From a virus (lineage: Duplodnaviria > Heunggongvirae > Uroviricota > Caudoviricetes): DNA of 64,000 bases. Both the position numbers and the translations under genes were made by a program. Location: positions 416,001 through 480,000 of IMG/VR virus record IMGVR_UViG_3300020045_008999; one strand, given 5' to 3'. A model generated the notes under the pieces. That model searched no databases, had not been told where the DNA came from, and saw nothing but the letters and a program-made list of their open reading frames with translations. Below, piece by piece: positions 1 through 64,000 of the stretch. Position 1 is the stretch's first letter, and each line of letters begins with the position of its first letter.

Positions 1-3000
1 AAATTACAATCTGATTTAACATTAGTATTAGATAAGTATATTAATGCAATCACCATAGATTCCAACTACGTGATTAGTTGTGGCAATGTTTCCGGTATTT
101 ATCGAAATTTGAACAATGGTACGGACACTACGGCCCTATTAATTGATGGAAGTTATGGACAATATGATAAATCGAAGCTACTTTTTCTAGACTATGGCAT
201 ATCATCTAAACTTAATTTCTTTACTGATAGTGGTGAGTATGTTTTGCCTACTAATGTGGTAGTGCAAGGGCCAATCGAAAAGATGCGCTTGGTGAACATT
301 GACGGTGAACAATCTTGGTTTAACTACCATAGTGATGTTGAAAAGGACGTTAAGTTTTATTCACCAATAAGTGATTCTAATATCGTTAAATACTCATCGT
401 TGTTTGATAAGGTCATTGGTACTTATCCGTTAGATACAATAATATCATATACAAATGATGCAAATGTTGGTAATAATACGACTTGCTTAATTACTAATGA
501 TATTTCTAAATTTTCTCAATTATTACCTAATTTGGAATCATCTGATAGCGGATTCAGTATATCAAATCCTAAATTAACACGCAACGCATCTGGTGTCTTC
601 CCGGCTAGTGCACATGACTTGTTTAATGCGCATACATTTTGTATAATGCTTTATAAATATATTATGGTAGTTAAAATACCATCTGGTCCAAATAGTGTGG
701 TTGGTGATGTATTTTACTTCGATAACCAGTATGTTTCCACGACACTGATATTAAATCGAATCCATACCCATAGCGGGTATGATTATTTATATTTCAATAC
801 AAACTTCAACGAAAGTATGATCAATAGTATTGTAGTGAGTTATGACACAACATCGTTTACCAATTTAAATAAATTTTACACTAACATAGATTTGGTTGAT
901 CGAATTTCGAAACATCCATTATCAATAGGTTACAATTTTATTATTCAAAGTGGTGGAATTAATATAGGTGCGCGTTTTAATAATAAAACCGCATACTATA
1001 ATATGCAGACTAAAATCGATTATATTAATGATCAGGGATCAGGTTCAATTGAGATATTATATTCCGATGCGTTTATTAAATTTGGATATTCACCTACTTA
1101 TAATGTATTAAACTATTTAAATAATATTGATAGTTCGGTATTTATTCCTGAGAAAATATTCACAGCAATGCCTTTGTATGAGTACATCCCACTCAATGCT
1201 AGTAATAGTTCGGATGCTGATAATATTTTTATTGATTTTGGGCGAGTGAAAACTAATACAATTTCATTTGGGCATAATTTAGAATTTGAATGGGATACAT
1301 TGTGGCTGCACACCTTTGTTGATATTGAATTGGTGTACACAAATTCCGTTAAATCAATTAGCGAGCGCATGTTAATTGTTAAAAAATATGAATTAGATGG
1401 TCGGTTTATCATAGAATTGGATAAAGCTTTGGTATATACCAATGGATCTTCTGATTTTGTTTCCGTCTCTATAAAAAGTAGAAATACACTGGAAATGATT
1501 AGTGATGACTTGCAGTTAATGAATAACATTCAGCGTTCATCGATGGTTAAACATATTGGAAGTTCGTATGTTACAAATATGGAAAATGATCTAAGTAGTA
1601 AATTCCCAACTGATTCATATGCGAAGATATTACTATCTGATTATGATATTAAAGATAGAGTAAGTGGGTTGATCTATGTAGATTATAACAGTAATTTGGC
1701 GTTCAATGTGATTAACGTTGAGCACAATACGGTATTGAAGATTAATAATGCCTATAACGTGGGGATCAATGTTGCATTTACCACTACTAAAAAACATGGT
1801 ATTAAGGTGGGGGATTATGTCATTATTTCTAAAAATAATGGATTTGTTGATGATTCTTGGTTGGGATTCGTCTCAATCACAGCAATTATTGACGAACACA
1901 CATTTGTTACTAATAAACAATGGGGAAGTCCAATTGGTTCTGGGTGTACGGCTGATGTTTACTTTGTTGAAAGTGATCCATTTTTGAATTATCAACCGGT
2001 TGATATTATGGAACTTGGCTTAGATGTTGCGCCTAAACAGGCAGTTGAATTGAAACCAAGAAATATGAAAATCACTGGGGATATTGTATCACTAGTTGGT
2101 GTTGATTATACGAAATTTAGATATACGTGTGTTGATGGGTTGAGTCTTGCTAAAATTGCTTCGGATTTTTCATGGATTCTCAATGCTGACATATCAAATG
2201 CTGTAATTGGACAAAATAGTTCTGGATTGGTTTGGTATTCTGGTAGGTGGAATGATGGTAGGTGGTTTGGTAGTGAGTGGATATCCGGCGAGTGGATATC
2301 CGGCGACTGGTATCAGGGTACGTGGAATTCACAACAAGTTCTAAATGATAACGTGAGTATTAATATTACCAAAATCCAAGACGTATTATCTTCTAAATGG
2401 TATTCGGGTCGATGGTTTGATGGAACGTGGAATGGTGGGTCGTGGTTTGGTGGTCGCCGTTATGGTGGGATATGGAATGGTGGGATATGGAATGGTGGGA
2501 TATGGAATGAGGGTACGTGGAATTCTGGATTATTTTCTGGTGGTATTTGGGTGGCAGGTATTTGGAATGGTGGTAGGTTTAATATGGATAGAAAACCGTC
2601 ATATTGGCTTAATGGTAAATGGCAGGGTGGTGATTTTGAAAGTGGTAGATGGTTTAATGGTGAATTTTCAGAAAAATCATCGAAATCGAGATTTGGAACA
2701 CTATCAACCAATACTAAGCAATCCTTATGGGATTCCGGAAGCTGGATTGGTGGTGAATTTCATTCGAATTTAACTACAACAGATGATGGGGTAACAATCC
2801 AATCAGATATACATCGCTTCAGTTATTGGAAAACTGGGACCTGGGGTGGTGGGAAATTTTATGGTGGAACGGCATATAATATTCGATTTAAATCTGGTGA
2901 TTGGTATGGCGGTGTTAGTGACGATCTAGAAATAGTAAACGCATCAGTGTTGATGGACAACATAAATGAAGTGATACCCAAAATACGAATAAATGGGGTA

Positions 3001-3591
3001 ATGCGATTTAATAGGGGTGATGAATTGTGTATAATGGGGAATTCAGTATCTTCGATTGGTACCACAGAAAATCCGCTAACATATACTGTGATTAGTTCGG
3101 AAACTGATGGCATTTCATATACAGATGTGTACGTAGTCTCAATGAATCTTATTTCTGAAAAATTCAAATCGAGTTTGTTACTTAAAATGATGGATTATAT
3201 TTTGCGTAAAGGTGGTAGCATCAATCCTTTAATAATGAGCGTTGTTATCCATAATAATGTAACACATGTTAATGAAACTGTTAATATGTCAATATATGAG
3301 TATTTAGAATTGTGTGTGGCCGAAGACATTGATATGGCAATAGATAACGATCCAGATTATATAAGTATTATTAATCCATTAATATTGGAATCTATTCGAT
3401 TACTATTAACATCCTCAGTGGGGGATATTGATATGGATAAAATGGACACCGGTATGAGGTTGGTAAGTAAATTCACTAACTCCAATTGGCATAGTGGTGT
3501 GTGGTACAATGGTGTATTTGAATCCGGTAGTTTTGATGGGGGTATTTGGTATGATGGTAAATTTACCGGCGAATGGGGAAAACAAATTTAA
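1..3591 (+). CDS. Large putative virion protein with W-x-x-G-x pentapeptide repeats (5'-truncated by window)
   Basis: Frame 1 is open from base 1. Many WNGGIW/WYSGRW repeats at about 2230-2910 and 3480-3580. Adjacent to the neck gene. Confidence 0.7.
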   Translation, partial: KLQSDLTLVLDKYINAITIDSNYVISCGNVSGIYRNLNNGTDTTALLIDGSYGQYDKSKLLFLDYGISSKLNFFTDSGEYVLPTNVVVQGPIEKMRLVNIDGEQSWFNYHSDVEKDVKFYSPISDSNIVKYSSLFDKVIGTYPLDTIISYTNDANVGNNTTCLITNDISKFSQLLPNLESSDSGFSISNPKLTRNASGVFPASAHDLFNAHTFCIMLYKYIMVVKIPSGPNSVVGDVFYFDNQYVSTTLILNRIHTHSGYDYLYFNTNFNESMINSIVVSYDTTSFTNLNKFYTNIDLVDRISKHPLSIGYNFIIQSGGINIGARFNNKTAYYNMQTKIDYINDQGSGSIEILYSDAFIKFGYSPTYNVLNYLNNIDSSVFIPEKIFTAMPLYEYIPLNASNSSDADNIFIDFGRVKTNTISFGHNLEFEWDTLWLHTFVDIELVYTNSVKSISERMLIVKKYELDGRFIIELDKALVYTNGSSDFVSVSIKSRNTLEMISDDLQLMNNIQRSSMVKHIGSSYVTNMENDLSSKFPTDSYAKILLSDYDIKDRVSGLIYVDYNSNLAFNVINVEHNTVLKINNAYNVGINVAFTTTKKHGIKVGDYVIISKNNGFVDDSWLGFVSITAIIDEHTFVTNKQWGSPIGSGCTADVYFVESDPFLNYQPVDIMELGLDVAPKQAVELKPRNMKITGDIVSLVGVDYTKFRYTCVDGLSLAKIASDFSWILNADISNAVIGQNSSGLVWYSGRWNDGRWFGSEWISGEWISGDWYQGTWNSQQVLNDNVSINITKIQDVLSSKWYSGRWFDGTWNGGSWFGGRRYGGIWNGGIWNGGIWNEGTWNSGLFSGGIWVAGIWNGGRFNMDRKPSYWLNGKWQGGDFESGRWFNGEFSEKSSKSRFGTLSTNTKQSLWDSGSWIGGEFHSNLTTTDDGVTIQSDIHRFSYWKTGTWGGGKFYGGTAYNIRFKSGDWYGGVSDDLEIVNASVLMDNINEVIPKIRINGVMRFNRGDELCIMGNSVSSIGTTENPLTYTVISSETDGISYTDVYVVSMNLISEKFKSSLLLKMMDYILRKGGSINPLIMSVVIHNNVTHVNETVNMSIYEYLELCVAEDIDMAIDNDPDYISIINPLILESIRLLLTSSVGDIDMDKMDTGMRLVSKFTNSNWHSGVWYNGVFESGSFDGGIWYDGKFTGEWGKQI

Positions 3592-3594
3592 AAA

Positions 3595-5808
3595 ATGTAT
3601 ATAATAAATAAAGATTATTCAACTGGCGATATAAAAATCAGGGAAGACTTTGTCATTAATAAAATAGTTTCTGATTATTTGGTATTGCGATTTGGTAGAA
3701 GTGAGGAAATATTTGATATAGCTAAATTTAAATCATTTACTGCAATGTTTATTGGTATTCAGTCCAATATGGATGTGGTAGTCGAATATAGAATATCTCG
3801 CAATGGTGACACTTATGGCATATGGTTACCCATGATCAATGATACAATAGCAGAAGCCCCAAACCATTTGTTGTTTAGGATTGAAAATTTTCCATTGGTG
3901 AATGAAATAGATCGTTTTTATATTGATGTCAAAATTACGAAAAATCTTATAGATAAACCAATTGAATTAGTTAGCTATTCACTTAATGGGAAGATTGAAC
4001 GAAACTTACAATCCGGTGCCGATGAATTTTTAGTTATGCCGGGTGGTACCGCAGTTATAAAGCCGCCATATATATTTAAAATATTTAAATTGAGTGATGT
4101 TGAAATATTAGTAAATGGAAATCCTATAATCAAATATCGTTTTTCAAATGATAACGGTAGAACAGTTAGTGAATGGGAAATACTATCTAAAGAAAACATA
4201 AGTACTAAGAGAATAAATCCAATTAGGTTTTTTCAAATTGAATATCTTATAGAGAATGATACCAACTCACCGGTTCAAATTAATGATATTAATCTAATCG
4301 GTGATTTACAAAATGTAACATTAGATATCAAAACAAACCTTTATGGTATTCGAGAAGATTGTAATAGTTTAATGTTAAATATTGCGAATGGTATAAGTAT
4401 TGGTACTACGCAATCATCTGGGGATATGTCAGGGACTGTCCCTGGTAGTTCGGGTTTTTGTGCAAATGGTAGTGGCTTGGTTGCAATGAGTGCTGCTGAA
4501 CGGGCTAATTTATTCAACCCGTATCAACAAACACAAACTATTGATTTCCTAAACACAATAAGCAATGATGCGAATGCAATTTTCGGTCATGAAGTATTGT
4601 ATTTCATAACGGATGCCGATAGTAATGGGATTGACTATACATTTCATGAATACCAATTACTTAACTACGTTTGTAGCGAAACTATTAAAGTTTCAGTTGA
4701 TGGTAATAATTTCCCAGATAATCAAATATCTATAAATCAATTTGATTTATCATTATTTGAGTCATTTGAAATACACATCACTAAAGATGACTTCAAGGCT
4801 ATATTCGGTGTTGATAAGAGACCATCTAAAGAAGATTTCTTATGGTTCTGTACATTGAATAGAATGTTCCAAGTTGAACATGCACAAGCATTTCGCCAAT
4901 TTAATAATGCATCTATATATTATAAAGTGTTACTTAAAAAATATACACAAAAAGCAAATGTTGGTGCTGGGAACAAAAATATCGAAGATCGCGTACGAGA
5001 GCTTACTAGAAATTCGACAATTGATGAATTATTTGGTATGGAAATGGAAGATGATAAAGCAGCGGTGGCAAACAAAGAACAGTTTAATACTTTAACTAAA
5101 GATACACTAAGGTTAGAAACATCCGCTAGAATAATTAAAGAAATTGTGGAAAGTAGAACCAATGTGATTGCTAAAACATATTATGACTTGGCATATTCGA
5201 GACCGGGGGAAGAAGTAGTTAAATATCGTAATATGAAAAATGACTACCGAACATCTGATAATTTTGCTTTCTATTGCTGGTTTAACCTGGAAGAATATGC
5301 CATTAATGACGTACATAATTTGTTTAACTTTCATGATGGTTCATATGGATTTCGTGTTGATATTAAATCAAATGGTGTTGTGATTCAAATCAATTCGGAT
5401 GAATATAAACTGGACTTCGCAATACCTATCGGTACCTACACATATGACGATCTATCAGAGGATAAATGGGTTGCCTACTTGGTTAATGTGGATCAAAGGA
5501 ACCGCAATATTACGCAATATCTTTATAGAATGAGTGAAGTTAATAACCCATCATTGGAAATGGTGTATAGGGCCGCCAATGAGCTTATCGAGCAAGAATT
5601 TTACTTAGGTGATACTCAGGCAACTATTAGTGCATCTGATATAAAAATGACAAATATTACATTGTTCAATGATGTAATACCTGAAAGTATGCATATTAAA
5701 CTACTAAGTTCGCCAGTGATTAGAGACGATTCAAAGCACTTAGTTTTCACTGACAACGCGAATGCTACCTTAGTATTGCCAAATTATTCAATATCACAGG
5801 AAAAATAA
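3595..5808 (+). CDS. T4 gp14-like neck/head-completion domain with N- and C-terminal extensions
   Basis: Central segment FNPY...FGHEVLYF...EIHITKDDF...KRPSKEDFLWFCTLNRMFQVEH resembles gp14 ([22 protein letters not shown]). Confidence 0.6.
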   Translation: MYIINKDYSTGDIKIREDFVINKIVSDYLVLRFGRSEEIFDIAKFKSFTAMFIGIQSNMDVVVEYRISRNGDTYGIWLPMINDTIAEAPNHLLFRIENFPLVNEIDRFYIDVKITKNLIDKPIELVSYSLNGKIERNLQSGADEFLVMPGGTAVIKPPYIFKIFKLSDVEILVNGNPIIKYRFSNDNGRTVSEWEILSKENISTKRINPIRFFQIEYLIENDTNSPVQINDINLIGDLQNVTLDIKTNLYGIREDCNSLMLNIANGISIGTTQSSGDMSGTVPGSSGFCANGSGLVAMSAAERANLFNPYQQTQTIDFLNTISNDANAIFGHEVLYFITDADSNGIDYTFHEYQLLNYVCSETIKVSVDGNNFPDNQISINQFDLSLFESFEIHITKDDFKAIFGVDKRPSKEDFLWFCTLNRMFQVEHAQAFRQFNNASIYYKVLLKKYTQKANVGAGNKNIEDRVRELTRNSTIDELFGMEMEDDKAAVANKEQFNTLTKDTLRLETSARIIKEIVESRTNVIAKTYYDLAYSRPGEEVVKYRNMKNDYRTSDNFAFYCWFNLEEYAINDVHNLFNFHDGSYGFRVDIKSNGVVIQINSDEYKLDFAIPIGTYTYDDLSEDKWVAYLVNVDQRNRNITQYLYRMSEVNNPSLEMVYRAANELIEQEFYLGDTQATISASDIKMTNITLFNDVIPESMHIKLLSSPVIRDDSKHLVFTDNANATLVLPNYSISQEK
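5701..5778 (+). repeat. Direct repeat copy 1 (3' end of gp14-like gene)
   Basis: 78 bp, about 85% identical to 6263-6340. Confidence 0.9.
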
Positions 5809-6269
5809 TGAGTAAAGATATCAAAAAATTCGGAAAATTTATAAAAGAAACTGGTAGCGAAAAAATAAAAAGATCACTACTTAAAATATCCATGGTATAT
5901 TCAGCAAATTTCAATAAATCAACCACTGAATTAAACAATGGTTTGTGTGAAGATATTGCACATGATGTAATTGATGATATTGGTGGTGAATCTTACAACA
6001 CATTTATCATCGATGATGGATTTTTCTGGGATACTGATGTTGTTAGTGAATATACGACACGTAGTGGTGAATATTGGAATATTGATAATTTAAAAAAATA
6101 TGGTGATCCTCCTTTTGAATATCGGGATTTAGATAAGTTAGACTTGACTGGTCATGTTTGGATTTATCACAACGGTAAACACTATGATGTTGAAGCACTA
6201 GACGGGGTTGAAAATTTTTGGATGCTGCCTATCTATATCCGACAAATTGCGAAACTGAAATTATATTAA
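5808..6269 (+). CDS. Putative papain/transglutaminase-fold protein with capsid-targeting-like N-terminus
   Basis: NGLCEDIA...GHVWIYHNGKHYD gives Cys-His-Asp spacing; starts MSKDIKKFGKFIKE. Confidence 0.5.
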   Translation: MSKDIKKFGKFIKETGSEKIKRSLLKISMVYSANFNKSTTELNNGLCEDIAHDVIDDIGGESYNTFIIDDGFFWDTDVVSEYTTRSGEYWNIDNLKKYGDPPFEYRDLDKLDLTGHVWIYHNGKHYDVEALDGVENFWMLPIYIRQIAKLKLY

Positions 6270-6340
6270 GTCCACCGGTGATTATAGACGATTCAAAGCA
6301 CTTAGTTTCCACAGACAACGCGAATGGGACCTTAGTATTA
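6263..6340 (+). repeat. Direct repeat copy 2 (degenerate duplicate of gp14-like 3' end)
   Basis: Translates ILSPPVIIDDSKHLVSTDNANGTLVL versus LLSSPVIRDDSKHLVFTDNANATLVL in copy 1. Confidence 0.9.
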
Positions 6341-6585
6341 CTTCTATATTTGATTTTAATCACCAAGAAGGAAAAATCAATGGTGGCGAAAGTGTCTGGT
6401 TAATTTCAGGATCGCCATCACCCAATAATATCGCGATACAGGGGTCATTGGTGCAGTTTGAAAACAATCCGGAAGAACAAGAATTGATGATATTAGATAC
6501 TACCAAAATACAAATATATAAAGTGACTAAATTAAAATAATATTCATTATTTTGTATATTACTTGACTAGTATCTGGTATTTTCA

Positions 6586-6593
6586 TATATTTG
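6586..6593 (+). promoter_or_regulatory. Bacteroidota-type -7 promoter element (representative)
   Basis: TATATTTG fits TAnnTTTG. Also at 10918(-), 13104, 26664(-), 36253, 37848, 38608, 49760(-) and 63126, each just upstream of a gene. Confidence 0.65.
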
Positions 6594-6647
6594 TATTTTA
6601 TTATAGTTCAAATGGATTGAACGTCCTTAAAACTAAAAACAAATATT

Positions 6648-6905
6648 ATGAAAAACTTCTTTTACTTTATCGCCGGTGTGTGTTTTATCACACTAATTTC
6701 GGTAACTACCGTTTCAATTATGACAGTAAAACCTATGACCCCAAAGGTCACTATTGTTGAAGATTTTAGATCAATGTATGGATTGGAGAAAGAGATGAAG
6801 CACTTTATACAATCAAAAGTTAAAGAAGGATTCGTAGTAAAATCAATTGCTATTATGGATGATGAATCTACTAGCAAGGGAATTGTTGTTCTTGAAAAAT
6901 ACTAG
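6648..6905 (+). CDS. Small protein with N-terminal membrane anchor
   Basis: Hydrophobic N-terminus FFYFIAGVCFITLISV; A-rich leader. Confidence 0.7.
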   Translation: MKNFFYFIAGVCFITLISVTTVSIMTVKPMTPKVTIVEDFRSMYGLEKEMKHFIQSKVKEGFVVKSIAIMDDESTSKGIVVLEKY

Positions 6906-6935
6906 ATACTATATTTACCATAAACGCATATTTCC

Positions 6936-6971
6936 AAAACCCCCAACATAATAATGTGTTGGGGGTTTTTT
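6936..6971. terminator. Bidirectional intrinsic terminator closing the tRNA operon
   Basis: AAAACCCCCAACATA...TGTGTTGGGGGTTTTTT. Confidence 0.85.
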
Positions 6972-6972
6972 G

Positions 6973-7045
6973 AGCCAAATATCGGACTCGAGCCGATAAT
7001 CTTGTTGTTACAAATAACATGCTTCACCAATTAAGCTAATTCGGC
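6973..7045 (-). tRNA. tRNA-Thr(UGU)
   Basis: Acceptor GCCGAAT/ATTTGGC; anticodon loop TT-TGT-AA with an A31-C39 mismatch; T-loop CTCGAGT; no encoded CCA. Confidence 0.85.
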
Positions 7046-7053
7046 AATTATTG

Positions 7054-7137
7054 AGCGCATAGACGGATTCGAACCGCCGTTGTACATATGTAACATCGTT
7101 TGCGGCGATGTGCCTTCGACCACTTAGCTATATGCGC
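7054..7137 (-). tRNA. tRNA-Cys(GCA) with long variable arm
   Basis: Acceptor GCGCATA/TATGCGC; stem CATCG/CGATG; loop CC-GCA-AA; U73; 15-nt variable region. Confidence 0.85.
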
Positions 7138-7146
7138 TTATTTTAG

Positions 7147-7219
7147 CGGGGACACTTGGCTACGATCCAAGTACCTACGGATTAACAGTCCGTTGCTCTA
7201 CCAATTGAGCTATATCCCC
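7147..7219 (-). tRNA. tRNA-Asn(GUU)
   Basis: Acceptor GGGGATA/TGTCCCC; ACGGA-CTGTTAA-TCCGT; G73; atypical T-loop ATCGTAG. Confidence 0.9.
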
Positions 7220-7225
7220 ATTTTG

Positions 7226-7298
7226 ATTCCCGACCTAGATTCGAACTAGGACTCAACACTTTAGAAAAATGTGGCTTTTCCAATTAAGCTACCGGGAA
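7226..7298 (-). tRNA. tRNA-Arg(UCU)
   Basis: Acceptor TTCCCGG/TCGGGAA; ACATT-TTTCTAA-AGTGT; T-loop TTCGAAT. Confidence 0.9.
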
Positions 7299-7308
7299 AT
7301 CTTATTTG

Positions 7309-7389
7309 TACCGAGGGTGGGGATCGAACCCACACGCCTTTCGGCACCAGATCCTAAGTCTGGCGTGGCTACCATTACACCACCTCGGC
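7309..7389 (-). tRNA. tRNA-Leu(UAG)
   Basis: CCAGA-CTTAGGA-TCTGG; long variable arm GCCGAAAGGC; A73. Confidence 0.95.
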
Positions 7390-7395
7390 ATTTTG

Positions 7396-7469
7396 TTGTT
7401 TATGATGGACTCGAACCATCGACCACCGCAGTATCAGTGCGAGACTCTAACCAACTGAGCTAATAAACA
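7396..7469 (-). tRNA. tRNA-Ile(GAU)
   Basis: Acceptor TGTTTAT/ATAAACA; TCGCA-CTGATAC-TGCGG; T-loop TTCGAGT. Confidence 0.9.
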
Positions 7470-7479
7470 ATTTATTTTG

Positions 7480-7564
7480 TACCGAGAAAGGGGATTGAAC
7501 CCTCACGAGCATTACTGCTCACTGGATTTTAAGTCCAGCGTGTCTACCATTTCACCACCTCGGC
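7480..7564 (-). tRNA. tRNA-Leu(UAA)
   Basis: CTGGA-CTTAAAA-TCCAG; variable arm GAGCAGTAATGCTC; A73. Confidence 0.95.
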
Positions 7565-7569
7565 ATTTG

Positions 7570-7644
7570 TTGTCCATGCTGGATTCAAACCAGCGACCTA
7601 ATCGGTGTAAACGAATTGCTCTAAATCAACTGAGCTAATGGACA
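7570..7644 (-). tRNA. tRNA-Val(UAC), first tRNA of the operon
   Basis: Acceptor TGTCCAT/ATGGACA; loop TT-TAC-AC; T-arm GCTGG-TTTGAAT-CCAGC. Confidence 0.88.
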
Positions 7645-7646
7645 AT

Positions 7647-7680
7647 AAAAAAACCCCTAAACTTTCGATTAGGGGATTTT
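7647..7680 (-). terminator. Intrinsic terminator directly upstream of the tRNA operon (putative attenuator)
   Basis: Minus strand AAAATCCCCTAA-TC-GAAA-GT-TTAGGGG-T7; ends 2 nt before the 5' end of tRNA-Val. Confidence 0.85.
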
Positions 7681-7714
7681 GGTTATTATTTAATTTATGA
7701 TTTCAACTCACGAA

Positions 7715-7822
7715 CTATACAACAATGCCTCCCCCATAACAAGTCAGTCTAATACATAAAGTATTATTCACGACAGTTAGTGTGTTAAGGTTATTAATTG
7801 TATTTAAGTTCATTGTTTTCAT
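7715..7822 (-). CDS. Putative attenuator leader peptide, 35 aa (MKTMNLNTINNLNTLTVVNNTLCIRLTCYGGGIVV); absent from the ORF track
   Basis: ATG at 7822 to TAG at 7715. Codons 5-28 encode only N, L, T, I, V, C and R, the amino acids of the downstream tRNAs. TAATATATA motif 7 nt upstream. Confidence 0.8.
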   Translation of the reverse strand: MKTMNLNTINNLNTLTVVNNTLCIRLTCYGGGIVV

Positions 7823-7829
7823 CTTATAG

Positions 7830-7838
7830 TATATATTA
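7830..7838 (-). promoter_or_regulatory. TAATATATA putative late promoter driving the leader and tRNA operon
   Basis: The same exact motif precedes about 15 genes in the window, including the capsid gene. Confidence 0.7.
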
Positions 7839-7863
7839 ACTTTTTATTCTTCCTTTTGGGTTA

Positions 7864-8604
7864 TTATTCAATTATATCTACTTTTGTAGAAAAAGTTTCT
7901 CTTATTTTAGTTGTTTTGTCCAAAGTTTCTAAAAATGAATTGACTTTGGTCCTAATATTAATATCTTTCTTAATTTCTACTATTTCTAAGTTAATTTCCC
8001 GTGCTTTATCATTATCATTTTTTTGCTTATACAAACCCAATAATTCTGACATTATTCTCAATAGTTCGGTGTCTTTGACAAGTCTTTCAGCAGACTTCTC
8101 TAACGATTCTTCTACTGTGATGTTATTGATATACCAATCTTTTTGGGCGACCCAATTAATTTCACTTTCATCTAGTTTTAATTCATAAAATGGGTCTATT
8201 GATAACATAACTTCCAAGTCTAATTTATTCCTGTTTAACCACGTTAAATATTTATTTAAAATGGTAGGATCAGTGACAAACATTTTCTCAGACATTTCCC
8301 ATTTATTTCTGGGTTCATAATGCAGAAGTCCCAAATAGAATCTGACAAATTCAAGTGCCATTGGTGTATTTTTATCATCCCATACACAATAGCCTTTAGT
8401 TGGTACATAAAATATATTTGACCCAGCACTACCTATGGTAGTACCAGTGTGGCAAGCTTTAACTAGGCCTTCGTCAATTAACTCATCAATGTATCGTGAA
8501 AATTCTATTCGATTTGGGGCTACCTCGGCCACGATTCCGGATGTTCCCTGACCTGTGAGTTTTTGAGTCTCTACTATTGCGGTGTAAATTTCAGATTTAT
8601 TCAT
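7864..8604 (-). CDS. Hypothetical protein (possible N-terminal wHTH, C-terminal coiled coil)
   Basis: 246-aa ORF in a minus-strand gene run. Confidence 0.7.
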   Translation of the reverse strand: MNKSEIYTAIVETQKLTGQGTSGIVAEVAPNRIEFSRYIDELIDEGLVKACHTGTTIGSAGSNIFYVPTKGYCVWDDKNTPMALEFVRFYLGLLHYEPRNKWEMSEKMFVTDPTILNKYLTWLNRNKLDLEVMLSIDPFYELKLDESEINWVAQKDWYINNITVEESLEKSAERLVKDTELLRIMSELLGLYKQKNDNDKAREINLEIVEIKKDINIRTKVNSFLETLDKTTKIRETFSTKVDIIE

Positions 8605-8636
8605 TTTCTATATTATATTTGTGTAAATAATTTAAA

Positions 8637-9155
8637 CTATTCTATAACTTTCATTAGTGAATAACACAATACATATTTGAAATCCTCTGTGAAATCTTCA
8701 TCATCCAAATATTCACACTGTGGTTGTAGGGTGCCTATATACTCCCCCCACTTGTGCCAACGCCATCCACCACCTTTGCCTCGATTAGATTTATCTTGGA
8801 ATACCGGGGTTAGTGTAATTATATATCGTTTATCTGGATCCATTATCTGTGGTGCGTATAGATTTATAATTTGGTCTATATTATCAGCAACACCATATGA
8901 GCTAATAAATATTCCATCAAAATCATCCACGAAAAAACCAGTATCTGGATCACATATGTGCGCATTCAAATCCGGTCTCTCAATTTTTTCATGAAACTCT
9001 TCTGCTGCAAAGTTATAATCAAAACTACAGCGGTATATTCCCTTATCAACCTTCCATTTGGCATCAAATTGTGGCACATATTCGAAATTTGCCTCTTTTG
9101 CGATTTTAGTCCTACGTTTACTTTCTTGTATATTTGGTGTTAAATCTACTAGCAT
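8637..9155 (-). CDS. Hypothetical phage protein (GGGWRWHKWGEYIG motif)
   Basis: 172-aa ORF with ATG start. Confidence 0.75.
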   Translation of the reverse strand: MLVDLTPNIQESKRRTKIAKEANFEYVPQFDAKWKVDKGIYRCSFDYNFAAEEFHEKIERPDLNAHICDPDTGFFVDDFDGIFISSYGVADNIDQIINLYAPQIMDPDKRYIITLTPVFQDKSNRGKGGGWRWHKWGEYIGTLQPQCEYLDDEDFTEDFKYVLCYSLMKVIE

Positions 9156-9218
9156 ATTTTTATTTTAATTTTTTAGATGATATTTGGAACACAATCGATC
9201 GTTTTGTATTTGGATAAC

Positions 9219-9524
9219 TTATTGGACCATCGGTTCTAGATCGTATGCAATTAAATCACAAGGTGGTTCTTGTAGTACAAGAAAAATGTCAAGTGCCATT
9301 ATTTTATGAGCTTTGAAAATTTGATAACACATATTCCATTCAGCAGTGTTAATTGTAATTCCATGTTCAGTTCGGACCCCCTGGCAAATGCCCCATTTTC
9401 GCATTACACCATAGAATTTATTCAAAGAAGATTTGAAACTATCATCTTCTGAAATTTTTATATTATTCAGATCGTTGTAAATTTTTTCCAAATCGTTGAC
9501 AAAATTACTGTTTCGCTTATTCAT
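9219..9524 (-). CDS. Hypothetical protein
   Basis: 101-aa ORF. Confidence 0.65.
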   Translation of the reverse strand: MNKRNSNFVNDLEKIYNDLNNIKISEDDSFKSSLNKFYGVMRKWGICQGVRTEHGITINTAEWNMCYQIFKAHKIMALDIFLVLQEPPCDLIAYDLEPMVQ

Positions 9525-9567
9525 GTTATAGTGTTTAATAGTTTGCTTTTATACCCAAAATGTCATG

Positions 9568-9837
9568 TTAGTGTTCATTGCAAACCAACACTCCGCAAAC
9601 ACCAGAATAATTTACAAGCATAGAACTTCCATCCTCCTCGTTATATTCAGTGAACGTTTTTGCGCCATAACCTGCATCAGAATGAAAAGTATGTATTTCA
9701 AATTTTCCAGTCATTCCACTTTTCCATAAAAACACATCACCTGTTTTCAATTCGTCAACGCTTTTCAACGTGATAGGCAACGAAACACTAACATCGTGTA
9801 TAAGAGATTGCTTATTTGGTTTTGTATCTTTCGACAT
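9568..9837 (-). CDS. Hypothetical protein in an attC-like cassette
   Basis: 89 aa. The stop codon lies within AACACTAAC; the 5' part overlaps an inverted repeat. Confidence 0.7.
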   Translation of the reverse strand: MSKDTKPNKQSLIHDVSVSLPITLKSVDELKTGDVFLWKSGMTGKFEIHTFHSDAGYGAKTFTEYNEEDGSSMLVNYSGVCGVLVCNEH

Positions 9838-9917
9838 ATTTTTTGAATTTAATGATTAGTAATTTTTGGAGGTTTAGTCTTGAATCAGCAACCTCCCATA
9901 CACGCCGTCCGTTATAT
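9786..9917 (-). repeat. attC-like inverted repeat
   Basis: 18-bp arms at 9795-9812 and 9887-9904 (3 G-U pairs), flanked by ATATAAC and GTTAGTG on the minus strand. Confidence 0.65.
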
Positions 9918-10181
9918 GTGATGGAATTACATCAATAAATAATTAGTCGTTTGATGATTTTTGCTGATCATATACATTATTTGCAATTTTTTCCAAATCC
10001 TTCGATATATAATTTAAAAATGCCAACATCTGCTAAATGTCGGGTTTCAGTTTTTCTCTAGAACTCCATCAATTCGATGTTTTATCGCATTTAAATCACT
10101 GATTATTTCCGGGTTATTTTTCAAACAAGTGTGTAGTAGTTTCATAATACTTTTTTTAATTATCAGGCAATCAGCGTGGTT

Positions 10182-10913
10182 TTATAACATTTTAAATTCA
10201 TTAATATTCAACAAATGGTGCACACATCCATTGTGAATTGTTTTGATCGGTTTATGGAAGTGTCCATAAACATGTAATTTAATATTATTGAGTGGGTTCG
10301 CGTTTAATATATTGAACATTTCGCTAATATCATTACGTTCTTGTATTACGTCATCCCGTAATACTGGATCGGAAACAATCATTTCTTCGACGAATGGAGT
10401 AAACATTTCCACTGTTATCGGCTCGCACCAATTGGGAGCATTATGTGTAACCACTACATCAATACCGGATAAATTTTGTAATATATCTCGATCTAAAACA
10501 AACCCCTCATCTTTCCAATATGAAAGACGTTTATGTGTTTTGTTTCGCTCAATTCGCGGAATCCTATCTACGCTAATTGCACCACCAACAAAGAGAAATT
10601 TACGGTCCTCTATGTCTAAAACTGTATAATCTGGTAGCAAAGATAAATTACTAAAGGTGTGTTGGTACGCGCCACTGAAGAATCTGGGATCATCGTGATT
10701 TCCTCGCATTGCATACATAATACAATTAAATTCACACAATTTTTTATTCAGATAAGACAGTGTCTCCAAATCATATTCAAGTGATGTAAAACCTACACCA
10801 AAGTCTCCCACTTGTACTAATATCGAATCGGTTATTTGAAACCTTTTCAATAAAAAAATCAATGTTTTAAACTCTCCATGGATGTCCCCGATGAATATTA
10901 CTGGCTTTGTCAT
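10182..10913 (-). CDS. Calcineurin-like metallophosphoesterase
   Basis: GDIHG, VGDFG, RGNHD, VTH and YGHFH motifs. Confidence 0.92.
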   Translation of the reverse strand: MTKPVIFIGDIHGEFKTLIFLLKRFQITDSILVQVGDFGVGFTSLEYDLETLSYLNKKLCEFNCIMYAMRGNHDDPRFFSGAYQHTFSNLSLLPDYTVLDIEDRKFLFVGGAISVDRIPRIERNKTHKRLSYWKDEGFVLDRDILQNLSGIDVVVTHNAPNWCEPITVEMFTPFVEEMIVSDPVLRDDVIQERNDISEMFNILNANPLNNIKLHVYGHFHKPIKTIHNGCVHHLLNINEFKML

Positions 10914-10965
10914 ATTGCAAATATATAATTTTTATTTAATATATACAATAAATACAATAAGAATT

Positions 10966-11631
10966 ATGAATTATCTTAAACTTTATGAAAATTTTGACGT
11001 ACACGAATGGGTAGATACTCAGGAACAATACACAGTTGATTCATTAAAATTTCAAAAAATTGTAGATTTAATCAAACAAGAATTAGGACCAGATGTGAGT
11101 GATATAGATCACATAAGTCAATCTCGCACAAGTTATGGACAATCGTGGTATATTATTTTTAAGAATGGTAAGGAAATTAGATTATCGGACCATTCAGTAA
11201 CATCAACAAACCGAACACAGTCTAAGAATTCGCTCGCAATGGTAAATATACATCTAGATTTTAGTGAGAAATATGCTAAGAGGATAGTTGATTATTACCG
11301 ACGCATAAAACAATCAATGGGTGGAAATCCGGTAAGTGTACATAAATTATTTACAGATACAGCGCAAAAGTTACAATATGTCGACGGGCATTCTGACAAA
11401 TTCATTGACAATTTAAAACAATCTAATAAAACAATAATCGAAATTGAACGGACCTACATGGATATGGCTACGTTAAAATCCAAATATCCATCAGCCGAGC
11501 ATATTTTTCAACAAGATATTGGTGGGCGCGCATCCAGCTTTACGTTTGTTAATCAGTCGAACGGTGACAATAATTATGTATTATCAATAGATTATTTTGA
11601 TTTCCTTAATAAATCGGGAATTCTATCTTAA
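10966..11631 (+). CDS. Hypothetical protein with IRLSDH motif and capsid-targeting-like N-terminus
   Basis: Start moved to ATG 10966 (MNYLKLYENF), downstream of TAATATATA at 10937. Confidence 0.7.
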   Translation: MNYLKLYENFDVHEWVDTQEQYTVDSLKFQKIVDLIKQELGPDVSDIDHISQSRTSYGQSWYIIFKNGKEIRLSDHSVTSTNRTQSKNSLAMVNIHLDFSEKYAKRIVDYYRRIKQSMGGNPVSVHKLFTDTAQKLQYVDGHSDKFIDNLKQSNKTIIEIERTYMDMATLKSKYPSAEHIFQQDIGGRASSFTFVNQSNGDNNYVLSIDYFDFLNKSGILS

Positions 11632-11656
11632 TATATACATAAAACAAATATCATAT

Positions 11657-11923
11657 ATGGCACATATTAAGAAATTCACTGAGTCATTTATAATTGGGTC
11701 AATTCCATTGGAAAGTTCCGCTAAAATGAGGAATAAGCTTTCTAAATTGACTTCGCTGTTAACCCGTTATGAGGAAATTGTAATATCTAATATAGATACA
11801 AATTCGGATGATTATCCAACTGATGTTAATGTGATTAATGTGAAAATTTCTAATCTTTTAAATTCAATGGACTTAGATGATTTAGAAATAGCATTGGAAG
11901 ACTGTAGTCATAAATATAAATAA
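11657..11923 (+). CDS. Small helical protein with capsid-targeting-like N-terminus
   Basis: Starts MAHIKKFTES; TAATATATA at 11629. Confidence 0.7.
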   Translation: MAHIKKFTESFIIGSIPLESSAKMRNKLSKLTSLLTRYEEIVISNIDTNSDDYPTDVNVINVKISNLLNSMDLDDLEIALEDCSHKYK

Positions 11924-11952
11924 AAAGAGGTGATATTATCACCTCTTTTTTT
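11922..11952. terminator. Bidirectional terminator
   Basis: AAAAAGAGGTGATA-T-TATCACCTCTTTTT between convergent genes. Confidence 0.85.
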
Positions 11953-13036
11953 AAAAATCATCTAATAAATCATTCATATCACCGACATTTGCATCGAGTG
12001 AGTTTGTCAAATATGAAGTGATTTCAGTTTCTTGGGCGGCACTCTGCACAGATCCTGAATCTACATATTTATTAATCCATGTGATCGGATTTTTAGTTTT
12101 TGGAAAAATTTGTCGCAATCCCATATTTTTCATACGTAGATTAACTAAATATTTCATATAATTTGATAAAATATCTGCGTTCAACCCGATTAAATCACCG
12201 TCTTTGAACAAGTATTTTGCCCATTCAATTTCTTCATTTGCGGCATCTTCCCACATTTTATATACCGTTTCTTCACAATCTTTAGCGACTTCGGAAAATC
12301 CTTCACTCTCAACACTTTCTAGTGTTTTTAATATAAATCGAGTAAAACCACCATGCAGGTTTTCATCACGATTAATCAACTTGATAATTTGGGCATTACC
12401 AATCATTTTATTCTGTTCATGGAAATAATAAGAACAAGCAAATGATACATAAAATCTAACGAATTCTAAGATCTGAATTGAAACTAAGGTCAAGTATAAT
12501 TTCTTCTTTTTATTATACAATGTATCTCCGGGTATGCTGTTGATCAAGTCATCATAATAATGTGTAACGCTAGATGCTCGTTTTATGATTTCAGGATCCC
12601 TTGAAATTTCATCAAAAATTTCAGATGGGTTCGGGTAAACGTTTTTAATAATATGGGTATATGATCTAGAATGAATTTGTTCGAAAAAAGCCCAAGTTTC
12701 ACAAAATGACTCCACTTCAAGGTTTGTGCAATCTTCCAATAGGTGTAAAATTCCACGAGATTGTATACTATCTAAAAGTATTTGATATCCTAAATTTTTG
12801 GTAAATATGAATTTTTCTTGCTCAGATAATGTTTTAAAATCCCCTCGGTCTTTAGTAACATCAATTTCATTAGGCCGCCAAAACAAAAGCATTTGTTTTT
12901 CATAGAAATCCTCGATTTGTTTGTATTTTGGATTATCATAACGCTGAAATCCTAAGGATTCCTCCCCAAAGAACATAGGGATCGTAGATGGATCAATACT
13001 ATTTACATTGATAATTTTTTTAACTCGTTCGTCCAT
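11951..13036 (-). CDS. nrdB: Ribonucleotide reductase class Ia beta subunit
   Basis: FWRPNEI, LLDSIQ, EQIHSRSYTH, EFVRFYVSF, RDENLH, QETEITSY. Confidence 0.97.
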   Translation of the reverse strand: MDERVKKIINVNSIDPSTIPMFFGEESLGFQRYDNPKYKQIEDFYEKQMLLFWRPNEIDVTKDRGDFKTLSEQEKFIFTKNLGYQILLDSIQSRGILHLLEDCTNLEVESFCETWAFFEQIHSRSYTHIIKNVYPNPSEIFDEISRDPEIIKRASSVTHYYDDLINSIPGDTLYNKKKKLYLTLVSIQILEFVRFYVSFACSYYFHEQNKMIGNAQIIKLINRDENLHGGFTRFILKTLESVESEGFSEVAKDCEETVYKMWEDAANEEIEWAKYLFKDGDLIGLNADILSNYMKYLVNLRMKNMGLRQIFPKTKNPITWINKYVDSGSVQSAAQETEITSYLTNSLDANVGDMNDLLDDF

Positions 13037-13065
13037 TTTTATTTTTTTATAATTTTGTTATAATG

Positions 13066-13094
13066 ATTATATGCTGATTATATACTTTTGTTTA
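13066..13094 (-). promoter_or_regulatory. TAAAC-N18-TATAAT putative middle promoter (representative)
   Basis: Same spacing upstream of nrdB, the helicase (22549-22577), polB (28282-28310), the glycosyltransferase, the 41665 gene (41686-41714) and the S1 gene (55319-55347). Confidence 0.65.
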
Positions 13095-13126
13095 AAAAAA
13101 TAGTACATTTGTTGTAAATAATAAAA

Positions 13127-13567
13127 ATGAATATACAAGACATGCAAAAAAGTGCTTTACTTAGACAACTTCAAATTGACATGATATCGGATGATCCAAA
13201 TCCAATTACAATCTGGTTCGGTGAATTATGGAATTCCTTATCTAAAATGGAAATTAATGTTTTTCAAGACAATGGTAATGAAACTATTTATTTCTTAGAC
13301 AATGAAACATGGCCTTGGGTATTTTACCATGATAAAACTAATGGGCAGTTGGTCTGTAACTATGATCACTACTGGTCCAGATTTGCTAATAATAAAACTA
13401 TCAAATCTGCCGATATTAAACCAATTACAGAATTCCTAGTGCAAGAAGCCCTTAATGGGGAAGTAGTATGGGCAATTGGTGATAGTTTTATAAGTTTTGA
13501 CCCAATTCAAGATGCACTTAATGGGAATATGCTGGAGTGGAATGATAAAAAATATGAAAAAACGTAA
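13127..13567 (+). CDS. Hypothetical protein, paralog of 13596-13991
   Basis: Shares LLRxLxID...W.FYH...CNYDHYW...IT.FLV with the next ORF. Confidence 0.8.
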   Translation: MNIQDMQKSALLRQLQIDMISDDPNPITIWFGELWNSLSKMEINVFQDNGNETIYFLDNETWPWVFYHDKTNGQLVCNYDHYWSRFANNKTIKSADIKPITEFLVQEALNGEVVWAIGDSFISFDPIQDALNGNMLEWNDKKYEKT

Positions 13568-13595
13568 TATATTCTCATTCATTTAAACTATAAAT

Positions 13596-13991
13596 ATGGC
13601 AGACTGTACCTTATTAAGAGAGCTTAAAATTGATTTATTATTAGACAAACCTAATATTATCCAGGAATGGTTTATTAAACTTTGTAGTAGCCTGATAGTG
13701 ATGGAATGTGATATTTACGGAAGTGGTAATGTTTATTACACTAACGATGAATCACCACGCTGGATATTTTATCATCTAAAAAATGATCATCAATTTTTTT
13801 GTAATTATGATCATTATTGGTGTATTTTTTGTATTGACGTCAATACCAGCGGCGATGATTATTTTAGAGTAGTAGGAACAATTACTAAATTCTTGGTCGA
13901 GAAAATGCTGGGTCATGAAATTTCAAACCCGGTAGCACTTGAATCCAGAATGAGTAATTCAATACAAAACTATGTAATTATAAATATTTAA
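13596..13991 (+). CDS. Hypothetical protein, paralog of 13127-13567
   Basis: Tandem paralog containing CNYDHYW. Confidence 0.8.
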   Translation: MADCTLLRELKIDLLLDKPNIIQEWFIKLCSSLIVMECDIYGSGNVYYTNDESPRWIFYHLKNDHQFFCNYDHYWCIFCIDVNTSGDDYFRVVGTITKFLVEKMLGHEISNPVALESRMSNSIQNYVIINI

Positions 13992-13999
13992 GAAATAAT

Positions 14000-14443
14000 A
14001 TGAAATTAACTATTGAATTAGTTCCAAAAACTTGTTGGTATTCGAATGTCCGTTCTAATGTAACTACATCCGAATGGAATAAAATTAGAAAAAAAGTATA
14101 CCTTGACGCAAACCATGTTTGTGAAATATGTGGAAGTAATGGTAAATTACAAGGTCGTCGTCACGCAGTTGAATGCCATGAAGTATGGGAATATAATGAT
14201 ATTACTCATGAGCAGCGGCTAGTTAGAATGATTGCACTTTGTCCGAATTGTCACCAAACTAAACATGCTGGACTGGCAAATATCAACGGTAAAACTGAAC
14301 AAGTTATTAGACATCTTATGCATGTAAATCAAATAAATCGAACAGAGGCTGTTATGTATTTCAATGCATCCCTTGGCAGATGGTTAAATCGTAGTAAATT
14401 TAAATGGACACTAGATATTAGTGCATTGGGTTCTTATTTATAA
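14000..14443 (+). CDS. HNH endonuclease-family protein
   Basis: CEICG...ECHEVW...LCPNCHQTKH. Confidence 0.85.
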   Translation: MKLTIELVPKTCWYSNVRSNVTTSEWNKIRKKVYLDANHVCEICGSNGKLQGRRHAVECHEVWEYNDITHEQRLVRMIALCPNCHQTKHAGLANINGKTEQVIRHLMHVNQINRTEAVMYFNASLGRWLNRSKFKWTLDISALGSYL

Positions 14444-14475
14444 AAATTAATATATAATAAAAATAACTAAAACAT

Positions 14476-14697
14476 TTGAAGACGATTAAAACATTCGAAG
14501 CGTTTGTGGCCCGAGAGGAAATTGATTATGATGTAATTTTGTATAAAATCAAAGATCATGGGTGGGGAGATTTAGATGATAACCGAATTCAAAGCTTTGA
14601 GAATTCAAAGTATTATTCGGGTACCTCTGATGTTGATCAATATACCGAGGAATTACATAAGTATATGTACGCATTGTCAGTCAGGGACATAAAATAA
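14476..14697 (+). CDS. Small protein with capsid-targeting-like N-terminus (TTG start)
   Basis: MKTIKTFEAFVAREE; TAATATATA at 14448. Confidence 0.65.
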   Translation: MKTIKTFEAFVAREEIDYDVILYKIKDHGWGDLDDNRIQSFENSKYYSGTSDVDQYTEELHKYMYALSVRDIK

Positions 14698-14725
14698 AAA
14701 AAGCTCTCAATATTGAGAGCTTTTT
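14696..14725. terminator. Bidirectional terminator
   Basis: AAAAAAAGCTCTCAA-TA-TTGAGAGCTTTTT. Confidence 0.85.
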
Positions 14726-15443
14726 AGTTTGTAAATTTAGTAATGGTATTAATCAGCGTTAAATTCACAGGTGGTATATTACTTAGTGTATAAAACCCTT
14801 TATCTATAAAATTAGGATCATTGTATAAGTTAATTTCCAAACCAGTAGTATCAATTTCGTAAATATTATAATTGTTTATGTGTTTGATTGAATAATTGAA
14901 TAACTTCATCTTTATAATTACTTCATCACTTGCTGATTTAGTTTTACAAACGTATATTCTATTATCATGTAATGCTAATTTCTGTTTACGCTTAGGTATC
15001 AATCCAAATTTCATTATTTTATCGTGATAAATAGAAGGGGATACATGATATAATCGCTTAGGAATAGCGGATACTTTGTCGAACTTAGCTTCGTATATTA
15101 TTTTAACTTCGGAAAGGTCCTTGCATGATGCTAATAAATAACTCTCATCATATTTGGTATTATGTTCCATACCATTAGTTTTGATAATATACATATAAGA
15201 TGGGAACCATCCCAATTGGTTAATAATTGTTGAACATAAGTATCCAAATAGTAGCTCTATGTATACCTTATTAAATTCATACAAAGTTAATGACATTGAT
15301 ACATTTTTAAAATTTTCAATATCGAACGGTATGTTTAAAATACTCAACTTTCGTTTAATAGCCAGAATGCTGAAATTAATTTCAGTGGTAGTTATTAACC
15401 CTTCATTTAAAGAATGTATAAATGTTTTAAAATCTTGTATCAT
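14724..15443 (-). CDS. Putative ADP-ribosyltransferase-fold (Tpt1/DUF952-like) protein
   Basis: RLYHVS...KIMKFGLIP...RIYVC...IYEID...NIPP pattern; N-terminus MIQDFKTFIHSLNE. Confidence 0.55.
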   Translation of the reverse strand: MIQDFKTFIHSLNEGLITTTEINFSILAIKRKLSILNIPFDIENFKNVSMSLTLYEFNKVYIELLFGYLCSTIINQLGWFPSYMYIIKTNGMEHNTKYDESYLLASCKDLSEVKIIYEAKFDKVSAIPKRLYHVSPSIYHDKIMKFGLIPKRKQKLALHDNRIYVCKTKSASDEVIIKMKLFNYSIKHINNYNIYEIDTTGLEINLYNDPNFIDKGFYTLSNIPPVNLTLINTITKFTN

Positions 15444-15467
15444 GTTATTTTATTTTATTATATTATC

Positions 15468-15500
15468 AAAAAGGGCACTCAATGTGGAGGGCCCTTTTTT
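15468..15500. terminator. Terminator downstream of the nrdA C-fragment
   Basis: AAAAAGGGC...GCCCTTTTTT. Confidence 0.7.
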
Positions 15501-15507
15501 AAATTTG

Positions 15508-16557
15508 CTATAAAACACAAGCATCACCACATCCAGATTCCAATTGTGAATCTGCCGTCGCATCGGCTTGAATAGTATCTAGTGTATTGGCATAGTACAA
15601 CTGTTTCCCACCATATTTGTAAAATTCTAGCATGTCTTTAATAACGACTTTAGCTGGCACTTTATTCCCTTCGTATTGGGCCGGGTTATAATAATGATTG
15701 ACTGATATTCCTTGATCTATCCATTTTTGCATTACACATACTACTTTGTTGATAACACTGTTATCAGTAATATCCCATGCCAATGTGTATTTATTTCCCA
15801 AAGTTTTCACACTAGGAACCACAATTTTAATACCACCATTTTTATTTAATTTAGTAGTGATTAATGACCTAGGTGGTTCAATACCATTTGTTGAGTTGGT
15901 AACAACTGAGGATGACTCCGACGGCATTAATGCACTTAAAACGGAATTTCTCATTCCATATTTGGCAATTTCACCGCGCAACCATTCCCAGTCACACGTC
16001 AATTCTCTTTTTACCAGCTCATCAACACGTTTATTATATAAATCAATTGGTAAAAGTCCCTCGGAATACTTAGTTCTGTTGAAATATTCACAAGGCCCAA
16101 GTTCTTTGGCAAGTTCCATGGATGCTTTCATCAAATAAAACTGAATATGTTCGAATAATTCATCGGTCATATCTAATATTTCTTGTGTACCGTATTTAAG
16201 ATTGTTTTTGGCCAAGAAGTACGCGTAATTGGTAACACCAACCCCGATTGACCTACGCTTAATCTGTTTATTTGATGCAGCAACCGGATAGTCTTGTAAA
16301 TCAATTATTTTGTCTAGTGCCTTAACCATATAGTACAGGGGCTTTTCCATTTTGGAAAAGGTATCTCTACCACCTAAATTGCCTAGGTTAATTCCTCCAA
16401 GCATGCACAAAGCTATCTCCGATGGTACATTCCCATACATCAATTCGAATTCTTGATCTAAATATACATACTCATCGTCGTTTTCTACTTCATTTTTATT
16501 ACAAAATTCAACCAAGTTCTCGTATTGGTTTTCTGCGTAAATTATTTCTTCTATCAT
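15508..16557 (-). CDS. nrdA: Ribonucleotide reductase alpha, C-terminal fragment of a split gene
   Basis: EIALCMLG, MPSESSS, NGIEP, KQLYY and terminal CGDAC; acidic extra N-terminal tail. Confidence 0.92.
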   Translation of the reverse strand: MIEEIIYAENQYENLVEFCNKNEVENDDEYVYLDQEFELMYGNVPSEIALCMLGGINLGNLGGRDTFSKMEKPLYYMVKALDKIIDLQDYPVAASNKQIKRRSIGVGVTNYAYFLAKNNLKYGTQEILDMTDELFEHIQFYLMKASMELAKELGPCEYFNRTKYSEGLLPIDLYNKRVDELVKRELTCDWEWLRGEIAKYGMRNSVLSALMPSESSSVVTNSTNGIEPPRSLITTKLNKNGGIKIVVPSVKTLGNKYTLAWDITDNSVINKVVCVMQKWIDQGISVNHYYNPAQYEGNKVPAKVVIKDMLEFYKYGGKQLYYANTLDTIQADATADSQLESGCGDACVL

Positions 16558-16561
16558 TTTA

Positions 16562-17986
16562 TTAATTATTTGGTTTTATTTTAATATTGTCCCCTTTTTT
16601 CAGTTCTTCGAATTTTGCGTAATCACTTTTTTTAATTTTGACCCGCCTAGTAAATGTCTGCCCATCTTTTATATCATATACCGGATTTGTGGGAAGTGTA
16701 ATTTCTTGGCATAAGTTAGACATACTCACTTTATCTTTAAATATACCTTGTGTATTCACATTGTCTATATTTTGAATATAAATACGTCCGGTATTCATAC
16801 GCTCTACTGATAATGTTAGTAACAAATCTTTACCATTTACTTTTTTACATGGAATAGTTTTATCAGATTCGTATTTCAGATAAAGTTCGTTGAATTCTGG
16901 TAATCCAAATGCTTCGTATAATCCAGGCACATCAGATGTCGAAAATAATGTGATATCTTCCCCACGAACCATTCGTTCCCAAAACATTTTAGACATTTGA
17001 ATAGAATAGTCTAATCTACGTACGCGATTATCATCGGTACCTTTATTATTTTTCAATACTAAAATTTCCTCAATTTCTTTATTCCATATTGGAAAGTGAA
17101 CCGTTGTTGATCCATCTCGCAATCCTCCTTGTGAACAACTTTTAGTAGCAGCTTCTGCTAATTTCAAAAAAGGAATTATCCCAGTATGCGTAGCTTCACC
17201 TCTTCTAATTTCCGACCCATGTGAGCGCAATTTACCCATTCCTAAGCCGATACCTGCTCGTCTTGATACAAATCTACCAACAGCATGATTTGAAGCGTAT
17301 ATGGAGTCTAAATCGTCTCCTAACTCAATTAAAGTACAACTAGCAAATTGTCTAGTCCCAGTTCTCACACCAGCCATAATTGGTGTTGGTATGTTGAGCC
17401 ATTTGGCAGTTAGCTCTTTATAAAATTCCTTAATATCTTTTAGGTTATCAAATAAAGTTGCAGCAATTATGATAAATGCGAATTGTGGGGTCTCGTAAAC
17501 ATATCCAGTATTTCGATTTCTAACTAAATAAGTAGCATGCATTTTTTGATATGATGCATAAGGTAATTTTGTATCATTTGAATGGTCAACCACCTCGTTA
17601 ATCTTGTTCCACATCTCATCATCGTATTTACCAAGTAACGTAGGATCATATAACCCAATTTCAATGTTTTTTTCAACAACTGACTTAACACTTGGCATAT
17701 CTTCATCTTTAAAAACCCCAAATATTTGCTTTCTAGTGTAGAAGCTAAATAATCTACTAGCAACATATTGATAATCCGGATTTTGTAGTGAAATCAATTC
17801 TACTGATGAATTGACAAGCACTTCGTGTATTTTTGTGGTTTTTATACCATCAAAAAATTGTATATTTGCGTTCATCAGAACATCTGATGGATTTGCATCG
17901 TATCCCTCACATGCCCAAGATACAACACTATTTAATTTATCAACTATGAGTTTTTCACTCACCCCATTTCGTTTTATTACATTCAT
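16562..17986 (-). CDS. nrdA: Ribonucleotide reductase alpha, N-terminal fragment of a split gene
   Basis: ATP-cone VIKRNG, PTPIMAG, QFASC, SQGGLR, SNLCQEI; ends in a Lys-rich tail. Confidence 0.94.
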   Translation of the reverse strand: MNVIKRNGVSEKLIVDKLNSVVSWACEGYDANPSDVLMNANIQFFDGIKTTKIHEVLVNSSVELISLQNPDYQYVASRLFSFYTRKQIFGVFKDEDMPSVKSVVEKNIEIGLYDPTLLGKYDDEMWNKINEVVDHSNDTKLPYASYQKMHATYLVRNRNTGYVYETPQFAFIIIAATLFDNLKDIKEFYKELTAKWLNIPTPIMAGVRTGTRQFASCTLIELGDDLDSIYASNHAVGRFVSRRAGIGLGMGKLRSHGSEIRRGEATHTGIIPFLKLAEAATKSCSQGGLRDGSTTVHFPIWNKEIEEILVLKNNKGTDDNRVRRLDYSIQMSKMFWERMVRGEDITLFSTSDVPGLYEAFGLPEFNELYLKYESDKTIPCKKVNGKDLLLTLSVERMNTGRIYIQNIDNVNTQGIFKDKVSMSNLCQEITLPTNPVYDIKDGQTFTRRVKIKKSDYAKFEELKKGDNIKIKPNN

Positions 17987-18031
17987 TTTTTAATCTTGTT
18001 TTTGTTTTTGTTTTTAGTTATTATATATTTA

Positions 18032-18895
18032 CTACAAAAAGTCAATATTATTCAATTTATCTAAATTTGTTTTAAATTTTGTATTATTTAATATCTTAGT
18101 GATACATTCTAAAGTAACATTATAAATATTTTCATATGAATCTACTGTATATTCAGATACATCATAATGTACATCAATTACAACCCCGGTAATGTGTTTC
18201 ACCGCACCATTTTCATCGATGGTTACAAATTCAATTTCGGTGTCTATGTATATGTTCCGGTTGACAACATCTTTAGAATATGTCTGCTTACCAATATGTT
18301 CTTCCAATTCATTTATTACTAAATTCCGCCATTTATTATCCAATAGTTTAAACATATTAAATAAATTGTCTGAAAAATATACGGAAAGTTCATTGAACAG
18401 TTCTATATTAGTAAAACTTTCATCTCTTAATGACGACTTAATCAAGTAGAAGTAATTGTTAAAATCTGCACGGGATGGTTTTCTTCGGTTGTTTGAGAAG
18501 TTTAAATCGGTTTGGGTTTCCAATACCTCATATACTTTCTCTCTAACTAATTTAGTCCTCACATAATTTTCATTATCAATTGACTCGGTCCAATATGTTG
18601 ATGCCTTGTCTACTTCGAAAGTGTCATTGAAATACATGTGCATACCATCAATATAATCTTCGTCTAATGGCTTTTCCTTTTTACCCTTGAAAATGCTATC
18701 ATGTGATAAACTATGTTTATCATTAATTGTGTGTTTTGACAATTCTAAACTATCATCAGATATAGCATCATCTAAATTAATATCACCCATGTCAATATCT
18801 AGGTCATCTACCAAATCTATATCCGAATCATCAATCATGTCATTTTCGTCGTATTCAGTATCATCGTATTCATCATTATCAAAATCTTTATCCAT
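18032..18895 (-). CDS. Hypothetical protein with very acidic N-terminus
   Basis: 287-aa ORF between rnr and nrdA. Confidence 0.8.
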   Translation of the reverse strand: MDKDFDNDEYDDTEYDENDMIDDSDIDLVDDLDIDMGDINLDDAISDDSLELSKHTINDKHSLSHDSIFKGKKEKPLDEDYIDGMHMYFNDTFEVDKASTYWTESIDNENYVRTKLVREKVYEVLETQTDLNFSNNRRKPSRADFNNYFYLIKSSLRDESFTNIELFNELSVYFSDNLFNMFKLLDNKWRNLVINELEEHIGKQTYSKDVVNRNIYIDTEIEFVTIDENGAVKHITGVVIDVHYDVSEYTVDSYENIYNVTLECITKILNNTKFKTNLDKLNNIDFL

Positions 18896-18920
18896 TTTTA
18901 ATTATATTTTTATATACTAC

Positions 18921-21026
18921 TTATACTGGAATTAAATCGATTTGTTTTTTAAGTAAATCAGTTTTTGTCACTTTTACCATGATTTTATCACCAAGTCGAT
19001 ATGATATACCGGCCGACTCATTAATTAGAGAATACGTCTTACTATCAAAATGGAAATGCCCATTAAGTGACTTTGTGCTAATTGAGCCCTCACACTTACT
19101 TTCTACTAACTCAACATATAAGTTATATTCAGATATTCCTGATATAACAGCATCGAATATTTGATCTTTTCTAGCTTCCAAATACTTTATTTGCATGTAT
19201 TTTATGGAATCTCTTTCCGCAGAGGTGGCCAATTTTTCCTGACGATTTATATGTTCGCATATTTCATCAGATTTTAACATTATTTCATTTGTCTTGGTAC
19301 GCTCTTGGTTTAAAATTACGCTCAATAATTGGTGATTTTTTATATCGGAAAACCTTCGAATCGGGCTTGTAAAATGCGAATAATGACCGAAGCTATCCCC
19401 GAGACCCCAGTGGCCTTTATCAGTGGCTGAATAAACCGCCTTTTGCATGGTCCTAATTGCTAAAGTATTTAGTAAATTTTCTTCTGGGGTATCCTTGATT
19501 TCTTCCATTAGTGCATTGATGGATTCCTTTACATTGTTTTCATCAAATTTATATCCAAACTGCTTACATAAGTTAGCTAGTTCATTCACTTTTTCTAAAG
19601 TTGGTGCCGGATGATGCCTAAATAGTCCTCGCTTAATACTTTTGTATATGTGCTGACCTACTGATTCATTGGCAAGTAACATGAATTCTTCAATTAAGTA
19701 ATTTGCTACATTTTGTTTTTTCTCATAAACACTAATTGGTAAATCATTTTCGTCTAATTTAAATTTGATCTCACTTTTATTGAAAATCAATGTATTATTT
19801 TGCATTCTACGTTCTCTCAAAATTTTAGCCTGAGCATCCACTGCTTTAATTGCTACTTCTATTTCATCATTTGTTACATCAGAAATTAATACCTCATATG
19901 CAGCCTCATATGAATAATCTCTATCAATGTGAATAATTGTTTTACCAAACCACTTATCTATGATTCCGCCATTTTTATCAAACTTGAAAAGAACACTAAA
20001 TGCTAATTTATCTTCATTTGGGTGAAGACTACATATGTTGTTAGATAATACTTCCGGAAACATTGGAACACACCGATCAACTAGATACACTGAGGTTGCT
20101 CTATTAAAAGCTTCTTCGTATAACTTCGTATCTTCATTCACATAATGTGTAATATCTGCAATATGTACCCCGATTTCAACTACTCCGTTACCCAAATCTT
20201 CAAATGATATAGCATCATCTTTGTCTCTGGCACCAATTGGGTCAATGACAAATGAAATGGTATTTCGTAGGTCCCTACGTTTGTCAATTTCTGATTGGTG
20301 GATAATTGGATCGATTAATGCTGCTTCATCTAAAACATCTTGCGGGAAAGTATATGGAAATCCATATTCCGATAGAATTGCATGTAGTTCAGTTTCATGC
20401 TTACCGGATTCGCCAATTACATTAGTCACTTTTCCATGTGGTTTTGCATATGCGTCATCCCATTTGGTAAATTCTACCACTACTACATCATTTGTCTTAG
20501 AATCCATTAAGAAATTTTTTGGTATGTAAATATCTGTATACATTTTTGCATTTTTAGATACAACATATCCGAATTTCTCTCGACGATCCATCGTTCCTAT
20601 AAATGCTACTTTATTACGTTTAGTAATATTTACAATTTCCCCAATTCTCCTCAAACCTTTCATGGTCGCCACAACAGTGACTGCATCACCATCGAACGCA
20701 CGATTGAGTCTATCCGCATAGATGAATATATCATCGGAATCACCACAATTTACATAACCATTACCATTTGAAGTAATCGATATAATACCAGTATGAACTT
20801 TATCTGGATCGATTGTATAAACTTCATTACCATCTTTATTGATGGTATGAATAACATACTCTGATGATTGAAGTCTTTTGATTTCGCGATCTACATCATT
20901 TTTATCAATTGAAAACGCATTTGATATAGCTTCTGCGGTATCTTTATTAGATACTAAATGGTTTAATATGTTATGAAACTGTTTAGTAAGCGTTTTCCCC
21001 TTATTTTTTTTCTTTTCTTTTTTCAT
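18921..21026 (-). CDS. rnr: Ribonuclease R (CSD-RNB-S1)
   Basis: IDPIGARDKDDA, GVHIAD, SVYLVDRCVPM, EEFMLLAN, HFTSPIRRF; C-terminal S1 domain. Confidence 0.93.
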   Translation of the reverse strand: MKKEKKKNKGKTLTKQFHNILNHLVSNKDTAEAISNAFSIDKNDVDREIKRLQSSEYVIHTINKDGNEVYTIDPDKVHTGIISITSNGNGYVNCGDSDDIFIYADRLNRAFDGDAVTVVATMKGLRRIGEIVNITKRNKVAFIGTMDRREKFGYVVSKNAKMYTDIYIPKNFLMDSKTNDVVVVEFTKWDDAYAKPHGKVTNVIGESGKHETELHAILSEYGFPYTFPQDVLDEAALIDPIIHQSEIDKRRDLRNTISFVIDPIGARDKDDAISFEDLGNGVVEIGVHIADITHYVNEDTKLYEEAFNRATSVYLVDRCVPMFPEVLSNNICSLHPNEDKLAFSVLFKFDKNGGIIDKWFGKTIIHIDRDYSYEAAYEVLISDVTNDEIEVAIKAVDAQAKILRERRMQNNTLIFNKSEIKFKLDENDLPISVYEKKQNVANYLIEEFMLLANESVGQHIYKSIKRGLFRHHPAPTLEKVNELANLCKQFGYKFDENNVKESINALMEEIKDTPEENLLNTLAIRTMQKAVYSATDKGHWGLGDSFGHYSHFTSPIRRFSDIKNHQLLSVILNQERTKTNEIMLKSDEICEHINRQEKLATSAERDSIKYMQIKYLEARKDQIFDAVISGISEYNLYVELVESKCEGSISTKSLNGHFHFDSKTYSLINESAGISYRLGDKIMVKVTKTDLLKKQIDLIPV

Positions 21027-21172
21027 TTTTCATTTTTGTTTATAGTCCATTATTCATAATCAACTATTTAATCTGAGTTACTGATTTCTGACATTATCAC
21101 AAATCATTTACAATTCTTATATTATAAATGGCATATAAAGTTTGTTTCTACCTATAATCTATTTATTAGTAA

Positions 21173-22519
21173 TTATGATATCCCATCCAAAAAGCGATCG
21201 TCTTCAAGTGTTAAATATGTAGTATTCAAATTTAACATAATTTGAGTTTTTGAGAAATCACCATCTCTTTGCTTCAATAGCTTCAAACGGTATTTATTTT
21301 GAAGCCGCATTTCCTCACTTCTGATGATCGCTAACACACCATCTGCACACTCCGCATACGATTTAGATTCTGGTATCTTGTCCAGGGTTATATCCGTTGA
21401 ATTCCACGCATCTTTTGCCAATTGTACCGCAGTTATAACTGCAGCATTATACTTTGCCCCCAATGCTCGCAATCCCTCAGCAACGATTTTACCTTTTGTA
21501 TATAAACTATCACCACCCTGTGATTTAGGAACCGCTATTAAACTTATGTAGTCTACAACAATTAAATCAATTTTAATATTACGCTTGTCTTGCATTTTAG
21601 CAATATAATTATCAAAATCGGCCAATGTTGCTGTCCCGGCTGCCCAAAATTTGGTAATTATTTTACCACGAGTTTTTTTGAAAATACCACCACCCATATC
21701 TGGGGTGGTTGACTTCGACATGTTATTGATTTTATTTTTGATATATTCAATATCTTTTGACTTTTCATCGAATTCATTAATTGGGATTTTTAATCGCATT
21801 GATCCCAAACGCTTCATTACTTTTTTCTCGGTCATTTCTAATGTTATGTATAGAACATTATATCCAGCATCCGCACTTCTCACTGTTAAATTCTGCATCC
21901 ATAGCGATTTACCTTGGTTGGTCTCGCCCATCAATATGGTCATTGATGATCTATCCCATCCACCACCTAACATGTGATTCAATGTAACAAACCCACTATC
22001 AATTTTATTCATCGAATTATCTTGAAAATGTGATTCGGGATCATCAAAATCTGATCCTAAGTCATCATCATCTATAAAATTAGTATTAGACATATTATTG
22101 ACTATCTCTTTTATTTTATTCGCAGAAATGATTACTTCATCGAAATCAACTAAATTGTCAATGTCTCGGGTAACATCAACAACGTCGACAACACCCGCCT
22201 TTAACCGATTTGATAATATCCAGGCATTTATTCGAGGTAATAGAAAATTAATTTCATCATATTCTGTTAAATCTACCGATAGCATATTTTTTAAAATTTC
22301 CTTACTTATCATTGCATCGTGATCGACTAATTTTACCATTTCTAATATTTGATAATTTGATGGTAGGTCATTGTTTGTCCCGCTCAAAATATAATCTCTA
22401 ATTATTTTATATACAAATTCGATTTCCCGATTCTTAAAGAAATATTGTTCAACTACTGGTAAAAAACGCTTGTTATTAATTATATATGCGAAGAAGATCT
22501 TCTCTAATGATATTGTCAT
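21173..22519 (-). CDS. Replicative SF4 helicase, T4 gp41/DnaB-like
   Basis: Walker A GETNQGKS, YITLEM, IVVDYISL, TAVQ, LKQRDG. Confidence 0.92.
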   Translation of the reverse strand: MTISLEKIFFAYIINNKRFLPVVEQYFFKNREIEFVYKIIRDYILSGTNNDLPSNYQILEMVKLVDHDAMISKEILKNMLSVDLTEYDEINFLLPRINAWILSNRLKAGVVDVVDVTRDIDNLVDFDEVIISANKIKEIVNNMSNTNFIDDDDLGSDFDDPESHFQDNSMNKIDSGFVTLNHMLGGGWDRSSMTILMGETNQGKSLWMQNLTVRSADAGYNVLYITLEMTEKKVMKRLGSMRLKIPINEFDEKSKDIEYIKNKINNMSKSTTPDMGGGIFKKTRGKIITKFWAAGTATLADFDNYIAKMQDKRNIKIDLIVVDYISLIAVPKSQGGDSLYTKGKIVAEGLRALGAKYNAAVITAVQLAKDAWNSTDITLDKIPESKSYAECADGVLAIIRSEEMRLQNKYRLKLLKQRDGDFSKTQIMLNLNTTYLTLEDDRFLDGIS

Positions 22520-22607
22520 ACTCGTGGGTTATTGTTTTTAAAGTGCTAGTTATACACATAAATAATATTTTTGTTTATTTAATTATCTAACAACTTTTTT
22601 ATGGATA

Positions 22608-24278
22608 ATGCGTATGAGTGACATGAGAAGTATTAAAAAAGATTTAAATAGATATACATCTAGAACAGAACAGGAAAATGCAATCAATTATATCAAGCGT
22701 GTACATGAGGCAAAACCTGATAATAAATTTTTCCTAATGAATTTACCAACGGGTAGTGGTAAATCACATTTAGCGATGATGATAAGTGACTATTACCTAA
22801 GCACAGTAGATAAATTAGCTAAAATTGATATAGTTACCCCTGGTAAATTACTACAAGACCAATATAGTAATGAATATGAATCAATATCGAACTTGAAAGG
22901 TGTTGGAAATTACCAATGTAAACAATATGAATGTTCTTGTGCTAGTGGTAAAGAATTTAATAAATTAAATAAAACAGAATGTGATGGGTGTCCATATGAT
23001 ATGGCAAAAATATCATATACCGTTGGGACTCTATCGATGACAAATTTTCACTTATATCTCATATATGCGATATATGGTAAGGATTTCATGAAACGAGAGT
23101 GTCGTCTATTAATAGTTGACGAGTGTCACGAATTTGATTCGGTAATGTCCGATTTTATTTCGATGAAAGTCACCGAAGCAAGTATTAAAAAATTAAAATA
23201 TACCAATGACGATCGAATCATTAAAGAATTGCGTAAGGTTTCTGACATATCAAATTATGTCAATTTTTTAAAGTTTTTACGAGCTGAGACTGATCAAACT
23301 ATATTAGATATAGAAACTGGTATGGGCATGAATCGCGATATAAAAAAAGACAAACGTAGTTTATCAATACACACGATCACCGGTGGTGAAAACGGAGATG
23401 TTAAATTAATGAAAATCATAAAAGACTTAAAACAACAGTTGATGAAAATTGATATTTTCACCACTGAGTATGAAATAAATCCGAATAATTGGGTACTAGA
23501 GTCAAATTATAATGAACATACTAAGCAAAAGGATTTATCACTAGAACCAATATGGGCTAACGATTATTTGGAAAAGTATGTTTGGTCAAAATATGATATG
23601 GTGGTTTTAATGTCTGGGACCATATTAAATAAAGATTTATTTTGCGGTCTGAATGGAATTGATCCAGATAAAGCTGTATATTACTCTATACCATCACCAT
23701 TCCCAGTAAAAAATCGGCCAGTTTATTACATCCCGATTGGAAAAATGAGTTATAATAAAAAAGAGGAAACATTTGAAAAGTATGTCCCTTTTATCAATAA
23801 CCTATTGATAAAATATGAGAATAAAAAGGGAATTATCCACACTAATTCCTTCGAGTTAGCAAAATGGATTGAACGGGATATTAAAAATCCTAGACTGGTA
23901 TACCACGATAGTTCTACAAAAGAAGAAGTACTACGGAATCATTTCAATACCGAGCAGAATACCGTGATTGTCTCGCCATCAGTAGGTACTGGGGTATCAT
24001 TTGATCATGACCGGGCCCGTTTTCAAATAATCGCTAAAATTCCCTATCCAAGTTTAGGATCTCAGAAAAATAAAATGAGACAGCGGGTGAACCCAGAGTG
24101 GTATTCATACATAACCGTAGCTACTTTAATGCAATCAATCGGTAGGATCGTGCGATCCAAAACAGATTATGGTGATACCATAATAATAGATGAATCGTTT
24201 GGTGATATCATGAAATATAGTAGCCATTTCTTACCAGACTGGATACAGCAGTCAATCATAATACCAAAGCGAAAATAA
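22608..24278 (+). CDS. DinG/XPD-family SF2 helicase
   Basis: PTGSGKS, Cys cluster, DECH, MSGT, GVSF, QSIGRIVRS. Confidence 0.9.
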   Translation: MRMSDMRSIKKDLNRYTSRTEQENAINYIKRVHEAKPDNKFFLMNLPTGSGKSHLAMMISDYYLSTVDKLAKIDIVTPGKLLQDQYSNEYESISNLKGVGNYQCKQYECSCASGKEFNKLNKTECDGCPYDMAKISYTVGTLSMTNFHLYLIYAIYGKDFMKRECRLLIVDECHEFDSVMSDFISMKVTEASIKKLKYTNDDRIIKELRKVSDISNYVNFLKFLRAETDQTILDIETGMGMNRDIKKDKRSLSIHTITGGENGDVKLMKIIKDLKQQLMKIDIFTTEYEINPNNWVLESNYNEHTKQKDLSLEPIWANDYLEKYVWSKYDMVVLMSGTILNKDLFCGLNGIDPDKAVYYSIPSPFPVKNRPVYYIPIGKMSYNKKEETFEKYVPFINNLLIKYENKKGIIHTNSFELAKWIERDIKNPRLVYHDSSTKEEVLRNHFNTEQNTVIVSPSVGTGVSFDHDRARFQIIAKIPYPSLGSQKNKMRQRVNPEWYSYITVATLMQSIGRIVRSKTDYGDTIIIDESFGDIMKYSSHFLPDWIQQSIIIPKRK

Positions 24279-24280
24279 AC

Positions 24281-24311
24281 AAAAAAACCTAAGTATTACT
24301 TAGGTTTTTTT
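24281..24311 (+). terminator. Intrinsic terminator
   Basis: AAAAAAACCTAAGTA-T-TACTTAGGTTTTTTT. Confidence 0.85.
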
Positions 24312-24322
24312 ATATATAGATT

Positions 24323-25075
24323 ATGAGAATATTAAACTATGAAAGCTATAAATTATCAAATGATTTAATGGATGAATTCATTGATCACCTATCAGAATCT
24401 AATAACAATGGGAATTTAGATAGCATTAAATCCACAGTAACTAATTTAAATCTAAATACCGGTTTAGTAGATATGATTGGTGATTACACATTGGCATTAT
24501 ACCCAATTTTCAATCAACTGTTGGTTAATTCAAAGCTAAATATTGAATTAAGCGAAACGGTCATTACACTAGTCACATTAACTACAGTTTGTGTATTTTA
24601 TTTAGAAGAGTATAAAGGGGGTAAGGTCGATATGATGTTAACATATAGTGACGCAGATGCTTTTCGAAATGACATTCGGTTTTTATTAGAAGAATTAAAA
24701 ATGTCTGGTATTGGGAATGGTATTGTTAAAAAACTATCTGAATGTGTAAATGCAGTATCTAAAATAGTCAAACTATTATTTGATGGTGGTGGATTATTCG
24801 ACCAGAAAACCAAAATACAATTTGGAAAAATATGCAATTCCATCAATTTCATGATAAATAATCATAAAATGAATATGGATACACTAATCGATAATTTCAC
24901 CATTGTATCCGATGGAATTTCCTCACCAATTGCCAAAAAAGGCATGAGCGATATTATGAAAAAATTAAATATTAAAATTGATCAAGTACAAGATGCTGAG
25001 AATACCATTATCGATATTGACAACATGGTAGATCCGAATATTGGTGATGTTATATTAGAAAATGACGATTTATAA
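24323..25075 (+). CDS. Hypothetical protein (N-terminus MRILNYESY)
   Basis: 250-aa ORF after a TTTATATATA motif. Confidence 0.75.
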   Translation: MRILNYESYKLSNDLMDEFIDHLSESNNNGNLDSIKSTVTNLNLNTGLVDMIGDYTLALYPIFNQLLVNSKLNIELSETVITLVTLTTVCVFYLEEYKGGKVDMMLTYSDADAFRNDIRFLLEELKMSGIGNGIVKKLSECVNAVSKIVKLLFDGGGLFDQKTKIQFGKICNSINFMINNHKMNMDTLIDNFTIVSDGISSPIAKKGMSDIMKKLNIKIDQVQDAENTIIDIDNMVDPNIGDVILENDDL

Positions 25076-25159
25076 AATACAATTGGACGATTGTGTGTCA
25101 AATATGTTTTACACATAATTCATTAATTATAAATTTTAGTCATTACCGTTTCAGCCATT

Positions 25160-26080
25160 TTAAAAATGTATATACTTTAAATTATTCGCATCATTTTCAT
25201 ACGCTAATAATTTCATATAATTAGATGGCGATCGTATCAACGATATATTTGAACTATTCATTTTTATGAATTCAATACACATTAACTCATCTTGTGTTTT
25301 ACACATGGTCAGCACCTCTAACCCATCGCCAAGTTCCATCGCCATCTTAACAACCGCTGGAGTTTTGTTTTTTATAAGAGGGTAACTGAAATTATATTTC
25401 ATGAGAGCATGAAGACACATTTTTTCGGTTTGGTATTTTGATAAAAGAAGTGTGAATTTTTCAATAGTTTCGTCATTACGGCGGATACCATTATTAATCT
25501 TCCAGAAACTATCAGTAAGAATATCAAGATTATCCATAATACTTATTGAATTTACCTTTTGTTCATAGATTGCGTGTACTATCAAACGATCTTCTTCTGA
25601 AATACGCATATCCATCAATAGATCAATCAATTGAAATTTATTCACATACTTGGTTATAACTTTATCATTATCCAATAAATACTTACATATCTTAGGAGTT
25701 ATTTGCTTAACGTATCGCAACGAATTAGCATCTGCACGAATGGCACATAAACAAATTGTCTCAGTTTGATTCAATACAAATTGAAACATATCCGGATTAT
25801 TCATGATTGCTGCGGTGCAAAGATTTGGGGTTTGCTTTGGTACATAAAATAAATTAAATGGATCTGCCAACACTGCATAACGCGAGATCACATGTTCTTT
25901 ATTCGCGACTAAATGATATGCCACTGGATCAATATCAATCGCTAGTTTACAAATTTCAATAGTTTGGTGTTTAACATATTGTAAATTTCTATAATCTTCT
26001 TGGACGGCAGCAATTGAGTCCCCGTCATCAAAATATTTGAAACTTGCGTTTTTTATATTCTCTAAATCGGCAATAGTCAT
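25160..26080 (-). CDS. Repeat protein, DUF4116-like (L-x-YV-x-x-QT-x-x-IC-x-x-AI)
   Basis: LQYVKHQTIEICKLAI, LFYVPKQTPNLCTAAI, FQFVLNQTETICLCAI. Confidence 0.7.
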   Translation of the reverse strand: MTIADLENIKNASFKYFDDGDSIAAVQEDYRNLQYVKHQTIEICKLAIDIDPVAYHLVANKEHVISRYAVLADPFNLFYVPKQTPNLCTAAIMNNPDMFQFVLNQTETICLCAIRADANSLRYVKQITPKICKYLLDNDKVITKYVNKFQLIDLLMDMRISEEDRLIVHAIYEQKVNSISIMDNLDILTDSFWKINNGIRRNDETIEKFTLLLSKYQTEKMCLHALMKYNFSYPLIKNKTPAVVKMAMELGDGLEVLTMCKTQDELMCIEFIKMNSSNISLIRSPSNYMKLLAYENDANNLKYIHF

Positions 26081-26102
26081 ATTATACCAAATATTAAGTT
26101 TT

Positions 26103-26189
26103 ATATCAATGAAAATGACATATTTTTATTAAAAACAGTATTACTTAATGTTTTTAATAAAATATGCCACATCATTTTTCAATTGATAT
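26103..26189. repeat. Long imperfect intergenic inverted repeat
   Basis: Core CATATTTTTATTAAAAACA/TGTTTTTAATAAAATATG plus outer ATATCAATGAAAATGA/TCATTTTTCAATTGATAT. Confidence 0.75.
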
Positions 26190-26191
26190 TT

Positions 26192-26644
26192 TTACACATC
26201 GGTTGGGATGGTCTGAGTTAAAATATCCTCACGTCTTTTTTTCTCATCACGGATAGACTTTCCAATACGTTTAAACATATCTGCACTTCTAATTTGCAAT
26301 CGCTCGAACTTTTTTTCCATCCGAATATGTTTTTCACCAGTAATTGCATCAATAACTGCTTGTATGAAATCTTCCCTGAATTTCTTATCAACGTTATCAT
26401 TTGTATTCACAAATTGAATCACGTTTGACGTTTCATTTACGCACAACGTCAAATGTATTTTTTGATTCTCTACATAATATTTATTTACTACTATATCATT
26501 ATCTATGGTAGTATCTTCAAATGATAATGCGTCGGTAATCGCATTTATAATTTCTAGTTCCTCTGATGTGAATACAATTTCTTTAATTCCCCAAACTTTA
26601 TTCCAAATTTTTCGTGGGATAGACATTTCATGACCTTTTTTCAT
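26192..26644 (-). CDS. Hypothetical protein
   Basis: 150 aa; TATATTTG upstream. Confidence 0.75.
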   Translation of the reverse strand: MKKGHEMSIPRKIWNKVWGIKEIVFTSEELEIINAITDALSFEDTTIDNDIVVNKYYVENQKIHLTLCVNETSNVIQFVNTNDNVDKKFREDFIQAVIDAITGEKHIRMEKKFERLQIRSADMFKRIGKSIRDEKKRREDILTQTIPTDV

Positions 26645-26721
26645 AATTTATGTATTTTTATTGCAAATATATACAAAATAAACATATAATTTAGTACTAG
26701 GGGCACTAATATTCGAAATTT

Positions 26722-28257
26722 TTATAATTCAGATTCTAACTGCTTAATTTCGTTTAATATATCAGTAAGCTCGTCTTTCTTGGCCATCATTATCTTTTTA
26801 TTTTTCTTACGATCGGCAAATACATCCTTTAACATATTTATAGTTGGTGAACATCGCTTATTAAACACTGTATTGTTCACACAGCGAACGTGATTAACAT
26901 CATCGATAACACTACCATTGGTACAGAAACCCGGATTTTTTTTATCAATCAATCCTATAAAATTTTCAGGAGCTATAAAGAACTGGGTTTGGACAGATGG
27001 ATAAAGTGATGCAAAGTCATATGTCACACACCATCTATTCATTCCGACTACCGGATCTTTTACCCAACCCCCCTCAATACCTTTAGCTTCTGGTTTATCA
27101 CCACTATCTTTGAAAAGTACTACATTGTCTTGTGCTCTAAAACGGTTACGCAAAACCCCCTCAGTGATAGCGAGAGATGCTAATGACGAGTTGACTTGGT
27201 TAATAACATCGGTCACTTTTATCTTAGCCAATGATGAAATACCATATACAATCGATATGTAGTTACGAGCTTGATGAATTTTTTGCACCAAAACTGAATC
27301 GACAGCATTATAATACATAAATGTTTCGAAATCATCTTCGTACAAAGTATGCAATTGACCATTAAATTTAATCTTATCAACACCAACAAGTTTACTACTT
27401 ACAAAATCGAGAGATGACGATTCTTTAACCTTGATGGATGTGTCACTAATGTCATACAGTTGCATATAATCAAATATCATTCGATGTTCGGGAAGTTCAA
27501 GCCCATCCTTCATCCATACTTTATTAAGTTTTTCCGTTGGTGACGATACTTCTGGTTTGATGGTATACAATTTGCCACTTATGGTCTTCGTTACTTTCCT
27601 CGAACGATTAACAAGATATGTCCAGTCATAGTCAATAAAATTCCAACCAGTGATTACTGTCATTTTTGGTACCATTTTATAGAAAAAAGAATACAGCATA
27701 TCAAATTCATCATCATATTTAATATATTTGAAATCATAGACTACGTTATCTTTTTTGAAATACTCATTAGTATTATTGTGTATTCGTTTTTGTTGCTCTT
27801 TACTAAGGTCCTTCAATCCCATTAGAATGATTTTATCCTCATATACTACTGAAATTGATAGAATTCGAGTACTAGCACCTTCTTTACTAAGATTTCCCAA
27901 AACATCAAACTCATCTGCTGGTGGCGCATACCCATCATCACCCTTTTCGGTTTCAATATCCACAAAGTAAATTTCCGGTAAATTGTATTCAAATATTTCA
28001 TCCTGAACTTCGATTGGTAAAGCATCTAAAAATTCATATATAGCATAACGATCTGGGTGATTCACGCGTTCTTTTTTCACCGGAAACCCATCCCACGATT
28101 TAAATACCGGTTCTTGTTCCGGATCACCATAATCGCATTTTACATATTTAGTAGGATGCTCCCAGTGGAAGTATTTAATTTCAGTTTTACCAGACTTTCC
28201 AATAAAACTTACGATTAATCGTTTAGAGTAATAATCGTATTCCGTATCTATTAACAT
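26722..28257 (-). CDS. Family B DNA polymerase, N-terminal half (3'-5' exonuclease + motif A) of a split gene
   Basis: VDIET, GWNFIDYD, YNAVD, YDFASLYPS present; KxxxNSxYG and YGDTDS absent. Start placed at MLIDTE, downstream of the promoter motif. Confidence 0.9.
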   Translation of the reverse strand: MLIDTEYDYYSKRLIVSFIGKSGKTEIKYFHWEHPTKYVKCDYGDPEQEPVFKSWDGFPVKKERVNHPDRYAIYEFLDALPIEVQDEIFEYNLPEIYFVDIETEKGDDGYAPPADEFDVLGNLSKEGASTRILSISVVYEDKIILMGLKDLSKEQQKRIHNNTNEYFKKDNVVYDFKYIKYDDEFDMLYSFFYKMVPKMTVITGWNFIDYDWTYLVNRSRKVTKTISGKLYTIKPEVSSPTEKLNKVWMKDGLELPEHRMIFDYMQLYDISDTSIKVKESSSLDFVSSKLVGVDKIKFNGQLHTLYEDDFETFMYYNAVDSVLVQKIHQARNYISIVYGISSLAKIKVTDVINQVNSSLASLAITEGVLRNRFRAQDNVVLFKDSGDKPEAKGIEGGWVKDPVVGMNRWCVTYDFASLYPSVQTQFFIAPENFIGLIDKKNPGFCTNGSVIDDVNHVRCVNNTVFNKRCSPTINMLKDVFADRKKNKKIMMAKKDELTDILNEIKQLESEL

Positions 28258-28343
28258 ATGCTTGTTTATTTTTATGTACATATTATACCTAATAAATAAG
28301 CATTTGTTTAAAAACTTTTACTTCTATTTATATTATACTATAT

Positions 28344-28559
28344 ATGGAAAAATTCAACCCGGGTGATGTAGTAATTAACCATTATACTAATCGACAGTCT
28401 GCTACACGATGCATATTTCTTTCATATAACACTTATAGCGAAGCAATCGTAAATTTGGTTGATTCCAATGACCTAATCATTAGGACATATGTCAATGATA
28501 TTACATCAATATCATTGTATAGACAAATAATAATAAATGATATTTTAAATATTGATTAA
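28344..28559 (+). CDS. Small hypothetical protein with C-terminal RxxxIxxIL motif
   Basis: Ends YRQIIINDILNID. Confidence 0.7.
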   Translation: MEKFNPGDVVINHYTNRQSATRCIFLSYNTYSEAIVNLVDSNDLIIRTYVNDITSISLYRQIIINDILNID

Positions 28560-28561
28560 AC

Positions 28562-28596
28562 AAAAAAAGGGTTCCCAAATGGGAACCCTTTTTTTT
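28562..28596. terminator. Strong bidirectional terminator after the capsid gene
   Basis: AAAAAAAGGGTTCCCA-AA-TGGGAACCCTTTTTTTT. Confidence 0.9.
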
Positions 28597-28611
28597 CTAT
28601 TTACTATTTTA

Positions 28612-30285
28612 TTAGTTCAAGTAAGATGCAGCATCCTTAACAATAATAGTCATATATTGTTTTTGTGGATACCATCCCATTTCAGCTACTGCATAACGGG
28701 ATCTCAATAGTAATTTAGGAGCCATAGTAGCTTCTGAAATAATGTTTATTGATTGTGCCATTAAATACGGTACGAATAAGATACCTGGTTGGTCTGCATT
28801 GTTTTTTCTACCAACTAAAATTCTATTGTCATTGAATTTCATGTATGGATCTACGTAGATAGTAATATCTCCGATTGAACCTACTGGATACAATTGACCT
28901 GAACCGTTCATTTTAGATTTCAATGGATTAACAGTATATCCAGCAACATCCATAAGAGCTGCACCAATACCACCATTTGTTACTAAGAATTGTGCTGGTC
29001 CAACACGTCCTTCTGTAGCTAAGAAGTTAGAAGCATGAACAACTTTAGTGATCAATTTTCTTTGAACTGCGTGAGTTGTTTCACCACCTGGACCACCTAC
29101 TACATAATTAGTATCTAAATCAAAGATTGTTTGTCCAGCAATACCAGTCGCACCTGAAAGTGGAGCTGATTGTCTGTTTAAATCTCCCATTTCAAACAAT
29201 TTAGCAATAATTTGTTTTGAAATTGTTTGTGACAATTCGTTAACCAATACTGATTCCATTTTTTGAACAATATCTAAACCTGTATTAGCTTTAATATCTT
29301 CAATTTCAGTTCTTCTTAATGCAGAAGTAACTTCGATTGTTCCAACAGTTACTGTTTTAGAAGAAACTTTTGGTCCGATAACACCAGCATAGTGAGTATC
29401 ATCTTGGTATCTATCCATTGGGTAGTCACCAGCACTGTTCTTTCCAGTCCAGTTAGTAACAAAACCTGGGATGTGATCCTCTAATGCAGATACTAATGAT
29501 ACCGCAGTTTCTGATACACCTGTTACACCAGCGATACCAGTGATTGCAGATTGAATTGATACAGTTGGTCCAAATGTATTAGCGTTAGCATCAAAAACGT
29601 ATGATTGCATACCAGCAGTTCCTGAAAAGTTACCATTAGCGTTAGCTTGACGGTAAGCTCTAAAGATTGGCAAGTTGTCAATTCTAGAGAATCCTAAAAA
29701 TTCAATAGCATTTGTTTTTGAAGTTGGAGCAGTAAGTGTGAATGCACCACCAACGATAGTTCCGTAAACTCTTTTAGAGATACCACCTACAGTTTCAGTT
29801 ACTCCTAATGTAGCTAATGAAGCTCTAATAGCTGCACTAACCGCCGTGTTTTCAGCAACAGAAACTTTGAAAACTTGTGGTCTTCCTTCTGCTAAATCAA
29901 CATCATCGTATTGGAAGTCAATGAACAATAAATCGATTTTCGGACCTGGTGTTGGTTTAACCGCTACTAAATCCAAACCGATAGTTTGAGCAGCAATTTT
30001 CATAGCAACCGGTAATAGGTTTTGACCTAAATCACCTGAACCAATGTTTGAGTTTGCATAACCACTTGATGGTAATGTTCCACCTACGAAAGTACCTGGT
30101 TGTGCAGAAGTGATATTTCCCATACCAGCGATACTTGCGTTAGCGTAAGCATTTTCGTTGATAGAGTGAAATTCAGCATATTCAGACATCCAATCAAGTC
30201 TTGTTTCACCTTGAACACCCATGTTCTCCAAAACTGGAGTCCATTTTTTCAAAGCTTTTGATTTGTCTATTCTAATGTGTGACAT
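28612..30285 (-). CDS. Major capsid protein, T4 gp23-like
   Basis: KKWTPVLE, IGLDLVAVKP.PGP, YVDPY, GILFVPY, PKLLLRSRYA; highly biased codon usage. Confidence 0.93.
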   Translation of the reverse strand: MSHIRIDKSKALKKWTPVLENMGVQGETRLDWMSEYAEFHSINENAYANASIAGMGNITSAQPGTFVGGTLPSSGYANSNIGSGDLGQNLLPVAMKIAAQTIGLDLVAVKPTPGPKIDLLFIDFQYDDVDLAEGRPQVFKVSVAENTAVSAAIRASLATLGVTETVGGISKRVYGTIVGGAFTLTAPTSKTNAIEFLGFSRIDNLPIFRAYRQANANGNFSGTAGMQSYVFDANANTFGPTVSIQSAITGIAGVTGVSETAVSLVSALEDHIPGFVTNWTGKNSAGDYPMDRYQDDTHYAGVIGPKVSSKTVTVGTIEVTSALRRTEIEDIKANTGLDIVQKMESVLVNELSQTISKQIIAKLFEMGDLNRQSAPLSGATGIAGQTIFDLDTNYVVGGPGGETTHAVQRKLITKVVHASNFLATEGRVGPAQFLVTNGGIGAALMDVAGYTVNPLKSKMNGSGQLYPVGSIGDITIYVDPYMKFNDNRILVGRKNNADQPGILFVPYLMAQSINIISEATMAPKLLLRSRYAVAEMGWYPQKQYMTIIVKDAASYLN

Positions 30286-30316
30286 AATAATTTTTTATTT
30301 TTATTTTTCTTTTAAC

Positions 30317-30325
30317 TATATATTA
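30317..30325 (-). promoter_or_regulatory. TAATATATA putative late promoter of the capsid gene
   Basis: Exact motif 31 nt upstream of the ATG. Confidence 0.7.
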
Positions 30326-30369
30326 CCATTTTAAACCCTTTTTTAGCAGGGGTGGATTTTTTATAGAAA

Positions 30370-32412
30370 TTAAACTTGTCTGAATCTTTCCATGATTGCA
30401 GTCATCTCATTATCAGATAATTTATCCTCTTTAATGATGCTGTCATGAGACACTAATATTTTATTAGTAGATTCATTGGTTTTGAATTGTCTTGTTGCCC
30501 AAAAATGTTCTACCTTTGTTTCGGTATCCAATGATGTGGCCAATCTACCTTGCGATATGATTGATTTTTTAGACGTTTCAGTTAACCCTTCCCAGATTGG
30601 CTTGATATCATCAGGCATTAATCTGATCAATTTGTCTTCTAAGGACTCGTTTGTAACCGAGATTGCTTCTTGTATTAATTTCAAAACATCTTGACTAGTG
30701 TAATAGCTTCTTTCGTTTATATGAAGTTTAACTTGTTCTTGCTCTTCGTTAGTTAATGTGTAATAACTATCGATTTGAGATTTGTTCAAAAATTTCAAAA
30801 AGTGTAAATCAGTTGTTTCAGAAACTTTACGTTTAGTAGTTTCTAAAATTAATTTATTTATTTGTAATGATAATTCAGATTCGGATTCGCATACTACTGC
30901 ACACTCATCACCAACGCAGTTTTCATCATCTACTACGTCAACTACATCGGCAGTTTCAACTTGGTCTTGTGCATCAACTTCATCAATAGCATCGTTGTCA
31001 TTAACGACAGCTGATTCAATTACTGATTCTGTAATAATAGTTTCTACCGGAGCTACAGTATGCGTAACAACAGTTATAGATTCAAATCCAGCTTCGGTTG
31101 GTGATGGAAATTTAATACCATTGTTTTCAAATACTTTACCACCATTCAGCCCCTCAGCAATCATTGCTGAATAGCTAATGTTTTTGTCTAAGCTTTCCGC
31201 AATATAATCAACATAAGAAATGTTGTTATCCAAATTTTCAGCGATGTATTCAGAATATGCAATGTTCCCCTCTAAGTTTTCAGCGATGTATTCAGAATAT
31301 GCAATATTGTTATCCAAATTTTCAGCGATGTATTCAGAATATGCAATGTTCTTATCAACACTCTCAGCGATATATTCAGAATATGAAATATTACGATCTA
31401 AGTTTTCTGCTAGATATTCAGAATAGGTAATGTTTTTATCTAAGTTTTCAGCGATGTATTCAGAATAAGTAATATTTTTATCTAAATTTTCTGCCAAATA
31501 CTCAGTATAATTAACGGTTTTTTCAATACTTTCCGCTAAATAATCATTGTGTTTGATCAACTTAGTAGTAGTCTCTTTTAATGATTTATTTTCATTAACC
31601 ATAATTTGAACACTTTCTGCTAAATAGTCTAAATATCCAACAATTTTGGTATTTGTGTTGTTTAGCTCTTCATAATATTCAAGTAATTTAATTACCTGAG
31701 CTGGGTCTTGTTTACCCTCGTTTACTGCTTTACTAACCATGTCTCTCGTTTTCATAATCTCACCATTGATGTACTCAGAATATTGAGAAAGCTGCTGTTT
31801 AGTAACGATGTCATTTTGATTCATATTAAATAATTCGTTAGTTTTTGACTCGTCGGATAGATCATATATCCTAAAGTTTGTTTGTTTTTCTTGGAATCCA
31901 AGAGATTCATTTATAGATGACATTCTTGCTGAACCAAAACCTGGATCCGCTACAATATCATATGTAAATAATTTTTTAAGAGATACTGATCCATCAGATT
32001 CAGTGATACCCGCAGCCCTAGACGATACGAATATTGGACATCCATCGTCAACTAATGATTTTGCTTCTTTACCAAAATAAGTAGATAGTAATTTAATTTG
32101 ACCATCAACTCTATTATGTTCCTTAACATATGTTGCGCTGGTGATTAAGTGTGATGCTCTCGACAAAGATGTATCAAATACATCCGGATGGTCAAATTCA
32201 CCATATACTACACCCATAGTTGCAATTCGTTCATTCATCTCATCTAAACATGGTAAGAACTTAGGCGCGGTATATACTCTTTGATTTCTATTAAGAACAT
32301 CAAATTCAGTAAATATTCCACCTAATGTATAATCTTTCGTCTTTGAAGATGATACATTCTCATTAATGCTCAGTGGATTAGTGTTGTTTTCAACAATTAA
32401 TACTGGTTTCAT
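30370..32412 (-). CDS. Prohead protease (gp21-like) fused to a scaffold/core coiled coil
   Basis: NRNQRVY, GEFDHP, VSSRAAG, YDIVADPGF; start placed at MKPVLIVE. Confidence 0.9.
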   Translation of the reverse strand: MKPVLIVENNTNPLSINENVSSSKTKDYTLGGIFTEFDVLNRNQRVYTAPKFLPCLDEMNERIATMGVVYGEFDHPDVFDTSLSRASHLITSATYVKEHNRVDGQIKLLSTYFGKEAKSLVDDGCPIFVSSRAAGITESDGSVSLKKLFTYDIVADPGFGSARMSSINESLGFQEKQTNFRIYDLSDESKTNELFNMNQNDIVTKQQLSQYSEYINGEIMKTRDMVSKAVNEGKQDPAQVIKLLEYYEELNNTNTKIVGYLDYLAESVQIMVNENKSLKETTTKLIKHNDYLAESIEKTVNYTEYLAENLDKNITYSEYIAENLDKNITYSEYLAENLDRNISYSEYIAESVDKNIAYSEYIAENLDNNIAYSEYIAENLEGNIAYSEYIAENLDNNISYVDYIAESLDKNISYSAMIAEGLNGGKVFENNGIKFPSPTEAGFESITVVTHTVAPVETIITESVIESAVVNDNDAIDEVDAQDQVETADVVDVVDDENCVGDECAVVCESESELSLQINKLILETTKRKVSETTDLHFLKFLNKSQIDSYYTLTNEEQEQVKLHINERSYYTSQDVLKLIQEAISVTNESLEDKLIRLMPDDIKPIWEGLTETSKKSIISQGRLATSLDTETKVEHFWATRQFKTNESTNKILVSHDSIIKEDKLSDNEMTAIMERFRQV
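31145..31550 (-). repeat. About 10 in-frame 42-bp (14-aa) repeats YSEYIAENLDKNI[TAS]
   Basis: Visible in both DNA and translation. Confidence 0.9.
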
Positions 32413-32526
32413 GTATGAATATTTTTTTTTCTGTTTTATATATAAAATAACAAAATCAAAAAAACACACCTTGGATTGTTTATACGTTTTGGTAGTATAT
32501 TGGTATAAATTATATGTTTGTAGAAA

Positions 32527-32868
32527 TTATTTCTTGTCTTTCATTATCTTATTAAGGTAGTTTAGACCAGCATAAATATCAACAACTCTTAATTTTAGCA
32601 CAGATTGTGAGGCGGGTGATGACATACTGGCTCCCTTTTTCTTAACAAGTGCTGTGATGTATACAACGTCACCTCTTTTAATTGGTTTATTTGTTAAATC
32701 GGCATCGATTGCAACTAAGCCACTTTCAACCAAATGTTCTTCCGGCTCAGGTTCATTGAAAACATCTATTATTGAATCGATTACATATTCACCACTTTTC
32801 AAAGCATCCAAACTTATTTCGAATTCCGGATTCTCTAGGTCAGAGGATAATGCAGTGAATTTTTTCAT
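32527..32868 (-). CDS. Hypothetical protein
   Basis: 113 aa, starts MKKF; shares a palindromic promoter with the divergent gene. Confidence 0.75.
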   Translation of the reverse strand: MKKFTALSSDLENPEFEISLDALKSGEYVIDSIIDVFNEPEPEEHLVESGLVAIDADLTNKPIKRGDVVYITALVKKKGASMSSPASQSVLKLRVVDIYAGLNYLNKIMKDKK

Positions 32869-32881
32869 AATGTGGAACTTT

Positions 32882-32901
32882 TTTTTAATATATATTAAAA
32901 A
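32882..32901. promoter_or_regulatory. Palindromic back-to-back TAATATATA motifs for divergent genes
   Basis: TTTTTAATATATATTAAAAA. Confidence 0.65.
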
Positions 32902-32923
32902 TTAAAAACAAAAAATTTTTACA

Positions 32924-34255
32924 ATGGCAAGACTAATAACACTCAACGATATCAATGATGTAACATTGATAGATGAAATTTTAAGTAACGACCTCACCAT
33001 ATTTGAAGATGTTCAGGGTTCGAAAATTTATGTAATGTTTAGTAAGGATGGTATCATCATTAAGCCAAAATCATTACAGGCAAATCAGTTAAATATTCTC
33101 GACTTAGCAATCCAAAAGTATTACAATCGTGCCATTGATTATTTAAGCGCGTTGGATACTAGAACATTGTCTATGTTGAACAAAAAATGGTGGTTTTGTT
33201 TTGAATATTTTCCGGATGAACAACCGGCAAATATTGAATATGCAAGGGTACCTAAGAATAACTTGGTACTATCTTCAATTTATAAGGGGGATAAGTATGA
33301 ATATACTGTTGAGGAATTGGACGAATACGCAAGGTTACTTGATGTTGATATAATCCCAATAATATTCAAAGGAAAGTTAAGCGATAGTTCTCAAGAAGCT
33401 ATAAAGTATTTTCTAAATACCAGTGAATCAGATTTAGAGTTTGTGTTCGGCGAGAGTTCATTTGCATTCTTTTTTTACAAATTACTAAATCCCGCACTGA
33501 CAAATTCATTCTTAATGAATGATTTCCAAAAAAACATTCAAAAGTTAGTAATTAGAATAGATAACAAGGATGTGTCGTTTGAAATTTTAAACCCGCTATA
33601 CCGTAGAGTAAATGATCAAAATATGACAGATTTTACGGATATTTATACATTAATTTTAGTAAATTTCTTAACATTTATACAATCGGTAGATCTTGATAAA
33701 ATTAAATTATCAGGCAAGACCAGAGAAGATGTCTATATTTATTTGATGTGCAAATTATACAACTTATACATATCCGAGGTAAAGGATGATCTATTGAATT
33801 TTGACTTCATAGTACCTGAATTTTTTGACAAGGATAAATTTCGCATTAACACGGAAATGATAGATAATAAAATGACACGTGAGTATATAAAAGACTCCAA
33901 AAAACTGGAATACATATTAAAGGTAATACTTGGTTCGTTCAATAAGAAAAGGAAAGAAAATAAAAAAGTTGGAGTTTTCACAGAATCCACCATTATAATT
34001 TTTAATCAATTCGTGGATCAATTGTTTAGAATAATTGATATCCAATTGGCAAAGAGTACTGAAGCGGAATTAGCAAATAAAGGGTTGTTAAATTTCGAAG
34101 ATTTTTTTGATATTAAGATCGAAAAAGATGGTGATGGTGATGTGTACCCAGATGTATTTGATGAAATTATTGGTACCGGAAATTCAGAGAAAAAGAAAAA
34201 AGGTATGAAATTATCGCCAGTTGATTTTACCAAAAAAGAAGTTGATGATCTATAA
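32924..34255 (+). CDS. Degenerate RNA-ligase (Rnl2)-fold protein
   Basis: FEDVQGSKI in place of EKxDGxN; FCFEYF; IPIIFKG. Confidence 0.45.
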   Translation: MARLITLNDINDVTLIDEILSNDLTIFEDVQGSKIYVMFSKDGIIIKPKSLQANQLNILDLAIQKYYNRAIDYLSALDTRTLSMLNKKWWFCFEYFPDEQPANIEYARVPKNNLVLSSIYKGDKYEYTVEELDEYARLLDVDIIPIIFKGKLSDSSQEAIKYFLNTSESDLEFVFGESSFAFFFYKLLNPALTNSFLMNDFQKNIQKLVIRIDNKDVSFEILNPLYRRVNDQNMTDFTDIYTLILVNFLTFIQSVDLDKIKLSGKTREDVYIYLMCKLYNLYISEVKDDLLNFDFIVPEFFDKDKFRINTEMIDNKMTREYIKDSKKLEYILKVILGSFNKKRKENKKVGVFTESTIIIFNQFVDQLFRIIDIQLAKSTEAELANKGLLNFEDFFDIKIEKDGDGDVYPDVFDEIIGTGNSEKKKKGMKLSPVDFTKKEVDDL

Positions 34256-34308
34256 AAATAAAAACCATTTTGAAACAAACAAAATGGTTTTTCTCTAATA
34301 TATATTAT

Positions 34309-35478
34309 ATGAAAATAATCACACCAAAAACCTCAATATTTCAATTTTTACCACATGATCTACTCCCTTTATGTGGCCATACAAAAATAAAATACCATAA
34401 TGCAAATCTGAAAACCGCGTATCTAATTGATATAATCCACCACATGATTTTAAAGTATTACTTCCGAGATGACAACCGGTTCAACATTTCAGCGACAATT
34501 TTCAAAGAAAAGTATGGTAAAATATATAATTATTATATGGAATATCTATGTGATAAAGGAATGATTAGACTGGTGAAAAATTACAACTGTGGTAAAAATT
34601 CAAAAGTTTACGCATTGGCCGACTACATAATAGATGGCAAAATAACTAGATATTATAATACGGATACCGTATTATTGAAAAAACATAATAAGAGAATGGC
34701 GGCATATGAATCATCATACGATGATGGATTAATTGATCGTGATGTTAGAATTAAATTAATAGAAAATTTATATTCTGTAAATATTGACGTTGAGGCCGCT
34801 ATGTATTACTTGAATAACATAGTACATTCGGTTGATGCATATAATAAAAATGTATATAGTGTAGAATCTATCAAAAATTTACACATATTTTACCACTTTG
34901 ACGGATATGGTCGCATGCATACCAATTTCACAATTTTAAAATCGCACATTAGAAAAAATTATTTACAAATAGATGGACAAGAATTAATGGAGTTGGACAT
35001 AAATAATAGCCAACCGTTGTTCCTCACTAAAATTATAGATGAAACAATATTAAATGGTGTCGATGATGATGAATTTAGATTATTTAAATATCTAACACAA
35101 ACCGGCAACTTATACCAATACATTATTGACAATTCGAAAAAGTCCGCAAAATCAGAAGTGAAAAAATTAACGTATAAAGTTTTATTTGGCAAAAACTACC
35201 CAAATATGAATGATGCGATTTTCAACTATCTATTTCCAACGATACACCAATTTATAAAAAATTATAAATACCGACACAAAAATCACAAAATATTATCACA
35301 CCAACTACAAAAATTAGAATCAAACTTAATATATAATGTTATTATTAAAGAAGTGATGGCAATTAATCCAGATATAAAATTTGTGACTATACATGATAGT
35401 ATATTATTTCCAAAAAAATATGAAGCGATAGTGTCCAAAGTTTTTAATGATAATATAAAAAAAGAATTTGATATATGA
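34309..35478 (+). CDS. wHTH + family A polymerase-like catalytic domain
   Basis: YGRMHT; motif A LDINNSQP; motif B KSEVKKLTYKVLFG; LQKLES; motif C TIHDSI. Start placed after TAATATATA at 34296. Confidence 0.7.
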   Translation: MKIITPKTSIFQFLPHDLLPLCGHTKIKYHNANLKTAYLIDIIHHMILKYYFRDDNRFNISATIFKEKYGKIYNYYMEYLCDKGMIRLVKNYNCGKNSKVYALADYIIDGKITRYYNTDTVLLKKHNKRMAAYESSYDDGLIDRDVRIKLIENLYSVNIDVEAAMYYLNNIVHSVDAYNKNVYSVESIKNLHIFYHFDGYGRMHTNFTILKSHIRKNYLQIDGQELMELDINNSQPLFLTKIIDETILNGVDDDEFRLFKYLTQTGNLYQYIIDNSKKSAKSEVKKLTYKVLFGKNYPNMNDAIFNYLFPTIHQFIKNYKYRHKNHKILSHQLQKLESNLIYNVIIKEVMAINPDIKFVTIHDSILFPKKYEAIVSKVFNDNIKKEFDI

Positions 35479-35627
35479 AGGATTATGGATTGGCTTTAAT
35501 TAGTGGTGAGGTAATAAATAAAGTACGTATTGGAAATCGCATGATGGCAGTTACTTATTTTGCAAAAGTCAAAAAGTTACAAGAAACTGACTTAATACGA
35601 ATATATGAAGTTATTCTATTAAAATAA
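35475..35627 (+). CDS. 50-aa hypothetical protein (not in ORF track)
   Basis: ATGA overlap with the upstream stop; MKDYGLALISGEVINK...YEVILLK. Confidence 0.6.
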   Translation: MKDYGLALISGEVINKVRIGNRMMAVTYFAKVKKLQETDLIRIYEVILLK

Positions 35628-35645
35628 AATTATAATATATACAAC

Positions 35646-36215
35646 ATGATAAACCTTCTAGATGTGAAAACGTCCTACATACTTTTTACACCGGATCACA
35701 CATCTAGTGGGTACAGTTGGTTATGTGAAAAATATACTAGCCTAACACATGCTAAGGGTTATTCCGATATTGAACTGATATCATCTGACAATGATAATAA
35801 CTATTGCATTACATATGTCTCATATTGTGAGAACGCAATCAATGATAAAATTCGTTTGGATGCAATCGCATTAATGAGTGAATTTGGGGCTAGTTCAATT
35901 ATCGTAAAATATTTTGGTGAAAATAAACCAACAAAAATTCTTGAAAATGGCTCCGAGCGATTATTAGACATTTCATTTTACAGTAACGTAGTAAATGAAC
36001 GTGTTTATATACAAAATGGAATTTCATTTATATTCGAAACTTTAAAGCGGTTTTACTTTCCGACTAAAAAAGAGGATCTTCATAAAAACATGGTAATTGA
36101 ACTATATAACGATACCAAATGGATTGAATACGTAGTTGATGATGTTGAGACTGAATGGGAGGATATCTACGAACTATTTGCCAAGTATGAGAAAATAAGA
36201 ATTCATAGAGATTAA
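35646..36215 (+). CDS. Hypothetical protein
   Basis: 189 aa; TAATATATA at 35633. Confidence 0.75.
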   Translation: MINLLDVKTSYILFTPDHTSSGYSWLCEKYTSLTHAKGYSDIELISSDNDNNYCITYVSYCENAINDKIRLDAIALMSEFGASSIIVKYFGENKPTKILENGSERLLDISFYSNVVNERVYIQNGISFIFETLKRFYFPTKKEDLHKNMVIELYNDTKWIEYVVDDVETEWEDIYELFAKYEKIRIHRD

Positions 36216-36283
36216 AAGTGAACATTTATTTGGATATATCATATTTTAGTTATACATTTGAGGTATATAAAAAATCAAACATT

Positions 36284-37060
36284 ATGAAAACTTCTAAGGA
36301 TTCTGAACACATTATATCTGATTTATTAGTTAAGATGAGCCCAACATTAGATAAAATGGTGCAGCGCATAAAATCAGACTACGAAGCATCACATGAACAG
36401 CTATTTACCAAATACGATGAAATTTACACCCGACTATTTTTAGAAAAAGACATTGTTAAATCATTCTCATCATATGCACAAGCTAGTGATAAATTGGAAT
36501 CATTCCAACTACACGGATCAATATCTGGACAATTGAAAATATCAGCAAGGATAACGCGTGGTGATATTACGTATACCCACCTGACCGATGTCATATATGC
36601 TGGGGGACACAATATTCAAAAATTACACTACAGATATTTGACTAAAAGTGAATTACCAAAAACCGGTGATAAAACAATATTAGATAAATTTACAGCGGCC
36701 ATCAGTAGGTTAACTAAAGTAGAGGCTATATCAAATGATATTTTACGTTATAAAAAACAAATTGATAAAATGAATATTGACATCGAAAATAAACTAAAAA
36801 TGTCCGATGAAGATATTCTGAATAAATCAGAATCATATATAACATTATCTAAGATAACATGGGATGTCATAATTGAACGTGGGTGTGATAAAAATTATGA
36901 TTACAATCAAGATAATTTCATAAAATCACAAGATGATTATCGCACAAACTGTATAAATCACCACAAGACCATGATTAACTCGAATCAAAAATCGGTCAAA
37001 AGTATATCGATTCTTATACAAAAATTAGAATCTAAGCGAGACGCAATATTGGAAGATTAA
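36284..37060 (+). CDS. Hypothetical protein (AGGHNIQKLHYRY motif, coiled-coil C-terminus)
   Basis: Start placed at MKTSKD, after TACATTTG at 36253. Confidence 0.75.
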   Translation: MKTSKDSEHIISDLLVKMSPTLDKMVQRIKSDYEASHEQLFTKYDEIYTRLFLEKDIVKSFSSYAQASDKLESFQLHGSISGQLKISARITRGDITYTHLTDVIYAGGHNIQKLHYRYLTKSELPKTGDKTILDKFTAAISRLTKVEAISNDILRYKKQIDKMNIDIENKLKMSDEDILNKSESYITLSKITWDVIIERGCDKNYDYNQDNFIKSQDDYRTNCINHHKTMINSNQKSVKSISILIQKLESKRDAILED

Positions 37061-37794
37061 ATATATCTGTTTAATCTTCCAATATTTTTTTGAACGGTAT
37101 TTATAAATCTATCAATTTCAACATCTGACATTTTCACCAAATCACTATACAATTTTGCATTTTTCGAATAAAATTCTGCATCAATTTGTTCAATTGGGTG
37201 GTATAGATGATATGCATGATTATTACACTGGTACCAATTCAGTTTATGTTTAATGAGGATATCCAATCCAATATCTTCATATCCATATCCCTCGAATAAT
37301 TCACACCATCCACCGATTTTCTTAATCGATTCAGTTTGGAAAAAACATATACCATTTGTCAAATTTGCATCTAAGAAATCAACTGCGGTTTCTATACTAA
37401 AAATATCAACATTGAGTTGACTAGAACTATATTTATCTAACCTATTTATTTTTTCATATGGGGCAATAAATTCATACTTATTTAACAATTTCAATGATTC
37501 TAAAAATGGTTCATAATCCATAATTATATCACAATTTCCAAAAATAACATTTGGTGTATTACAATACTTAAGTCCTACATTAAATACCCACGAACGGTTA
37601 TAATTTGGGTTATGTGTTTCAATAAATATATGCTTAGCACTTATATTGAGATTTGAAATTTTACTATGACGATCAGCCTCAATCACGATGACGTCCAAAT
37701 TATCTAGTCGATTCAACCAATCTATTGTTTTGAGTAAATTACTCAATTGATGTGTACTGTGCTTATATCCTATTATATATGTGTATTTATTCAA
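37057..37794 (-). CDS. Glycosyltransferase (GT2/GT7-like)
   Basis: YNRSWVFNVG, FGNCDII, IGGWCELFEGYGYED, HLYH. Confidence 0.8.
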   Translation of the reverse strand: MNKYTYIIGYKHSTHQLSNLLKTIDWLNRLDNLDVIVIEADRHSKISNLNISAKHIFIETHNPNYNRSWVFNVGLKYCNTPNVIFGNCDIIMDYEPFLESLKLLNKYEFIAPYEKINRLDKYSSSQLNVDIFSIETAVDFLDANLTNGICFFQTESIKKIGGWCELFEGYGYEDIGLDILIKHKLNWYQCNNHAYHLYHPIEQIDAEFYSKNAKLYSDLVKMSDVEIDRFINTVQKNIGRLNRYI

Positions 37795-37875
37795 TGCTTT
37801 TATATTTAATATTTTATATTTTATAAAAAAAACACCATTTAGTTTATTACCTTTGTGAAATATAATATATACACT

Positions 37876-38352
37876 ATGATAACAAATAGTAATAGGACAC
37901 TTTTTTTAAAATCCAATTTTATAAATTCGCAATATATTACAAAATATATTGATTTTTTATCTATCGATGTTAATTTTTTATATTTAGATTTTTCCAATAA
38001 TAAAGATGTATTAACATCTAAAGTAAATCACCAGAGAGTAAATATCACAAATATTTCGGATATAATACTTGGTAATTTAAGAAATGTTGATCACATTATT
38101 ATAGACATTCCGCTTGGTTATAATCATATTTTTTTAGATACCTTGGCTAATATCTTACATACAATTACCGTTAAGTATTCAGTCATTACTCACAGCATAA
38201 ATTCAAATATTACTAAATTTGTAAAATTCGATGAATGTTATTTGTTAAATGAAAATTCACTTACTAATATCGTTTCAGAAAATGAATTATATTTTGAAAA
38301 TTTCAAAAAAGAATACATTAGAATTGCTACAATTAACGATATATTGAAATAA
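37876..38352 (+). CDS. Hypothetical protein with C-terminal RxxxIxxIL motif
   Basis: Ends YIRIATINDILK. Confidence 0.65.
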   Translation: MITNSNRTLFLKSNFINSQYITKYIDFLSIDVNFLYLDFSNNKDVLTSKVNHQRVNITNISDIILGNLRNVDHIIIDIPLGYNHIFLDTLANILHTITVKYSVITHSINSNITKFVKFDECYLLNENSLTNIVSENELYFENFKKEYIRIATINDILK

Positions 38353-38568
38353 TTAGCTACGTAACATACCTGGGTTTTTATACTCTGAACTACTAACTAT
38401 TTCAAGAAGTTGATCAGTTGATAGTGAATTCTTATCCCAGCCTTTCGTACTACTGTAAGAAACTATGAATTGTTCTCTTAAATTCTCAAGTTCTATTTTA
38501 CTTAGGTTGTTCCCGGACTTTATCATTTCACCATCGGTGTAGATGTTTTTCAGCATATTATTTTCCAT
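38353..38568 (-). CDS. Small hypothetical protein
   Basis: 71 aa; TAATATATA at 38587-38595. Confidence 0.7.
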   Translation of the reverse strand: MENNMLKNIYTDGEMIKSGNNLSKIELENLREQFIVSYSSTKGWDKNSLSTDQLLEIVSSSEYKNPGMLRS

Positions 38569-38620
38569 TTTGATATATTTTTTTGATATATATTAAAAAA
38601 ACTTTCTTACATTTGTAATC

Positions 38621-39136
38621 ATGTTAATTAAAGCTAAAGGAATACTCAATTTTAACCCGGTCGATATCACTAAAAAGCACGAAATGCAATCGGCTTGGAA
38701 AACTGTGGCCATGATCGAAATAGATAGTGAAATTGATCAATATTATAAATGGTTTATCGAGACTCGATTTTCACTTAAATTGAATAAAAATCTAAGAGGT
38801 AGCCACATTACGTTTATTTCAGATATATTGGATCGGGATTTATATGAAGTAATTTCAACGAAGTATAATGGCAAAGAAGTCGATTTCTACTATTCAATCG
38901 AACCATTCACAAATGGCGAACATTGGTGGCTTAGGGTATTTTGCTTTGATATTGAACCAATTCGCGAAGAACTTAATTTAGACAAATATCCATATTTCGG
39001 TCTTCATTTAACCTTGGGTCACGTAACCACTACCAATTCAATACATGGTGAATACATAAAAGAGGTTTGCAATTTTCACAAACTTTTACTTTCAGAACCG
39101 AGGAAACCGTTTGACCAATACACAATTATAAAATAA
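38621..39136 (+). CDS. 2H phosphoesterase (LigT/Acb1-like)
   Basis: Two HxT motifs, GSHITF and GLHLTLG. Confidence 0.75.
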   Translation: MLIKAKGILNFNPVDITKKHEMQSAWKTVAMIEIDSEIDQYYKWFIETRFSLKLNKNLRGSHITFISDILDRDLYEVISTKYNGKEVDFYYSIEPFTNGEHWWLRVFCFDIEPIREELNLDKYPYFGLHLTLGHVTTTNSIHGEYIKEVCNFHKLLLSEPRKPFDQYTIIK

Positions 39137-39164
39137 TATAGTTAATCAATCAATTGAATCTAAT

Positions 39165-39491
39165 ATGTTAATATTATTAAAATGTATCAATCCCCTCAAC
39201 ACTGATCGTGAAAATGTTAAATTGTCTGATTTTGAAATAATTGATAGTATACCATATACAACAAATCTTGATATAATCAATGAAATGGTATTCATCAGGC
39301 ATGATTACACTCTAGTATATAAATTATACGACAGTATTATTCCACCTAATGGCATTTACCCTTTATACAATGCAGTTGATTGGACTACGTTGATGGGGAA
39401 CGCTACATTGGCAGCCATTTTAGTAAATGGTAATCATCCAAAATTCAGACCAATCATGCGTGAGGTGATAATATCATCAATTATAACTTAA
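39165..39491 (+). CDS. Hypothetical protein with C-terminal RxxxIxxII motif
   Basis: Ends MREVIISSIIT. Confidence 0.65.
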   Translation: MLILLKCINPLNTDRENVKLSDFEIIDSIPYTTNLDIINEMVFIRHDYTLVYKLYDSIIPPNGIYPLYNAVDWTTLMGNATLAAILVNGNHPKFRPIMREVIISSIIT

Positions 39492-39823
39492 TGAAAATAT
39501 ATTCAATAATTTCCACAAAAATAAATCATGTTAGTTCAAATGCAATTGTCGCAGATGAAATTTCCAATTATGCAATGTCCGACATAAAAATAATACACAA
39601 TTTCTATGGCGATCTTAATTTGAACGTAATTAATAATTACATTAAGAGTACTGAGTCACTTCCATTAATCATTAATTCTGATCTACATTACATAGACACG
39701 GATGGATTATGTTTGATCTTATGGTTACAGAATACTAATCAAATATATGCATTAATTGACAGCACCTCTAAAGCATTTATACACATTGGACGTTCTATAA
39801 TAATTACAAATATTCTAAAATAA
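39491..39823 (+). CDS. Hypothetical protein with C-terminal RxxxIxxIL motif
   Basis: Ends GRSIIITNILK. Confidence 0.65.
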   Translation: MKIYSIISTKINHVSSNAIVADEISNYAMSDIKIIHNFYGDLNLNVINNYIKSTESLPLIINSDLHYIDTDGLCLILWLQNTNQIYALIDSTSKAFIHIGRSIIITNILK

Positions 39824-39838
39824 TTACAATATATTGCT

Positions 39839-40333
39839 ATGAATAAGATTAAATGTAAAGATTTTTTTATAATTAAAGTATTAAATTATGCAGATAAAAA
39901 GATACTTACTAAATGGCACATTGAGGGCGGGCCAATGCCCACACAACACCGGGAACGTGCAGAAATGGATTATCATCTATATAGCGAGTTTGTCAAATAC
40001 GTAACTGGTCGTTCCCTTGATGAATGGCGACCAACATATCACTATGATACAATGAATTGTGTAAGTGAAGAAATATATGAACACTATGGCATAATCATAC
40101 AAGATAACGAAGGTTATCGAACTTTCTTAATCCCGATAGGCAATACAAAATGTATCAATTGGATTACCAAACATATCAAAGCACCATATCGAATAGTACA
40201 GAAAATCGTACTAGGTTCTAGTAGATTTGATGGTTTAATAAGATATGGATGCAGAGAACGCTGTATTGAGTTCCAAAAACAAAATGCTGATTTTCTCAAA
40301 CAAATATATCCAGAACAAAAAAACCCACTATAA
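39839..40333 (+). CDS. Hypothetical protein
   Basis: 164-aa ORF. Confidence 0.7.
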   Translation: MNKIKCKDFFIIKVLNYADKKILTKWHIEGGPMPTQHRERAEMDYHLYSEFVKYVTGRSLDEWRPTYHYDTMNCVSEEIYEHYGIIIQDNEGYRTFLIPIGNTKCINWITKHIKAPYRIVQKIVLGSSRFDGLIRYGCRERCIEFQKQNADFLKQIYPEQKNPL

Positions 40334-40347
40334 TTATAGTGGGTTTT
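40320..40347. terminator. Perfect 28-bp palindrome containing both convergent stop codons
   Basis: AAAACCCACTATAA|TTATAGTGGGTTTT. Confidence 0.75.
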
Positions 40348-41122
40348 GTGTATCGGTATAATGTTTGGTTATTCGTTCGTTTGCTGAATGATAATATGTT
40401 GGATCATTTTCAATAATAATAAATTTACGATTACTATTTATGGCGGCGATAGCAGATGAACCTGATCCACTACAATTATCCAATATTATTTCACCAGTAA
40501 CTGAATAAGTGTTTATTAAATATTCTAATAAATCAACCGGTTTTTGTGTAGCGTGGATTGATTTATAATTCGAATTAGAATATTCAAGTATCTGTCGTGG
40601 ATAATTTTCATATTGAATTACCCGCTCTAAAGGTGTTGCCTCCCGAAAATGGTTCACTTTACCATTGCCCGTATAATTTTTCGGACGCTTCCATTTTTTA
40701 TTCACTTCGACCAGACCCTGTGGATAATAGGGCATATTATTCCGGGACCCATTTGCGGTTGATCCATTGGAAAATACTATGATTTCTTCTACATCTTTCA
40801 ATGGTTTTAACTTTGCGTTTACATACCCACCAGGTCTACTTTTCTTCCAATACATCATATATTTAAACATACCTGGATTACTAGTTATGAGCAGAGATGT
40901 AAACGGCTGTTGGCCAAATAATACAATAGCCCCATTATCTTTTATTATTCGATTGTATTGTACCCATAGTGGCTCAAATGGGATAATATTATCCCACGAG
41001 CAAGCAGTGGTCCCATATGGGAGGTCACACAATATCATATCAATTGATTTGTCTGGAATATCATTCATTACCACTAAACAGTCACCTAAATATGATTTAC
41101 CATTTATAAATTCAGTCGTCAT
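40334..41122 (-). CDS. Orphan DNA methyltransferase (N6-A/N4-C, beta class)
   Basis: DLPYG, HATQKP, LDNCSGSGS. Confidence 0.92.
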   Translation of the reverse strand: MTTEFINGKSYLGDCLVVMNDIPDKSIDMILCDLPYGTTACSWDNIIPFEPLWVQYNRIIKDNGAIVLFGQQPFTSLLITSNPGMFKYMMYWKKSRPGGYVNAKLKPLKDVEEIIVFSNGSTANGSRNNMPYYPQGLVEVNKKWKRPKNYTGNGKVNHFREATPLERVIQYENYPRQILEYSNSNYKSIHATQKPVDLLEYLINTYSVTGEIILDNCSGSGSSAIAAINSNRKFIIIENDPTYYHSANERITKHYTDTQNPL

Positions 41123-41146
41123 TATTCTATGTTTTAGTTATTAATA

Positions 41147-41665
41147 TTATCCAAAATCAATGTCGAAATAATCAAAATTTACTCCATTTGCACTTACTTC
41201 CAATTCATCATGTCTTAGTAATTGATATTCGAAATACCTACCACATCTAAACAATGAACGAATAAATTGTATATTTTCAGAATCTTTATTAATGAGATCA
41301 ACGTTTACCATTAGGCATATTTCCTTACGATTATCTTCCGGAATATATCCTACAATGTCATCAGCATTATTCTTATTGGTACGATCTTTTCCATATGAAA
41401 TGAATTTAACATCTAATACCTCATCATTCACTGTATAAGTAATTTTCACATCATCATTACTTACTAAACTATGGTCTTCTTCTCGCAGAAATACTCGTAT
41501 ATATGCATAAGTTGCCTGTTCTTGGGTTATTTCGGATTTGGTATGGCGGCGATAATCCACGAAGTTCGCATCATCTAGATTAATTTCTTGTATAGCAGAT
41601 TGTAATGATTTTAGTCGGTTTGGTATTTCTTTGCGCTCTGGGAATTCGGCATCATCGATATTCAT
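41147..41665 (-). CDS. Hypothetical protein
   Basis: 172 aa; TAAAC-N18-TATAAA upstream. Confidence 0.75.
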   Translation of the reverse strand: MNIDDAEFPERKEIPNRLKSLQSAIQEINLDDANFVDYRRHTKSEITQEQATYAYIRVFLREEDHSLVSNDDVKITYTVNDEVLDVKFISYGKDRTNKNNADDIVGYIPEDNRKEICLMVNVDLINKDSENIQFIRSLFRCGRYFEYQLLRHDELEVSANGVNFDYFDIDFG

Positions 41666-41751
41666 AATATTATTTTTATTTAGAGTTTATATCATATAAG
41701 TATAATTTAGTTTATATTTATTTAATATATACATGAAAACTATCACTCAAT

Positions 41752-42507
41752 ATGATCTATCGATTTAATGAACACAAAGAGGAAAATAATGAAGAACGTT
41801 ATAGGCCTATACATTCATTTACCATAAAAGATAAACTTTCTGATAAAATATGGGAAACCGACGACATAATTATGGAGCCGATTCGAGAACAATTACTGAC
41901 AATTGCAAATGATTTATTTGATAAATTAGAACTTGATATTAAATTGGAAGATATTATATTAACCGGATCATTGGCAAATTACAATCATTCCGAATATAGC
42001 GATTTCGATATACACCTATTATTAGACTTCAAATTAATCAATAATGATTATGAGTTTGTTCGCAAGTATGCCGACTCAATTGCAGCCGTATGGAATTTAC
42101 AACACGAAATTGTAATAGCGGGATATGATGTCGAAGTTTACTTACAAGATATAAATGAAATACACAATTCTACCGGTCAATATTCATTGTTAAATAACCA
42201 GTGGAATATAAAACCAGAAATATCAAATTTTAAACCGGATGAAGAGTTAATCAAGATAAAATCAAAAAGTATTATGGACCGCATCGATGAAATTTCTAAA
42301 AGTTATGAAGATGGTCTCGATTATGAAACCTTGATCACCGATATCAAACGAATTTTTAAAAAAATAAAAGATGGTAGAAAATCTGGTCTAGTAAGGGAGG
42401 GTGAATACTCAATTGAGAATTTAGTTTTTAAGTTACTTAGAAGAAATGGTTATATTGAGAAAATAATCGATATAAGAAGAGAATCATATGATAAAAAATT
42501 CAAATAA
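41752..42507 (+). CDS. Pol-beta-superfamily nucleotidyltransferase
   Basis: IILTGSLANY...SDFDIH...VEVY. Confidence 0.8.
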   Translation: MIYRFNEHKEENNEERYRPIHSFTIKDKLSDKIWETDDIIMEPIREQLLTIANDLFDKLELDIKLEDIILTGSLANYNHSEYSDFDIHLLLDFKLINNDYEFVRKYADSIAAVWNLQHEIVIAGYDVEVYLQDINEIHNSTGQYSLLNNQWNIKPEISNFKPDEELIKIKSKSIMDRIDEISKSYEDGLDYETLITDIKRIFKKIKDGRKSGLVREGEYSIENLVFKLLRRNGYIEKIIDIRRESYDKKFK

Positions 42508-42512
42508 AACAG

Positions 42513-43196
42513 ATGACATTACTAGAGATTGAAAATACCTTTAAGGAAATATTTAGAGAAGATGAAGGATTGGTAAAAACGGTAGATACTGTTTACGAAA
42601 AAACCAATGATGGTGAATTGAAATTAGTAATTTCAATTCATGGCCTTAGCGTGGAAGATACTATTATCATACATACTAAATTCATATTCAGAGTAGATGA
42701 TCAAAAAACAAAATTATTGGATAATTCATTCACATACTTATATGATATTAACTGTTTTTATCACAAAGTTGAATTCAGAAACGTGATCGATATGAAGCAT
42801 AAAATTGAACAAATTATAGATTCGAACAATTTTGGTCAAGATTTACAGCTACTATCAGACTTCATAGAAGCACCAGCCACTTTCCTAAACCATTACTTAC
42901 GCCAGTCTAAGATTACCGATTATTCGATATTCAGTGTCATATATGAACCAAAATTTAAAATAGTACCTTGTCACGAATTATCATTTGATTTTGATATAAA
43001 TATTAATGATAACTATACCATAAATCTAATTATACGCAAGACTGATAAAAAAACCCCAGAAGATATTAATAAATACTCACTGAAGTTAAAGATGTTAGAT
43101 CAAACAATTAGCGAAGAAGTTGATACACTTTTAAATTTACACGCGACCATTGGATCGTGTATTGCTAACATTTTAGATAAAAAATTAAACCAATAA
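42513..43196 (+). CDS. Hypothetical protein
   Basis: 227 aa, apparently in an operon with the nucleotidyltransferase. Confidence 0.8.
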   Translation: MTLLEIENTFKEIFREDEGLVKTVDTVYEKTNDGELKLVISIHGLSVEDTIIIHTKFIFRVDDQKTKLLDNSFTYLYDINCFYHKVEFRNVIDMKHKIEQIIDSNNFGQDLQLLSDFIEAPATFLNHYLRQSKITDYSIFSVIYEPKFKIVPCHELSFDFDININDNYTINLIIRKTDKKTPEDINKYSLKLKMLDQTISEEVDTLLNLHATIGSCIANILDKKLNQ

Positions 43197-43199
43197 ATA

Positions 43200-43883
43200 A
43201 TGTTGAAGAAATTTAGAGATTTTAGTAAAATAAACGAAACATCAGAATTCAATAACCAACGAATGGGCAATGATCCTGGTTCAATTGCCGGTGGTGTGGA
43301 CGATCCTAGTTTATCTCTGAATTCATATGATAAACATCAATCAAAAATTCAACAAGGCATGTCGGTGTTGAATGGTTTAGCTATGCAAGCAAGTCCAAGC
43401 ATCAATGGTCTAAAAGGTAAATTGGCATTAGAAAATCAAAATATAGACAGTGTTAAAATACTCCGAATTGTTCCGAAAAATTTAATAAAATATGATGCAT
43501 ATATCACATTTGTTATACAAAATATTGAATATTGGGGAATGGTTGAAGATATTACGTCAAGAGATGCAGTGTTAACTAGTGAAGTTTTCAATGATCAGGG
43601 CCTAATACAAAGTACTGAGTGGATTATTCGGACAAAGGGGACCATAATTAAAGCAATAAATGAATGGATGTGTCCGAAAGAGGGTAGTTATACATTATTA
43701 ATAGATGATATAAAATGTAATAATAATGCTACTGGTGAATATACCTCTATTGAAAAAAATACAGTTGTTGAAGTTATACGTTCACACGACAACACAATAC
43801 TAATCAGTGTGAATAACGAACGATTCACACTGAGTGGTAAAAATTATATTTATTTCAATTGGTGGTTTTCACCGGTTGATTAA
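43200..43883 (+). CDS. Hypothetical protein with capsid-targeting-like N-terminus
   Basis: Starts MLKKFRDFSKINE. Confidence 0.75.
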   Translation: MLKKFRDFSKINETSEFNNQRMGNDPGSIAGGVDDPSLSLNSYDKHQSKIQQGMSVLNGLAMQASPSINGLKGKLALENQNIDSVKILRIVPKNLIKYDAYITFVIQNIEYWGMVEDITSRDAVLTSEVFNDQGLIQSTEWIIRTKGTIIKAINEWMCPKEGSYTLLIDDIKCNNNATGEYTSIEKNTVVEVIRSHDNTILISVNNERFTLSGKNYIYFNWWFSPVD

Positions 43884-45532
43884 ATTTGAATAACCTCTAG
43901 GTGAATTTTAATGCGTTGGATATTTCCCGACATTTCTCTAAACCCAAGACGAAATTGTGTGGATGAGATTGGTTTGAACACAATTTGTGCAAGGTCATTA
44001 TCAAGATCCATATTTGAAGAATCACTTTGTATGAAGCTTCTAACATAGTAATTAGTCCCAACCATGGGATTTGCAATAGTCACCAATACAAACGAATCTG
44101 ATCCAGAACTTGAAATTTGCGCGGCTGCAATCACATCACCACTAACACCTAATGTAGTCGCTGATGAGTTAACATCAAAAAATGCAAACCATCCCACATT
44201 TCGGGTCTTATCAATTTTCGCAAAATATTCCTTAGGCATTAAGCCATTTTTCACAGATGACGCTACATAATTCACATCTGATAACATAGCCGGTATCGAA
44301 CGGGTGGTAACCATTCCACTTTCACTTACCAACATTTCATCACTTACCGATGTTGAATTTCCGACATTACCAATTCGCATCACCCCAAGTTTATCAATGC
44401 TAAGCAAATCAAATCCAGTGGAAACCAAACGAACATTGATACCTTCGTTTCCACTACTACCAGTGGTCCTAGCAACTTGACCTATAAATATTCCATTGGT
44501 AACATTTCCTATATTTTTACAGATAATACCAGCTCCAAGTACTTGTGTATTAGTAGGTAGTACACTTTCAGTGTTTTCTATCTTTAAAATTGGTCCACTA
44601 CCATTCACAAATGCACCTAACACATCAACGGTATAACCTGGAGCTTTATTATTAACACCAATTCTACTGTTAGCAGAGTCTATTGTTAAATTATAAGCCA
44701 GTTCACTACCAAAATGTTGCTTATTCACAAATGGATCTCTCTCCCAAAACGTTTTTGTAGTTCCCGGTGTCCCGAATGAGGCATCAACCGAAATAGCATT
44801 GTGGTAAGTAAAACTACTCCAGTTATTACCAGTGGCTGATCGCTTGGCAAATTCTTGTATATATACGTCATTGCCCACATTTGCTTTCACACTTGTTAGC
44901 TTACTATATGCATTCAAAGTGGTACCTAAATCAACCAGTGGTGACACCGCGAATATACCACTTACTACGAAATCTGTATATCCAATAGTCATACGTGGAA
45001 TCATCGATGATACACTTCCGGGCACACGATTATTTATACCGATTACACCATTTGAAAAATAAAAACTAGCAGAACCTCTGACATTCGAATCTATAGCACC
45101 CCCATTTAACCAGTTATCAGAAATAACATTACTAGTTGAGTTGCTAGAAAAGTACATAGGCACCCCAGTACCAATATTTGAATTTATTTGCAATTCCGAT
45201 TTTGGGCTAATTGCATTTATCCCTAAATAACCATTAGTACCAGAGTTGATATTAAGATGTATAAATGTTGCCGCAATTGTGGACCCAGTATTCCAATATG
45301 CCAATGTATTCAAAATTCCAGTACCTACTGAATAATCACCAACTACTACCCAGTTCTGAGTCACATCATTCCAGGTATAGGTTTTGCGATCGTCGATTTG
45401 AAAAACAGTTAAGTTATCATAGCGATATGTGAGTGGTATCGAATTTCTCTCGACCGCATTAGCAACCAATGTTCTCCCATCAATTGGTTTTTTTACATTT
45501 ATATTAAAATTATCTATTAATGAAATTGACAT
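43880..45532 (-). CDS. Putative tail fiber / receptor-binding protein
   Basis: GIN..SP...LQI and IGVNNKAP...VDV fiber-type repeats; G/S/N-rich. Confidence 0.65.
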   Translation of the reverse strand: MSISLIDNFNINVKKPIDGRTLVANAVERNSIPLTYRYDNLTVFQIDDRKTYTWNDVTQNWVVVGDYSVGTGILNTLAYWNTGSTIAATFIHLNINSGTNGYLGINAISPKSELQINSNIGTGVPMYFSSNSTSNVISDNWLNGGAIDSNVRGSASFYFSNGVIGINNRVPGSVSSMIPRMTIGYTDFVVSGIFAVSPLVDLGTTLNAYSKLTSVKANVGNDVYIQEFAKRSATGNNWSSFTYHNAISVDASFGTPGTTKTFWERDPFVNKQHFGSELAYNLTIDSANSRIGVNNKAPGYTVDVLGAFVNGSGPILKIENTESVLPTNTQVLGAGIICKNIGNVTNGIFIGQVARTTGSSGNEGINVRLVSTGFDLLSIDKLGVMRIGNVGNSTSVSDEMLVSESGMVTTRSIPAMLSDVNYVASSVKNGLMPKEYFAKIDKTRNVGWFAFFDVNSSATTLGVSGDVIAAAQISSSGSDSFVLVTIANPMVGTNYYVRSFIQSDSSNMDLDNDLAQIVFKPISSTQFRLGFREMSGNIQRIKIHLEVIQI

Positions 45533-45535
45533 GGA

Positions 45536-47179
45536 TTAGTGTTTTATTTTATATGTTGCTCGGAAGCTATTGTTCAAATCACCAACAGTGGTTAGATTTG
45601 GGGTATTTAGGGTGGGTGTGTATACATAAACAACGTAAGGAACATTCGTCCATTTAGAGTTTGTGGTTAAATTCAGGTCATATTTGGTAAACGAGTTTAT
45701 GAATTCGAAGCCAGAATATGTTATACTACTAACCTCTGTGACTAGTGGACCACTCACATATTCATATTTAGGATGCATATAATAAATACAAACATTATTC
45801 CCAACAAAGTCAAAATCTTGCTCGTCGAATATATTAGTGACTATCTTTCTAATCCCAACAGTTTGTGTGGTAACCAATGAATTAATCAAGACATCAATCC
45901 CAACTTTGGTATTTGTAGCAGTCGCAGATGTTCCCCACATAAATGGATATACTTTGTTCAAATAAACCGAACTAGATACCTCGGTACCAGTATTATCAGT
46001 TACTCTAATTGTAAATTCTTTTCGGCGATCAGTTGCAACTACGCTAGTTGGTATAGATATGGGTGATGTACTGGTATATGATGTATTTAGCGGGGTTCCA
46101 ATTATCGGGAAATTTGCTAAGTTTATTGGGTTTATCGTGTTGATATTATTAGACTTTTTCACTATACTAAACACATATTGAATTGAGGTTATATCCCCAT
46201 ATTCATAAATTATTTCACTAGTTCCATTTGTACTATTGTTTGGTGAAATTAGTATAGTGAGCTCCGTTGTCGGTTGTACATACATATATAATAATCGATT
46301 TATAACGTTTTCAAATGTTGCATTTACAAATAAATCACCGGCCATAATACCACCAATATCATATGGCACTGGGATAGGCAACTGATCATCATCTACAGGT
46401 GACGTATATAACAAAGGCACTTCAATGTCATTAGTTGTAATTTTAACTGGGAATCCAGTAATAGATGCTTCGCCATCAGAATATATACTATTGACAGTAC
46501 CATCTTCACTAAGCTCAACTCGACCCTTTATGTGATCATATCTAAGAACCTGGTTATGATAATCAGACAATTCAGATGGATCATAATATTTATTATAGGC
46601 CAACCCATTTATAAATATATTACCCCCAAATTGAGTTGCCCCGGTCGCACCCATTCCTACTGTACCGGCACTTAGTTCAATGTTACCATAGTTGATACCA
46701 TCACTTGTGGAACTGTTAACGATAACCAAATTTGAATAACTCGCACCGACAATGAATTTTGATTCAATGTATGGTGCAGAATTGTGTAATATGTCACCCA
46801 TACCAGATAATATTGAAATTCTGGTATTCTGAGTCACATTGTCCGATTTATTATTATAAAAATAAAAATCAGTTAAGTTAGAAGCCATCAATGAGCTAGT
46901 CATTATGTCAGTATTCGAATATTTTCGTTTACCAAAATACATAGTTTCTTTATTATCAGAATTCCCACCAGATCCGGAATACCCAATAAAATTTCGTAAA
47001 TTATCAGAAGTTTTAGTAAATTTAAATGGAATGTTTTCCCATAATGTATAAACCGCATCTCTCACATCTTTAGGGGACACCATCTTAGCAGTATTATCTG
47101 GAATTTGTGATAATATTTGGCTTATATCATTTAAATTTGAACTCTCAATTGGGAATGTATATGAACTATATGTTGACAT
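45536..47179 (-). CDS. Putative virion structural (fiber/baseplate) protein
   Basis: T/S/N-rich with an Ig-like C-terminus; late motif at 47202. Confidence 0.55.
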   Translation of the reverse strand: MSTYSSYTFPIESSNLNDISQILSQIPDNTAKMVSPKDVRDAVYTLWENIPFKFTKTSDNLRNFIGYSGSGGNSDNKETMYFGKRKYSNTDIMTSSLMASNLTDFYFYNNKSDNVTQNTRISILSGMGDILHNSAPYIESKFIVGASYSNLVIVNSSTSDGINYGNIELSAGTVGMGATGATQFGGNIFINGLAYNKYYDPSELSDYHNQVLRYDHIKGRVELSEDGTVNSIYSDGEASITGFPVKITTNDIEVPLLYTSPVDDDQLPIPVPYDIGGIMAGDLFVNATFENVINRLLYMYVQPTTELTILISPNNSTNGTSEIIYEYGDITSIQYVFSIVKKSNNINTINPINLANFPIIGTPLNTSYTSTSPISIPTSVVATDRRKEFTIRVTDNTGTEVSSSVYLNKVYPFMWGTSATATNTKVGIDVLINSLVTTQTVGIRKIVTNIFDEQDFDFVGNNVCIYYMHPKYEYVSGPLVTEVSSITYSGFEFINSFTKYDLNLTTNSKWTNVPYVVYVYTPTLNTPNLTTVGDLNNSFRATYKIKH

Positions 47180-47207
47180 CTATAAGATATTGATTTTTAT
47201 GTATATA

Positions 47208-47774
47208 TTAAAAATTGATATAGTCCTTTATTTTCATTAGCATATAATCAGTGATCAAGTCAGATGGGTTTAGACTATTTAAGTATTTCGTATCAACCTT
47301 AACCGATTTACTTTTACCCTCAGCAACACTTCCATCACCATCAGCTGCCACTTCTGTATAGTCACGCTCGGTCAATTGAATGATAGCAGCATGGTATTTA
47401 TTAACATGTCCTTTAGTCATAAATAATGGCTTTAAGAATTCAATGTTGAAATCTGGGCGGATTATAATCCCTGCTTCTTCCTGAATTTCTCGCAACAATG
47501 ATTCCTCAGGGGTTTCGTTTTCTTCCATAGATCCACAAATTAAGGTAAGGTGATACTCCTGACCATCGCGATACTTAAAGGTTGGTATATATTCTTCGCG
47601 AACAACTATTTTATTTAAATCAATTAGATAAATTATACAAACCACTACATCACTTTCACTAACCAGTGACCAATCTTCATATCCAATTATTTTAATATAT
47701 CCATCATCATATTTGACATCATCCTTAGAAATTTCAACTGTTGTATCAGCTTTTATATTAGTAAATTTTTCCAT
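47208..47774 (-). CDS. NUDIX hydrolase
   Basis: GSMEENETPEESLLREIQEEAG Nudix box. Confidence 0.9.
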   Translation of the reverse strand: MEKFTNIKADTTVEISKDDVKYDDGYIKIIGYEDWSLVSESDVVVCIIYLIDLNKIVVREEYIPTFKYRDGQEYHLTLICGSMEENETPEESLLREIQEEAGIIIRPDFNIEFLKPLFMTKGHVNKYHAAIIQLTERDYTEVAADGDGSVAEGKSKSVKVDTKYLNSLNPSDLITDYMLMKIKDYINF

Positions 47775-47841
47775 ATATCAAATAGTTTTCTTGTATATAT
47801 TAAATAAAATCACTATCTTTACTAAAATAAATAAATTTATT

Positions 47842-48084
47842 ATGAGATTTTTAATATTTTTATGGAATATTCCAATGCTGTTAATCCGGTTTTTTGGTAG
47901 TATATTGGTCGAATGCACTATATTTACTATTCTGTACCTATCAGTATCGCCAATTATCGGTGGATTTTGGTCATGGATTTTAGCTGCAGTATTTATATGT
48001 TGGGTAGTTATAGATTGTATTCTCAGAATAGTAGTCGGGGGATCTGCCAGTATCATAAGATACATTTTCTCGTTTACCCAATAA
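47842..48084 (+). CDS. Small membrane protein
   Basis: Starts MRFLIFLW; hydrophobic helices. Confidence 0.6.
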   Translation: MRFLIFLWNIPMLLIRFFGSILVECTIFTILYLSVSPIIGGFWSWILAAVFICWVVIDCILRIVVGGSASIIRYIFSFTQ

Positions 48085-48619
48085 TGTCCATTATTCGGGC
48101 ATTTCTAAATTCGACAATATATTTTTGATAATTGTCCAAATGTTCTTTATACCTAGTTATCAGTGTATAAAATTCAGAAGAAATCATTATACTTCTTTGT
48201 TCCAATTCAAACTCACAATCAATTCCGCCCGAATCTACAATTCGCACATCACCATCCTCCACATCCGGTGAAATTTTAAGTATAATATTATAGTTAACAA
48301 ATGCAGAATCATCGGCTAATATATTAGCAATAATTTTATCATACAATCGACTACCCAACGTTGTCATATAAATTTCATCACTCCCAACTTCCTGAAAATT
48401 AATATAATATCGTTGGTAATTTACCCATTGCATACAATACACCGAATGTTCATCATTATTGTTGTGGTTAAATAAAGTTTTTATCAGGTTTATGTTTCGT
48501 TCAGAAACTACATATATATTGTCATCAATACTAATATACCTAATGCAATGCAAATGCTCACCTATTTTATTAGGTATTATCTTTATTTCTTTCCCATTAA
48601 ATTTGGACAATGCTATCAT
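48074..48619 (-). CDS. Hypothetical protein with C-terminal RxxxIxxII motif
   Basis: Ends FRNARIMDIIG. Confidence 0.7.
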   Translation of the reverse strand: MIALSKFNGKEIKIIPNKIGEHLHCIRYISIDDNIYVVSERNINLIKTLFNHNNNDEHSVYCMQWVNYQRYYINFQEVGSDEIYMTTLGSRLYDKIIANILADDSAFVNYNIILKISPDVEDGDVRIVDSGGIDCEFELEQRSIMISSEFYTLITRYKEHLDNYQKYIVEFRNARIMDIIG

Positions 48620-48930
48620 TAATATAAAAATTTACGCCCTTCTTCTACATAATTAGATAATTCACTATTTATTTTAGCAATAATTTCAAGTGAGTCATTT
48701 AATTTGGATCCCAGTAATTCAAGATTAATACTAGCATCGTCAATTTGGTCATTTGTCTTCGCTGACTTACTACGATACTTTGATAATTCCATGTATAACT
48801 CATTAACAGTTCGTTGAGTATCTTCGATTGTCTGCAAAACCACCGACATTTCATCGCTAATTTCACCAACCCGTTCATTTGATATATCAACCAAATCGTC
48901 AATACTTTCGTTATACTTTAGAATTTTCAT
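48619..48930 (-). CDS. Coiled-coil protein with capsid-targeting-like N-terminus
   Basis: Starts MKILKYNES. Confidence 0.75.
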   Translation of the reverse strand: MKILKYNESIDDLVDISNERVGEISDEMSVVLQTIEDTQRTVNELYMELSKYRSKSAKTNDQIDDASINLELLGSKLNDSLEIIAKINSELSNYVEEGRKFLY

Positions 48931-48959
48931 ACATTACTGATTATATTTAAGGTATATAT

Positions 48960-48992
48960 AAAAAAAAAGTGGTGACATATATCACCACTTTT
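48960..48992 (-). terminator. Terminator after clpP
   Basis: AAAAGTGGTGA...TCACCACTTTT. Confidence 0.8.
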
Positions 48993-49014
48993 CAGTTTAC
49001 ATTATTAGCCAATG

Positions 49015-49734
49015 TTATTCTTGACTGACTTCTTTATAATATTCTTCCCATCCCTCCATTTGAGTACTAATACTTGGGTTAGTAGCAACACCAACAACTT
49101 CATCGATCAACCCAAAAGCTAATGCTTCATCAGAATTGTACCATTTGTCGCGATTAGATGCATTATACACGTCCTTGAAATCTTTACCACAATTTGCTGC
49201 AATTTTTTTCATCAAGAGAAAGTTGTGTTTTTCAGTTTCTCTATGACTAATTCTATTATCAGCAACATGTCCTTGTGAGCCAGAACTTGCTTGATGTACC
49301 ATAACACGTGAACTTATCAATGAACTACGCTTTCCCTTTGTACCATTAGATAAAATTACGGCACCCATAGAAGCTGCCATACCAACACAAATCGTAGCAA
49401 CATCTGGTTTTATAAGATCCATGGTGTCACACATACCATTCCCAGCTATCACACTTCCGCCCGGACTAGAAAGGTTTATAGTTATATCCTGTGCTGACAT
49501 TGACTCTAAGTACAAAAGTTGTGCCTGTACAATACTTGCCATATCATCATTCACCGCACCAAATATCCACAACATACGATCTTTCATCATCCTACTAAAG
49601 ATGTCCATCTGAGTAACATTTAGGTTACGTTCCTCTAAAATGTAAGGGGTTGTGTAATTCTCGTAATAATGCATTTGCATACTGGATATGCCACTTGATA
49701 GTGCATATCGTCTAAAGTCTTTACCGTATTCCAT
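49015..49734 (-). CDS. clpP: ATP-dependent Clp protease proteolytic subunit
   Basis: MDIFSR, SPGGSV, GMAASMG (Ser), MVHQ (His), RDKW (Asp), FGLID. Confidence 0.95.
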   Translation of the reverse strand: MEYGKDFRRYALSSGISSMQMHYYENYTTPYILEERNLNVTQMDIFSRMMKDRMLWIFGAVNDDMASIVQAQLLYLESMSAQDITINLSSPGGSVIAGNGMCDTMDLIKPDVATICVGMAASMGAVILSNGTKGKRSSLISSRVMVHQASSGSQGHVADNRISHRETEKHNFLLMKKIAANCGKDFKDVYNASNRDKWYNSDEALAFGLIDEVVGVATNPSISTQMEGWEEYYKEVSQE

Positions 49735-49827
49735 ATTTATAATATATTTGTTTAAAATACAAATATAAATTCTTTTTACGAGAATAAAAAATTAATATAT
49801 AACTAAAATATAAAAATATCATTTAAG

Positions 49828-50049
49828 ATGGGACATATTAAAAAATTTGAAGACTTTTCGTTTGCAGATGCACCAACAAAAGAACCAGCGGTTAAACCAA
49901 GCGTTAAACCAGCAACACCAGGTGTTAGACCAAACAGACCTAGTCCAATCAGAAGAACCATGCCAGCGGTAAAACCCGCCCCTAAAGCGGAACTACCAGA
50001 AGCTTCAATTGAGGATGTAGTGGCTAAATATATCGAATTAACAAAATAG
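49828..50049 (+). CDS. Pro-rich small protein with capsid-targeting-like N-terminus
   Basis: MGHIKKFEDF; PAVKP repeats; TAATATATA at 49793. Confidence 0.75.
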   Translation: MGHIKKFEDFSFADAPTKEPAVKPSVKPATPGVRPNRPSPIRRTMPAVKPAPKAELPEASIEDVVAKYIELTK

Positions 50050-50056
50050 TAGTAAT

Positions 50057-51550
50057 ATGAAAAATTTTAAAAAGTTTCTAGAAGAAATATCCATAGAGGG
50101 TAACCCAGGGGTTCCAGGTGAAAATGGCAAACAAGTTGGTGATTCTGATTATTTAAAAAATATTGAGTTACGTGCCAAAGAAAGACTTAACATAGAAGGT
50201 GAAAGCGAGCAAAATGGGGATATGTGGAAATATATCCACAAACTAATGGGCGAATTAGTACCAGTAGTACATAGAATGTCAAGAGGAAAAGAAGCAGAAC
50301 TGGAAGCACTAGCAACCGCTGCCATTTTAGATCAATACGGGGAAATTTTAGATGGTGTTGAATTAGATATAAAATTTGGAAATCCAGGTGAGAATTTTAA
50401 AAAAACTCAGGAAGAAGAGGAAGAAGAGGAAGAAATGCCGGAACCACCAAAATTTAACGAAATTACCAACAAAGATTTATTAGATAAAATCCACCGAGCT
50501 AAAATATATAACAATATCATCCAGGGTGAGGCAATCAATACCAAAACAATGTTCCATAGTGAATTTCTAAGAAATGGTATAATTGATATATTTGGACCTG
50601 TAGATGGCCCCATTTATATTAACACACTGGGTGAAATCTCAGAAACTGCTAGTAAACTAGACTGGTTGGCCACCGAAGGCCCAAAGGCAGCCGCGATGGA
50701 ACAAACTAAAGAATCTGGTATGGGCTTTGCAGGTTCGGTAAAAGTCGAATGGAAGCCGAAGAAAGACAAAGCTTCTGACGAGAATGAAGCAGAAGAAGTA
50801 GTTGCAGAAGAAGAAATTGATTATGCAGAAACAGATGAAATAACCCCAATTATTCGTGTAAGAGCGATTGACTTTTCTATGTTGTTACATGAAGCAGTTA
50901 AGGGAATATATGAATTAATAGCAGCAGTGAGTGTACCAGAAATCGGTGCCGATCCAAAAGATATTGAAGACTTCCAAACGGTAAAGGTAAATGTTTCATC
51001 AATGTTGGATGAAGTTGCAGACTTCAAAACTGGTCCAGAAATTGCTGCGGATTTTAGAGATTTCATAAACGAAAATCCAAAAAGTGAAAAAGTGAAAAAC
51101 ATCAGGGCTTTTGTATTTGGAAAACTATGTGATCCAAATTATATGACCGCTGGTGAATTTTTAGAATTTTTCAGAGGGGTATTAAACAACACCCCAAGTG
51201 CTCGTAAAAAAATGGATAAAATTATCGACGAAATTATCGACGAATTAAATGATTATGATAATGACATAAACAGTGATTCAGACAATGATATTCATGATAG
51301 TGTGTATGATTTAATGAACACTGAACCTACACAAACCAATGCACCAAATGAAGAAGAATCTGATACTGATGTTGACTATTCAAAACTTAGCAAATCAGCT
51401 ATACAAGATCTAGTAGATGATGCGCTTGACAGTGGTAATATTGACTTACTTAAAAAGTTAGAACCATTCATGGAAAAAAATACATATAAAATGTACCAGA
51501 ATGAGATTAAAATGATTACCGAACGATTAATAAATATTAAAAATAAATAA
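50057..51550 (+). CDS. Acidic putative internal virion protein
   Basis: MKNFKKFLEE; LLHEAVKG; poly-E tract. Confidence 0.7.
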   Translation: MKNFKKFLEEISIEGNPGVPGENGKQVGDSDYLKNIELRAKERLNIEGESEQNGDMWKYIHKLMGELVPVVHRMSRGKEAELEALATAAILDQYGEILDGVELDIKFGNPGENFKKTQEEEEEEEEMPEPPKFNEITNKDLLDKIHRAKIYNNIIQGEAINTKTMFHSEFLRNGIIDIFGPVDGPIYINTLGEISETASKLDWLATEGPKAAAMEQTKESGMGFAGSVKVEWKPKKDKASDENEAEEVVAEEEIDYAETDEITPIIRVRAIDFSMLLHEAVKGIYELIAAVSVPEIGADPKDIEDFQTVKVNVSSMLDEVADFKTGPEIAADFRDFINENPKSEKVKNIRAFVFGKLCDPNYMTAGEFLEFFRGVLNNTPSARKKMDKIIDEIIDELNDYDNDINSDSDNDIHDSVYDLMNTEPTQTNAPNEEESDTDVDYSKLSKSAIQDLVDDALDSGNIDLLKKLEPFMEKNTYKMYQNEIKMITERLINIKNK

Positions 51551-51556
51551 ACACCA

Positions 51557-53398
51557 ATGAGACTTAAAAAATTCGGGGACTTTAATGTAAAATCCACACC
51601 AATAAATGAAGATATCAAACAAGCTAAAGCTTTTTTGAGAAAACGCATAAAAACAGAGGGAGACAAGCCATCTGATGAAGAAATTTTCGCTGCCGAAAAT
51701 GATCCAAATTTTCTTAAAATTAAAAAAATGTTGGACAAGCATCCAGGATATGTGTATTCATTTACGAAATTTTTCTTTGCGGATAATGTACCGTTAAATG
51801 AACTAGAGACCGCATATAAAAGACTTCAGTCATATAAGAATTCAAAAAACATCAAACCGATCACAGAATATGCGAAAGTAGTGCCAGATGATTTAGATCC
51901 GAGATCTGGGTTTGAGCGAATGACTGATGATTTAGATAACGCGGATACGGATAAAGTTGTTGCTGAGTTTGTAGCACAATTCCCAGGTGCTTTTGTTGTT
52001 AAGGTTGGTGCAAACCAAGGTAGAGAAGTACCATCCATAAAAGATGAGTATAGAAAAGCATCACAGACAATAAAAGATAAAGTAAAGGGTATTGCCCTTG
52101 CATTCGAAACAGTATGTACTGATGAAGATGGGAACGTAGATGTGAAAGCATGTATGAGTAATAAATTAGTCTTTTACAAATCAACAAAAAGATACCAGAG
52201 TTTGAACGAACTTTTAAATGCGGCAAATGCTAATTTAAAATCAGCAAATAATCTTGGTGTATCTAAAATGATAAAATCAATTTCGATGGTTAATGATAAA
52301 TATGGTGAAATAAACGGTGCCGAAATTGTATTTAATGAAAATGAAATTTTAGTTGTTGAAATTAGATCATTCCAAGCAAATAGATTGTTAAATGCAAATA
52401 CCAAACACTGTATTAAGGACACCATAAGTTATTGGAATTCATATATTGGTGGTGATGATATGTATACTAAGCAATATTATATTTATAATTTCAATTTATT
52501 ACCATCTGAAAATAACAGTGTAATTGGAGTGACTATCGATAAAAAACATGACATTTACGCAGCACACGCCAAAGATGATGGTGATGTAAAATCAAGTCTA
52601 AAACGTTTATTAACTTCTTTCAAATCTACATATGACTTATCCGGTGATATCTACAATGAAGTATTGATACCAATGACTGAAAGTGAAATTGAGATGAAAC
52701 GCAGACGTGTTGTTGCAAACAGAGAACTTGTTAAACCTAATTTAACAATTGGTCAATTAACTCAATATATCAAAGATGGTGGAGATCCAAACGTAAACAA
52801 CGGAACTCCTTTAGTAAATGCGATTAAAGCAAATGAAATTGAAATTGCACAAGAATTAATTACAAATTTAGGCGCAATAACAGATATCGGTTCAGCATCA
52901 GAGTATCCAATCAAATATTCAACTTCATTTGATATGATCAAAATGTTGGTTGAACACGATGCCACTATATCATCTGCATTAATAAACCAAGAGAATATTT
53001 TAGGTGATCCAGAAATTATGAAGTTTCTATTAGAAAATGGTGCAAATCCAAATGATGGTAAAGGATTGTCAATCAGAAATGCAGCTAAGAAAGGATATGC
53101 CAAAACAATTGCATTATTAATCGAATATGGTGGAAATTTGGATTCAAGAGCTGGACTAACGGTAAATGTTACTCTAGAACATGCCGATCCGGAATGTTCA
53201 AGAATAGTAGTTGATTATTTAGCTGATCACAAAATGTTATCAGCAGAAAAAATGGAAAAGACTATGAAATGGCTTACCCGTTCAAGTAAAATAAAAAAAG
53301 AAGACAAGCTCATGATTTTCACTATGATCAAAGACAAGTGCGTCGAAGTAGGCGAAGAACATGAATATATCGATGAAGCATTATCAACATTAGAATAA
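51557..53398 (+). CDS. Ankyrin-repeat-containing putative internal virion protein
   Basis: MRLKKFGDF...INE; GTPLVNAI, FLLENGANPN, LLIEYGGN. Confidence 0.75.
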   Translation: MRLKKFGDFNVKSTPINEDIKQAKAFLRKRIKTEGDKPSDEEIFAAENDPNFLKIKKMLDKHPGYVYSFTKFFFADNVPLNELETAYKRLQSYKNSKNIKPITEYAKVVPDDLDPRSGFERMTDDLDNADTDKVVAEFVAQFPGAFVVKVGANQGREVPSIKDEYRKASQTIKDKVKGIALAFETVCTDEDGNVDVKACMSNKLVFYKSTKRYQSLNELLNAANANLKSANNLGVSKMIKSISMVNDKYGEINGAEIVFNENEILVVEIRSFQANRLLNANTKHCIKDTISYWNSYIGGDDMYTKQYYIYNFNLLPSENNSVIGVTIDKKHDIYAAHAKDDGDVKSSLKRLLTSFKSTYDLSGDIYNEVLIPMTESEIEMKRRRVVANRELVKPNLTIGQLTQYIKDGGDPNVNNGTPLVNAIKANEIEIAQELITNLGAITDIGSASEYPIKYSTSFDMIKMLVEHDATISSALINQENILGDPEIMKFLLENGANPNDGKGLSIRNAAKKGYAKTIALLIEYGGNLDSRAGLTVNVTLEHADPECSRIVVDYLADHKMLSAEKMEKTMKWLTRSSKIKKEDKLMIFTMIKDKCVEVGEEHEYIDEALSTLE

Positions 53399-53414
53399 TA
53401 TTCAAACTCGAAAT

Positions 53415-53447
53415 AAAAAATCACATCTTATCGGATGTGATTTTTTT
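53415..53447 (+). terminator. Intrinsic terminator
   Basis: AAAAAATCACATC...GATGTGATTTTTTT. Confidence 0.85.
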
Positions 53448-53475
53448 ATATATACACTAAAAAATAATATTATCT

Positions 53476-53832
53476 ATGCAAAGACCAGAAGTAAGAATTG
53501 TTTCAAAACAAGAAGAGATAACGATCGAGGAAACTAACATATCTCAGTATGAAATTGATAATATGATGGCAAAATATGGTTATACACAACCACACCACAC
53601 CCCGGTTACACATAATCCAGATTCTGAACTAACCTTTGAAGAATTAATAAATAGGGAAGAAGCTATAGCTCGCAAATATGATACCCAATCACAATACCCC
53701 CCAGTGTTTACATTCGACCCTAATAAGATGAGATACCAATCATCATCATATGGGAGTGATGACGAATGTGGTGTGGGTTTTAAAATTACAATAACATCGG
53801 ACATGGATATAAATGGAAATATGTATAAATAA
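53476..53832 (+). CDS. Hypothetical protein
   Basis: 118-aa ORF. Confidence 0.7.
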   Translation: MQRPEVRIVSKQEEITIEETNISQYEIDNMMAKYGYTQPHHTPVTHNPDSELTFEELINREEAIARKYDTQSQYPPVFTFDPNKMRYQSSSYGSDDECGVGFKITITSDMDINGNMYK

Positions 53833-53861
53833 AAAACACCCACTTAAAGTGGGTGTTTTTT
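53831..53861. terminator. Bidirectional terminator
   Basis: AAAAAACACCCACTT-A-AAGTGGGTGTTTTTT. Confidence 0.85.
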
Positions 53862-54218
53862 CTAATTACTTTCGTCAGATTCACTGGGTTCGTCATCAGA
53901 ATCTTCGTATTTTATGATAAAATCTTCACACTTACTGATACTGTCTTCTATACAAGCAAAAGCTTTAACAATTAAATGCCGATCTAAGTCATTAAGAAGT
54001 CCACTATCAAATGTAGCTTGTGCAACATTAATCAGTATATTCAAAGCAGTTGTATTATCAATGATGTCGGTATTAATGATGTCATTAATTGCATTCATTT
54101 GAGCAACCATCCCAGGATCCATGTCATCAGTTATTTGAATTTTTTCACCATCATAATATACTTCATCAACACCTAGGTCAGCATTTACCGGATCTATTTC
54201 TTGAATATTTTTTTTCAT
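53862..54218 (-). CDS. Acidic hypothetical protein
   Basis: 118 aa, coupled to the S1 gene. Confidence 0.75.
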   Translation of the reverse strand: MKKNIQEIDPVNADLGVDEVYYDGEKIQITDDMDPGMVAQMNAINDIINTDIIDNTTALNILINVAQATFDSGLLNDLDRHLIVKAFACIEDSISKCEDFIIKYEDSDDEPSESDESN

Positions 54219-54219
54219 A

Positions 54220-55296
54220 TTAAACTATAGATAATGTTATTTTACGAGTTAAACGATCAACAGTCAAAACCTTAACTTTTACGGTTTGTCCAGTTTGTAA
54301 TTTTTTATCACTTTTAGCCACATCGTCATTAGTTATCAAGCCGGTAGTCTCACCGTCTAAGATAATAAGTGTGCCAATTTTATTATCATCTTTTACAATC
54401 CCCGACAATTTTTGGCCCGGTGTAATAGTATCCCATAAGGTTACTTTTAAAACTTGTGTTAAAAATATTTTATTTTTAAACACCTCTTTGATATAAAATT
54501 CAATTCCAACCCCTGGTTTAATATCACTGATATTGTAATCCGGATTTAAATTACTTTTATGTATCATACCGGTTAAACATTGATTGAATTCAACAAATAC
54601 CCCAAAATCGGTAGATCCAGTTACTGTCCCGGACATTAACTCACCGTTGTTTAATCTAGAAACCGCTTCCGGTATTAATGTTTGTAAATACTTTCTTCGG
54701 CTCATTATATAAGTACCCTCATCACTAGAGAATGATTCAATACCTAATTCTAAAGATGTCCCAACAATAGCTTCTGGTGATATAAGACGGTTGATGCCGG
54801 CAAGCGTATTTGGCATGAATCCATTAAGATCAACTCCCATATAATTGAAGACTACGCTAAATCCAGCCGGTGACATATCTTTAATAAAGCCCATAACATA
54901 TTCATCAATTTCAGATGATGCCAAATGTTCATGTACTTTATTAGTGTATATTTGAGCTACACTCCCTTTGATCATGAAATTCTTTTCGAAAACTTCGGTA
55001 ATTATTACATCAACTGAATCACCAATTTCAAGAGTGGCAATTAATCTAGCTTCGGTAGTTTTATTATCGACTCTGACAAAATCTTTTAGATGACCATCGA
55101 AAAGAAAATATTCGTCATTGCTACCATAATAGTTCAGTGAAATAATATCACCCGGTTTTGGTTGATTATACTCGTGTAGATCGTACAATCCAAGCAAAAT
55201 TTTATCTTCTGCATTTAAAACTCTTTCAGAGTATCCCTTTGTACCAAACGTTGTTCCTTCATAGTCAAAATCCGGAATAATTTGCTCATTCTTCAT
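54220..55296 (-). CDS. Ribosomal protein bS1-like protein (about 4 S1 domains)
   Basis: GTVTGSTDFGVFVEF...GMIHKSNL; GQTVKVKVLTVDRLTRKITLS. Confidence 0.8.
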   Translation of the reverse strand: MKNEQIIPDFDYEGTTFGTKGYSERVLNAEDKILLGLYDLHEYNQPKPGDIISLNYYGSNDEYFLFDGHLKDFVRVDNKTTEARLIATLEIGDSVDVIITEVFEKNFMIKGSVAQIYTNKVHEHLASSEIDEYVMGFIKDMSPAGFSVVFNYMGVDLNGFMPNTLAGINRLISPEAIVGTSLELGIESFSSDEGTYIMSRRKYLQTLIPEAVSRLNNGELMSGTVTGSTDFGVFVEFNQCLTGMIHKSNLNPDYNISDIKPGVGIEFYIKEVFKNKIFLTQVLKVTLWDTITPGQKLSGIVKDDNKIGTLIILDGETTGLITNDDVAKSDKKLQTGQTVKVKVLTVDRLTRKITLSIV

Positions 55297-55344
55297 ATAT
55301 ATTATTTTTTAGTTAATGGTTATATATGATTTTGTTATTAAAGT

Positions 55345-56025
55345 TTATATTTTATTGAAAATTAAATTAAAATAATAATCAAATCCAAATTGTTTATAAT
55401 CTTGAATCTGCTTGAACTGTATTTTCATTATCGAATAATCCGAATTAAAAACTAAAGTAGTATTTAACACTTGTGTATTTTTCACTGTATTATAGCCATA
55501 TACATTACTTCCAATCAATCTACCACTTTCACTAAGACTTACATAATTGACATATAATTCAACTTTATCAAATGCATATCTATTCATTATATTTTCGCGT
55601 ATATAATCACGTATTGATAAGTCAACATCATTATTAAGTAAGTTAGGATTTAAAACATTCGTGAATATCCGACTTCGTTTAATATTACCAAAAATATATT
55701 CTTGAAGTATTTTACGCAAATCAACTTCAACCACCCATGTCACATATCCACTATCTACACCAACCGAAGTATCCTTATACATTACATGATTCAGTTTCTT
55801 TACCATATTCAAATCAACTACATTTGGAACGTTCCGCTGCTCATTAGCAAAATCGATTTGCTCATTTGCCGAATTTTGATAATATGAAATTACTTCGTTA
55901 TCAATATATAAATTATTGGGCAATTCCATCATTTTTGAACCGAAAAAAGTACTATGTTCTTTCATATTTAACAATCCACCGACTTTGTTATACTGATACT
56001 CTGGTGATATATATGTTCGTTTCAT
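55345..56025 (-). CDS. Putative virion structural protein
   Basis: Last gene of a late-motif operon. Confidence 0.65.
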   Translation of the reverse strand: MKRTYISPEYQYNKVGGLLNMKEHSTFFGSKMMELPNNLYIDNEVISYYQNSANEQIDFANEQRNVPNVVDLNMVKKLNHVMYKDTSVGVDSGYVTWVVEVDLRKILQEYIFGNIKRSRIFTNVLNPNLLNNDVDLSIRDYIRENIMNRYAFDKVELYVNYVSLSESGRLIGSNVYGYNTVKNTQVLNTTLVFNSDYSIMKIQFKQIQDYKQFGFDYYFNLIFNKI

Positions 56026-59000
56026 TAGTTGTTTATTTTATTAGTTGTTGTAGTAGGGACTACTTCTAAGTAATATTGCGTGTCCCAATTTGATTTAAAT
56101 ATGAATAAATCCATTACAGAATAACCAAATTCGTCTATCATTGGATATATAGATTGGGTATCTTTAGCATTTCGCAATTTTAAAATATTATTTTTTCGAT
56201 TTACCTTGGAAATCACTAATTCACGAACCATACCAAAATTTACTAACGTAGTGTCAAATTTATAATTCCCGCTTTTATTAATATTAGTCTCAAACAATTC
56301 AATTTTTTGAAAAATAGGCGAATATACACCGGAATGTCTAAACATACTATTATAAACTACATTATTCAATCCATGATACCCACTAACCAAATTAGATTCG
56401 GATGTTCTTTTGTTAATATTCGTTGCGAGTCCAATACCACCGTTGTACCAATTCAATTTTTCATAAGATGATACATTTGATTTATCTAATTGCTTAGATA
56501 TACTAAATTTATTCATATTTAACTGAATATTATTATACTCCAATGATCCGATCAACGTATAAAATTGATCCGGTTTATCAATTGATAAGTAAGTAGGTAT
56601 TTTATGTATATTATTACCATCATAATAATCATATGATCCATTTTCATTAATTACCACGTAACGAATCGATTCAGAAAACCCATTTGTTTTATTCAAATTA
56701 TTAACAACTTCAATGAAATTATTTGCAGTCAATTTTCCATATTCATAAGAGTACAAATTATCGCGCACTACATCCGATATATTCTTCAAAACACCATCGG
56801 ATGAAGTTATATTAATGAAAACATTCTTCCATTTATTATTTATGTAGATTGTTATATAGTTATCAACGGTAGATCCATTTGCGCCAGATATATAATACCC
56901 ACTATTCATTTGGACAATATAACCCATTTCATATAAGTAGTTATTATCAATTTCAAACGAGTGTATTTTGGTCCATACCAAGTTATTATACCCAGGTTCA
57001 CTATTATCCAAATCAGTGCGGGACAATTTATACAAAATTCTATCATTAACCACACATGAGTTAATCACATAAGAGGTGTTAGGCTGCCATACGGGTATAG
57101 TTTTCCATTTCTCAACATCACCAATGGTTAATACATAGTCTTCCCATACCGGACTGTTTCCGGGCTCAGCAACAGCCATACTAACAACCACATTATTAAT
57201 ATTATAACGATATAATTTTCCCAATCGATATACTATGGACCCATCAGCATATTCAAAGGCAGATAATGGGTTCCAAAAATCAATCACATCACTATCCAAT
57301 GATGCCAATTGTCGATATTCACCATCATAGAAAACAATATCACCAATAGCTGGATTTACCGAGTACAATGGTGTCCACACACCATAAAAATTACTATTAG
57401 TAGAATTCGATATACCACTACCCAATACCCATTGGTCCGAATTGGCCGGATTAATATTTGGGTCACTTTCAAATATAATATTACCAACCGTCGGCGCACA
57501 GTTCCATAGTGTCCCATAGTGGTTAACCACATCACCTCTGTTATAATTAATACCATGTTCATAAACGGTGATAGGTACCCACTCACATTCCGCTGGGGTG
57601 TCCATCAAGCCAGTTTTGTCCAACACTTTATCATTATTAGAAAACAATATACTCAATTTATACTCACCATGCGACACACTAGGCACCAAATTCATATCAG
57701 TTATGCCATACCCATCCATTATAATAGAACGAACATCATAAATATTGAATTTCATGCCCCTAAACACGCTATTATCCGGGGTTACACCATCACCATTGTT
57801 AAACGACGACCATTTATTAGTCGATACTGATCCAAATTTATATTCAACGGATTTACCAAAATAATAAGTGAAATAGTCACCACTATACCCACCCATATTT
57901 AGATATTTCTCTAAATCAAAATCATGATTAATATGCAATGAGTGACCGTCATATATTTTGCTACGTTCCTCGGACATTATGGTATAAAAGTAGTCTAAAT
58001 TCCGATCCGAACGATCGGGTAATTCGGAATAAACATTAACACATCTATTGAATTCCTCACCTATTATTGAATTATTCAACAAATGTGGATAATCATGACA
58101 TCCAATCGAATTATCATATCCCCACTTCACCCATTTTGGATTTTTTCGCCACAATGTGCTGAGATCCCCATTCTCAATTTGAAATATTTCAGAATTTCCA
58201 ACGAATTCCGAACTAACCGGTATATTTACCATTACATTATTAATCGTAAATTCATCCATTTCTGGTGGATTTGATGTAGATGCATAGTCCGTGTAATATA
58301 TTTTACTCTCGTCAGTTCGCACCAATGATTCAGCAATTTCGTATTCAAAATCGGCATATTTCGTATTCAGAATACTATTATCAATCGATTTAATATCACT
58401 AAAATTGCATCGATATATTTTAAACGTTTTGGGTGAGTTACCACCAAGTCTCATATCTACATCAATTGTAATATTACCACCACCAGAGGACAAATTTAAA
58501 CCATTTGATGTTGTGGTAAATGCGTAGTCACTATTTATATATAATGTCCCACTAGAATCCATATTCAATTTTAATAAATTACTATCGATATCAATCAACC
58601 ATAAATCAGCGGTTGCAAAATCCAATGACTCCATTACAGTACTAACACCATTGATAACACCATCTTGGGAAATAGTTATTACATTTTTATTAAAATCAGC
58701 ATTTGTCTTACCTACATAGCTTTTATCGGAAACAATTCTCCATTTGGCGATGGTTTTTATTGAATTATTCTGAATAATCACATCCCCGTCAACATTCACT
58801 ATCCCATATCCTACAACATCATCAAATTTCACAACTTGGCTATATATCCCATCAATTTCAATATAATAAATTGAAGCCAAATTCGCATCAATAAATGGTG
58901 TATCAAAGCCTGGATGACTCAATACATTATTATCCAAGACGGTAATTCCAGAAACTAATTCAATAGGTCGATATACGGTCACACGTTTGAAAAGTTCCAG

Positions 59001-59831
59001 GTCATCGAAATAAAATCCCATATATCGGTTAAGCGACCATTTATTTACCGCCAATGGGGTACTTGGCGTATCATCAAACAGGAAACTAATATTTAATATG
59101 TTGGGGAATGCAATGCTATTACTGGAATATAGGTCATATAAATATGAATTCATCCCATGAAACGTATTCTCACTTGATAATACATCCGAAGTCATTAATG
59201 ATTTAGTTACATACCCGCCCCCGTAAACATCAATACCACTGATGGTAGAAAAATACCCATCTCGAAAATCAACATTCAACGAATTAACAATTCGGTAATC
59301 ATTATCTACATAATTTTTATACATCCAATCACCGAACACCGAACTTCGGTTCATATCAAATGATTTTACTACTTTCATATTATTTACAATCTCAACTAAG
59401 AAATTATCCTTATCAAGGTTAATATTACCGGGTCCATCAACTCTAAATATTATAAAATTAGACGGTAAATCACCACTCACATAAAGCGGTGCGAAGTATT
59501 CATATTCCTCAGAATATCCTTTGTTGTTATAAATATTTCTAGCCCCCATGTGATACAAATCATCAATTTGCCCATGGAATGTGGTCCCCATATTGCTATT
59601 ATCCGAATCATATTTCACATCAAAGAAAATATCACTTGGGATTTTATTAGCAAATAAAGATAATGTCTCATCGTATAGGCTATCTTTATTAAATTCATAT
59701 TTTTTATATGACAAACCAGATAATGCAACATTACTATCAATTGATTCCAGAAACATTCGATTTCCGGAATCAATCATTACTTTGGTATTAGTAGTCAACC
59801 CTACATTTGTTTTTAATATTGAAAAACTCAT
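56025..59831 (-). CDS. Large virion protein with carbohydrate-binding-like (W..+Y..GD.V) repeats
   Basis: YNRGDVVNHYGTLW, IGDIVFYDGEY, WQPNTSYVINSCVVNDRILY. Confidence 0.6.
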   Translation of the reverse strand: MSFSILKTNVGLTTNTKVMIDSGNRMFLESIDSNVALSGLSYKKYEFNKDSLYDETLSLFANKIPSDIFFDVKYDSDNSNMGTTFHGQIDDLYHMGARNIYNNKGYSEEYEYFAPLYVSGDLPSNFIIFRVDGPGNINLDKDNFLVEIVNNMKVVKSFDMNRSSVFGDWMYKNYVDNDYRIVNSLNVDFRDGYFSTISGIDVYGGGYVTKSLMTSDVLSSENTFHGMNSYLYDLYSSNSIAFPNILNISFLFDDTPSTPLAVNKWSLNRYMGFYFDDLELFKRVTVYRPIELVSGITVLDNNVLSHPGFDTPFIDANLASIYYIEIDGIYSQVVKFDDVVGYGIVNVDGDVIIQNNSIKTIAKWRIVSDKSYVGKTNADFNKNVITISQDGVINGVSTVMESLDFATADLWLIDIDSNLLKLNMDSSGTLYINSDYAFTTTSNGLNLSSGGGNITIDVDMRLGGNSPKTFKIYRCNFSDIKSIDNSILNTKYADFEYEIAESLVRTDESKIYYTDYASTSNPPEMDEFTINNVMVNIPVSSEFVGNSEIFQIENGDLSTLWRKNPKWVKWGYDNSIGCHDYPHLLNNSIIGEEFNRCVNVYSELPDRSDRNLDYFYTIMSEERSKIYDGHSLHINHDFDLEKYLNMGGYSGDYFTYYFGKSVEYKFGSVSTNKWSSFNNGDGVTPDNSVFRGMKFNIYDVRSIIMDGYGITDMNLVPSVSHGEYKLSILFSNNDKVLDKTGLMDTPAECEWVPITVYEHGINYNRGDVVNHYGTLWNCAPTVGNIIFESDPNINPANSDQWVLGSGISNSTNSNFYGVWTPLYSVNPAIGDIVFYDGEYRQLASLDSDVIDFWNPLSAFEYADGSIVYRLGKLYRYNINNVVVSMAVAEPGNSPVWEDYVLTIGDVEKWKTIPVWQPNTSYVINSCVVNDRILYKLSRTDLDNSEPGYNNLVWTKIHSFEIDNNYLYEMGYIVQMNSGYYISGANGSTVDNYITIYINNKWKNVFINITSSDGVLKNISDVVRDNLYSYEYGKLTANNFIEVVNNLNKTNGFSESIRYVVINENGSYDYYDGNNIHKIPTYLSIDKPDQFYTLIGSLEYNNIQLNMNKFSISKQLDKSNVSSYEKLNWYNGGIGLATNINKRTSESNLVSGYHGLNNVVYNSMFRHSGVYSPIFQKIELFETNINKSGNYKFDTTLVNFGMVRELVISKVNRKNNILKLRNAKDTQSIYPMIDEFGYSVMDLFIFKSNWDTQYYLEVVPTTTTNKINN

Positions 59832-59832
59832 A

Positions 59833-62800
59833 TTATATATCGGTATTTGAATTGGTCGTACTTGATTTTGATCTACGTTGCTTCACACTTACATTTTGTA
59901 AACTGTCAGAAATACTAGGTACTGTTGATGTTGTTTTTTTAACAATTGTTCGGTTGCGATTAAGTACGAAAATTACAGTAAATACGAATGGTCTATTCTC
60001 AGACTCACTTTCCATAAAAAATTTTATTTTCTTGGTGTGTTTAATCGATTGTGTGAATTTATTCAAGTTAACATACTGAAAATCTTTACCAACCTTAGTA
60101 TTATCCAAAGCATTCATTTTAAAATACACATTAAGGGGAATGTTTATATCATCATTTTCATTAACTCCCACCACTTTAACCTTATCAGAATTCACCTCAA
60201 CTATATTACCTAAATCACTAACAACCGGATGCACACTGGATAATAACTTAGTCGTACTTGCAATTGATGTGCTTGGATCAATCCATTTTGATGAATCCAA
60301 TAATGAATTATTATTATTCACAAATGCTAGAACACTTTTATCAGAATATCCTAAATTAAACTCAGAAGATGCTAAAATATTGGTTATACTATTATTAGTG
60401 CTAAAATTATTTCCAATATTATCAGACAGTTTAACCGCATTATTCTGAGTGATTCCCTCATAATTAACCATCCATATAAATTGGTTGTCTAATTGAGTTT
60501 TAGTTCCCCCTGATACATTAGATGCGATCAATTCATTTTGATCATTTACCCAAAAAGACTGTGGTGCTGCAGGATTATAAATATCAGCCGATGAATAATC
60601 CCGCCCAGATAATAATCCTAATGGCGATTGAGTTGATTTATTCTTCACTTTAAGCATAAAGTCCTTAATTACATATATACTATTCGTATAAACTCTACCG
60701 GTTTGAATTCCGGTCCCGGTAAATGAATCAAGATAGTCCTCACACTCAATGTTAAATGTAATTTCACCGCCATTTTTCACCACAATTTGGTCATTGTTAC
60801 GGAATATTATAACTTCCAATTCACCAGTGGTTTTATTTATTTTTGCTTCTAATGTGCTTATCTTAGCTTCCAAATATTGTAAATATGCATACAAGTCAAT
60901 ATCCATTTTATTAGAATCCTTAAACCCTGATATAATATGTGATGCTTTGTGGTGGTATGTGGTATTATTAATTGTAGTAGTATCACTTAAATGCTCATCA
61001 ACCCCCTTAGCCGCCAAATCACTTTCAATTTGCACCTTCAAATCCTCACGCATGGCCTCTAATTTAATGGTCTCAACATCAATAGAAGCAACATTCATCT
61101 CACTTGGAAATTCACAAAGTAATGTATTGGACCAATCAGATTCAGTCAATGATGATGGGTATCCAACCTCAGAAATAGATTTAATTCGAATTTCAACACT
61201 CTCATTTGAACTAATAGGTATTTCTAGCTGATTCGAGTTAATAACATTACCATCACCAACTAAAGTAGTTTCCCATTTATAAGAATCCGTAGTTACATCA
61301 TATAGACGTTTTCTAGGCTCTGTTAAAAAATTATTCCATGGTGAAAATATTGCAGTTTGTTGCCCATTATCAGCCGCTAATTTATAAGTATCAGTACCAG
61401 ACTCTCTACCATCTAGCGTTAAATAGCGATACTCTATACGAAATTGTACAACCTCTTGTGGTGATGTACCAAATGCAATTGCCGCTGCTGGAATATTCCA
61501 AAAACCCCTAATTCTATATTTTGCAACATCATTATTAGATACCGCATTACTTTCCGATATAATATCAGTTACTAAACTTGATAATAATTTAGACTTGGAT
61601 TCTTTCTGTTTATTTAATTTGACAATTTCATTTTCAAACTGACTCTTTGCAGAATCAGAGGCAAATCTAGTAACGGTCAATTGTTTATTTTTATTCAAAA
61701 TAGCCTCACTCAGCTGTCCTATCTCAGACTTTAAACTAGTTTGTTGATTATATTTTGCTTTCAATGAACTTGATCCATTAGTATCAGTCAAATGTTTATT
61801 AATTTGCACCACTTTAAAACTTTCAGACGAAAGTACTGGTGCATTTGGTACTACTGCATAAATATTTGGAATATTTTTCTTAGTCAAATCACGCAAAACA
61901 GTACCATAATCATCCACCTTGGACACATAATACTGCGAAAGACTCATTCCATTATCACTATCCCCAGAATTTAACTTTAAATCACTAGTCCAATACCCAA
62001 TACCACCAGACCAGTTTTTAGATAAGATATGATTGTCGGTATTGATCGGTTTAATGAACAACACATTGCGCTCATTATAACCTACACTTACACGCAATTT
62101 TTTATTTTGAAATACGGGTGAATATACTTTCAATGTACCCACACCAACTGGAATCGGATCATTCCCTTCTAATCGCTCTAATCGTATTCTCGGATTAGTC
62201 ATAGTAGTAGAAATTTCGATAATTTTATACCGAGTCGTAGATTTATCAACATTGATTATTAATTCCATATTAACCACTAACTCACTAATAACATTTGTTA
62301 GAGTATTAACATATTTCAACGTATCTAAATGATACCATAACATATTATTTAAAGTGTCTTCTTCAATCGATAAAACACTATATTGCCCGTTATACGAAAG
62401 CCTATTAGACTCCATCTGAAAATCTTGTTCGTCATAGTTAATATTTGCAGAATTCTTAATACCCGGTGTAGTAAGCAACCAATTTACAAACTCGGTAATA
62501 TTAATATTAGACTGGTTTCGATACAAAGAGTTGAATGATGCTAGTGCAGTATTCCCATTCGCGGTCAGTGTACCACCAACATCTTCAAATTCAACAATAT
62601 ATCTTCTAATTTTACAAGCACTCACATTATCTTCAACTTTTCCACTAAGATCTAGGTCTATAAAAAGTTGTGGATTTAACAACGAATCAAAAAACCAGTT
62701 TTTACTAATGCTAAAATTACCAATAGGTTCTAATGTAGTTATATCATTAGGTTCTTTATTGAGATCAACGGTGATGACTTTCTTATACTTATTGCTGGCG

Positions 62801-63060
62801 GTCTGAATAAGTGCACCACTACCATTAATGTTATAAATTGATTCTATATTCCCATTTAACCTTTCAATTTCTGATTTCAAATAACCAAAACTTGGAAAAT
62901 TCATCTGCTTACTAATACCGGATTTATCAATAATATTCACACTAATAGATGGGTCCGACGAAATTGTCAACTCATTGAGTTTTGTAAGTAGTTCAACAAC
63001 ATTAGTATTGTACATTATTATTTGTTCGGCAACACTTGGGAAAGAACTTTTTATAGCCAT
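59833..63060 (-). CDS. Large putative virion (baseplate/tail) protein with coiled coils
   Basis: 1075 aa; TAATATATA at 63085-63093. Confidence 0.6.
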   Translation of the reverse strand: MAIKSSFPSVAEQIIMYNTNVVELLTKLNELTISSDPSISVNIIDKSGISKQMNFPSFGYLKSEIERLNGNIESIYNINGSGALIQTASNKYKKVITVDLNKEPNDITTLEPIGNFSISKNWFFDSLLNPQLFIDLDLSGKVEDNVSACKIRRYIVEFEDVGGTLTANGNTALASFNSLYRNQSNINITEFVNWLLTTPGIKNSANINYDEQDFQMESNRLSYNGQYSVLSIEEDTLNNMLWYHLDTLKYVNTLTNVISELVVNMELIINVDKSTTRYKIIEISTTMTNPRIRLERLEGNDPIPVGVGTLKVYSPVFQNKKLRVSVGYNERNVLFIKPINTDNHILSKNWSGGIGYWTSDLKLNSGDSDNGMSLSQYYVSKVDDYGTVLRDLTKKNIPNIYAVVPNAPVLSSESFKVVQINKHLTDTNGSSSLKAKYNQQTSLKSEIGQLSEAILNKNKQLTVTRFASDSAKSQFENEIVKLNKQKESKSKLLSSLVTDIISESNAVSNNDVAKYRIRGFWNIPAAAIAFGTSPQEVVQFRIEYRYLTLDGRESGTDTYKLAADNGQQTAIFSPWNNFLTEPRKRLYDVTTDSYKWETTLVGDGNVINSNQLEIPISSNESVEIRIKSISEVGYPSSLTESDWSNTLLCEFPSEMNVASIDVETIKLEAMREDLKVQIESDLAAKGVDEHLSDTTTINNTTYHHKASHIISGFKDSNKMDIDLYAYLQYLEAKISTLEAKINKTTGELEVIIFRNNDQIVVKNGGEITFNIECEDYLDSFTGTGIQTGRVYTNSIYVIKDFMLKVKNKSTQSPLGLLSGRDYSSADIYNPAAPQSFWVNDQNELIASNVSGGTKTQLDNQFIWMVNYEGITQNNAVKLSDNIGNNFSTNNSITNILASSEFNLGYSDKSVLAFVNNNNSLLDSSKWIDPSTSIASTTKLLSSVHPVVSDLGNIVEVNSDKVKVVGVNENDDINIPLNVYFKMNALDNTKVGKDFQYVNLNKFTQSIKHTKKIKFFMESESENRPFVFTVIFVLNRNRTIVKKTTSTVPSISDSLQNVSVKQRRSKSSTTNSNTDI

Positions 63061-63169
63061 CGTTTGGATAATTTTAATTTTAATTATATATTAAAACATT
63101 GTTACCACGTTTAAAAATTTTTATGTACATTTGCTCTCAAAGTATTTTAACGATTAAAAAACATAACAT

Positions 63170-64000
63170 ATGAACCCAATAGAAGAACTAGCAGCAAACA
63201 TTAGAATTTGGAATAAAGCATATCGAATTGGTAATTCGATAATAAGTGACGCACAATATGATTACGCAATCGAACAATTATATGAACTGGATCCCAATAA
63301 CGAGGTATTTTTCGAAATCGGGCATGTCATCATAGATGAAGCACGTAAGGCTAATCTTCCAACGGTAATGGCTTCAATGGATAAGTATAAAACCGAAGAA
63401 GATCTAATGAAAAAATGGATCAATAAGATTGGGTTAATACCAACTGATGAAATTATCATCAGCCCTAAACTAGATGGGATATCTTTCTGCGTGATAGAAG
63501 ACAAGAAAGAAGGATTCACCAGAGGGGATGGTACTATTGGTCAAAAGTCAAACGAACATCTTAGTATGGTTGGTAACAACACATTAACCAACCCCATACC
63601 TAATTGTATCACTTTTGGTGAAGTAGTTATGGCCAAACAAGTATTTGTTGACAAATATTCGGAAGATTTCGCAAATCCGAGAAATTATGTCGCGGGCTTG
63701 TTCAATTCAGATGATGCAACCGATCCATTATATGATTGTGATTACATAAGATATGGACTAATCACCGATGATAAACGATTCCAAACAAAAGAAGATAAAT
63801 TTATCTACTTAAATGAAAATCAGTCAGTTAAAATTAATTATTCGGTAATTAAAGTTCAAGATTTAACCGAAGATTTATTGATTAACCTATTCAAAGAATG
63901 GTCAGATGTATATGATATAGATGGATTGATCTTAGAAGTGAATGATCTTATCAAACAAGAACAACTAGGCCGTGAACGCAACCAAAACCCAGCATGGGCC
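63170..64000 (+). CDS. ligA: NAD-dependent DNA ligase (3'-truncated by window; absent from ORF track)
   Basis: AYRIGNSIISDAQYD, MASMDK, SPKLDG, FTRGDG, GEVV, FANPRN, IDGLIL. Confidence 0.92.
   Translation, partial: MNPIEELAANIRIWNKAYRIGNSIISDAQYDYAIEQLYELDPNNEVFFEIGHVIIDEARKANLPTVMASMDKYKTEEDLMKKWINKIGLIPTDEIIISPKLDGISFCVIEDKKEGFTRGDGTIGQKSNEHLSMVGNNTLTNPIPNCITFGEVVMAKQVFVDKYSEDFANPRNYVAGLFNSDDATDPLYDCDYIRYGLITDDKRFQTKEDKFIYLNENQSVKINYSVIKVQDLTEDLLINLFKEWSDVYDIDGLILEVNDLIKQEQLGRERNQNPAWA

Follow-up and report, generated by a model that had tools for sequence, protein, structure and literature searches.

The stretch of DNA analyzed here (the window, 64,000 nucleotides) is part of the 597-kb genome of a huge phage with 32% GC, whose host phylum we take to be Bacteroidota. 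Eight tRNA genes, recognized by tRNA detection and by Rfam with scores of 53-64 bits, are arranged one after another on its minus strand from 7644 to 6972: tRNA-Val (UAC, 7569-7644), tRNA-Leu (UAA, 7479-7564), tRNA-Ile (GAU, 7395-7469), tRNA-Leu (UAG, 7308-7389), tRNA-Arg (UCU, 7225-7298), tRNA-Asn (GUU, 7146-7219), tRNA-Cys (GCA, 7053-7137; 85 nt) and tRNA-Thr (UGU, 6972-7045). The operon ends in a terminator on the same strand (6936-6969), whose hairpin (-21 kcal/mol) precedes a U4 tract. Upstream of the tRNA genes lie a promoter-like motif, a short leader open reading frame (ORF) with both a start and a stop codon, and an intrinsic terminator placed between this ORF and the tRNA-Val gene; all these features had been described in an earlier, sequence-only reading of the window, and every one of them was found on the minus strand. 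The Rfam scan of positions 6500-8300 returned tRNAs only, apart from a terminator-like Yfr10 match, which was rejected given its score of 36 bits, below the gathering score of 43. For the 246-aa protein encoded upstream, no relatives were found in the related-locus search and no PHROGs family was assigned. A distant DNA similarity search of 6900-8650 against phages matched the tRNA sequences alone, and a near search of 15000-35000 against phages matched a single weak stretch. A search of sequencing runs for this DNA yielded no RNA run; its matches were DNA contig sets that shared at most 0.20 of the sampled words.

The promoter-like motif (7829-7856, minus strand), located by motif search, is bipartite and consists of AAAGGAAG, a 9-nt spacer and TTAATATATAC, the last part at 7839-7829; the leader ATG follows 6 nt downstream of its end. 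When the whole 597-kb genome was searched, the combined motif was restricted to the tRNA leaders B, C and D, and in relatives it also sits directly before a leaderless tRNA-Met. By itself, TTAATATATA occurs 13 times in the window versus 2.5 expected, and the bipartite motif is kept in the alignment of the regions upstream of leaders. The TTAATATATA element, or the bipartite motif that contains it, is a putative promoter.

The leader ORF (7715-7822, minus strand) comprises an ATG start, 35 codons in total and a TAG stop, and its frame is the only open one of the three. In Bacteroidota, initiation does not rely on Shine-Dalgarno sequences, and the ATG is therefore a predicted start that is not verifiable from sequence. 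The TAG was read as the leader stop because no suppressor tRNA is encoded in the genome and the long ORFs stay open when code 11 is applied; read-through of this codon by recoding of the Lak type was rejected on the same grounds. Codons 5-28 (7739-7810, minus strand), examined by translation and by a six-frame run search, form a sensor run composed solely of Asn, Leu, Thr, Ile, Val, Cys and Arg codons, bearing out the claim of 24 consecutive codons drawn from the seven amino acids of the downstream tRNAs, with all seven present. The agreement extends, as had been proposed, to isoacceptors: the leader Arg codon is AGA, Ile is encoded by ATT three times and never by ATA (37% of Ile codons in the long ORFs of the phage genome), and Leu is encoded by both TTA and CTN. 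An AT-rich chance ORF beside the terminator of the upstream gene could in principle contain such a run by coincidence, as Asn, Ile, Leu and Thr are common at 32% GC and the seven-amino-acid set makes up 42% of the residues in the long ORFs of the genome; against this, the suggested calculation of the run probability gave 0.42^24, or about 1e-9 per position, and the run is the longest found in six-frame translation both in the window, where the runner-up has 13 codons, and in the whole 597-kb genome, where it has 19.

The leader has an ortholog in LR756502 (L072:2532-2636). Along the first 25 codons, the two are separated by 8 synonymous substitutions, a single non-synonymous one and an in-frame indel of 2 codons, and in the part engaged in RNA pairing their peptides are completely divergent. 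The synonymous divergence of the sensor codons, together with the in-frame indel, indirectly supports translation of the leader, and the ORF is probably translated.

Three further tRNA operons of the same genome share this cassette of promoter-like motif, short ORF, terminator and tRNAs. Leader B (G000:C1 64043-64147, minus strand), enriched in Phe, His, Lys and Trp, precedes the Trp-Phe-His-Lys tRNAs; a second leader (G000:C1 69791-69862, plus strand), enriched in Ser and Arg, precedes Ser-Arg-Ser tRNAs; and a third (G000:C1 509366-509446, minus strand), enriched in Gln, precedes a Gln tRNA. Compared with the 3,447 small ORFs of the phage genome, each of the four leaders ranks in the tail of the distribution when scored for its own set (P = 6e-4, 9e-4, 3e-4 and 5e-2). 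Beyond this genome, the design is present in LR745206, LR756502 and LR756501, the nearest huge phages, as well as in Prevotella phage Lak-A1 and some 11 IMG/VR contigs. Within LR756501, a simple scan for terminators beside tRNAs detected no cassette in the ~450 nt fetched upstream of the tRNA blocks L090, L091, L092 and L094, a result that does not establish its absence there.

The sequence-only reading had proposed to scan upstream of other tRNA clusters for codon/anticodon co-variation, and this proved strongly positive in the genome and its relatives. For 29 leader/operon pairs drawn from the phage genome, LR745206, LR756502 and IMG/VR contigs (a 15-pair version was also used), the summed leader/tRNA match was 12.33, compared with 5.49 +/- 0.67 under shuffled pairing (z = 10), and the observed match was attained in 0 of 200,000 permutations, although this permutation P overstates independence, as the leaders fall in about six classes by descent and the 29 pairs are not independent. 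All 20 amino acids were commoner in leaders whose operon has the corresponding tRNA. Independent changes inside the leader classes follow the same pattern: Ser codons are present in the leaders of L062 and L093, where Ser tRNAs were added to a Lys/Trp/Phe/His operon; in the comparison of L010 with L024, Glu and Tyr tRNAs are accompanied by Glu and Tyr codons; and the Met tRNA of L071 is accompanied by extra leader Met codons. Among isoacceptors, ATA in the leader is associated with tRNA-Ile(UAU) and ATY with the GAU anticodon (Fisher P = 0.004); for Arg, AGR codons accompany the anticodon UCU, and CGN codons accompany NCG (P = 0.015). These sequence comparisons strongly support the view that leader composition follows the downstream tRNA set. 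As the design is found at four loci of the genome and again in many relatives, where leaders and tRNAs change in step, coincidence is effectively refuted. It is also very improbable that the ORFs encode functional micro-peptides, with the terminator ending this small gene or the upstream 246-codon gene and the tRNAs being transcribed from elsewhere. The leader N-termini are indeed alike (Met, Lys/Arg, Thr, Ile/Asn, Asn...), but the remaining peptide sequence is unrelated and its composition tracks the tRNA set, the 3' halves of orthologs diverge freely with the RNA pairing retained, and the 2-nt gap from terminator to tRNA at this locus is too small for a promoter.

The terminator, delimited by folding together with the preceding region 3 (7647-7689, minus strand), is formed by a 5' arm at 7675-7667, a 4-nt loop at 7666-7663, a 3' arm at 7662-7654 and a U7 tract at 7653-7647, and tRNA-Val begins 2 nt past this tract; positions 7689-7676 are also recruited by the extended antiterminator. 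The 5' strand of the antiterminator (region 2; 7719-7737, minus strand), predicted by RNAduplex and folding, lies within the ORF, with its core UGGGGGA at 7736-7730 and an extension that runs to 7719. The claimed pairing of this core with UCCCCUA (7676-7670) corresponds to the strongest duplex predicted for the ORF with the 5' arm of the terminator: according to RNAduplex, the antiterminator duplex (7737-7729 with 7675-7667) has -11.9 kcal/mol versus -10.1 kcal/mol for the terminator, and only 1.4% of shuffled sequences equalled it. The further pairing through GG/CC and AUUGUUG/CAAUAAU that had been put forward is present in the MFE structure of a transcript ending before the 3' arm. Thus truncated, the transcript adopts the antiterminator in its MFE structure, and the full transcript adopts the terminator plus a 1:2 hairpin, in which the antiterminator strand pairs with codons ~11-16; this hairpin is weak or absent in several relatives. 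The strand at 7737-7729 ends ~12 nt ahead of the leader stop, and across leaders the median distance from strand to stop codon is also ~12 nt, inside the footprint of a terminating ribosome. In three leaders (leader B of this genome, L012 and L043a) the stop codon is found 29-37 nt beyond the strand, and a ribosome at the stop would therefore leave it uncovered.

Across leaders, a stretch in the 3' part of the ORF mimics the terminator 3' arm and co-varies with it. The pairing of the ORF with the 5' arm of its own terminator averages -12.0 kcal/mol, compared with -7.35 for the terminators of other leaders, and this advantage was reached in 0 of 100,000 permutations; against the terminator of the window, its own ORF strand ranks first among 17 leaders. 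Co-variation was judged by this cross-pairing permutation; in the five D-type leaders the antiterminator strands occupy differing alignment registers. Orthologous leaders with different terminator stems have a correspondingly changed ORF-internal strand. In the Gln leader of this genome, L015b and L010, the predicted antiterminator is not better than chance. The claimed alternative between terminator and antiterminator is backed by folding and by the way in which the strand inside the ORF co-varies with the arm of the terminator, and these models support mutually exclusive structures in which a ribosome could mask the antiterminator strand.

Two further explanations concern what this switch does and what reads it, and we consider both of them unlikely. 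According to the first, the leader is translated, and the hairpin serves RNA processing, stability or tRNA maturation instead of termination, for example by protecting the 5' end or by providing an RNase entry structure, with access governed by the position of the ribosome. The end of the leader hairpin is separated from the first tRNA by 2-30 nt across cassettes, and it would hence be included in the RNase P substrate of read-through transcripts; however, every cassette displays the full signature of an intrinsic terminator, with 6-8 U immediately after a GC-rich stem, and the ORF-internal strand resembles the 3' arm, as antitermination predicts. The second dispenses with translation: the leader RNA itself, or a protein bound to it, would sense tRNA in a T-box-like manner or respond to another signal, the ORF being incidental. 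Terminator and antiterminator alternatives by themselves need no ribosome. Nonetheless, the leader matches no T-box or other Rfam family, the synonymous changes and in-frame indel of the orthologs point to a decoded ORF, and a T-box reads a single specifier codon, not codon runs for up to seven amino acids. Furthermore, the match to the tRNA set is confined to the ORF frame, with 43% versus 19% and 14% in the other two.

We consider it probable, at roughly 85%, that a ribosome-mediated (leader-peptide) transcription attenuator controls the eight-tRNA operon in this huge phage, presumably one of Bacteroidota. Anatomy, statistics, co-variation and alternative folds speak for the attenuator of the sequence-only reading; what we infer is the translation of the leader, its coupling to transcription, the control of read-through and the direction of regulation. 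Transcription would begin at or just ahead of the leader ATG, and a ribosome would translate the 35-codon leader as RNA polymerase approaches the terminator. With all seven kinds of aminoacyl-tRNA in ample supply, the ribosome would pass codons 5-28 and reach the strand at 7737-7719 and the stop codon; by occupying this strand it would allow the terminator hairpin (7675-7654) to form, and transcription would end 2 nt before tRNA-Val. If any of the sensed tRNAs became scarce, the ribosome would stall in the sensor run, leaving the antiterminator strand free to pair with the emerging 5' arm of the terminator, and the polymerase would enter the tRNA genes. As the products would be the limiting tRNAs themselves, the circuit would control the supply of tRNA by negative feedback, through an OR gate with seven inputs. 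Since the Trp-Phe-His-Lys, Ser-Arg-Ser and Gln operons each have their own matched leader, the tRNA sets may be regulated separately. Amino-acid starvation would likewise switch the operon on, to no advantage.

Phages have been proposed to carry tRNAs in order to compensate for codon usage, to replace host tRNAs that are degraded, or to escape anticodon nucleases. A tentative view, which we hold to be possible but doubtful, is that the cassettes are not only homeostats that answer a plain mismatch of tRNA supply and demand but damage sensors for host defences that target tRNAs (e.g., anticodon nucleases) or for a loss of tRNA that infection brings about; any connection to these nucleases is speculative. 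Under such a scheme, a cleaved host tRNA would stall the leader ribosome and the operon carrying its replacement would be switched on, and the huge phage would possess a set of counter-defence switches, each armed separately and addressed by codons. More generally, attenuation of this operon would bear on how phage tRNA genes are regulated and why phages carry them. If the attenuator reading is correct, tRNA supply would be actively measured and corrected during infection, attenuation could govern tRNA genes with the sensed molecule as product, and a single small module would integrate up to seven inputs. From the leader one could also read for which tRNAs the phage anticipates a shortage, and the cassettes would be small, portable sensors for the charged level of selected tRNAs. 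Both gut megaphages (Lak) and huge phages from the environment have the design, so it is not limited to one genome.

Several known systems resemble the proposed attenuator in part. T-box elements (RF00230) also tune translation-related genes to the state of specific tRNAs by a choice between terminator and antiterminator; they contact uncharged tRNA themselves, by means of a specifier codon and the T-box bulge and with no ribosome involved, whereas the signal in the phage leader consists of in-frame codon runs, and T-box features such as the Stem I specifier loop and the conserved antiterminator were not matched, even at E <= 1, when 6500-8300 was scanned with Rfam. The Bacteroid-trp leader motif of Rfam, which had no match in that scan either, is a predicted leader-peptide attenuator of trp biosynthesis genes in Bacteroidota that responds to a single amino acid, and since it is predicted there, attenuation may work in the presumed host phylum. 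In E. coli, pheST, encoding phenylalanyl-tRNA synthetase, is attenuated via the pheM leader; as in the phage, a leader peptide controls a component of the translation apparatus through the decoding of cognate codons, but the target is a synthetase, only one amino acid is sensed and the system is cellular. The enterobacterial attenuators of amino-acid operons include trp, his, leu and pheA, and multivalent leader peptides are known for ilvGMEDA, which senses Leu, Val and Ile, and for thr, which senses Thr and Ile. The phage leader shares with these attenuators the order of promoter (putative in the phage), short ORF with many regulatory codons, antiterminator strand that overlaps or adjoins the end of the ORF, terminator and genes under control; and, with ilvGMEDA and thr, the proposed sensing of several amino acids by one leader. 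A 1:2 hairpin over the regulatory codons is possible in the phage leader, where it is predicted in the full-length fold. The sequences are unrelated, and the phage leader would differ in sensing up to seven amino acids, in regulatory codons that occupy most of the ORF instead of one short block, and in its viral context, with one tailored leader per tRNA operon. Moreover, its targets would be tRNAs and not biosynthetic enzymes, so that the output is the sensed molecule. To our knowledge, all described leader-peptide attenuators regulate genes for amino-acid biosynthesis or aminoacyl-tRNA synthetases, and a literature search gave no description of leader-peptide attenuation of tRNA genes, in agreement with the novelty suggested beforehand; here, the presumed targets are eight tRNA genes, and the novelty lies in the target of the attenuator, not in its mechanism.

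On the minus strand of the window, the tRNA operon opens with the motif TTAATATATAC (7839-7829), followed by a leader ORF of 35 codons with an ATG start (7822-7715), a terminator hairpin in which 7675-7667 pairs with 7662-7654 around a 4-nt loop, a tract of seven U (7653-7647) and, 2 nt beyond, an array of eight tRNAs (7644-6972; Val-UAC, Leu-UAA, Ile-GAU, Leu-UAG, Arg-UCU, Asn-GUU, Cys-GCA and Thr-UGU), with a strong terminator at the operon end (6969-6936). The sequence-only reading, which proposed a tRNA-sensing leader-peptide attenuator, had listed all these elements, and all were found; its description of the sensor was likewise confirmed, as codons 5-28 of the leader encode solely the seven amino acids of the downstream tRNAs, all seven being present, with Arg as AGA and Ile as ATT (three times). 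The tRNA-Cys(GCA) gene (7053-7137, minus strand) spans 85 nt and carries a long extra arm, unusual among Cys tRNAs. Chance was considered as an explanation for the run of 24 codons. The seven-amino-acid set, which is given by the tRNAs and involves no post hoc choice, makes up 42% of residues in the long ORFs of the genome, and from this share, a calculation already proposed with the initial reading, 24 set codons in a row have a probability of ~1e-9 per position; in six-frame translation, this run was the longest both in the window (next, 13) and genome-wide (596,785 bp; next, 19).

The window belongs to a single-contig genome (G000:C1) of 597 kb and 32% GC, harboring 18 tRNAs in five groups plus one tmRNA, and a leader cassette was found at three further tRNA groups: leader B (64043-64147, minus strand), ahead of Trp-Phe-His-Lys, with 9 Phe/His/Lys/Trp in a 12-residue window; a Ser/Arg leader (69791-69862, plus strand), ahead of Ser(UGA)-Arg(ACG)-Ser(GCU), with a seven-residue Ser/Arg run; and a Gln leader (509366-509446, minus strand), ahead of Gln(UUG), with three Gln. 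In every cassette of the genome, a GC-rich hairpin and U-tract lie directly 5' of the first tRNA, and the motif pair AAAGGAAG then TTAATATATAC is located upstream, its exact form occurring genome-wide only at three of the four leaders. Compared with all 3,447 genome ATG ORFs of 18-50 codons, each of the four leaders fell in the extreme tail of enrichment for its own set (P = 6e-4, 9e-4, 3e-4 and 5e-2). The sole group devoid of a leader is the Met(CAU)-Tyr pair (20977-21222, minus strand), which would fit a leaderless tRNA-Met(CAU) being the initiator tRNA, a species that elongation stalling cannot sense. At four loci of relatives (L001, L031, L061 and L074), tRNA-Met(CAU) directly follows a AAAGGAAG...TTAATATATA motif and likewise lacks a leader.

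In the major capsid protein, identity is 66-67% with LR745206 (635 kb) and LR756502 (642 kb), both uncultured huge phages, 51% with LR756501 (735 kb), and 30% with the Prevotella Lak megaphages. When IMG/VR was scanned for the motif pair, 70 loci emerged, with tRNAs directly 3' in 10 and more cassettes in others; further clusters were examined after listing all tRNAs of LR745206, LR756502, LR756501 and Lak-A1. A leader ORF and terminator precede almost every multi-tRNA operon of LR745206 and LR756502, and leader composition tracks the operon: Gln operons have 6-7 Gln per leader, Pro-Gln-Pro-Gln and Asp-Gln-Asp runs occur ahead of Asp/Pro(/Gln) tRNAs, leaders of Glu/Tyr operons are rich in Tyr and Glu, those of Ile(UAU)/Gly/Ala operons are of an Ile-Ala-Gly type, and the Phe/His/Lys/Trp, Ser/Arg and Asn/Leu/Thr/Val/Ile/Cys/Arg leader types are found again. 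Where Ser tRNAs are found within a Lys/Trp/Phe/His operon (L062, and L093 of LR756501), Ser codons are added to the leader; the addition of Glu and Tyr tRNAs to Ile/Gly/Ala goes with a gain of Glu and Tyr in the leader (L010 vs L024); and in L071, the LR745206 ortholog of the window's operon, a Met tRNA is present and the leader has extra Met codons. In the Prevotella phage Lak-A1 (MK250016), the L088 leader abounds in Met, Gly, His, Pro and Cys residues and is followed over 3.5 kb by tRNAs for His, Pro, Arg, Arg, Gly, Cys and Met; in this human-gut megaphage, both L088 and L089 have leader-plus-terminator cassettes 5' of dispersed tRNA blocks. At four loci of IMG/VR relatives (L008, L018, L025 and L030), ORFs carrying HNH-like Cys/His motifs break up the tRNA arrays; since the tRNA blocks on both sides still fit one upstream leader, these ORFs are probably homing endonucleases that invaded the operons. 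Two neighbouring CUA-anticodon tRNAs (amber suppressors) were observed at L095 (LR756501 690585-690737), and none in the window's genome.

Over 29 leader/operon pairs, the summed own-set residue fraction was 12.33, against 5.49 +/- 0.67 when re-paired at random (z = 10.2), and 0 of 200,000 permutations reached the observed match, as was already the case in outcome with the first 15 pairs; the pairs are non-independent because the leaders form ~6 classes related by descent. What counts as independent is the match at the level of classes and the changes within classes (L062, L093, L010 vs L024, and L071). Co-variation of leader codons with anticodons in relatives, a check put forward by the sequence-only reading, is thus borne out. 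For all 20 amino acids, leaders of operons with the cognate tRNA showed a 1.3- to 12-fold higher frequency. The match extends to isoacceptors, with ATA in 15 of 21 Ile codons ahead of tRNA-Ile(UAU) and ATT/ATC in 10 of 12 ahead of tRNA-Ile(GAU) (Fisher P = 0.004), and with AGR accompanying Arg(UCU/CCU) and CGN accompanying Arg(NCG) (P = 0.015). By frame, the set match was 43% in the ORF frame, the two alternative frames giving 19% and 14%, and only the ORF frame is open at the leader. The leader in the window and its ortholog in LR756502 have the first 25 codons in common, apart from 8 synonymous substitutions, one non-synonymous substitution and one in-frame 2-codon indel; past codon 25, in the RNA-pairing part, the peptides are unrelated. 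The single open frame and the ortholog comparison are indirect evidence that the leader is translated.

At the RNA level, the most stable duplex that the window's ORF is predicted to form with the terminator 5' arm (7737-7729 with 7675-7667) has -11.9 kcal/mol, the terminator itself -10.1, and 1.4% of shuffles equalled this duplex. When the transcript was folded with its end just 5' of the 3' arm, both MFE and centroid structures corresponded to the extended antiterminator, as initially predicted; in the full transcript the terminator was formed, and codons ~11-16 tied up the antiterminator strand in a 1:2 hairpin (z = -3.1). In 17 leaders the ORF-internal strand is in essence a copy of the leader's own terminator 3' arm, with a mean duplex energy of -12.0 kcal/mol vs -7.35 with the terminators of other leaders (0/100,000 permutations), and orthologs of the window's leader have different terminator stems with the ORF strand changed correspondingly. 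Three leaders (the genome's own Gln leader, L015b and L010) had no antiterminator significant against chance. The strand is always 3' of the sensor codons, with the stop codon a median of ~12 nt beyond its end, so that a ribosome at the stop would cover the strand and one stalled earlier would leave it free; in leader B, L012 and L043a the stop lies 29-37 nt further on, and thus cassettes differ in detail. The hairpin could instead be a processing element and not a terminator; the canonical terminator signature and the replicated design, together with the codon match and the synonymous divergence, argue against this and equally against chance, against a switch that works independently of translation, and against the leader ORFs being functional micro-peptides.

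The window has 13 copies of the motif TTAATATATA where 2.5 are expected (7830-7839, 10936-10945, 11628-11637, 14447-14456, 32885-32898, 35326-35335, 38587-38596, 41722-41731, 47202-47211, 47794-47803, 49792-49801 and 63085-63094), and ~150 copies at <=1 mismatch are present genome-wide, nearly all 3-30 nt 5' of an ATG; in relatives, the motif pair is directly upstream of tRNA-Met. Given this enrichment and its position before ATGs, the tmRNA and tRNA-Met, TTAATATATA is probably a phage-specific promoter, many phage transcripts may be leaderless, and the mRNAs of the tRNA leaders may have little or no 5' untranslated sequence. In many relatives a Bacteroidota-type TTTG ... TAnnTTTG element is found further upstream, which fits a Bacteroidota host and a host RNA polymerase responsive to intrinsic terminators. 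The phage tmRNA (G000:C1:411350-411712), which lies 4.3 kb ahead of the window, encodes a 14-residue tag with C-terminal AFA and has the TTAATATATA motif and the TAnnTTTG element upstream; its presence beside stall-sensing leaders may deserve a look. Members of a multi-copy gene family with near-identical N-termini (~157700-164030, minus strand, and elsewhere) each begin 3 nt after a TTAATATATA-type motif.

In the proposed mechanism, smooth decoding would bring the ribosome to the antiterminator strand and stop codon, and with the strand covered the terminator would form, stopping transcription 2 nt before tRNA-Val. If any of the seven tRNA types became scarce in its charged form, the ribosome would stall within codons 5-28, allowing the antiterminator to form and the operon to be transcribed; since its products would relieve the shortage, each operon would constitute a separate negative feedback loop on tRNA supply. 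Candidate triggers are phage codon demand, host tRNA loss in infection, or cleavage by a host anticodon nuclease, and the data favour none. Judged by sequence, with every structural feature that could be assessed found in place, the element is by mechanism a putative leader-peptide attenuator. No description of attenuators ahead of tRNA genes was found in full-text literature searches or in a genome-wide attenuator survey. The multivalent ilv and thr attenuators are the closest in mechanism and the pheST attenuator is the closest by class of target; the window's leader differs from these in controlling tRNA genes, in its number of inputs, and in being viral.
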